From positions 1 through 38,587 of IMG/VR virus record IMGVR_UViG_3300046092_000083: DNA of 38,587 nucleotides, one strand, 5' to 3'. The position numbers were made by a program, and so were the translations under genes. The notes beneath the pieces were generated by a model. That model saw only the letters and a list, made by a program, of their open reading frames with translations, did not search any database and had not been told where the DNA came from. The first letter of the stretch is position 1; the number at the start of each line of letters is the position of its first letter. Positions 1-38,587 of this stretch are shown here, one piece after another. This DNA is from a virus. Taxonomy: Duplodnaviria; Caudoviricetes.

Positions 1-252
1 GCCACCGTCTAATTCGATGTCGCCCATTTCTTCGTCGTCTTCACCTAAACCACCGTTTTCATCATTTTGGATGTCAGCAGCTAAGTCACCTTGTTGGTCG
101 TACTGGTCAATGTTTTCATCAACTTGGTCTTCGTCCATTAGGCTTTCGTAAATGTCGCGGCTCTTTTCAACAACGATGTTGTGAAATAATTCGCGGGCTT
201 TGTCTTCTTGATCGTTGATGATGTATTCAATCAACTGTTCGTATTTGTTCAT
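1..252 (-). CDS. Acidic head-assembly/prohead core-like protein, runs off the left edge (MNKYEQLIEYIINDQEDKARELFHNIVVEKSRDIYESLMDED...)
   Basis: Read manually: ATG at 252, open to the window edge. GAAAGGA SD at about 262-268 and TAAATA at 289-294 lie upstream. It is D/E-rich and sits downstream of the portal, as T4 prohead core genes do. Confidence 0.65.
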   Translation of the reverse strand, partial: MNKYEQLIEYIINDQEDKARELFHNIVVEKSRDIYESLMDEDQVDENIDQYDQQGDLAADIQNDENGGLGEDDEEMGDIELDGG

Positions 253-288
253 ATTAAAAATTCCTTTCAATAATATGGCTTGTAATGA

Positions 289-294
289 TATTTA
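289..294 (-). promoter_or_regulatory. Late promoter core TAAATA
   Basis: Minus strand reads TAGTAAATATC in the intergenic gap upstream of the 252..1 ORF; matches the core of T4 late TATAAATA. Confidence 0.55.
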
Positions 295-353
295 CTAATC
301 TACGCAGATTACTGCTTTAAATGGGGGTTTTTTGAATCGTTTTGCTGGAATAA

Positions 354-596
354 TTAAATTCCACCAGGCATAGCACCCATTCCAGCGTCAGCGGCTGGAG
401 CTTTGTACTGCTTGGTAACTTTCTTCAATTTGTCTTCGTGTTCAAATTTGCGTACATCGTTTGCCATTCTTAGCTTGTTTAGGTGAGCAAAGGTTAGCTT
501 AGTTTTACGCATATCTCTAAGATGCTGGATGCTGTTATCGTCCTCTTCAGAACGATAACCTGCTTGTCTGCCGTCAAATAATTCAGTTATAAACAT
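354..596 (-). CDS. Small hypothetical protein downstream of portal (probable head assembly factor)
   Basis: 80-aa ORF filling the gap between portal and the next gene, with TAAATA 8 nt upstream. Confidence 0.7.
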   Translation of the reverse strand: MFITELFDGRQAGYRSEEDDNSIQHLRDMRKTKLTFAHLNKLRMANDVRKFEHEDKLKKVTKQYKAPAADAGMGAMPGGI

Positions 597-604
597 ATAT
601 AGTG

Positions 605-618
605 TATTTACTTATTTA
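605..618 (-). promoter_or_regulatory. Tandem late promoter cores TAAATA (613-618 and 605-610)
   Basis: Minus strand reads TAAATAAGTAAATACACTATATATG. Confidence 0.55.
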
Positions 619-626
619 TGTTGAAT

Positions 627-2333
627 TTACGCTGCTGCGGGAGGACCACCCGGGGCCATTGCACCACCAGCTGCTGGTGCTCCAGGTGCTGGACCTACTC
701 CGGGTGCGCCGGGTGGTCCTTCTTCGGGGGCAGGGGCAACAGACTCTAAGTCTCCTGCAATGCCGCCCGGTGTAACGCCAACGCTACGTAAGTCTGCACC
801 AGGTGCTGGTGCTGCTTCTACATCGCCTTGTTCTTCGTTCCACTGTTGTTCATTTTCGTTCATTTCTTGTTCGCTTAAACCTAAGTAACGAGTCATTAAC
901 CAACGCTTAGAGAAGTAGGGAAACGCTTCTAAGCTAGTAAACGTTGCAATACGTGCTTGGTCTGCTTCAGCTTGACTGTAGCTTGCAAAGTTCTGTGGCT
1001 CTTCAAATGTTAAATCAAACAATGAACCATCAATGTTAATGCCTCTCCAACGCATAAACATCTTAAACTCTTGGTCTAATTTGTCTACTACCATCGACTG
1101 CAAACGCTTGCAATACTGGTTAAAGCGCCATTCTTGGATCATTGCTGTTCCAACTTTACCATCGTTAGCACTTTGAGTTCCATCATCTAAGCCTGTTGGC
1201 AAATAGCTAGATGGAATACGCAAACCACGGAATAGCTTGTTAGTAAAGAAACGCAAGTCTGTAATTTCGCCTAAGTTTTGACCGCCGGGTAGTGTATCAA
1301 CACTAGATCCTCGACCATCTGCTGTTACAGGGAAGAAGTAATCTTCGTTTGTGCTCAATGGATTGTATGTAGCATCCATCATGTTTGCGCCGCCGCCACT
1401 TTGTGTAGGAATGCGGCGCTGTGAAACTTCGTTTTTAATACGATCAACGAATGCCATAGCCATGTGTGTTGGCATGTTACCTACGTCAATCTTAAAGATT
1501 CTACGCTCCGGAGCACGTTGTACACGGTAGATAATAATACTGTCTTCGAGCAACTCTTTTTGCTTAAACACCTTAAAAACGTTCTCTAATACACTGTTAC
1601 CAAAAGGCCAATATACGTCTAAGCCTTCTGTTAAACTGATGTGTACAACGTGTTCTGCGTTAATAACCGCTTCGTTTTGTTGGTGTGCAAAGCGGCCGCC
1701 ACCACTTGATGGGCTGTTAGGCTGGACATAGCTGCCACTTGGGCCGCCTACTTGTGGGTGGTTAGTGAATGTATCACTGGTGCTAACTGCTGTAACTGTT
1801 AAGTTCTGGAAGTTAGGATTTAAGTCTTTAACGATGTACTGCTCAGGCTTTTTGCCCTCTGCTTCGTTAACAATAACTTTAGTAACCTTAGACATTTCTG
1901 TCCAAAATAACTTAAATGTTTCTGGGTCACGGATAAACACTTGGTCGCCGTACTTGATAACGTTACGGAAAATCTTAAAGATGCGTTTGTTAAATTCGTT
2001 TAGAGCAACCCATTGCTGTAGCTGCTCTTTAATAATGTTTACTTCGTTGTCAGTTGGCTTGTCTTTGAAATGGATACTAAACGCTGTGTTGTTTTCCAAG
2101 TTCTTTTGCGTAGAGAACTCAGCAAGAATGTCCAATGCAGCGTTAACTTCACTGTCCATGTCCATTTGCTCATACTGATTGTAACGCTCAACACGGTTTG
2201 GATGACCGATATATACTTCTGGTAGTGTGCTTTGATAGTTACGATAGCCAGGATCAGCTAAACGGCCATTGGCCATTGGGCTTACGTTTGACGGTAAGTT
2301 TGCTGATTTAAAATACTTTTTCCAGGTTGCCAT
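627..2333 (-). CDS. gp20: Portal protein, T4 gp20-like
   Basis: 568 aa with gp20 family motifs LLEDSIIIYRVQRAPERRIFKIDVGNMP, EDYFFP, GSSVDTLPGGQNLGEITDLRFFTNKLFRGLRIPSS; Pro/Gly/Ala-rich C-terminus. Confidence 0.93.
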   Translation of the reverse strand: MATWKKYFKSANLPSNVSPMANGRLADPGYRNYQSTLPEVYIGHPNRVERYNQYEQMDMDSEVNAALDILAEFSTQKNLENNTAFSIHFKDKPTDNEVNIIKEQLQQWVALNEFNKRIFKIFRNVIKYGDQVFIRDPETFKLFWTEMSKVTKVIVNEAEGKKPEQYIVKDLNPNFQNLTVTAVSTSDTFTNHPQVGGPSGSYVQPNSPSSGGGRFAHQQNEAVINAEHVVHISLTEGLDVYWPFGNSVLENVFKVFKQKELLEDSIIIYRVQRAPERRIFKIDVGNMPTHMAMAFVDRIKNEVSQRRIPTQSGGGANMMDATYNPLSTNEDYFFPVTADGRGSSVDTLPGGQNLGEITDLRFFTNKLFRGLRIPSSYLPTGLDDGTQSANDGKVGTAMIQEWRFNQYCKRLQSMVVDKLDQEFKMFMRWRGINIDGSLFDLTFEEPQNFASYSQAEADQARIATFTSLEAFPYFSKRWLMTRYLGLSEQEMNENEQQWNEEQGDVEAAPAPGADLRSVGVTPGGIAGDLESVAPAPEEGPPGAPGVGPAPGAPAAGGAMAPGGPPAAA

Positions 2334-2353
2334 TGTTTTTCCGATATATAGGG

Positions 2354-2359
2354 TATTTA
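2354..2359 (-). promoter_or_regulatory. Late promoter core TAAATA upstream of portal
   Basis: GGTAAATACC on the minus strand, 20 nt upstream of ATG 2333. Confidence 0.55.
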
Positions 2360-2366
2360 CCGTTGC

Positions 2367-4853
2367 TTAACTCATGTTACGCATAAGACGTTCCGTAATG
2401 TCCCTGTTATCGCCCATGATTCTAATTAAGTCTTCTGTTCTAGACAGTTGTTCCTTAAACAGCGACGCCAACTCACTAGACGAGTCTGAGGTAGCTGATC
2501 TGTTTGCTCCAAACATCTTTAATAGTTCGCTCATTCCAGCGGATCCTTCTTTGAGTCCACCGTCTTCTCTCATTGGTAGCACTAGTTCCTTGCCATGCAG
2601 CATAGACGCATACCCAGTCATTGGGCCACTAGCAATACCCCCGTTAGCAAACGATCCAGTTGGGGTAGCAGCTTTGTCTGGTTTTGATCCAGTTAAGCCG
2701 CCCCAGTTTTGATATAGTCCGTAACCTGCACCAAGAACGCCGCCGGCTAATGCACCCATTGGGCCAAACATAGCACCCATACTAGCACCAGAAAGTGCTG
2801 CACTACCAATACCAAGTCCGGCGCCAAGTTTTTCGTGACCCGCTTCTTTAGCCATGTCAGCACCCTTATCAAGTGCTAGGCCGCCTACCATACCAGCAAT
2901 AGATCCCTTGTTGCTCTTTAGGAAATCTCCTGCACCACTCTTGGCACTCTTGGCCATTTCTTTCGCGCCGCCACTGATACCACCGCTTGCTCCGCCTTTT
3001 GCAGCAAATAACGACAGCACCGGTACTATCGCAGTTAATGCCGACACAATACCCGCCATTGCTGTCAACAAAGGCGACTGTGTACCTGCGTTAATTCCCA
3101 ATTTAGCAAGCTCTTTAACAGAACCTTCAATGTCTTTAATGGTTGTATCAATTGCTTTTGCAAACTGTGGCAAGTTCTGTGCTGCAATCTTTTCCATTTC
3201 AACTGCAAAACGCTGCTGAGTTTCTTGTAGACCAACTTCTTCTCGCTTGCCGCCTTTGCCCTCGTTCATTTGTTCAAGGATCTTCTTGCGCTCTTCTTCA
3301 GTTGCCGCAGTTTGTAGCTTACGTGTCAGCTGATCAGTCTTCATTTGGTCACGTGCCGCGGCTGCTGCATCAGCATTGCCTGCGTTACCAGCTTGTGCCA
3401 ATGCTTTGTTAGCCATTGCACCTTTGTGGATTTCGTCTGAGTTCTCGCCCTGTACCTTAAGGGTGTTATCTAAGTTTAGTCTACCTTCTGCTGCTAAGTT
3501 AGCAAACTCTTGGTTAGACTTAGCCAATCCGCTGTTAGTTGCTTCTGCAATAGCAACGTCTTTGCTAATAACAGTACCGTAGATCATGCGCTCACGCAGG
3601 GCTTTGCGCTGAACTTCGCTCATGCCCTTCATACTCTCAGTGATGTTGATACGTTCTTGCTCTGTCATTCCGTCTAGTTGCTGCTGGAATGCCAAGTTAT
3701 CGTTTTCTTGTCTAATCTGCTCTTGCTTGGCTTTCATGTCCTCGCCAGTTAAGTCAGACAATAGTTTTAAATTCTTTGCGTATTCTTCTGTACGTGCTGC
3801 AATTTCTGCATTGCTTGCATTTAGCTTTCCGCTGGGTCCAGCCATTTGAGCCATAACTTGAGCATAAGCTCCTGCTTGCTCTTCCATGCCCATACCCAGT
3901 GCCATCATGCCTTTACGGGCACTTGCTCCGCCAGCTTCCATTGCTTTAGCTAGTTTCTTACTGCCTTCGCCTACGCCCATTCCCAACTGGGATAGTGCAT
4001 CTTTGTTCTCTCCAACTGCCTTAGAAAACTGTTCTAGTGTTAGTCCTGCAGAGTTAGCAGTTCTAATCATTTCTTTCATGCCGCCGGCAAACATCGCACC
4101 GCTAGCACTCATTGACTGGAAGCCGCCAATTAGCTTTTGAGTTTGCGTTAGCATAAAGCCAATACCAGCTTTAGCCAATTCACTTACAGTATTGCTTAGG
4201 AATCCCAGTGCAGCACCAGCAACTGACGCAGCTATACCAAACTTGCCCATTTTGCCGCCAGCACCTGCTGTGGCTGCACCAAAATCTCCAAGAGCCTTTG
4301 CACCAACTTGTGTTGCTGAGTTAGCAGTGTCGATGTTAGCCTTCATAAACTCCGAAGCCACAGACAGTGCATCGCCGCCACTTAGGGCCGCTGTTGCAGA
4401 TCTAGTAAATGAGCTTGCGACCCCTTTGAGCACTGTACCCGCTAGTGTGCCCATTGAGTTCTTGAAGATTTCACTGGATTTGTTTCTAGCGTTAGCTTCT
4501 TCAAGTATTGCTTTTTCAGCAATCAGTGCAGCTTTTTTCTCTTTGTCCGCGGTATTGTTTACTTCTTTGCGTAAGCTGGCCAACGATTCTTCAAGATCAT
4601 CAGCTGACATACCCCCGCTTTTAAACTTTTCCTTAAGACCTTTTAAGCTAGCGTCAATTTGATCATACGATCGCTTAAACATCTTATTGGCTGATTCCAT
4701 GTTCTTTGCAAAATCTAGCGCAGTCTTCTTGGCTTCAGCTTCACTCTTGCCCTTGCCAAGCTCTGTTGCGATATTTTTCTCAATGGTGTGCCGATATACT
4801 TCGCTTATCTTCTTAAACTTTTCTAACTCTTCGTCCAGATTTACATCAGCCAT
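2367..4853 (-). CDS. Tail tape-measure-like protein
   Basis: 828 aa, helical and Ala/Gly/Lys/Met-rich with coiled-coil and glycine-rich hydrophobic segments. C-terminal FANGGIASGP...LHGKELVLP motif is typical of myovirus tape measure C-termini. Adjacent to the gp26/gp51-like chaperones. Confidence 0.7.
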   Translation of the reverse strand: MADVNLDEELEKFKKISEVYRHTIEKNIATELGKGKSEAEAKKTALDFAKNMESANKMFKRSYDQIDASLKGLKEKFKSGGMSADDLEESLASLRKEVNNTADKEKKAALIAEKAILEEANARNKSSEIFKNSMGTLAGTVLKGVASSFTRSATAALSGGDALSVASEFMKANIDTANSATQVGAKALGDFGAATAGAGGKMGKFGIAASVAGAALGFLSNTVSELAKAGIGFMLTQTQKLIGGFQSMSASGAMFAGGMKEMIRTANSAGLTLEQFSKAVGENKDALSQLGMGVGEGSKKLAKAMEAGGASARKGMMALGMGMEEQAGAYAQVMAQMAGPSGKLNASNAEIAARTEEYAKNLKLLSDLTGEDMKAKQEQIRQENDNLAFQQQLDGMTEQERINITESMKGMSEVQRKALRERMIYGTVISKDVAIAEATNSGLAKSNQEFANLAAEGRLNLDNTLKVQGENSDEIHKGAMANKALAQAGNAGNADAAAAARDQMKTDQLTRKLQTAATEEERKKILEQMNEGKGGKREEVGLQETQQRFAVEMEKIAAQNLPQFAKAIDTTIKDIEGSVKELAKLGINAGTQSPLLTAMAGIVSALTAIVPVLSLFAAKGGASGGISGGAKEMAKSAKSGAGDFLKSNKGSIAGMVGGLALDKGADMAKEAGHEKLGAGLGIGSAALSGASMGAMFGPMGALAGGVLGAGYGLYQNWGGLTGSKPDKAATPTGSFANGGIASGPMTGYASMLHGKELVLPMREDGGLKEGSAGMSELLKMFGANRSATSDSSSELASLFKEQLSRTEDLIRIMGDNRDITERLMRNMS

Positions 4854-4861
4854 GGTTTTTA

Positions 4862-4898
4862 CCTATAAATATACATTAGTATCAATTATATTTATAGG
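4862..4898. promoter_or_regulatory. 12-bp perfect inverted repeat containing two oppositely oriented TATAAATA late promoters and both Shine-Dalgarno sites
   Basis: CCTATAAATATA (4862-4873), a 13-nt spacer, then TATATTTATAGG (4887-4898). TATAAATA on + at 4864-4871 and on - at 4889-4896. Confidence 0.8.
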
Positions 4899-4905
4899 AA
4901 ATAAA

Positions 4906-5754
4906 ATGCCAAATTCAAGCATCAACCCACTATCTCGTCACTTTCGTCAACCTGCAATGTACATTAAGTTAACCAGCGGCGGCAAGTACTGGGCAGACGG
5001 TGCGCTAGAGCTTCCGGGTACAGGGGAACTACCAGTGTTACCAATGACCACAAAAGATGAAATCATCTTGCGCACACCAGACGCACTAGTTAACGGAACT
5101 AGCGTAGTGCAAGTGATCGAAAGCTGCTGCCCAAACATTAAAGATGCGTGGGCTATGCCAAGCATCGACGTTGATTCTACGCTAATTGCAATTCGCATCG
5201 CTAGCTACGGGCAACACATGCCTATTAGCAGCATGTGCCCTGCATGTGAATAATAAAACGACTATGATATCGATCTAGCAGAGTCGTTGTCTAAAGTAAA
5301 AATTCCAGACTACGTTACCCCAATCGCAGCAGACGAAACACTAACTATTCAGTTAAAGCCTATGCCTTACTCACAAGTAAGCAAATCAGGCGGCGTTAAA
5401 CTAGAAGAAGAAAAATTGATCCAGGCTCTAGCTAATCCAGACCTAGACGAAGAATTGCGTATTGCAGAGTACGATAAGCATGTTAAGAAAATGATTAGTC
5501 TTAACTTAGACAATATTGTAGCATGTACTGAAAGCATCACTGCCGACGGGATTGTGGTTACTAACCCTGCACACATTAGAGAATACTACGCAAACGCAGA
5601 AGCCGGTGTAATGCGTAAAATCAACACACGTATGGAAAGCATCGCAGCAGAAGCTGGTATCAAGCCACATGACGCTACATGCAATGAGTGTGGTCACCAA
5701 TTCAAACTAGCCGTGGAGTTTGATTACTCTAATTTTTTCGCCAAAGGCTTTTGA
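4906..5754 (+). CDS. gp26: Baseplate hub assembly chaperone, T4 gp26-like; one reading frame interrupted by in-frame TAA TAA at 5251-5256
   Basis: ATG 4906 with AGGA SD. Motifs RQPAMYIKLTSGG, PMTTKDEIIL, DVDSTLIAIRIASYG, CPAC, then **NDYDIDL in the same frame continuing into the 5287..5754 ORF with CNEC and NFF. Both ORF-track pieces share a frame. Confidence 0.7.
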
Positions 5755-5969
5755 TTCTCAACGCAGAAGACAGCATGGCCCTCATTGAGGGTTATGAAAA
5801 AGAAACAAAAGCCATGAAAGAGGAAGTGCTGCGTATATGTTGGTATATGCGCGGCGGTATAAGTTACAACGATGCTATGCTGTTAAGTCAGCAGGAAAGA
5901 GAACTTATAGATAAAATCGTTAACGATAACATGGAAACAACAAAGAAATCAGGGCTTCCGTTCTTCTAA
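5733..5969 (+). CDS. gp51-like baseplate assembly protein / probable -1 frameshift extension of the gp26-like gene
   Basis: Frame opens at 5733 (FFRQRLLILNAEDSM...LRICWYMRGGISYNDAMLLSQQERELI). It has only a TTG (5751) or internal ATG start with no clear SD, and overlaps slippery site T TTT TTC. Confidence 0.6.
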   Translation, partial: FFRQRLLILNAEDSMALIEGYEKETKAMKEEVLRICWYMRGGISYNDAMLLSQQERELIDKIVNDNMETTKKSGLPFF

Positions 5970-6006
5970 GTCTCAGTTGTTCATTTATTAAAGTCTAAGG
6001 GTTTAA

Positions 6007-6092
6007 AGATGTCTACGACATCTGTTGTTTCGCTTATCAGCTCACAACATAGGTTTAAGTTTTAATTTGTTAGCTTACATACAGAGCGAAGC
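6007..6092. other. Cluster of DNA mini-hairpin motifs (possible origin or primosome-type element)
   Basis: AGATGTC-TAC-GACATCT 6007-6023; TGTTG...CAACA 6023-6049; GCGAAGC 6086-6092; AT-rich flanks. Confidence 0.3.
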
Positions 6093-6099
6093 GATTTAA

Positions 6100-6475
6100 T
6101 ACTTCATCTAGATTAATTGGTCACACTTTGCCCGAGCAGGGCAAAAAATGATTGAACTTCATCTGAGTAGCACAGTCACTTAGCGTTACAACAATTACAG
6201 AGGCGGTCGTCCGGTACCTCGAGTTGCGTCTTTATACGACGGCAGTTTATATACATACGCTAACACATATATAAACGTTAGGGTTTTTCTCCCTTCTTTT
6301 AGCCTTGATTAAATTCTTTTCAAACAGCAAAACCGGTTTTATGAAGGCATATCCGATCGTCGTCCTGTTAAGGATAGTTGCTGAGTGCTCCATACAGCGT
6401 GGAGTCTTCCGTCCCTGTGACCCGAGGTCCAGTTTTCCTAGGCGCCCGACTTTTAGCTGGCGCTTGCCTTATACT
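6100..6475 (-). ncRNA. Candidate large structured noncoding RNA downstream of the GIY-YIG gene (boundaries approximate)
   Basis: About ten closely packed stems in a noncoding gap. G-U extensions mostly favour the minus strand, and loop UUAGCG(U) (6257-6263) is complementary to downstream (A)CGCUAA (6180-6186). Confidence 0.55.
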
Positions 6476-6500
6476 GTGTATCCTGCTTAGACTTTGTGTC

Positions 6501-6929
6501 TTAAATTTTGTTTATGATGTGGGAGCCATGGACACGAACAGAAATCTGTCCGTTATAATAATCTGTTGTTTCTAATACTTTACGTTCGAATTGCTCTCTA
6601 GCTTCAATGTAACTACATTCAGCTTTTGATTTGCAAATGTGAAGTATCTCTCTGGAAAAGTTTTCGGTGCCTAATTTTGTAATGTCTGAGGTTAACTCTG
6701 TGCTTGAACCATAATATTCTCTCCAATCGCTATCGATCTTTGAGCGGATTTTCTTTTTCTTTTTCGTGCCATTCTTTAATTTCACTGTTTTCACAGTTGT
6801 TTTAGAGAACTTGGCTAGTTTTTTGCCTATGTACTTTCGGCCAGATAGATTATTTGTAATTAAGTAAACAAACCCAACACAGTCTTCGGGTAATTCTTCG
6901 ACGGGTGCGCCTTGATATATCCAGGTCAT
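6501..6929 (-). CDS. Minimal GIY-YIG family endonuclease
   Basis: 142 aa. GFVYLITN...KYIGKK (GIY-YIG motifs), YYGSS, FSREIL, conserved Glu (YIEAREQ) and YYN. Lys-rich insertion and no C-terminal DNA-binding domain. Confidence 0.85.
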   Translation of the reverse strand: MTWIYQGAPVEELPEDCVGFVYLITNNLSGRKYIGKKLAKFSKTTVKTVKLKNGTKKKKKIRSKIDSDWREYYGSSTELTSDITKLGTENFSREILHICKSKAECSYIEAREQFERKVLETTDYYNGQISVRVHGSHIINKI

Positions 6930-6962
6930 GTTAGATTAGTTTTAGTGCCATGTGTTCTATAG

Positions 6963-8195
6963 TTATGCCTTGATGTTGGTAGTAAAATAATTTGTTATTT
7001 GGGGCTGTTTAAGCCATTGCCATAATGTCAGCTTCTCGTACAATTCCTGCGTTAAAACAGGATCGCCCGGTAGCTCTAGTGCCTTGATGATTGCCTTAAT
7101 TTCGTTGTCTATGTGTTGCTTGAACCATGTAGGGTCGCGTGGATTGCTATCTGCTGGTGCAGGTTCGCTATGCTCCCATTTGCTATATTGTTCAAGCAAC
7201 CGTTTTTTAATATCTTGTGGTAAGTGTTGTATCTGTTGATATGCAGGACGAACTAACATGTTAGTCATTACATCAACTTCTCTCGACACACACCAACGGT
7301 ATAAATCATCTAATGTGTGTACACTCAGTGCGCTAGGCACTGCACGTACTGTAACATATACATGTCCTTGTTTACGATGCTTTAGGTATAAATCAATATT
7401 GTCTAATACCGTTTGTGTACTTGCGCCTTGTCGAATCAAATCGTTTAGTTCTCCTGTACACTCAATACTAACCCCAACATCTACGTGCCTGAATGCGTTT
7501 AGTTTCTGCATCAATGATTCGTTAAACACAGTTCCGTTAGTGGTAAATCCTAGATATATGTTTGTCTTGCCCGCACGTAGTAGGCGGTCAATTAGCTGTT
7601 CAAAGCGAGGGTTAAGTAAGGGTTCCCCGCCTATTAAGTGTACAAACTCCAAGTCTTTTGACCCGCAGATGTAGTCAGTTACATGATCCCATGCTTGTTG
7701 ATCTTCAGTCCAATTCATACGGGCAGCACCTCTGAAGGTCCCTGCTTTGATTTCTTGGACTGCAATCTTGCTGCTGGCCATTGGTGTACACATTCTGCAA
7801 GCAAGATTACATTCGTTACCTAAGCTAATATGAAAGCTGTTAATACGTGGTGCAACATTTTCGTATTTGTTTTGATCAAATGTTTTGTAAAAGTGAACAG
7901 GATCAATTCCGTCTTTGTGATTTTCCTTAACACGCTTGCTGCTCGACCCCATTGCATCTTCGTGGTAGCACATGGCACACAAGGGATCTCTAATGCCTGC
8001 TAATTTGTTAGTACGGGCAGTCTGTTGATGCTCGCTCGCGATCCACTCGGGGATGGTCATGTTATGCACATTGTATTTTGCAGCCGCTGGCGTTCCAAAA
8101 ATGCGATTGGGTTGTGCGCCACAACTGTGGTACGTGCCGTCTGCATTGATATGCACTTCCTTCCATAGAATATTACAAAATACTTGATCGATCAT
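6963..8195 (-). CDS. Radical SAM protein with N-terminal SPASM/twitch-like Cys motif
   Basis: CNLACRMC (CxxxCxxC), GGEPLL, TTNGT; N-terminal CNILWKEVHINADGTYHSC...CAMC. Confidence 0.88.
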   Translation of the reverse strand: MIDQVFCNILWKEVHINADGTYHSCGAQPNRIFGTPAAAKYNVHNMTIPEWIASEHQQTARTNKLAGIRDPLCAMCYHEDAMGSSSKRVKENHKDGIDPVHFYKTFDQNKYENVAPRINSFHISLGNECNLACRMCTPMASSKIAVQEIKAGTFRGAARMNWTEDQQAWDHVTDYICGSKDLEFVHLIGGEPLLNPRFEQLIDRLLRAGKTNIYLGFTTNGTVFNESLMQKLNAFRHVDVGVSIECTGELNDLIRQGASTQTVLDNIDLYLKHRKQGHVYVTVRAVPSALSVHTLDDLYRWCVSREVDVMTNMLVRPAYQQIQHLPQDIKKRLLEQYSKWEHSEPAPADSNPRDPTWFKQHIDNEIKAIIKALELPGDPVLTQELYEKLTLWQWLKQPQITNYFTTNIKA

Positions 8196-9135
8196 TTTTA
8201 CACTTTATACTACATACTTCTAACGGGAATAATTCTAGCCTAGTTAGGAACTCTTCCCATAATGGATCCGCAAGGATATCAGACAGGGGTCGTGTCTTGA
8301 TACTTAAACGATCGCGATACTTTTCAACAAAATCGTTTTGCTGATATCCACTGTTAAACCAAGGGCAAGGAAACACTAGTCCATCAACGTTGATAAACAT
8401 TTCCTTTTTCCAATTTAAGCATTTGGCCCAGCTATGCACATCCTTTTGATATCTTATATCGATTGCCATACCTCGGGCACTTAGGGCGCCTTTTTTCTTT
8501 TGATAGTTGGGCACGTTAATAACAATCTCGGGGCGCAACGGATCGACACCATTAACTGCATAGCGACCGTCAAACTTGGTACTGTATACTTCGTTGAACT
8601 CGTCTACTCCTGCAACTCGTGCAACTTCTTTGATCTCTCTAGTGTGGTGCTCGTTGAAGTTAAAAATAATGTAACTCCAAATGATCCTACACGGTGCCGC
8701 TGCACGTAGACTCTTGATGCCAGCAATGATACTGTCAAAATTGCTATTGACTCTATATAGCTCATTGCTCGCTTGATCCCACCCGTCTACACTAAATGTA
8801 ACTGCATCATTGCTGGTCAGCATGTGCCCTAGTCGGTCCCACCAGTCTACACTCTTGTAGCTACCATTGGTTACAATTCTGACTTGTATGCCGTTGAGTT
8901 TTAAGTATGCAACAATTTCCAAGAACTCTGTTGCATAGATTGGATCGCCTACATCGCCGCAGAACAAGAATGTCTTCATGTTGGTTAGCATAGACGGCGG
9001 AAACGCTGTCATGAATTCATGCAGCGTTATCTCTCTATTGAGCTGTTCGGGCTTTAATTCAGTGCGAGGGCAGCGTGGACATTTTAATGTACACTTGCTG
9101 CTGATCTCGATATGAATGTCTTGTAGGTTAAACAA
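8173..9135 (-). CDS. Radical SAM protein with C-terminal SPASM/twitch-like domain
   Basis: CTLKCPRC, GDVGDP, VTNGS, FSVDG; C-terminal C...INVDGLVFPC...CSIKC. Confidence 0.88.
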   Translation of the reverse strand: MFNLQDIHIEISSKCTLKCPRCPRTELKPEQLNREITLHEFMTAFPPSMLTNMKTFLFCGDVGDPIYATEFLEIVAYLKLNGIQVRIVTNGSYKSVDWWDRLGHMLTSNDAVTFSVDGWDQASNELYRVNSNFDSIIAGIKSLRAAAPCRIIWSYIIFNFNEHHTREIKEVARVAGVDEFNEVYSTKFDGRYAVNGVDPLRPEIVINVPNYQKKKGALSARGMAIDIRYQKDVHSWAKCLNWKKEMFINVDGLVFPCPWFNSGYQQNDFVEKYRDRLSIKTRPLSDILADPLWEEFLTRLELFPLEVCSIKCKNDRSSIL

Positions 9136-10897
9136 TGTCTATGTCTGTGTTGTAACTGGTATAGCCGTTTTCCTTAACAACGTGTAATGTGTTGTTAACT
9201 CGTCCTGCTAACTCATCTTTGTGCGATACGAGCCAAATGCTCTTGTTGCTTTCGCGACTCATTTTCTTAAGGATGCCCAGTGCGTTTTCAACACCACTGG
9301 TATCCATACCCGAGTCAACTAGCTCGTCAATAAACAACAGGTTAATGGGTTGATATAAACTTTCCCATACATCACGGAACGCCCAGCTTAATGACAGGAT
9401 CAATCTGTTTCGTTCACCACGCGACAAGTTGTCAAAGTCCAAGTCACGTCCTAGTTCGGTAATGCTAACTGATAAGTCGTTGTTGAATTTTACAGTATGC
9501 GGCAAGCCAATGCGATCTAAGTATTGTCCTAATCGTGCATTTAAGTAGCTCAAGTTCTGATCGATGATACGCTTACGGATAAAGCTGTCTTTGTTAGTTA
9601 ACAATTTAAGCAAGAACTCTTGGTGCTCTTTCAAACTCACAAGTTCGTTCATTACTTCGTATGAAATTTCCTCTAACGCTTGCTCGCTCATTTCTTTAAT
9701 TTGTTCTGCGTAAGGGTCAGCTTCCTTTTCCTTTGCATTTAATTGTGCAAGTACACTGGCCATACTGCTACGGTGTTCGAACGCATCGCTTTCACGATCG
9801 TAATAGACTTTTGGTTGCGCACCTGCTTCGCCAAATTCAGCCAAGGCATTCTTTAGTTCCACAATTTGAAAACCTAGAGCTTCAAAGTCCACAGTAACAG
9901 TTTCTAATTCTTTTAGTTTAGCTGCTAATTGAGTTTCGTGATTGTCATCGTGCAGTTCTTGTCCACAAGCATGACACTTGTGTTCATGCAATGCGGCAAC
10001 TTCTTGCTCAATGCGAGTGTAGAGTTTACGTTCACGATCCTGATCTAACTCTGCACGTTTAAGAGCTTTGTTTAGATCATTGATGTCTTTGACCTTTTGA
10101 TTGTACTCGCTAAGTTCTTTGTGCGCTTGTAATTCAGCTTCGATGTCTAGAGTGCTCAACTCATCAAATGCACGTTGGAACTGTAATACGTCGCGGTCGT
10201 GATGCTCTGTCCACATTTTCTGGCGTCTACGCAGACTACCAATCTGTTCTTCGATACGCTTGTTAGCATCGCCTACTGCTTTGATGCGATATTCTTCTTG
10301 TGTGATTGCATCTTTAGTGGCTTTGGACAATTCCTTTAAAGACTCGGCCTTCTCAGACAATAGCGTAATGCCCAACAACTGCTCAATGATAGTGCGTTGA
10401 TCATTGGCTTTGAGTGCAAGGAATGGTTCAGTGTAGGTGTTGAGTGCAAGGATATGCTTAAACATATCGTGGCTCATACCTAACATACGCTCAATCTCTG
10501 CTTGAGTTTCGCGGCTGTCGCCTTGGGCCTCATCGGTAATTTCTTTTTCAGTACCCGACACAAAGAACTTCATAATGCCAGGCTTGCGCCCGCGCTCAAT
10601 GCGATAGTCAATGCCATCCTTTTCAAAATCAATAGTAACCAACATGCCTTTGCCGTTGGTCTTGTTGATTAAGTTGTCTTTCTTGATGTTAGTAAGTGCG
10701 TTACCGTATAAAGCAAAGCTCAGTGCATTGATAATGGTGGTCTTGCCTGTACCGTTACGTGCTCCGGTGTCGTCACCGCCTAAGTCCAAGTTCTCGCCTA
10801 GTACTAGAGTTAAGTCGTTACGGTCGAAGTTGACAGCTTGCGTAGCATTGCCTACGCTCATAAAGTTCTTTACAGTTAAATCTTTGATCTTAAACAT
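9128..10897 (-). CDS. gp46: Recombination endonuclease ATPase subunit (Rad50/SbcC-like), T4 gp46-like
   Basis: KNFMSVGN, Walker A GARNGTGKT, coiled coil with zinc hook CHAC, signature LSRGE, Walker B LLFIDE, His-loop VSH. Confidence 0.93.
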   Translation of the reverse strand: MFKIKDLTVKNFMSVGNATQAVNFDRNDLTLVLGENLDLGGDDTGARNGTGKTTIINALSFALYGNALTNIKKDNLINKTNGKGMLVTIDFEKDGIDYRIERGRKPGIMKFFVSGTEKEITDEAQGDSRETQAEIERMLGMSHDMFKHILALNTYTEPFLALKANDQRTIIEQLLGITLLSEKAESLKELSKATKDAITQEEYRIKAVGDANKRIEEQIGSLRRRQKMWTEHHDRDVLQFQRAFDELSTLDIEAELQAHKELSEYNQKVKDINDLNKALKRAELDQDRERKLYTRIEQEVAALHEHKCHACGQELHDDNHETQLAAKLKELETVTVDFEALGFQIVELKNALAEFGEAGAQPKVYYDRESDAFEHRSSMASVLAQLNAKEKEADPYAEQIKEMSEQALEEISYEVMNELVSLKEHQEFLLKLLTNKDSFIRKRIIDQNLSYLNARLGQYLDRIGLPHTVKFNNDLSVSITELGRDLDFDNLSRGERNRLILSLSWAFRDVWESLYQPINLLFIDELVDSGMDTSGVENALGILKKMSRESNKSIWLVSHKDELAGRVNNTLHVVKENGYTSYNTDIDIV

Positions 10898-11913
10898 TAG
10901 AGGTTTCTATAGATATCGAGTAGTAGGTTTTTATTGAATTTGCCATTGTCTAAATTAGTAAGCTGACCTGTGACAATTTGGTCAACACTTTCAAACTCTA
11001 TATTACCCTGAATTTCATATTCGGTTAAGTCTGTGACTTTAGCAGGGATTAGTGTAAGCTCTCGTAATTTGTACGTATCAACAAAGGTTTCTTTAATAAA
11101 AGTTGCTTCTTCGTAGCTGATGTCGATGTCTAAGTTAACACGGCAGTGCATACCGGGTTGTAACATCTTTTCTGTGTGAGTAATAACGTCGCTAAGTTGG
11201 AACACACGGTACTTGGGTTGATCTGGCCAAGCATGATACTCGGGATCCTTGCCCCAATCTAAGATAGTTAATCCGCGATCGTCGTCACCTGCGTCTGCGT
11301 AGTTGTGCGGAAACGCATTACCGATGTAGGTAATGTTGCGTTGGGTTTGTCGTTTATGGAAGTGCCCGCTAAACACATGTCCAAAGCCCTGCATGTCGTC
11401 ACCAGTTAGCTCGCCATGATCTGGCATAGCAACCATTGCGTTCATTAAGTAACCAGGAAGCTCAAAGTGGCCAAACATATATTGACCCTTCATCTTCTTT
11501 AGTTTCTTAAAATCATCTCCCACAAGCCAAGGGGCAATAGTGACATTACCGTCGCTGAACCAATCATTGCAGATTTGAATATTAGGGAGGTGCTTCGCCC
11601 ACTCCACGCTCTGAACGTCACGTTTATCGCGATAGTATAAATCATGGTTACCAGGAATAAAATACACACGTTCAAAATTTGCATTCAGATGCTCCAATGC
11701 TTGCAAGCTATATCCCAGAGTTAGGATGTTGATGCTTGCGCGGTTGTTATGCCAGTCGCCTAAAAACAAACAGGTTTCGCAACCTTCTGCTTTGGCTTTG
11801 GCTGTAGCCCACTTGACAAAGTTCAAACAGTCCTCGTTGTGTAGAGTGCTGTTTGACTTTAAGCCAAAGTGGATGTCGGTAAAGATTGCGGCTTTTTTAA
11901 ATAAATTACTCAT
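10897..11913 (-). CDS. gp47: Recombination endonuclease nuclease subunit (Mre11/SbcD-like), T4 gp47-like
   Basis: Metallophosphoesterase motifs DIH, GDW, GNHD, GHF, SGHFH; TAATG coupling to gp46. Confidence 0.93.
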   Translation of the reverse strand: MSNLFKKAAIFTDIHFGLKSNSTLHNEDCLNFVKWATAKAKAEGCETCLFLGDWHNNRASINILTLGYSLQALEHLNANFERVYFIPGNHDLYYRDKRDVQSVEWAKHLPNIQICNDWFSDGNVTIAPWLVGDDFKKLKKMKGQYMFGHFELPGYLMNAMVAMPDHGELTGDDMQGFGHVFSGHFHKRQTQRNITYIGNAFPHNYADAGDDDRGLTILDWGKDPEYHAWPDQPKYRVFQLSDVITHTEKMLQPGMHCRVNLDIDISYEEATFIKETFVDTYKLRELTLIPAKVTDLTEYEIQGNIEFESVDQIVTGQLTNLDNGKFNKNLLLDIYRNL

Positions 11914-11919
11914 TGATTC

Positions 11920-11949
11920 AGTATAGCAAAAACGTCATAGCAAAATCAA
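11920..11949 (-). promoter_or_regulatory. Sigma70-type promoter with extended -10 upstream of gp47
   Basis: TTGATT (11949-11944), 18-nt spacer, TGcTATACT (-10 at 11925-11920); ATG 6 nt downstream. Confidence 0.55.
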
Positions 11950-11957
11950 ATGGTAAT

Positions 11958-12821
11958 TTACTCATCTCCGTCGTACCCACCGCCGCCGCCCATGCCTTGA
12001 CGAGTGTAACTTGGGTTCAAGTTGTTCATTTCTAGGATGTCGTCGCGTAAGTTTTGGTTACGTTTTTCGATGTTTAGCACACGAGTAAAGCTGTTAGTGA
12101 TAGCGGCAGTATAATACGCAAAAGGGTTCTGCGATTTTGATTCGTCGAATTGTAGTCCAATTTGGGACAGTTGCAAGAGTGCTTGGCTTCGCATTTCGTC
12201 ATTGTATGTGTATCCTCTCCAGTTTGAGCGAGTAGCATAGCGCTCGCATAGTTTCATAAACATGTGTGCTAGCTTGCGGGTCATTGCGCCATGATCCTTG
12301 CTATATACGCCGTCTTCTAGTGTGCCTTTCCAGTGGCTTTTGCCTACTACAACAGGTTCACCTGCTTCGTTGAGCTTGTAATGCAAGAATGGAGGAAAGT
12401 TACATTTGGTGTATTTGGTAGTCTTTGCTTCTTCGGGTTCATCGTATTCGCTTAGGATTTCGTCATCCTCGTCTACCCATGCAGCAACTTTTTTGCCTTT
12501 TTTACTATCGTCGAGTGGTACATGCTCCCAACTCATTATCCTAAAAATAACGTCCGAATCAGCAATAGTGTCTAATTCGATTGCAAATTCATCTAGTTTA
12601 CGCTTTGTACCGTCTGCGGTGGCTAGCTCATGCGCTGCTTTTGCTAAACGTTCTGCCCTATTAGTGCGGCCCTCTAGTATATTGGCCTTGTTGAGCTTTT
12701 TCAAATCCGGCAGAATAATGTCGTAATCACCGTAATCTGGTTGTGTGTAGCAACAATAGGTGTTTTTACTTTTATGAATTTCCTTTAGGATGTCTTTGTT
12801 GTTGAGATAGTTGTGTTTCAT
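11958..12821 (-). CDS. gp55: Late-transcription sigma factor, T4 gp55-like
   Basis: NYLNNKDIL N-terminus; NWRGYTYNDEM, FDESKSQNPFAYYT...NSFTRVLNIEKR. Located next to gp47/gp46 as in T4-like phages, with AAGGAA SD. Confidence 0.88.
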   Translation of the reverse strand: MKHNYLNNKDILKEIHKSKNTYCCYTQPDYGDYDIILPDLKKLNKANILEGRTNRAERLAKAAHELATADGTKRKLDEFAIELDTIADSDVIFRIMSWEHVPLDDSKKGKKVAAWVDEDDEILSEYDEPEEAKTTKYTKCNFPPFLHYKLNEAGEPVVVGKSHWKGTLEDGVYSKDHGAMTRKLAHMFMKLCERYATRSNWRGYTYNDEMRSQALLQLSQIGLQFDESKSQNPFAYYTAAITNSFTRVLNIEKRNQNLRDDILEMNNLNPSYTRQGMGGGGGYDGDE

Positions 12822-12853
12822 GTTTTAACACGTTCCTTATAATAATAGTACAT

Positions 12854-12882
12854 AATATAACAAATAAATACTACAATAGCAA
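12854..12882 (-). promoter_or_regulatory. Sigma70-type promoter for gp55
   Basis: TTGCTA (12882-12877), 17-nt spacer, TGtTATATT (-10 at 12859-12854). Confidence 0.5.
12865..12870 (+). promoter_or_regulatory. Late promoter core TAAATA at the head of the baseplate operon
   Basis: AAATAAATAC 22 nt upstream of ATG 12893. Confidence 0.55.
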
Positions 12883-12892
12883 GAGAAATCAT

Positions 12893-13768
12893 ATGTCAGA
12901 CAGTTTATTTTCGTCCGTTTCTAGCATGTTTAACACAGCTAAGGAGAGCGTTGCTGACGCAATAACTTCTGCTGAGTCCAATCCTGTAATAAGAAAAGCA
13001 CTCAACATCGTTGACCCTGCACAAACCCGTTTAAAAGCAGCGGGATTACTAAAAGGCGGAGCAAAAACATCTGCTACGAATTCTAGTGCCCCAAATGTTT
13101 CATTTGCCACTGGCGACACCGACTGGAGATTGAAAATTAGTCTTGCTCAGTCGGCAGACTATTTTTACAAAAATCCAGAAGATGCTGGTATTATGAATCC
13201 GCTAGCGCCAACAGGCGGGGTTATTTTCCCTTACACTCCTCAAGTGAGTGTTACCCATGCAGCACGTTACGGTTCACAAAACCTTACACATAGTAATTAT
13301 ACCAATTACTTCTACGAAGGTTCAGAAGTTCAAGCAATTAGCATCAGTGGCGATTTCACTGTCCAAACAGTTGCTGAAGGACAGTACTTGTTAGCAGCAA
13401 TTTACTTCTTTAGAGCTGCAACAAAGATGTTCTTTGGGCAAGGTAATAAAGTAGGCAACCCGCCACCAATGGTGTTTTTAACAGGATACGGTAGCCACTA
13501 CTTTCCAAACGTTCCCTGCGTAGTTACAAATTTCCAACACACTATGCCGCAGGACGTTGACTACCTAGCGATACCAACAGGTGGTGGCCAAACAATGGCG
13601 CAGGATGCAGGTAGACCAGTATCGGGACCAACAACCCGTGTGCCAACAAACAGCACACTGACTATAAGTTTGCAGCCAATTTACTCTAGATCTAATCTAT
13701 ACAATAACTTCAACCTTGAAGATTTTGCTGCTGGCAAACTTATCAATGGCAAAGGTGGATACATTTAA
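12893..13768 (+). CDS. Baseplate/tail tube initiator-like protein (gp48/gp54-like)
   Basis: GVIFPYTPQVS, ISISGDF, GNPPPMVFLTGYG..YFPNVPCVVTNF, TISLQPIYSR resemble a tube-fold baseplate protein. First gene of the baseplate operon. Confidence 0.6.
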   Translation: MSDSLFSSVSSMFNTAKESVADAITSAESNPVIRKALNIVDPAQTRLKAAGLLKGGAKTSATNSSAPNVSFATGDTDWRLKISLAQSADYFYKNPEDAGIMNPLAPTGGVIFPYTPQVSVTHAARYGSQNLTHSNYTNYFYEGSEVQAISISGDFTVQTVAEGQYLLAAIYFFRAATKMFFGQGNKVGNPPPMVFLTGYGSHYFPNVPCVVTNFQHTMPQDVDYLAIPTGGGQTMAQDAGRPVSGPTTRVPTNSTLTISLQPIYSRSNLYNNFNLEDFAAGKLINGKGGYI

Positions 13769-14070
13769 TGACAACTACATACAACAAAGCTAGCCCTTAC
13801 GCAGCAACTAATACATTTGGGCAATTTCTAGATCTATTAGAATACCGCGCCATTTCTAAGAAATCTGACGATGTATCTTACACCATTGACCGTGTTTACA
13901 AATACCGCCCTGACATGTTAGCATATGACTTGTACGGTGACAGCGCATTGTGGTGGGTGTTTATTGCACGAAATCCCAACGTTCTTAAAGATCCAGTATT
14001 TGGATTTAAACCGGGCGTGACTATTTACATTCCCAAGAAGGAAACTCTTGTTGCCGAATTAGGAATCTAA
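13768..14070 (+). CDS. gp53: Baseplate wedge LysM-like protein, T4 gp53-like
   Basis: YRPDMLAYDLYGDSALWWVFIARN...IYIP motif; TAATG coupling. Confidence 0.75.
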   Translation: MTTTYNKASPYAATNTFGQFLDLLEYRAISKKSDDVSYTIDRVYKYRPDMLAYDLYGDSALWWVFIARNPNVLKDPVFGFKPGVTIYIPKKETLVAELGI

Positions 14071-14073
14071 CCT

Positions 14074-16884
14074 ATGGCAACGTTTAATATATTTCCATTT
14101 TCCCTAGTGACTGATCCAGTTACTGGACGACAAGTTGAGTTTGGGACTTTATCAAAATCCGCACAACAACAAATTCTTGCAGCCAACGAAGCAGCAGCAC
14201 AACAGCTTGGGTTATATTCTGCGGCATCACAAAATGCAGGCACCGCAGTTAACAGTGTAGCAACTCCAGTCAATGAACCCCTTGTTGCTGATGCAGTGCC
14301 AGCAGATCCGCCAATCACTGATGGTGATCCGTCTAACGAATTAGCAGCTACCCAAAGCGATGATGAGCCAGTTAGTGACGAGGAATCAGACACAATTGAT
14401 TCCTCAGATGATTCGCCTACGGAAGACGACGTTGCAGATTTTAACAACCGACATGCAGCAGATGATGAAGACTCATCTAACGAATCAGCAAGCCCTGAAT
14501 CAAAAACACAGTTGGGAGAGAGCACAACATCAGTTGCAGCATCATCTGACATTGAAAAACCAACCCCTACTAGAAATCCGCTACACTCGTACGCCACATC
14601 TACTTACGGTATTACGCTGTCTGTGTTAAGTAAAGATGCGTATAAAAGTTTAATAAACGGAGAACTTAAAGGCGCATGGCAACCTACGTATAGCTTAATT
14701 AGTAGCGGCGGTGGCGAACATTCTAACCGCAGTAAGTTTTTCCACGACGACTTCTATTTTGAAAATCTTAAAATGACAACCATTATTGGTCCGAGCTCAC
14801 AGTCTCGTAACACTAATGCCATTGACTTGTCGTTTACTATCATTGAGCCCTACGGCATTACACTACTCGACAGAATCATTGACGTTTGCGCCGATCCTAA
14901 AGTTAATGGAAAGAACTACTTACAACAACCGTATCTACTAGAAATCAATTTCTTTGGAGCTGACGACTTAGGTAAACAGCATACTAAAATTCATGAGTTG
15001 CAAAAACGTATTCCTATTAAGTTGCTGGAAATGAAAATTCGAGTAACCGCCAAAGGTACCGAGTATGCAATGAAGGCGATTCCCTTTAACCACGGCGCAT
15101 TACTAGAATCAGTAAACTCCACACCAGCAAACTTTGAAATCAAGGCCACTAAAGTCAGCGACTTTTTCAATGGCATGGATCAAAGTGAAATGGCTAAGCA
15201 AATTCAGCAAAAGAATCAAGCTCGCAGCGATGCAATTCTAGCAGCCGGCATCACTAAAGACGACGATGGCAATGACATACTTCCTCCGGGGCAACGGGTA
15301 GGTCTTGGCGGCGATGAGAAAGCATTGGCCGCAGCAGAGAAAACAATCAACGCACCGTACTCAGTTAAGAGTTACCCAGGCGCATACAATGCTTGGCAAC
15401 AAAGTGCAGTTGATGGTGCGCACGTATCTGTAGCAAATCAAATTAAATTTGAATTTGACCCAGAGCTAGACTCAGAAATTGTTGATCCTACTAAAGTGCC
15501 GTTGTATAGATCTAAGATGACAGTGGCTGACAAAGCGTCGGAGCAAGGAAAAGATGCTAATACCAGCAGTAAGACTCCTACTAACGATTTTGATCCAAAG
15601 ACCATGTCGTTTAATATCAGCTCTGGTACCAGCGTAGTTGATGTTATTAACATGGTTATGCGTAATAGCAAATATATCAAGGACCAAGTAGTTGATCCAT
15701 TGACTGACAAGAATACGCTACCAACTGATACCACAGTTAAGTATTATAAAATTGTACCAAAAGTTGAATTGTTGGATTTTGATGAAAAACGCAATGAGTA
15801 TGCAAAGCTGACTACGTTCTATGTTAAGAAGTACGATTACTACAACAGCAAGAGCCCCAACTTACCGATTGCAAAACCTAAAGGTGCAGTTAAAGAATAC
15901 AACTACATTTATACTGGTAAAAACATTGATATCTTAGAATTCTCTTTGGATTTTGACACTGCATACTATACTACTGTAGTAGTTAACCGTGAAAAGACAG
16001 AAGCAACAAGCGGAGCAGCAAATGCAGACTCTGGTGATGCTAGCAAAGACAATTTAAAGAATCAGCCAACTCATAATGATAGAGTAGCTAAGGCAACTAC
16101 ACAGCCAGTAAGTGCAGATGCACAGGCAACAGCCACTAACGCAGATTCTGCAAAGGCGGTATTGGTTGCTAATGCAACAAAGAGTATTGCAGCATCAAGT
16201 CGTGGTGATATGCTTAACGTTAAACTAAAGATTCTAGGCGATCCGCACTTTATCAAACAAGACGATGTGTATGCAAATCCAGGTCACAGTGATTACGCAG
16301 ACACTAAGACTCTAATCATGCCCGGAACACTAAACATGGATCGTGTGGAAATTTTTTGTAAGATTAATTTTACAACTCCGGTTGACATGGATGACAAAAC
16401 CGGATTGATTAGAAAAGATGCACGATACACAAATGCTGGATTTAGCGGATTCTATAAAATCCTTACAGTAGAGAGCGAGTTCTCTAAGGGACAATTTATA
16501 CAAACGCTTGATTGCATTAGGGTATTTGATCAAGATACTCCAAACGAACAAGAACGTGCTCAATCAAAGGCTGAAAAAGCACGTAGAGACTTTGCACAGA
16601 CAGACCCACGTTTAATCAATCAGCAGACTGATGATGAGGATCCGTTTGAAGCGATGCGCAAACAAAATGAAGAGCAAGAAGACGAGCCAATTGATGTTGA
16701 TGAATTGTTTGACACGCCAGACAAAGAAGCTGGCCAAGATGACGACAACGACAGTGAAGAAACAAGCGCCAGCGATGAAGGTCAATCGATTGCAGATGAT
16801 TTGTTTGGTGCACCAGAGATAGATGTAGACACTCAAATAGCTGAAGATAATTCAAGCCCTGAGCCACAAAACCCGTTTGCATAA
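14074..16884 (+). CDS. Putative baseplate hub protein (gp27-like position) with acidic disordered termini
   Basis: 936 aa between gp53-like and gp5-like genes. NPLHSYATSTY, IIEPYG, LKILGDPHFI, FSGFYKILTVESEFSKGQFIQTL resemble the hub C-terminal barrel. Confidence 0.6.
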   Translation: MATFNIFPFSLVTDPVTGRQVEFGTLSKSAQQQILAANEAAAQQLGLYSAASQNAGTAVNSVATPVNEPLVADAVPADPPITDGDPSNELAATQSDDEPVSDEESDTIDSSDDSPTEDDVADFNNRHAADDEDSSNESASPESKTQLGESTTSVAASSDIEKPTPTRNPLHSYATSTYGITLSVLSKDAYKSLINGELKGAWQPTYSLISSGGGEHSNRSKFFHDDFYFENLKMTTIIGPSSQSRNTNAIDLSFTIIEPYGITLLDRIIDVCADPKVNGKNYLQQPYLLEINFFGADDLGKQHTKIHELQKRIPIKLLEMKIRVTAKGTEYAMKAIPFNHGALLESVNSTPANFEIKATKVSDFFNGMDQSEMAKQIQQKNQARSDAILAAGITKDDDGNDILPPGQRVGLGGDEKALAAAEKTINAPYSVKSYPGAYNAWQQSAVDGAHVSVANQIKFEFDPELDSEIVDPTKVPLYRSKMTVADKASEQGKDANTSSKTPTNDFDPKTMSFNISSGTSVVDVINMVMRNSKYIKDQVVDPLTDKNTLPTDTTVKYYKIVPKVELLDFDEKRNEYAKLTTFYVKKYDYYNSKSPNLPIAKPKGAVKEYNYIYTGKNIDILEFSLDFDTAYYTTVVVNREKTEATSGAANADSGDASKDNLKNQPTHNDRVAKATTQPVSADAQATATNADSAKAVLVANATKSIAASSRGDMLNVKLKILGDPHFIKQDDVYANPGHSDYADTKTLIMPGTLNMDRVEIFCKINFTTPVDMDDKTGLIRKDARYTNAGFSGFYKILTVESEFSKGQFIQTLDCIRVFDQDTPNEQERAQSKAEKARRDFAQTDPRLINQQTDDEDPFEAMRKQNEEQEDEPIDVDELFDTPDKEAGQDDDNDSEETSASDEGQSIADDLFGAPEIDVDTQIAEDNSSPEPQNPFA

Positions 16885-16896
16885 CAGAGAATATAT

Positions 16897-19800
16897 ATGA
16901 GTTCAGATAAACGATTAGTTAATAGATTACCGGAGCGGGTACGCCGCGAGGATACTCCTGGGGTACGAATTGACTCGGGTCCCTTCATTGGTATTATTAG
17001 AAACAATAACGATCCTACTAGGGCAGGGCGATTGCAAGTATGGATTCCTGACTTAGGTGGTAAAAGTGATGACCCGTCTAGCTGGCGCACAGTAAGTTAC
17101 GCTAGTCCATTCTATGGCACCACTTTCCAGCCAGACAATGTGCAGAATAACAAGTTCTCGGATGTGTCGCACAGCTACGGTATGTGGGCAGTAGTGCCTG
17201 ACATTGGTAACCAAGTAATCTGTACATTCATTGCAGGTGACCCTAACAGAGGTTTCTGGTTTGCATGTATTAACCCTAATTTAAGTCATCATATGGTTCC
17301 AGCAATGGGAACCGGTGGGTCAGTTGATAACAACTTAACAACCGCAGGACTAAAAGAAAAGTACGACCCAAATACCAGCATTTGGCCGGTGGCAGAATTT
17401 AACGAAAACTCAACAGGTGCGATTAAGCCAGGATGGACTAATAACCCCAAGCCCGTGCATGAGTTCCAGGCAAACATTTTAATCCAGCAGGGACTAGACA
17501 GAGATGGGCTGCGAGGTGCTATTGGGTCTAGTAGCCAGAGAGAAAGCCCGAGTACAGTGTTTGGTATTAGTACTCCCGGGCGGCCTCTTAATGATCCAAT
17601 GGACAATCCGCAGTATCAGGCTAAATTAAAAGCTGGTACGCTAACAGAAGCAGATACTGCGATTACAGGTCGTAAAGGTGGCCACACCTTTGTCATGGAC
17701 GACGGATCGTCTACTGGTGCTGACCAGTTAATGCGTTTACGAACAGCAGGTGGGCATCAGTTGCTAATGAATGACAGCGACCGTGTTGTATATCTGGCTA
17801 ACAGCGATGGCAGTGTGTGGCTTGAGTTTACAGGCGGCGGCCATATCAACGTATTCAGTGCCGCAGGCATCAACATGCGCACCGACGGTGAGTTTAACCT
17901 TCACGCAGGAAAAGACATTAATATGCACAGCGGCGGTTCTATTAAAATGAAAGCAGATGTGTCAATTAATAGTCAAGCAAAAGATTACACAATTAAAGCT
18001 GGCAACAGTGTGGGCATACAGTCTGGTAAAGTTGGAGTATTGGCAGACGGTGCATTGAGTTTGCAGTCTGCCAATGGCGGTTGGTTAAGCGACGGTAAGC
18101 TAGCACTACAAGGCAGCAAAGTATTACTTAACACCGAAGCTCCGGCAGCAGTTACCCCAGTAGCTGACATTAAAACAAACAAACAAACAGATACTGGATG
18201 GGACGACAAAAAGGGAATCTGGACAAATCAAGCGGATGTGTTTGAGAGTATCGCTACAATTACTCCGTCTCATGAACCATGGCCTCGTGGGCCAGGTAAA
18301 GGTGCAACAAAGAAAGCAGTTAGCCAGTTTGCCGCGGCACCACAGCCAGTTAAACCTACTAGCGTGTGTGCTCCTCCGGGACAAACATTGCCACCTAACA
18401 TCAATAACATTACCCCAAGTGGGGGAAGCAATGAGGCATTGCTTGAGTCTACATTAACTGGATATGGACTTACTGATAGAATACAAATTGCAGCGATTAT
18501 GGCACAGTGTGCCCACGAGTCTGGCAACTTCCAATTCTTAACTGAGCTCGGGGCAGACAGTTACTTCCAAAAATACGAAGGACGTAGAGACTTAGGAAAC
18601 ACACAGCCCGGCGATGGACTAAAATACAAAGGACGTGGCTTTATTCAGATCACAGGCCGCGACTTGTATACGCAGGCTGGCGCTTACTTAGGGATTGATT
18701 TAGTTAACCAACCGCAGTTAGCAGCAGACCCAGCAACCGCAGCAAAACTAGTGCTATTCTTCTTCTTCCAGTTTAAGAAAAGCAGAACCGCAGGAGTTGA
18801 CTGGAGTGACGTAACAGCAGTGACACGTATTGTTAACGGCGGTACAAACGGACTACCTGACCGAGTGGCTAAATTCTCTGCGTACCAACAAAAATACACT
18901 AACGGAATTGTTACAACTGGATCCGGCGGCGTATTAACTGATGGCAGCGGAAACCCAGTAACAACAGGGTCAACTAAATTAGATCCGGGCCCAGATATTG
19001 CAAAAAGCAAGCCGGTGGTAAGCCCTGCCCCAGGTGAGACAATGAAGAAACAGGATGCTCCTAATCCAGGTGCAATTACCTCAACTGAGTCTAAGATCCC
19101 GGGACTAATTCCTACGCAAATGAAAGCATTGATGATCGAAATTGGATTCGCAGAATCCAATTCAGACTATGCTGCACAAGATACAGACCTAAGCAGAATT
19201 GGTCGCTATGCTTTCAACGCTAATCTATTGCGTGACAACGGGTATATCAAATCTGACTATGTTAAGAAGTACAAAGGCGCAGCCATATTCCAAGCTGGTG
19301 CGTGGACCGGTAAAGATGGTATCAGCGATGCAGCAGGATTTGCTAGTGCAAAAGGAACACAGGATACCCTAATGGAGAAAATCCTTAACGATTACTATAC
19401 ATCATTGGTGAGCAATCGTGGTATCCAAATCGAAGACGATGTGTGTACTGTTGCAGGTATGATGAGTGTTGCGTACTTCCTGAGAGACAGCGAGCGCGGG
19501 TTCTTCAGTGGTAATCCGCCAGACCAAGCTAAGTTTTGGAGAGAACAAGGTAACAACATTACCAATGAGCAGAAACAAACTCCGGACACTGCATACAATC
19601 AAGGTCGCTATGCAATTGACGTATTAAGTATATCAACGGCGGGTGCAAGCAGCGGAACAGTTGGAACAGTAACACCGTCTACAACAGGCATTGACCCCAA
19701 CGAGGTGTTTACGTTTACAAACCGTAGTGGCGATGCAGCTCACTTTGATGTGGCCACAGTTGATTTCAAAGATCGATTGTTACAGGCAGCACGTGATTAC

Positions 19801-20163
19801 AAAGCCGCTACAGGCAAGAAAGTTACTATTAGTAGCACTGTGCGAACACAAGAAGAACAAACGTCAATCTACGACGGGTGGATCGCAGCAGGCGGCCAGT
19901 TGCCGGGGAATCCAACAGTTAACGTTACCCCGTACGGCAATATCAGTCGCCCGGTTAAAACAGTTGGCAATCATGGACTGGGTATTGCAGCAGACATTGG
20001 CGTAGCAGATGCAATTGCAATGGAAAGCATGGGCATATTGGCCAAGTACGGCTTGTATAGATTTGACCCTGCAGGCGATCCGCCTCACATTCAGCTAAAG
20101 CCCGAGCTACGACCAGCTAATTTAGCAACTATCCAGAGCTTACCTGGTAATAGCACAGCATAA
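16897..20163 (+). CDS. gp5: Baseplate central spike / tail lysin, gp5-like, with GH19, a second lysozyme-like domain and a peptidase M15-like domain
   Basis: OB-fold DPTRAGRLQVWIP...PDIGNQVICTF; beta-helix GHTFVMDD/RLRTAGGHQLLMND; GH19 AQCAHESGNF...KGRGFIQITGR...IVNGGTNG; M15-like RTQEEQ...NHGLGIAADI...DPPH. Confidence 0.82.
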   Translation: MSSDKRLVNRLPERVRREDTPGVRIDSGPFIGIIRNNNDPTRAGRLQVWIPDLGGKSDDPSSWRTVSYASPFYGTTFQPDNVQNNKFSDVSHSYGMWAVVPDIGNQVICTFIAGDPNRGFWFACINPNLSHHMVPAMGTGGSVDNNLTTAGLKEKYDPNTSIWPVAEFNENSTGAIKPGWTNNPKPVHEFQANILIQQGLDRDGLRGAIGSSSQRESPSTVFGISTPGRPLNDPMDNPQYQAKLKAGTLTEADTAITGRKGGHTFVMDDGSSTGADQLMRLRTAGGHQLLMNDSDRVVYLANSDGSVWLEFTGGGHINVFSAAGINMRTDGEFNLHAGKDINMHSGGSIKMKADVSINSQAKDYTIKAGNSVGIQSGKVGVLADGALSLQSANGGWLSDGKLALQGSKVLLNTEAPAAVTPVADIKTNKQTDTGWDDKKGIWTNQADVFESIATITPSHEPWPRGPGKGATKKAVSQFAAAPQPVKPTSVCAPPGQTLPPNINNITPSGGSNEALLESTLTGYGLTDRIQIAAIMAQCAHESGNFQFLTELGADSYFQKYEGRRDLGNTQPGDGLKYKGRGFIQITGRDLYTQAGAYLGIDLVNQPQLAADPATAAKLVLFFFFQFKKSRTAGVDWSDVTAVTRIVNGGTNGLPDRVAKFSAYQQKYTNGIVTTGSGGVLTDGSGNPVTTGSTKLDPGPDIAKSKPVVSPAPGETMKKQDAPNPGAITSTESKIPGLIPTQMKALMIEIGFAESNSDYAAQDTDLSRIGRYAFNANLLRDNGYIKSDYVKKYKGAAIFQAGAWTGKDGISDAAGFASAKGTQDTLMEKILNDYYTSLVSNRGIQIEDDVCTVAGMMSVAYFLRDSERGFFSGNPPDQAKFWREQGNNITNEQKQTPDTAYNQGRYAIDVLSISTAGASSGTVGTVTPSTTGIDPNEVFTFTNRSGDAAHFDVATVDFKDRLLQAARDYKAATGKKVTISSTVRTQEEQTSIYDGWIAAGGQLPGNPTVNVTPYGNISRPVKTVGNHGLGIAADIGVADAIAMESMGILAKYGLYRFDPAGDPPHIQLKPELRPANLATIQSLPGNSTA

Positions 20164-20166
20164 ATA
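20161..20166 (+). promoter_or_regulatory. Late promoter core TAAATA overlapping the gp5 stop codon
   Basis: GCATAAATATTACTATGG; ATG of gp25 is 5 nt downstream. Confidence 0.5.
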
Positions 20167-20171
20167 TTACT

Positions 20172-20546
20172 ATGGTAACTTATCGTGGATTTAATACAAT
20201 TAACCAAGTCAAGAAGTTTAGATTAACAGATCTTGACTTGGTTAAACGCAACCTCTTGAATCATTTTATGATTCGCAAAGGGGAGAAGTTAATGCAGCCA
20301 AATTTTGGTAGCATTATCTGGAACATGTTGTTTGAACCATTGACTGAAGAAACTAAAAAAGTTATTCTAGACGATGTAACAACAATCGTGGGCTACGACC
20401 CTCGTATCGCGGTAGACGAAGTTATCATTCAAGAGCTGGGCAATGGACTACAGTTGCAGATCGCGCTAACTTATAAGCCAGCAAACACAACAACAAGTAT
20501 GACGTTAGCGTTTGACAAAAATAGTCAAACACTGACTATGTCTTAA
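20172..20546 (+). CDS. gp25: Baseplate wedge / sheath initiator, T4 gp25-like
   Basis: VKRNLLNHFMIRKGEKLMQPNFGSIIWNMLFEP...YDPRI (GPW/gp25 family motif). Confidence 0.9.
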   Translation: MVTYRGFNTINQVKKFRLTDLDLVKRNLLNHFMIRKGEKLMQPNFGSIIWNMLFEPLTEETKKVILDDVTTIVGYDPRIAVDEVIIQELGNGLQLQIALTYKPANTTTSMTLAFDKNSQTLTMS

Positions 20547-20568
20547 TAGTACCACTTTTTACACGCCA

Positions 20569-20574
20569 TAAATA
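20569..20574 (+). promoter_or_regulatory. Late promoter core TAAATA upstream of gp6
   Basis: CATAAATAC followed by AAGGT SD and ATG 20592. Confidence 0.6.
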
Positions 20575-20591
20575 CTGAATAAGGTATAGAT

Positions 20592-23500
20592 ATGGCTACT
20601 ACTACACGTCAAACGAGTTTACTTGTCCAACAGGATTGGACAAAATTGTATCAAACTTTCCGCAATGCGGACTTCCAAAGTTATGATTACGAAACGCTAC
20701 GCAAGTCAATGATTGACTATTTGCGTACTTATTATCCTGAAGATTTCAATGACTTCACTGAATCCAGTGAATACATCGCACTAATTGACTTAATTGCTTT
20801 CTTGGGTCAGAGTCTTGCGTTCCGTACAGATTTAAACGCACGTGAAAACTTCCTAGATACAGCAGAACGCCGAGACAGCGTATTAAAGCTAGCCAAGCTA
20901 ATTAGCTACAATCCTAAGCGAAACTTGCCGTCTACTGGCTACTTAAAAATTAACAGCGTAAGTACAACCGAAACAATCACAGACAGTAACGGTCTAAACC
21001 TAGCTAACTTACTAATTAGCTGGAATGATGCTGCAAACGAAAACTGGTTAGAGCAATTTACTTCTATTATTAACGCATCGTTGCTGAGCAGCCAAGTGGT
21101 GGGTAAGCCTGGTGCAAGTAACATAATCAATGGCGTATTAACAGACGAATACGGAATCAGCATTGTGCCGGGCGTATTGCCGGTTTACAAGTTTACATCT
21201 TCTATTGAGGGTGTGAATATGCCATTTGAAGCAGTCAGTGCAACTAGCTATAACCAAAGTTACATCTACGAAAAAGATCCAAAGCCAACTGGTGTGTTTA
21301 ACATTTTGTCTCGTAACGATAATCAAGGCAACGGTTCAAACAACACTGGATTTTTTGTTTATTTTAAACAGGGCGAATTAAAGACATTAGACTTTTCGTT
21401 AACTGACAGTTTACCCAATCGTGTAGCCAACATTAACTTTGACAACATCAATGACATTGACGTTTGGCTATACCAATTAACATCCTCAAACATTCCTGGT
21501 GCCAAGTGGACACAAATCCCTGCTATTGGCGGCTTGAACGTAGTATACAATCAAGAAAGTCAGCGTAACTTATTCCAAGTAGCGACTCGTGCAAACGATC
21601 AAATTGACTTGGTATTTGGCGACGGAGCTTTTGCAAACGTACCGCAAGGTAATTTCCGTTTGTACTACCGTCAAAGCAACGGCTTAAACTACAAGATTAC
21701 TCCCGACGAGATGCAGGCGGTGTCGTTTAGCATCAGTTACGTTAGTCGTACCAACCGTATCGAAACTCTAACCATTTCTGCTAGCTTGAACTACACAGTT
21801 ACAAACAGCAGTGCAAAAGAGTCTATTAACGATATCCGTACAAAGGCACCTCAACAGTACTATACTCAAAACCGTATGGTAACTGGCGAAGACTATAACA
21901 CATTACCGTTTACTAGCTTCAACAACGTGTTGAAGGTTAAGGCTGTTAACCGCTCTAGCTCGGGCATTAGCCGATATCTTGACGTTGTTGACAGTAGCGG
22001 AAAATATTCTAGCACTAACATCTTTGCCCAAGACGGTATGGTGTACAAGAACTATCAGAATACTACTACATCGTTCACATACTCAACAATTAACGATATT
22101 AACAAGACTATCTTTAACATTGCAAAGCCAATGATTGCAACCAAAGAGTCTGTGCATTTGTATTACAATACCGCAGCAACGTTTGTTCCATCTACTACTG
22201 CAAATTGGAATAAAGTGTCTATTGCAAATGGCACAACCACTGGTTACTTTAACGCAGGTACTAATATTGGTATTGGTGCAACTGGCAACTATCAATACAT
22301 CACAATGGGCGCACTGATTAAATTTGTGCCTCCTACTGGATATTACTTTGATAAGAACAATCAGTTGCAAGCTGGTACCCCTACGCTAAACACTGATAAG
22401 ACGTACATTTATGCGTCGGTTGATTCTACTTCGTCGCCAACATTGGTAGTGAGCCAGATTGTGCCAACTGATGCAGTAGTCGAATCGATCATTCCGGTCT
22501 TTAAGAATGATTGGACAACATCACTGATATCAAATATCGCAAGTCAGATTCAAGCTAACAAAAACTTTGGCGTAAGCTACTCTGTTTTAACACCTGGTGC
22601 TCAACCAACATGGAATATTATTCCTAATACTAACTTGAGCCTAGGCGACTACGATTTAGCTTCTGCGGGAACAGCAGCAGACACTAGCTGGTACTTGGCA
22701 TTCACATATAACAACGGACAGTATACTATTACTCAGCGTAATTTATATTACTATATTGAGAGCGTACTGGAAACTCGTTTCTACTTTGATCCTAAAGTTA
22801 AAACTTATGATAGTAACACTGGCTTAATTCTTAAAGATCACATTAAGATCCTAAGAACAAATAGTATGCCCGATTCGTCTGCACCTCTTGCAGTCGATCA
22901 AAATTGGTATGTGTACAACAGCATCGTGCAAGCCGATGGATACCAGGATACTAAGAAAGTGTTAATCACTTTCCCAGACACAAACAACGATGGCATCCCC
23001 GATGATCCTACATTATTTGAAACATTGGTGGCACCATCTGTTAACACATTTAACAAATACGTATACTTTAAACAAGTGGTAAGTTACAGTAGCTTCATTG
23101 ATTATGTTGTAGTTGATGCAGGAACCATTGTGGCTACTTACGGAACCAAAACAGCGATATCACTAAATGCAAGTCTATACAATGAGACTCAAATCTTTTA
23201 CGCATTCAGTGAAAACAAATTCTATGTGCTAACAAACGGAAACTTAATTGAAAGCACTCAATATATTGCCCGTATTGGTCGCCAGGATCTTTACTTCCAG
23301 TATCGTCACAACAGTCCTAACAACCGTCGCATTGACCCAAGTCCTAACAACATTATGGATTTGTATTTGCTAACAAAGACTTACAACACATTGTACACTG
23401 CATGGATCCGTGACAGCAGCAATAAAATCACGCAACCAGTTGCCCCAACGACTGAAGAATTGCGAGTTGATTTTAGTACTCTGGAAAACTTAAAAGCAAT

Positions 23501-23924
23501 GAGTGACACTATCATTTATAACTCTGCTAAGTTTAAACCAATCTTTGGCGCAAAAGCTCCGCTAGCGTTGCAAGCAACCTTTAAGATTGTTAAAAACCCT
23601 AACATCACAGTTAGTGACAATGATATTAAGAGCCAAGTTATTTCGGCTATTAACGCATACTTTGACATCACTAACTGGGACTTTGGCGAAACGTTCTACT
23701 TCTCGGAGTTGAGCGCATATTTGCATAACAAACTAACGCCTAACGTGAGCAGTATTATTATTGTTCCTAGTTCGGGACAAGGCCAATTTGGTGGATTGTA
23801 TCAAATCAATGCCGAACCAAATGAAATCATTACTAGTGCAGCTACAGTTGATAACGTACAAATTATCAGCGCAATTACCGCATCACAATTGAACCAGACT
23901 GCATCTGGGTTAAATATTGTATAA
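20592..23924 (+). CDS. gp6: Baseplate wedge protein, T4 gp6-like (enlarged, 1110 aa)
   Basis: DFQSYDYETLRKSMIDYLR...FLDTAERRDSVLKLAKLISYNPKR; FGDG; ESINDIRTKAPQQYYTQNRMVTGEDY; follows gp25. Confidence 0.85.
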   Translation: MATTTRQTSLLVQQDWTKLYQTFRNADFQSYDYETLRKSMIDYLRTYYPEDFNDFTESSEYIALIDLIAFLGQSLAFRTDLNARENFLDTAERRDSVLKLAKLISYNPKRNLPSTGYLKINSVSTTETITDSNGLNLANLLISWNDAANENWLEQFTSIINASLLSSQVVGKPGASNIINGVLTDEYGISIVPGVLPVYKFTSSIEGVNMPFEAVSATSYNQSYIYEKDPKPTGVFNILSRNDNQGNGSNNTGFFVYFKQGELKTLDFSLTDSLPNRVANINFDNINDIDVWLYQLTSSNIPGAKWTQIPAIGGLNVVYNQESQRNLFQVATRANDQIDLVFGDGAFANVPQGNFRLYYRQSNGLNYKITPDEMQAVSFSISYVSRTNRIETLTISASLNYTVTNSSAKESINDIRTKAPQQYYTQNRMVTGEDYNTLPFTSFNNVLKVKAVNRSSSGISRYLDVVDSSGKYSSTNIFAQDGMVYKNYQNTTTSFTYSTINDINKTIFNIAKPMIATKESVHLYYNTAATFVPSTTANWNKVSIANGTTTGYFNAGTNIGIGATGNYQYITMGALIKFVPPTGYYFDKNNQLQAGTPTLNTDKTYIYASVDSTSSPTLVVSQIVPTDAVVESIIPVFKNDWTTSLISNIASQIQANKNFGVSYSVLTPGAQPTWNIIPNTNLSLGDYDLASAGTAADTSWYLAFTYNNGQYTITQRNLYYYIESVLETRFYFDPKVKTYDSNTGLILKDHIKILRTNSMPDSSAPLAVDQNWYVYNSIVQADGYQDTKKVLITFPDTNNDGIPDDPTLFETLVAPSVNTFNKYVYFKQVVSYSSFIDYVVVDAGTIVATYGTKTAISLNASLYNETQIFYAFSENKFYVLTNGNLIESTQYIARIGRQDLYFQYRHNSPNNRRIDPSPNNIMDLYLLTKTYNTLYTAWIRDSSNKITQPVAPTTEELRVDFSTLENLKAMSDTIIYNSAKFKPIFGAKAPLALQATFKIVKNPNITVSDNDIKSQVISAINAYFDITNWDFGETFYFSELSAYLHNKLTPNVSSIIIVPSSGQGQFGGLYQINAEPNEIITSAATVDNVQIISAITASQLNQTASGLNIV

Positions 23925-23943
23925 GACATAAACTGAGATAATA

Positions 23944-26900
23944 ATGGCAGCTACAAAAACAATTAACTTTTTACCTGAGATTTTTCAAACCGACACGAAC
24001 AAGAAATTTCTTAATGCAACATTAGACCAATTAATTAGTGAACCTAATTTTAAAAAGGTCAATGGATATATTGGTAGAAAGTTCGCGCCGACGTTTAAAA
24101 CCACTGACAGCTACATCAGCGAAATTGATGCGGCTCGTCAAAACTATCAGCTTGAACCAAGTACAGTAATTGTTAATCCACAAACTGACACAGTTGATTT
24201 TTATAGCAGCTATGTTGATTTAATTAACAAGATTAAATTCTACGGCGGTAACGTTGATAATCACAGTCGTTTGTTCTCTAACGAGATGTACAGTTTCGAT
24301 GGAAAATTTGACTTTGACAAATTTATCAACTTCTCTCAGTACTACTGGATTGAAAATGGTCCAGATGCAGTTGTAGTTAGTGCTAGTGGAGTTCCGACAG
24401 AATACACATGGGATGTGACAATTGATTCCACAACTGGTGCATACAATTTTGCAAGTAAGGCGGGAGCAGATAATAACCCAAACATTACGCTAGCGTATGG
24501 CGGCAAGTATACCTTTAACGTTAAAGATGGTGAATTCTGGATCCAAGCTAAACCTGGTACTAGCGGGTTTGACAGCGATCACCCGAACATCAACGTTCGC
24601 CAAGTGCTTGGCGTAACAAACAACGGAGCCACAACAGGATCGGTTGAATTTATCGTCCCTCAACCAAACGGTCAATCACGTTACACTGACATGCCGTTGG
24701 CACAAAGTGTTGACTACGCAACTACATTGGCTTTCAGAGACATCAACGGTGCAACGTCTGCGGACTTTATTGCTCAGTTCAATGGCTTTGACGGCGTCGC
24801 CGCAGCAATCAATGGCAAACGAATTATTTTTGTTGGCAGCGATATTGATGATTACTTCTGGACCAGCGCATTAACAAATAACGACGTAGTTCCAACTGCT
24901 GATCGTTCTAAGACTTGGCAAGTGCAAGTAGACCAAAATACTGACATCGTTACATTAGTACCTGCAGAGATTGTAAACAGGAACGAACGTGTTTACATCA
25001 AGTCTGGTAACACAAACGCAAGCAAGAACTTTTTCCTTGACTATACTGGTTTTTACAAAGAAGTTCCTTTGCTAACAGCCCCGTTGAAGACTTTATTTTA
25101 TCAAAACTCATTGAGCGGTTTGTCATCTGGTGTTATTTCGTTAGTAGACCCAGCAAGTGCGGTGATTGATCCGTCAACAGACATCGTTGGGCAGAAATCT
25201 TACATCAGCCCAACCGGTGTGGTGTTTACAAACGGCCTTCGTGTAAAGTTTGATACTACTGCAACCAATGGATATGCAGATAACGAATACTACGTTGAGG
25301 GAGTAGGGTCTGCTATTAAATTAGTGCCTGTAGCAACATTGATTGCTCCTGAATTGCCAAACTTAGCGACACATGATTATCTAACAATTAACAGAGGTAG
25401 TCTAAGTGTGAACGCATGGAGCCGTAGTAACCGTTGGTTCCACGTTGATGTGCTAAAAGCCACGGCTGCATACAATAACGAAGATCTAGTACTGGATCAA
25501 ACATTGAGAGCAAGCCGATCAATCATTGAGTTTGAACCAAACGTTCAGTTGTTTAACTACGGTTTCGTTGCTAAGAACCCAGTTAACATCTTTGATACTA
25601 GCATCACCAATGCGTACACTCAAATTGAAAATAAAGCAACCGACAATGACACTACATTAACAGTGACTAATGGCGGAGTTACGCTAACGCTAACACACGG
25701 CGACAGAGTAATTTTCTCCAACGACTCAAGTCCAACTGTTAGAAGTAAAATTTATGTGTTTACGATTGTAGACATTAGCGAAAACATTAACGTGCAACAG
25801 TACATTGGTAACATCGTTGAAGCCGACGATGCAGAAATTGTTGCACATAACAATCTGTTGGTAACCGACGGAACTAGCGCCGGAAAAGAAATATGGTACG
25901 ATGGTACAAGCTGGCACACAGCCCAGCAGAAGACATCGGTAAACCAAGCGCCATTGTTTGATATGTACGACGAAGCAGGTAACAGCTTTGGCGACACAAA
26001 CTATTATGTCAACACTAGCTTTGCAGGAACTAAATTATTTTCATATAAGCCCGGTACAGGCGCAAATGATCCAGTACTAGGTTTCCCATTGAGCTACCGC
26101 ACGTTTAATAACGTTGGTGATATTCAATACGAAAATAATTTTGACGTCGATACGTTTACCTACTTAGTTAGTCCGTCTACTAAAGTTGAAAGCATTAACA
26201 CTGGTTACTTGCACGTAACTACTTCGGTTGATTCATACGATACTACTAACATCTGGGCTAAAACAACAGAAGATAGTAAGCAATATCAAATTATTCGACA
26301 CACTGCTGATGGAGTTAATAACTTATTTGAAATTGACGTACTGCCTAACCCTAGTGCCGATATTCCTAACGTTAAAGTTCTTATAAACAGTAAAGTGATT
26401 AGTGTGAACGACTTTGGTTTAACACAAATCGGCGCACGTTACGCTGTTCTAATTAACCCTACTATGTTAGCAGTTGGCGATAGCGTTGACTTGTTGATTT
26501 ATAGCGGTAGTGTTAGCAAACTAGGTTACTACCAAGTTCCGTCTAACTTAGACAACAACTCTCTAAACGGAAACTTTACGTCACTAACGTTGGGACAAAT
26601 CCGTAACCACTTAATTACGCTAAGTCAAAATTCCCAATCGGTTGTTGGTACAGTACCCGGAAACAACAATCTGCGCGATATTAATATCAAAGCCAACGGC
26701 GGTAGCATACTTAAACATGCTAGTCCTGTAGTTTATAGCAGCTTGTTCTTAGTCGACGGTACTATGAATTTTGTTGACGGTCTTCGTCATGCACAGAAAG
26801 AATACTCTAAGTTTAAAAATAAAATCTTAGAGTTGTCGACACAGATCGAAATCGACGTAAACGACATTGCTGGCTCACTTGACACCATTATTGGTACTAT

Positions 26901-29900
26901 TAACGCAGTAAAGAATTCCAACTTCCCTTGGTATTACAGCGACATGGCTCCGTGGGGGCAAAATAAAACCACATTGCCAGAGTATACTGTTCTAGATCCG
27001 CGTATCCGCGAATACGAACTAACCAAGATCTTTAACGCCACTGAATTAAGTAACCTTGCGGTATTGGTTTATCTAACTCGAACAGTTGGCGGCGTAACTA
27101 CAAAAGAGTTGTTAGTTAAAGGGCAGGACTATGTGTTTAACAGCGACAGACCAACTATCACGGTAGTCGACTCCTTTAACCTAAACTACAATGACATTAT
27201 TACTATTGTAGAATACAGTAACACTGACGGTAACTACATTCCTGAGACCCCATCTAAGATGGGCATGTGGATCACAACAGTGCCACAGATTTATTCAGAT
27301 GATACATTTGCTAGCGGCCCCGTGGACGTGATCCAAGGGCATGACGGAAGCATTACTCCTGCGTTTGGGGACTACCGCGATGCTATCTTGCTTGAGTTTG
27401 AGCGTAGAATCTACAATAACATCAAGCAAGAATTTACACCGTCGATTATTCAAGCAGGAAGCCAATTCCCTGGACGCTTCCGTGTAACTGATTACAGCCT
27501 ATCAGAATTTAACCAAGTTTTGAGCTCTAACTTTTTGAGCTGGGTTGGTAACAACAGACTTGATTACACTACAAACAACTATTTCCAAAGTAACAATCCT
27601 TGGACATGGAACTACAAAAATTTCAAAGATGTACTAACAGGAGATTACTTACCCGGTACATGGAGAGCAATTTTTGATTATTTCTATGATACAGATCGAC
27701 CACACACCCATCCGTGGGAAATGTTGGGGTTCACAGAGAAGCCAGATTACTGGGACGACCGTTACGGTGCAGCTCCGTACACCGGCGGTAACTTAGTGTT
27801 GTGGACAGACTTGAGCCTAGGGTACATCCATGCTGGTGACCGCGCAGGTATCTACCCTGAGTTCGCTCGTCCTGGATTGCTGAATATTATTCCAGTAGAC
27901 GACAACGGTAACTTGCGTAGCCCTGAAAAGTTTGCGGTATTAGACTTTGATAGTTCAAAAGCAAATGCAAGTTATGCAGTGGGTGACTTTGGCCCAGTGG
28001 AAACTGCCTGGCGTCGCAGCAGCGACTATCCGTTTGTATTGATGCAAACTCTTGCTCTATTAAAGCCAGCGTACTTCTTCTCAAACTTTGCTAACATTGA
28101 CCGTTACAAGTATAACAACAGTATTGCACAATACCTAGTAACACCGGGTAACCAGCATCTTACTCCTACTAGTTTAGAAGTAAACGGTTCAGTGGACTCC
28201 GGTGGCAATATCCAACGCACTGCTGGATACGTAAACTGGATTAGCGATTACCTAAAGAACTTGGGAATTGGTGACCCACAATCTAAAATTAAAACATACC
28301 TAAAAAACTTAAACGTACAGTTAAGTTACAAAGCGGCAGGTTTTACTGATAAGCGTTACATTAACTTGTTAGCTGAACAAGGTAGTCCAAACTCAACCAG
28401 CGACAGTATTATTATCCCCGATGATAACTATCGCGTTGAGCTATTTAAATCGGTACCAACTAACAAGATTGCATATAGCGCAGTTATTGTTGAACGCAGC
28501 CAGAACGGTTATACTGTAAGTGGTTACAATCTAAGCAGCCCTTATTTTACTATTGTTCCTAGCCTATCTAACAACAATGCCTATAGTATCACTGCTGGTA
28601 AAGCAACTGGGGTAATCTATAAAGACTACCAAAAAGTTCGTGTGCGTGTGCCTTACGGATTTGAATTTAAAACAACTCAAGAAGTAGTCGACTTCTTGGT
28701 AAGCTACCAGCGCCAATTGCAAAGTCAGGGGTTTGTGTTTACTGAGTTTGATAGCGATCTTGGTGCAAAGCAAGACTGGATCCTAAGTGCGAAAGAATTT
28801 TTAACTTGGGCACAACAAGGCTGGCAAGCCGGTAACGTTATTATCTTGAGCCCAGTTAACCAATCATTGTCGGTTAAGTCAACAAACACAGTAGTGGATG
28901 AGATTACAAACTTGCCAACAGGATCCAAAGTAATGGATCCTAACTTTAGCGTGATTAAGCCTAGCGCATTCTCTGTAATCCGCGAAGACAACAAATTCAA
29001 TATCTCAACTACTAAAGGTCAAACTATTGCGTTTGCAGAATTGCACTTGGTGCAATACGAGCACGTATTGATCTTTGATAACAAAACGTCATTTAACGAT
29101 ATTATCTATAGCCCAGACACTGGCAACAGACAGTTCCGATTGAAACTAATTGGTAGCAAAACTGCTGACTGGACTGGCGCACTAAATCCAGCTGGTTTTA
29201 TATACAATAACAACAAAGTTGACGAGTGGCAACAAGGCAAAGATTATAAAAAAGGATCTTTGGTTTCGTATAAGAATACTTACTACGTTGCGTTAGGCAA
29301 AGTGGTTGCTACGGACTTGTTTGATATTAAACAGTGGAAGCAAATCGATCAGAACAGCATTAAAACTGGGCTATTGCCTAACTTTGCTACCAACGCTGCA
29401 AAATTTGAATCTATTTACGATATCAACAATCAACCAGTTGATGAAGAACTAAACTTCTACAGCAATGGTATCACTGGCTTCAGGGAGCGTCAGTACCTAA
29501 CTGACTTGGCGCTTGATGTGGAAACACAAAGCAAATTCTACCAAGGATATATTAAGCAAAAAGGTACAAAGAACGCGATACTTGCATTGGCACAAGCACA
29601 GTTGGCCAACATCAGTAACGAAATTACAGTTACAGAAGAGTGGGCGTTGCGTGTTGGCGAATACGGTGCAACAGAGAGTGATCGTTTTGTTGAGTTACAA
29701 CTTGATGAAGCAATTATTACCAACAACCCTGCGCCTATTCAGTTACTAACAGATACAGAAACGCCAGTGTATGGTGTGGCGCACTACTACCCTCGTGAAG
29801 TTTACAGAAGCTCATTGACTCATACTCCATCTATGTTTGGTGATTACGTCCCGACTGCTGATGATGTAGTATATCCAACAGCAGGTTACGTGAACATTGA

Positions 29901-32900
29901 CGACGTAGATGCCACTATTTTTGACATTCAGAATTTTGCAGATCTTGGGAATGTGCTAAACAAAATTGGCACTGGGTACACTATCTGGGCTGCAAAAGGG
30001 TTTAGCGGAGATTGGGACGTCTACCGTGTTAGCGAAACAGAATGTGCAGTTACTGGGCTATCTTACAGTATCAACAACTACGCAATCGCAACCACAAGCG
30101 CAGCACATAACCTATCAATTGGCGACATTGTTGCAGTTCGACGATTTGATGATAGATTTGATGGCTTTTACCAAGTGTATGCAATTAACGGAATCAATAG
30201 CTTCACCATTGGCCTACGTCAGAACTATAAACTATTGAGCCAACTACAAACAGTGTCCGGTAACGGTATTCTGTTCAAGTTAGCAAGTGGCCGCATTGCG
30301 AGCCCAAGCCAAGTTGATTCTCATACCCCACCTTATGGTTGGGTACAGAACGACAAGGTGTGGGTTGATACGTTAGATGCAGCAGGTAACTGGGGTGTTT
30401 ACAACAAGACTAGCCCATGGGATTCTGCAACTAAGATCTATCTAAACAGCAGCGAATATCAAGGTCAGGACAACTTTGGTCAAAGTTTGAAAATCTCAAG
30501 CGATGGCAAAATCATGTTTGCTGGCGCACCTAATAGTGGAACTGGTCGTGCTGCAATTTTCTTAAAGACAACTGACGGCGACTGGCTAGAAAACAGTAAC
30601 TTCGTAGTTAGCAGCACTGGCACTAGTGGTTTCGGCCAAGTAATTGATGCAAGCGATAAATCATTTGTTGTTGCTGCTCCGCGTAGCTTGTCGGACACAG
30701 GGTATGTATATGTCTACACTGTGGATGTAGCTACTGGTGTGACTATGAGTCAAGTACTAACAGTAGATGGCGGTCAAGCAAACGACTCGTTCGGTGCAAG
30801 TCTTGCAGTTAGCCAGAATGGTAATTGGTTATATATTGGCGCACCTGGTGCAGGCAAAGTTTATGCTTACGGAATGTATGCAGACAGTTCGTCTATTCAG
30901 ACTCTTACTGCAACTGGTAGCAATAATGACTTTACTCTAACTACTCAAACAATTACAGATCCTTGCGAATTGTTAGTTAACAGCGATACTACTTTAGTTC
31001 CTAATGTTGATTATACAATTATCAATGATGCAGGGACTTACAAGATACGTTTCCTTGTTGATGGAGTAGCAACTGCTCCAGCAGCTGGTCCAATCTTGGT
31101 AACTGTACATTCTCGTTACAAGTTAATTGACACATGGACACACAGTGACGGGTTTGGTACTAGTGTAGCATGTAACCCAGCTGGTGATCAAATTGCCATT
31201 GGTGCAAATACTGCAACCGTTGATGGCGTAGCGAGTGCTGGTAAAGGTTATGTATATGACCGTATGGTTGAAGGCTTCTATGCAAACGGATCAAGTAACA
31301 CATTCATTCCTGTACGTCAAATTGGTAGCACACGCAGAGTTACTGCAAACAGTGTTGAGCAAGTAGCAGGTGTTGATTACAACATTGTTGGTAACAACGT
31401 ACAATTCGTAGTGGCCCCAATTGCTGGTACATTGATTAACATTGAGACTAACCAGTTTAACTTAATTCAAACATTATCTAGTAGCACAGCTACAGATGGC
31501 CAGCGTTTTGGTACAAAGGTAGTTATTAGCCCAGACACTACTAAGATTTATTTTAGTGCTCCGTACTTTAACTTGCCTTACTATAGAAGCGGTGCAGTGT
31601 ACACCTTTGCAAACCAAGGCCGTTTATACGGATCTATTATTGGTACAGTGGCTAATCCAACAGTTACACCGGGTCACAGTATCCGTGTCAACACAGTTGA
31701 AATTCAGTTTACTAGCAATACACTAGCACACGTTGTTAGTAAGATCAACGGTGCAGGCATTCCTGGTATCTCTGCATTTGATGAGAACGGTCACTTGAAG
31801 ATTGTGTCCGCTCGAGTTACATCGTATAACAACATTGGTGTGCTAACTAAGAGTAATAAACTAGATGTGTTGCCGGGTAGCGGAACAACACTAGCTCCGG
31901 GTACTGGAACTGCATTGACTGACTTGGGACTAACAATCTTTGTTCAAACTCAGACAATCACACACCCAATGAGTAACGAGAATGAGTTCTTTGGGTCAGC
32001 TCTTGCAATTAGTGATAATGCCACAACATTGGCAATTGGTAGCACTGGTGCTAAGACTGTTAACGGAACATCCTTTGATTCAACAGAGACTACATTTGAC
32101 GTTGGCAGCTTGAACTTCAAGGATGCCATTGCTAACAGCGGTGCGGTATACATATATGATTTAATGGATAACCCATTTGAGTCAGTTGACAATCCTGCAC
32201 TGTTTGCTTATGTACAGCAGTTACAGGCACCGGCACTAGATGACAACTTTAACTTTGGGGCATCAATTGACATTGCTGGCAACTACATTGTTGCTGGTGC
32301 GATCAATGATTACTCAATTACTGCCCGTGGCGGTAGTATCTATGCGTTTGAGAATACAATGGGCACTCAGGGCTGGGACTTGATCCGCTTTGATGAAACC
32401 CGTGTTGAGCCGAACAGCATTGACAAATTGTACATCTACAACACAAAGACACAAAACATCACTGCTAGACTAGATTACTTTGATCCAGTAAAAGGCAAGT
32501 TGTTAGGGGTAGCTCAACAAGACATTGACTATGCAAGCATAACAGATCCTGCAATTTACAACGACGGTACCGGTGTTGACACTGGTCCAACAAGTAAATT
32601 TGATACAACGTTCCACTGGACCAATGCACAAGTTGGTAAGACCTGGTGGGATACTGACCAGATGCGCTTCATTGATTACGAGCAAGGAGATATTGTTTAT
32701 CGTAGCAAGCACTGGGGCGAAATGTTCCCGGACAGCGTTGTTAAAATATACGAGTGGGTTGAAAGCAGCGTGTTGCCAAGCAAGTATGTTGAAAACGGAG
32801 GCAATGGCATTCCTAGAGATGAATCTGACGGAGCATTTGTTAGCTACACCTTTGTAGATGCAGCCACTGGTTTGTTTAAAACCTTGTATTACTTCTGGGT

Positions 32901-35900
32901 AAGTGACAAAACTACAGTTGATGTTATTAAAACCAATAGAACAAACAGCGTAAGCACTATCCAGCAAATTATTAAGAATCCAAAAGATCAAGGAATTCCA
33001 TACGTAGCAGCGTTGGCTAAAAATGCAATCAGTTTGTACAACGTGAACTCGTACCTAACAGGGACAGACGCAGTATTGCATATTGATTACAGTCCTGCAA
33101 CTAGCACAAATATCATTCACAGTGAATACCAACTAGTTGAAGAAAACAGTGATGCAACACCAATCCCGGATCGTATCATTTCTAAAATGCAAGATAGCTT
33201 GTCTGGTCTTGACCGCGCTGGCTTAGTAGTTCCGGATCCGGAGCTAACAGCAGTTGCGCAGGTGGGCATTGACATCCGTCCGCGTCAAACTATGTTTGTT
33301 GACCGTCTTGCAGCACTAGAGAACTTTGTAAAATATGTAAACAGTATTTTTGCATTGTATCCTATTGTTGATAGTCGTGATATTTCTACATTAGAAGCCG
33401 GAGCACCAACTCCAGCAGCTGGTACAGGCGAATGGGACTCTAGAATTGCAGAGCGTGTTGAACTAGATTACATTGTAACTTCAACTCTTGCTGATGGCTA
33501 CAAGATCTTAATTGAGTCTGATAGCGAGCACAGCGGCTTGTGGACAATCTTTAAATGGGTATCTGCAACTCAAAGCTGGTTCTTAGTAAGAATTCAAAGT
33601 TTTGCTACAAGCATCTACTGGACAAAGATTGATTGGTATGCAACAGATTTTGATTACACACAAAAACCGACATACACCATTGATCGCTACTATCAACTTG
33701 ATAAGCTAGCTTTAGCAGCTGGTGATACCATTAAGCTAAACGACAACGGTGCAGGACGATTTGTGTACTACCGTGTTGCTAGTGATTTGTCATTGACTCA
33801 AGTTGGTATCCAGGACGGAACTATTGAATTGTCTAGCAGCATCTACGACCTAGAATCGGGTAATATGGCGTTTGACAATGACAACTTTGACACTGTTCGA
33901 TTCGACCAAAACCCTAACCAAGAAGTTCGCTACATCTTTGATAGTGTGTACAACGACATCTTCACTAAAGACATCAAAGTTGAATTTAACAAGTTATTCT
34001 TTGGATTAGTGAACTACATCTTCAGTGAGCAAAAGTCCACAGACTGGATCTTTAAGACCAGCTTCATCCGTGTGCTGCACAAAATTCGTGATCTTGTGCA
34101 ATACCCTAGCTACGTTAAAGATAACCAAACGTTCTACGAAGACTATATTAACGAAGTTAAGCCATACCGTACACAAATCCGTGAATACGTACCTTTGTAC
34201 AGAGGCACAGATTATCTACACGCAGGTGCAACAGACTTTGATTTGCCATCGTACTACGACACAGTGTCTAGCACATTCCGTAGTCCAGATGGTACATACA
34301 CCACTGATCCTGAGTTGTTAACTACTGCAAACTATGCAGACTGGAATAACAATCACACCTACAGCGTAGTTGAAATTGACATCGCTAACGGAGGAACTGG
34401 TTACACATTAACGCCAAACGTTGAAGTTTCTGGCGGTGATGGATCAGGGGTGGTTGCACATGCAACAATTAACGTTACCTATGGAAATATCGCTAGCGTT
34501 ACTATTGTTAGCCCTGGATCGGGATTTACTACCCCACCAGTTATTACTGTTAACGGCAACGGAACTGGAGCAGTTCTTGTGCCTAAGTTAAAGAATGTAT
34601 TCTTTAAACCAGATCCAGCTAATAGCTATAACACAGTGCGAACATTTGATACAACTATCAAATTCGACCGCACTAACTTTACAAGCAACGTAGTGGATTG
34701 GGCTGCAAATACAGCATATTCTGCAACTATCTCAACTGGTACAGGCACAGGCAATATCTGGTTAGCAAGCGGTAACCTAGTTACATACAACAATATCATC
34801 TATAAGCCAGTAACTGCTAACGCAAACACTCATGCTACATTTGATTCTAGCCTATTTGAAGTAGTTAATGCAGGTAATGCACTAATTAGAGCAAATGATC
34901 GTGTAATGGGTTATTACCAACCGGGCGTTGGTATGCCGGCTCGCGTAGTGTCTTTATTGATTGATGGTATTGAATATCCGGGCGTGAACGTAACTGGTGG
35001 CAAGTTTGATAACTTTACTAGCAACGTAAACGTTGGTGCTAATGTGGCATTCTTTAGTGCAAACTCAAGTATTGTTAGCACTAGTGCAAGCGTTGATTTT
35101 GTTGAATTGGGCTACGAACTAAATCAACAAATTACAGTAATTGGATCAGCTAACAATAACAGGGTATTTGGTATTGTTGACATAAGCGCAAACACAATGA
35201 TCTTGGATACCGCATTGGTGTCAAACGAGAGCGCAGGTGCAAACGTAACATTACGCTACTTGGATTATAACGACAGCAGCAAGATTGACAGCACTATACA
35301 GAGTAGCTATCTTGACAGTGCATTGGGTACTCGCCCCGAAGATATTAACATTGACGGCGGCGCATACGTGGACACCTTTAGTAGCCATGCTCCTGAAGAA
35401 TTGATCCCGGGTCGAGTGTACGACACATTGTCGATGACGGTGTTTACTAAGATTTCCGGCAACACAGTAACTCTTGGGCACAGAGTGTTCCAAAACATGA
35501 ATGGCCAAGTGCAGTATCACCGTATTGCAGATGCAAATACAACTACTTTGAGTGCTAACCTGGGTCTAAGTGATAGTAACGTTCACGTAACTAACGCCAG
35601 CGTATTACCAACTCCTAACCCAGAGCAAGGACATCCTGGTATTGTGTTCATTAACGGCGAAAAGATCACATATTACACAATTGACACTGTAAATAATGTG
35701 TTGGGCCAAGTCCGTCGCGGTGTTGATGGCACAGGTGCTCCGTTAACTCATGTTGCTGGTAGTCGCGTTGTTGATGCTAGTATGCAACAAATTGTCCCTG
35801 GTAATACAGCAACTGAGTCGTGGTTAAACATGACAGCTAACGTAGCAGATGGAACAGGGTTTGAAGGGTCTACAACAAGCGAAGTAACTTTCCTTAAAGC

Positions 35901-35922
35901 TAGCCCAAGTTATACACCATGA
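23944..35922 (+). CDS. Giant (3992 aa) baseplate wedge/receptor-binding structural protein, gp7-like position
   Basis: Uninterrupted 12-kb ORF after gp6. N-terminal FLPEIFQT; FG-GAP-like repeats (FGQSLKIS...GAP, FGASLAVS...GAP, FGSALAIS); NGGTGYT...SPGSGFTTPP segment; YINEVKPYRT. Confidence 0.7.
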   Translation: MAATKTINFLPEIFQTDTNKKFLNATLDQLISEPNFKKVNGYIGRKFAPTFKTTDSYISEIDAARQNYQLEPSTVIVNPQTDTVDFYSSYVDLINKIKFYGGNVDNHSRLFSNEMYSFDGKFDFDKFINFSQYYWIENGPDAVVVSASGVPTEYTWDVTIDSTTGAYNFASKAGADNNPNITLAYGGKYTFNVKDGEFWIQAKPGTSGFDSDHPNINVRQVLGVTNNGATTGSVEFIVPQPNGQSRYTDMPLAQSVDYATTLAFRDINGATSADFIAQFNGFDGVAAAINGKRIIFVGSDIDDYFWTSALTNNDVVPTADRSKTWQVQVDQNTDIVTLVPAEIVNRNERVYIKSGNTNASKNFFLDYTGFYKEVPLLTAPLKTLFYQNSLSGLSSGVISLVDPASAVIDPSTDIVGQKSYISPTGVVFTNGLRVKFDTTATNGYADNEYYVEGVGSAIKLVPVATLIAPELPNLATHDYLTINRGSLSVNAWSRSNRWFHVDVLKATAAYNNEDLVLDQTLRASRSIIEFEPNVQLFNYGFVAKNPVNIFDTSITNAYTQIENKATDNDTTLTVTNGGVTLTLTHGDRVIFSNDSSPTVRSKIYVFTIVDISENINVQQYIGNIVEADDAEIVAHNNLLVTDGTSAGKEIWYDGTSWHTAQQKTSVNQAPLFDMYDEAGNSFGDTNYYVNTSFAGTKLFSYKPGTGANDPVLGFPLSYRTFNNVGDIQYENNFDVDTFTYLVSPSTKVESINTGYLHVTTSVDSYDTTNIWAKTTEDSKQYQIIRHTADGVNNLFEIDVLPNPSADIPNVKVLINSKVISVNDFGLTQIGARYAVLINPTMLAVGDSVDLLIYSGSVSKLGYYQVPSNLDNNSLNGNFTSLTLGQIRNHLITLSQNSQSVVGTVPGNNNLRDINIKANGGSILKHASPVVYSSLFLVDGTMNFVDGLRHAQKEYSKFKNKILELSTQIEIDVNDIAGSLDTIIGTINAVKNSNFPWYYSDMAPWGQNKTTLPEYTVLDPRIREYELTKIFNATELSNLAVLVYLTRTVGGVTTKELLVKGQDYVFNSDRPTITVVDSFNLNYNDIITIVEYSNTDGNYIPETPSKMGMWITTVPQIYSDDTFASGPVDVIQGHDGSITPAFGDYRDAILLEFERRIYNNIKQEFTPSIIQAGSQFPGRFRVTDYSLSEFNQVLSSNFLSWVGNNRLDYTTNNYFQSNNPWTWNYKNFKDVLTGDYLPGTWRAIFDYFYDTDRPHTHPWEMLGFTEKPDYWDDRYGAAPYTGGNLVLWTDLSLGYIHAGDRAGIYPEFARPGLLNIIPVDDNGNLRSPEKFAVLDFDSSKANASYAVGDFGPVETAWRRSSDYPFVLMQTLALLKPAYFFSNFANIDRYKYNNSIAQYLVTPGNQHLTPTSLEVNGSVDSGGNIQRTAGYVNWISDYLKNLGIGDPQSKIKTYLKNLNVQLSYKAAGFTDKRYINLLAEQGSPNSTSDSIIIPDDNYRVELFKSVPTNKIAYSAVIVERSQNGYTVSGYNLSSPYFTIVPSLSNNNAYSITAGKATGVIYKDYQKVRVRVPYGFEFKTTQEVVDFLVSYQRQLQSQGFVFTEFDSDLGAKQDWILSAKEFLTWAQQGWQAGNVIILSPVNQSLSVKSTNTVVDEITNLPTGSKVMDPNFSVIKPSAFSVIREDNKFNISTTKGQTIAFAELHLVQYEHVLIFDNKTSFNDIIYSPDTGNRQFRLKLIGSKTADWTGALNPAGFIYNNNKVDEWQQGKDYKKGSLVSYKNTYYVALGKVVATDLFDIKQWKQIDQNSIKTGLLPNFATNAAKFESIYDINNQPVDEELNFYSNGITGFRERQYLTDLALDVETQSKFYQGYIKQKGTKNAILALAQAQLANISNEITVTEEWALRVGEYGATESDRFVELQLDEAIITNNPAPIQLLTDTETPVYGVAHYYPREVYRSSLTHTPSMFGDYVPTADDVVYPTAGYVNIDDVDATIFDIQNFADLGNVLNKIGTGYTIWAAKGFSGDWDVYRVSETECAVTGLSYSINNYAIATTSAAHNLSIGDIVAVRRFDDRFDGFYQVYAINGINSFTIGLRQNYKLLSQLQTVSGNGILFKLASGRIASPSQVDSHTPPYGWVQNDKVWVDTLDAAGNWGVYNKTSPWDSATKIYLNSSEYQGQDNFGQSLKISSDGKIMFAGAPNSGTGRAAIFLKTTDGDWLENSNFVVSSTGTSGFGQVIDASDKSFVVAAPRSLSDTGYVYVYTVDVATGVTMSQVLTVDGGQANDSFGASLAVSQNGNWLYIGAPGAGKVYAYGMYADSSSIQTLTATGSNNDFTLTTQTITDPCELLVNSDTTLVPNVDYTIINDAGTYKIRFLVDGVATAPAAGPILVTVHSRYKLIDTWTHSDGFGTSVACNPAGDQIAIGANTATVDGVASAGKGYVYDRMVEGFYANGSSNTFIPVRQIGSTRRVTANSVEQVAGVDYNIVGNNVQFVVAPIAGTLINIETNQFNLIQTLSSSTATDGQRFGTKVVISPDTTKIYFSAPYFNLPYYRSGAVYTFANQGRLYGSIIGTVANPTVTPGHSIRVNTVEIQFTSNTLAHVVSKINGAGIPGISAFDENGHLKIVSARVTSYNNIGVLTKSNKLDVLPGSGTTLAPGTGTALTDLGLTIFVQTQTITHPMSNENEFFGSALAISDNATTLAIGSTGAKTVNGTSFDSTETTFDVGSLNFKDAIANSGAVYIYDLMDNPFESVDNPALFAYVQQLQAPALDDNFNFGASIDIAGNYIVAGAINDYSITARGGSIYAFENTMGTQGWDLIRFDETRVEPNSIDKLYIYNTKTQNITARLDYFDPVKGKLLGVAQQDIDYASITDPAIYNDGTGVDTGPTSKFDTTFHWTNAQVGKTWWDTDQMRFIDYEQGDIVYRSKHWGEMFPDSVVKIYEWVESSVLPSKYVENGGNGIPRDESDGAFVSYTFVDAATGLFKTLYYFWVSDKTTVDVIKTNRTNSVSTIQQIIKNPKDQGIPYVAALAKNAISLYNVNSYLTGTDAVLHIDYSPATSTNIIHSEYQLVEENSDATPIPDRIISKMQDSLSGLDRAGLVVPDPELTAVAQVGIDIRPRQTMFVDRLAALENFVKYVNSIFALYPIVDSRDISTLEAGAPTPAAGTGEWDSRIAERVELDYIVTSTLADGYKILIESDSEHSGLWTIFKWVSATQSWFLVRIQSFATSIYWTKIDWYATDFDYTQKPTYTIDRYYQLDKLALAAGDTIKLNDNGAGRFVYYRVASDLSLTQVGIQDGTIELSSSIYDLESGNMAFDNDNFDTVRFDQNPNQEVRYIFDSVYNDIFTKDIKVEFNKLFFGLVNYIFSEQKSTDWIFKTSFIRVLHKIRDLVQYPSYVKDNQTFYEDYINEVKPYRTQIREYVPLYRGTDYLHAGATDFDLPSYYDTVSSTFRSPDGTYTTDPELLTTANYADWNNNHTYSVVEIDIANGGTGYTLTPNVEVSGGDGSGVVAHATINVTYGNIASVTIVSPGSGFTTPPVITVNGNGTGAVLVPKLKNVFFKPDPANSYNTVRTFDTTIKFDRTNFTSNVVDWAANTAYSATISTGTGTGNIWLASGNLVTYNNIIYKPVTANANTHATFDSSLFEVVNAGNALIRANDRVMGYYQPGVGMPARVVSLLIDGIEYPGVNVTGGKFDNFTSNVNVGANVAFFSANSSIVSTSASVDFVELGYELNQQITVIGSANNNRVFGIVDISANTMILDTALVSNESAGANVTLRYLDYNDSSKIDSTIQSSYLDSALGTRPEDINIDGGAYVDTFSSHAPEELIPGRVYDTLSMTVFTKISGNTVTLGHRVFQNMNGQVQYHRIADANTTTLSANLGLSDSNVHVTNASVLPTPNPEQGHPGIVFINGEKITYYTIDTVNNVLGQVRRGVDGTGAPLTHVAGSRVVDASMQQIVPGNTATESWLNMTANVADGTGFEGSTTSEVTFLKASPSYTP

Positions 35923-35934
35923 TAATGAATACAA

Positions 35935-35940
35935 TAAATA
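35935..35940 (+). promoter_or_regulatory. Late promoter core TAAATA
   Basis: CAATAAATACAGATATGG suggests the next gene starts at ATG 35946 (or 35958) rather than 35919. Confidence 0.5.
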
Positions 35941-35945
35941 CAGAT

Positions 35946-36602
35946 ATGGATAAAAATATGACAGACGTACAACCAGAAAACAATGCCGCTACTGCGGTAG
36001 TTAAGCAGCCCGACGAACAGGGTAACATGACTATCCGCGGTCACATTAAAATTTCGGACCCAGAAACAGGGGAAGTGTTCATCGATAAGCCAAACGCTAT
36101 TCACTATGAAAATATCAGTGAAGCAATGGCCTACAGTTTAGCTGACAAAAGCGGAAACTTCATTAATGTAATGAATTTTGGTAATGGTGGTACAAGCGTT
36201 GACCCAACTGGTGTTATTAACTATTTGCCAACTAACACAAACAGTCAAAACGCTGCGTTGTATAATCAAACGTTTAGTAAAAACGTTGACGATACTAGTA
36301 TCGCTAACCTAGACCCAACTAATAATAAGATGGAAATCCGTCATATTCCTGGACAAGTATTTACAGACATCCTAGTAACATGTTTATTGGACTACGGCGA
36401 GCCCGCAGGTCAAGCAGCGTTTGATAATAGCCAGAACTTAACTGAAGCCTTTGTTTTTGATGAACTAGGTTTGTTTAGCACCGCGGGAAAAATGTTAACA
36501 CACGTGGTTTTCCACCCTGTACAAAAGGCGCTAAACCGCAAAATTCAAATCGACTATACAGTGCGTATTCAAGCCTTAACTAACCTAAGCTCGATTGGAT
36601 AA
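35946..36602 (+). CDS. Virion structural protein (baseplate/tail-fibre attachment region)
   Basis: GHIKISDP...NAIHYEN...FDELGLF...LTHVVFHPVQK...IDYTVRI. Located between the giant wedge gene and the fibre genes; start codon uncertain (35919/35946/35958). Confidence 0.65.
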   Translation: MDKNMTDVQPENNAATAVVKQPDEQGNMTIRGHIKISDPETGEVFIDKPNAIHYENISEAMAYSLADKSGNFINVMNFGNGGTSVDPTGVINYLPTNTNSQNAALYNQTFSKNVDDTSIANLDPTNNKMEIRHIPGQVFTDILVTCLLDYGEPAGQAAFDNSQNLTEAFVFDELGLFSTAGKMLTHVVFHPVQKALNRKIQIDYTVRIQALTNLSSIG

Positions 36603-36608
36603 TAACGT

Positions 36609-38075
36609 ATGTCATACCTAGTTAATAAAACAGACGGCGAGTTACTTGCTACTATCTTAGACGGACAAATCAATGGCTCTGCTAGTAGTATTGTCCTAAT
36701 CGGTAAGCAAGTAACCGGATATGGTGAAATACAAAACGAAAATTTTGTACATATCATGGAAAACTTTGCAAATAGCATTGATCCTGCACATCCATTGGCG
36801 GGACAGTTGTGGTGGAATACTGCCGCTAACACAATGCAAGTATTCGACGGTAGCAACTGGAGACCAGTAACTGGTTTTACGAGTGCGCTTACTGCCCCAT
36901 CAAATGCTTATGTTGGCGACCAGTGGTGGGATACAACAAACGACCAGTATAGAATTTACAATGGCACCGAATGGGCATTAGTTGGTCCGTCATACAGCAA
37001 GCTAGACGGAAAAAGCGGCGCCCTAGTTGAAACTGTTTACGACACTGGTGCAATCAAACACACAATTATTAAAGTATACCACAACGGAAACGTAACTGCG
37101 ATTATCAACCGTGATTCTGAATTCACTCCAAACGTGTCGATTACCGGGTTTACAACAGTTCAGCCAGGTATTAGTTTTACTAGCGAAGTTGATGCAATTA
37201 AGTTTTATGGCACAGCAACAAACGCAGACACATTAGGCAACTTAACTCCAAGCCAGTTTTTGCGTAGCGATGTTGATTCAACTACAACTGGTACACTAAG
37301 CGTTAACGGTCAACTTAATGTTGGACAGAATAACGAGTTTAATGCAACAGTTAACGGACTTGGTCAGGTAATTCTAAAGAATACAGCAAACAACCAAGAC
37401 CTGCAGATTAAAGTAACAGTGGCTAACTCGTTGACTACAGCATTAGTAGTTAGCGGCACCGACGGATTAGTGACAGTTGCTCAAAATCCAGTTGATGCAA
37501 TGGGTGTTGCAACTAAAGATTATGTTGATGCGGTTACTACTACACTAAGAAATGATACTTCTAACGAAATTCAGTCTAACATCAACTTAGTTGCAATTGA
37601 ATTAAACTCAATGCGAGCCAACACACAGGCTGCAAACGTTGCAATTACTAGCTTACGTATCGGTAAAGCAAACATTGCTAACCCAACATTCACAGGCAAC
37701 GTACAGTCGCCTACGCCAACAGCGGGCGATAGTTCTAATAAGGTAGCCACTACTGCGTTTGTTGCAAACGCTATTGATATTTTTGATGCAACACAAATCT
37801 ACAATAACACTACAAACGTAAAAGCCAACGACGGTTCTATTGATCTTGTGGCAGGAGGCTTTACTACAGCAACTATTACTAGTAGCGGTATCACTACAGC
37901 AACACGTCCTCAGAATGATAACAATACGTTTGCAGCCACTACAGCATACGTAGACCGCGGCGACAAGAACTTTGTATTAAACTCGGTTAAGTATCAGCCA
38001 ACGTGCTATGTGTCAGACCAGTTACCAAATAACAGCATCGGCGCTAATGGCGACCTTTGGTTCCAATACCAATAA
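36609..38075 (+). CDS. Tail fibre / baseplate fibre-like protein
   Basis: YGEIQNENFVHIMENFA...PLAGQLWW, GDQWWDT, ATKDYVD, PTFTG...ATTAFV, ATTAYVD, GDLWFQY fibre-type motifs. Confidence 0.75.
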   Translation: MSYLVNKTDGELLATILDGQINGSASSIVLIGKQVTGYGEIQNENFVHIMENFANSIDPAHPLAGQLWWNTAANTMQVFDGSNWRPVTGFTSALTAPSNAYVGDQWWDTTNDQYRIYNGTEWALVGPSYSKLDGKSGALVETVYDTGAIKHTIIKVYHNGNVTAIINRDSEFTPNVSITGFTTVQPGISFTSEVDAIKFYGTATNADTLGNLTPSQFLRSDVDSTTTGTLSVNGQLNVGQNNEFNATVNGLGQVILKNTANNQDLQIKVTVANSLTTALVVSGTDGLVTVAQNPVDAMGVATKDYVDAVTTTLRNDTSNEIQSNINLVAIELNSMRANTQAANVAITSLRIGKANIANPTFTGNVQSPTPTAGDSSNKVATTAFVANAIDIFDATQIYNNTTNVKANDGSIDLVAGGFTTATITSSGITTATRPQNDNNTFAATTAYVDRGDKNFVLNSVKYQPTCYVSDQLPNNSIGANGDLWFQYQ

Positions 38076-38084
38076 GGATAATTA

Positions 38085-38587
38085 ATGGCTAGCGAATTAG
38101 AAACCGTTGTAACCGTTCCTCTTGCGTACTCAGGCGGCAGGTACGTCCTAACTATGCCAGAATTTGGGTTCACTGGTAAGATTGGGTTCAACCTGTGGGG
38201 CGCTGGCGGTGGCTGCGGGGGAAATGATTCTCATCACGGTGGCAATGGCGCAGGCGGCGGATATGTCGAGTGTATTATTAACCGTGTTAAGCCTGGCGCA
38301 ATAATTGAAGTATTTGTTGGGCAAGGCGGCGGTGCAGGTGGATCAAGCTCAGGCGGAGGTGGCGGCTATAATGGAAAAAGCGGCGCTGGCTTTAGTGGCG
38401 GCGCTGGCGGCAACGCAGGCCCAGCGGGTTGGTCGGGCGGAGGTGGCGGAGGTGGCGGAGCCACTGTAGTTACTATCAATGGTCGCCCAGTTGCTGTTGC
38501 TGGAGGCGGCGGCGGCGGCGGCGGTGGTGGAAATCACGGATTCGGCGTCGACGCAGGGATTTCCTTTAATCACACTTATAAAGATAG
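38085..38587 (+). CDS. Glycine-rich tail fibre-like protein, runs off the right edge (MASELETVVTVPLAYSGG...LWGAGGG...GAGGGY...VFVGQGG...VAVAGGGGGGGG)
   Basis: Read manually: AAGGA SD, ATG 38085, frame open to the window end, with polyglycine-rich domain motifs. Confidence 0.75.
   Translation, partial: MASELETVVTVPLAYSGGRYVLTMPEFGFTGKIGFNLWGAGGGCGGNDSHHGGNGAGGGYVECIINRVKPGAIIEVFVGQGGGAGGSSSGGGGGYNGKSGAGFSGGAGGNAGPAGWSGGGGGGGGATVVTINGRPVAVAGGGGGGGGGGNHGFGVDAGISFNHTYKD

Follow-up and report, generated by a model that had tools for sequence, protein, structure and literature searches.

A conserved pseudoknotted RNA gene beside a GIY-YIG nuclease gene: a candidate transcription-primed replication origin of jumbo phages

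The locus and its genomic setting

The window analysed during this work is the whole 38,587-nt stretch of the viral record IMGVR_UViG_3300046092_000083, in which profile matches reveal portal, baseplate, gp46, gp47 and late-sigma genes. Since one protein of this 38.6-kb window has an identical copy on a 354-kb contig and the nearest cultured relatives of its gp46 are those of PA5oct, Phosso, Atu_ph07, GAP32 and XaC1, the DNA is attributed to a T4-related jumbo phage, and freshwater is the main source of the RNA runs that contain it. The locus under study occupies a conserved slot between the gp46-gp47 region and convergent baseplate-hub genes (Table 1). It consists of a gene for a SegE-like GIY-YIG nuclease followed by about 530 bp, which an earlier note on this DNA had described as devoid of a credible ORF and packed with stems. 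Both descriptions were borne out: no ORF longer than 65 aa is present in this gap, every stem listed by the note is found where it had been placed, and the fold computed for the 531-nt minus strand has an energy of -142.8 kcal/mol (z -2.96), a value equalled by one of 100 shuffles.

Table 1. Features of the locus, in window positions
Feature	Position	Strand	Remark
gp46, gp47 and gp55-type late sigma genes	9128..12821	-	upstream anchor of the conserved slot
Late-promoter-like motif CATAACTA	6960..6967	-	pattern match only
SegE-like GIY-YIG nuclease, 142 aa	6501..6929	-	PF19835; PHROG 447
Structured RNA body, class A, ~380 nt	6103..6480	-	ends inferred from conservation
5' pseudoknot region	6394..6477	-	covariation
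5' pseudoknot	6474-6477 with 6394-6397	-	87% paired, 84 compensatory cells
5' pseudoknot	6466-6468 with 6455-6457	-	92% paired, 38 compensatory cells
Match to RF01718 (Polynucleobacter-1) in the 5' third of the RNA	6322..6468	-	109.5 bits (gathering threshold 37 bits), E 4.6e-23; model positions 1-141 (entire model)
Junction-closing helix, 6378-6383/6325-6330	6325..6383	-	99% paired, 138 compensatory cells
13-bp stem 6245-6276, loop 6258-6263 pairing with 6180-6185	6180..6276	-	covariation
Most conserved core	6189..6242	-	6236-6240 pairs with 6206-6210, the loop of the 6200-6220 hairpin
Helix enclosing the core	6223-6226/6189-6192	-	topology recurs in GAP32-like phages
Direct repeat copy 1, AGATGAA	6158..6164	-	predicted RNA anchor strand
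Hairpin separating the repeat copies	6127..6145	-	stem coordinates and covariation
Direct repeat copy 2, AGATGAA	6103..6109	-	landing site predicted on its template strand
Tail	6005..6100	-	predicted to act as single-stranded DNA
TCGCTTCGCTC in the tail	6084-6094	-	
GA-flanked hairpin in the tail	~6024-6049	-	
C(GTA)G triloop hairpin in the tail	6006-6022	-	covarying
Convergent baseplate-hub genes	4909..5969	+	downstream anchor of the conserved slot

Two radical SAM/SPASM genes (6963-9135, minus strand) lie between gp46 and the nuclease as variable cargo, and the size of this interval in relatives, from 35 to 5200 nt, designates it as a cargo hotspot. As judged by pattern only, the motif (C/G)ATAA(C/T)TA is found upstream of GIY-YIG and of RusA-like genes in relatives, and TATAAATA/CATAAATA precedes four structural genes of the window. 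The baseplate-hub gene is split into two ORFs (4909-5253 and 5287-5754, plus strand), each corresponding to one part of PF12322; it is a single gene of ~285 aa in cultured relatives, and the split is either real or an assembly error. The same strand carries a baseplate injector protein with a glycoside hydrolase 19 domain (16897-20163) and a 3992-aa ORF with weak FG-GAP repeats (23944-35922) that probably encodes a giant protein of the tail or for adhesion.

A large pseudoknotted RNA gene

Our results support the view that the gap behind the nuclease is a real, conserved and large pseudoknotted RNA gene. Among the best 80 of 585 nuclease-anchored IMG/VR loci, 73 (window included) extend at least 300 nt downstream, and their RNAs fall into three classes, A (window-like), B and C, with a 3' module common to all. 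The Rfam search that the earlier note had proposed returned Polynucleobacter-1 (RF01718) as the sole match in the window, well above the gathering threshold of the family. This motif was reported by Weinberg et al. 2010 (PMC2864571) as a probable RNA, probably cis-regulatory, with 16 members. However, its model spans the 5' third of the RNA only, whereas the 3' core, the repeat and the tail gave chance-level Rfam matches, and classes B and C do not reach the family threshold. Neither Rfam nor ARAGORN detects a group I or II intron, RNase P or tmRNA, in agreement with the note, nor a tRNA or a known ribozyme. By blastn, class A, B and C RNAs had no match in cultured phages and the class A RNA had none in plasmids.

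The RNA gene is present once in each of three complete genomes. Contigs from RNA libraries, whatever the strand and ends of the transcript, span the locus in 4/4 runs, and a 400-nt contig covers ~6057-6456, beyond repeat copy 2. The note was correct about an RNA but ended it at position 6100, while the element continues to ~6005. In six loci (L018, L020, L030, L032, L048 and L061), an ORF of ~70-90 aa with two CxxC-like motifs (by eye) is located between the nuclease and a class-C RNA.

Covariation, which the earlier note had recommended to examine, was analysed in 93 class-A homologs (mean identity 64%) with custom mutual-information and count scripts that leave the kinship of the sequences uncorrected; helices are given below with the percentage of paired cells and, where two figures appear, the number of compensatory cells. 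Most of the proposed stems are confirmed, as is the UUAGCG/CGCUAA pseudoknot between 6258-6263 and 6180-6185 (97%, 79). This applies to GCGCC/GGCGC (6442-6463; 98%, 73), CTCCA/TGGAG (6388-6404; 94%, 88), the 13-bp stem at 6245-6276 (91%, 259) and TTTGCCC/GGGCAAA (6127-6145; 90%, 15). At 6200-6220, GAGG/CCTC is retained (99%, 29) and the adjoining CGG/CCG is rejected (33%). Weaker pairing was obtained for GACC/GGTC (79%), AGGG/CCCT (75%), GCCTT/AAGGC (73%) and TCCT/AGGA (87%, 2). The long-range AGCAC/GUGCU helix (55%) and the palindrome AAAACCGGTTTT (56%) had to be abandoned, together with CGTC/GACG (6227-6241; 90%, 0), whose bases pair with 6206-6210 instead. Three pseudoknots beyond that of the note emerged from the same 93 homologs. 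Within the Rfam part, positions 6374 and 6362 (minus strand) covary as T/C in 68 and C/T in 25 of the 93 sequences, indicating a non-canonical pair or a register shift.

A direct repeat and a hairpin tail

Two features absent from the earlier note are found at the 3' end of the element: a 7-nt direct repeat on both sides of the last hairpin, and a tail with GNA-triloop hairpins. From 202 loci with an RNA match, eight remained unparsed (six are truncated) and the removal of duplicates left 166. The two repeat copies are identical in 162/166 of these loci across 11 variants, for an expected identity of 50-60% per variable position, bearing in mind that the locus-fetching pattern left copy 2 free but fixed part of copy 1 for many loci, so that the invariant letters of copy 1 are partly due to construction. 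One of the four exceptions (L149) is a misparse with identical copies on re-parsing, and the spacing between copies is 47-60 nt, one misparse excepted.

Because no complementary partner of the repeat in the RNA figures among the class A column pairs with the strongest covariation (the top 90), this partner is probably the other strand. The differences between copies in 165 loci have a direction, with G/A 117 times versus A/G once at +10, T/C 25 times versus C/T three times at +11, and G/A 2 versus 0 inside the 7-mer. At +3, +10 and +11, the mismatches are those expected if copy 1, as RNA, forms G-T or U-G wobble pairs with the strand complementary to copy 2; this bias, drawn from related sequences, is reversed at -3, -2 and +13 and even at +12. 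From these patterns, we infer that copy 1 may pair with the template strand at copy 2, an antisense RNA being an equally compatible partner. A K-turn or box C/D reading and a pairing internal to the RNA are both broken by the variants (by eye). A reading in which the nuclease protein recognises the repeat was also rejected, the best protein column giving 0.23-0.38 bits versus 0.81-0.95 for the second copy.

Concerning the tail, GNA triloops are DNA-stable motifs that mark single-strand signals. In 164 tails, C-GNA-G hairpins were counted 103 times on the sense strand, 20 times on the antisense strand and never in shuffles. They number 105 in tails versus 0 in RNA bodies, and GNRA tetraloops 86 in RNA bodies versus 17 in tails. 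ViennaRNA energies give no advantage to DNA for the last hairpin. With a strict pattern, GNA hairpins occur two to three times per genome and at the locus in two of three genomes, thus not uniquely there. The AT content of the tail just after copy 2 (63%) is slightly above that of the window (~58%), and it is 63-82% in the GAP32-type copies presented below.

The nuclease and its replacement by resolvases

As the earlier note had proposed, the nuclease comprises a catalytic domain only (PF19835 SegE_GIY-YIG at residues 3-129, E 2.9e-35, with no further Pfam domain), and its basic insertion is predicted to form a β-hairpin (strands 40-50 and 56-66). The model of the protein (pLDDT 79) depicts a bare GIY-YIG domain with this long hairpin, the best structural matches being the I-TevI catalytic domain (Foldseek E 0.046-0.063, probability 0.99), while a sequence search of the PDB found nothing. 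Residues Y22, Y33, G35, E109 and N126 are invariant in 30/30 homologs. Profile, fold and the conserved Tyr/Gly/Glu/Asn residues place the protein among the SegE-like members of the GIY-YIG superfamily, with a catalytic domain shared with T4 SegE, PF19835 and PHROG 447, and relatives occur in 484 phage records. A homing endonuclease of the Seg/I-TevI type was rejected: unlike those enzymes, the window nuclease has no C-terminal DNA-recognition domain, is highly conserved and is found as a single copy in a fixed slot.

The earlier note had suggested that nuclease and RNA form a ribonucleoprotein by analogy with HEARO/OMEGA, i.e. an RNA-guided nuclease in which the RNA replaces the missing DNA-recognition domain. 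The basic β-hairpin speaks in its favor, as does the linkage: a small nuclease gene lies upstream of the large structured RNA in 72/76 RNA-anchored loci, namely those of 128 fetched that extend 900 nt or more in this direction, and the RNA lies downstream in 73/76 nuclease-anchored loci with downstream DNA (80 loci), the latter count relying on RNA models built from some of those same loci. Nevertheless, a sample anchored on gp46, which removes the linkage bias, disconnects the two partners. In the 40 of its 80 loci that reach a baseplate or portal gene, the RNA is always present (40/40, 41-445 bits), but it is preceded by GIY-YIG in 34 and by a RusA-like resolvase in six, never by both or neither, and a PD-(D/E)XK resolvase precedes the same RNA classes. 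In addition, none of 28 resolvase-anchored loci has a GIY-YIG gene within 4 kb, and their RNA match is strong in 15, weak (48 nt) in nine and absent in four. The RusA-like lineage L281-L291 (IMG/VR) displays only a weak 48-nt class-C match, 0.6-2.7 kb downstream, and may carry a further RNA class.

Conversely, the nuclease exists without the RNA. The complete 162-kb phage G010, from another lineage, lacks the RNA but encodes a nuclease with 77% identity, and in P-SSM4 the end of the nuclease homolog is overlapped by the next gene, which leaves no RNA there. G010 is T4-like (also L065 and L271-L279) with a distant gp46 (26%), suggesting that only the nuclease was transferred horizontally. On a tree of 62 nucleases, the RNA class changes 13 times (mean of 25.9 after shuffling), hence a clustered distribution that is far from two changes, and near-identical nucleases carry RNA class A, B or C. 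HEARO/OMEGA families are mobile, guide-bearing nuclease-RNA pairs. By contrast, the locus described here has a fixed position and a single copy, its nuclease is interchangeable, no guide-like variable segment flanks the RNA scaffold, and its RNA has no Rfam match to those families; neither an obligate co-evolving pair nor a mobile multi-copy element with a variable guide is recognisable. We therefore regard an RNA-guided nuclease as very improbable. Since unrelated junction-cutting enzymes replace it in related phages, GIY-YIG is probably a mere neighbor of the RNA rather than its guided partner.

Endonuclease VII and the RusA-like/D14 family (PHROG 244) share the slot with GIY-YIG in a mutually exclusive manner. 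The families phrog_244 and phrog_423 are absent from the GIY-YIG genomes G001-G003, G010 and P-SSM4 in a search with positive controls, and phrog_447 is absent from PA5oct, Atu_ph07, GAP32, XaC1 and Phosso in a search with no internal positive control. Within this census of endonuclease VII and RusA-like families, the distribution is complementary to that of these known resolvases, phiN3 being an ambiguous case and a possible exception (GIY-YIG plus a weak partial endonuclease VII match). Although their folds are unrelated to GIY-YIG and the likeness lies in distribution, it is rather likely that GIY-YIG is a structure-specific nuclease doing the job of the Holliday-junction resolvase. In general terms, Iyer et al. 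2021 (PMC7824862) suggested a possible resolvase role for the Uri (GIY-YIG) proteins of jumbo phages.

Related elements in cultured jumbo phages

In PA5oct, GAP32, XaC1 and Phosso, the slot contains a gap of 0.8-1.5 kb that is almost or entirely free of credible genes and adjoins an endonuclease VII or RusA-like gene. No large gap was found in the slot of Atu_ph07. In Phosso, the gap is single-copy and directly followed by RNase HI. A relative of the GAP32 gap is contained in 71 phage records. GAP32 itself carries five co-oriented copies (35, 99, 177, 262 and 341 kb), as does XaC1 (15, 49, 117, 209 and 303 kb). Sigma70-type promoters precede the GAP32-like and PA5oct copies, with extended -10 promoters before GAP32-type copies wherever upstream DNA is in view.

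The pseudoknot core of class A/B RNAs (748/750 pairs in 150/165 RNAs) recurs in GAP32-type elements (80/80 pairs in 16/17 copies), including the GTTGT/ACAAC core pairing found in both groups. GAP32-type copies also end with repeat, hairpin and repeat, the repeat being identical in 13/16 and the three mismatches not of the wobble type. Searches of GAP32-type, PA5oct, Phosso and Atu_ph07 genomes with the A/B core HMM and covariance model were not significant (best E 0.2), for which reason this kinship is called topological and is based on topology, motif and position. An Rfam search of GAP32-type copies gave chance-level matches only. PA5oct has three co-oriented partial copies without any sequence link to the A/B core, their kinship being positional. 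Its copy at 246 kb is the ncRNA004 of Lood et al. 2020, who report the highest level early (0.08/0.03/0.02% of phage reads) and a 3' end set by hand from RNA-seq. This annotated end coincides with the last base of the CATAAG repeat after the hairpin, a match that may be due to chance.

These copies also bear on an alternative in which the RNA creates an R-loop or branched site that any junction nuclease (GIY-YIG, RusA-like or endonuclease VII) would cut, with cleavage starting recombination-dependent replication or packaging and coupling through DNA structure instead of a guide. Three unrelated structure-cutting families directly adjoin the element, GIY-YIG and RusA-like genes have the late-type promoter motif in common, and the nuclease-RNA gap is usually short (<260 nt in 51/56) compared with the variable gp46-nuclease interval. 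However, shared transcription explains this closeness, four of the five copies in both GAP32 and XaC1 have no adjoining endonuclease VII (one phrog_423 match per genome), and the resolvase points away from the wide gap in four cultured phages. This scenario thus appears quite unlikely.

A candidate transcription-primed origin

Among the functions considered by the earlier note, a replication primer seems to be the best-supported reading of the RNA. We propose, with slightly more confidence than doubt, that the RNA gene is a transcription-primed replication origin of a jumbo phage and that the nuclease is a stand-in Holliday-junction resolvase, not a guided partner. The folded RNA, the matched anchor, the predicted single-strand hairpins and the dispersed co-oriented copies fit the logic of ColE1 and T4. 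In this model, the RNA would be made by read-through from the gp47-gp46 operon and would fold while transcribed, presenting repeat copy 1. Once the polymerase has passed copy 2, ~50 nt further on, copy 1 of the RNA would pair with the template strand there and block re-closing of the DNA, as the rG/dC contact does in ColE1. The RNA beyond copy 2 would stay hybridised, and the end of the R-loop or an RNase H cut would prime the leading strand. The displaced strand would then fold its GNA-triloop hairpins, at which helicase and primase may load. During recombination and packaging, GIY-YIG would play a part comparable to that of T4 endonuclease VII by cleaving branched DNA.

In ColE1, the persistent hybrid of the primer requires an RNA stretch on template DNA, and the displaced strand loads helicase and primase (PMC4412123, PMC5043065). 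The element described here resembles RNA II as a folded transcript predicted to form such a hybrid through pairing of RNA with template DNA, but it lies on a phage chromosome rather than a plasmid, has no evident sequence likeness and no identified antisense RNA I, and its anchor is a variable 7-mer ~50 nt upstream instead of an rG/dC run. In T4, at least five origins are scattered over the genome, and the best known of them combines a promoter with an AT-rich unwinding element and an R-loop; ~100 bp is required, but no specific R-loop sequence (PMC3016281). The T4-like gene set, the several dispersed copies and a possible succession of promoter, transcript and AT-rich stretch would recall oriF/oriG, while the transcript differs by its covarying fold of 350-600 nt with a sequence-matched anchor.

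Some observations do not favor an origin. The only promoter-like motif by the gene in the window is late-type, which is odd for this function. Base skew has no inflection at the locus in three genomes, where it follows gene strand and is uninformative. RNase HI (phrog_531) was not found in three freshwater genomes by a search that also missed the reported RNase H-like gene of PA5oct. The closeness of nuclease and RNA also makes some coupling conceivable. Part of these data would suit a trans-acting RNA with the function of a free ribozyme, a scaffold or a protein decoy. The tail would then be a terminator region, and the repeat would either bind two sites of one protein or pair with antisense RNA transcribed from the convergent baseplate genes. 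The late-type motif, the convergence of genes on the locus, the 400-nt contig that runs past copy 2 and the silent base skew are all compatible with a trans function, and the elaborate invariant core exceeds the needs of a simple R-loop. On the other hand, the lock-step change of both repeat copies in 11 variants is hard to obtain via protein binding, no nuclease residue tracks the repeat sequence, five dispersed co-oriented copies per genome suit a cis-acting site, and the GNA triloops are confined to the tail. A trans-acting RNA is for these reasons considered unlikely, although less so than the junction-cutting scenario.

Returning to the origin model, a broader and more tentative claim, which we find conceivable without holding it to be probable, is that of a widespread class of jumbo-phage origins, with a single copy in freshwater phages and as many as five in cultured GAP32/121Q-type phages, with a multi-pseudoknot RNA whose programmable 7-9-nt anchor captures the template strand and with PHROG 447 as the missing Holliday-junction resolvase. 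In the literature covered, mostly outside subscription journals, the motif appears in Weinberg 2010 only, the full RNA and an origin role are undescribed, and the replication start of GAP32/PA5oct-type jumbo phages is not addressed. The main text of two 2026 genome-language-model preprints (bioRxiv) mentions neither GIY nor Polynucleobacter. New here are a census of the slot that is free of linkage bias, the mutual exclusion of nuclease and resolvases, the arrangement of several co-oriented copies in cultured phages and the connection with ncRNA004.

If true, the origin reading would give a function to an RNA motif orphan since 2010 and point to an RNA-programmed way of making R-loops. The length of the Polynucleobacter-1 element would be tripled, and a large RNA fold would become available for structural work. 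The element also offers exact, mutable sites in phages growing on laboratory E. coli, with a repeat suited to compensatory mutation.

Finally, the slot swap provides a testable function for a very common and mis-annotated family of phage proteins. PHROG 447 (T4-GC 213; L081-L083) has a GIY-YIG domain, yet it is labeled 'NAD synthetase' in many GenBank phage records, a mislabel that extends to hundreds of T4-like genomes. Similarly, the tiny hypothetical proteins annotated inside the non-coding element at L266:5705-6517 (PA5oct 75.7-76.5 kb), L400 and L402 are probably not genes.
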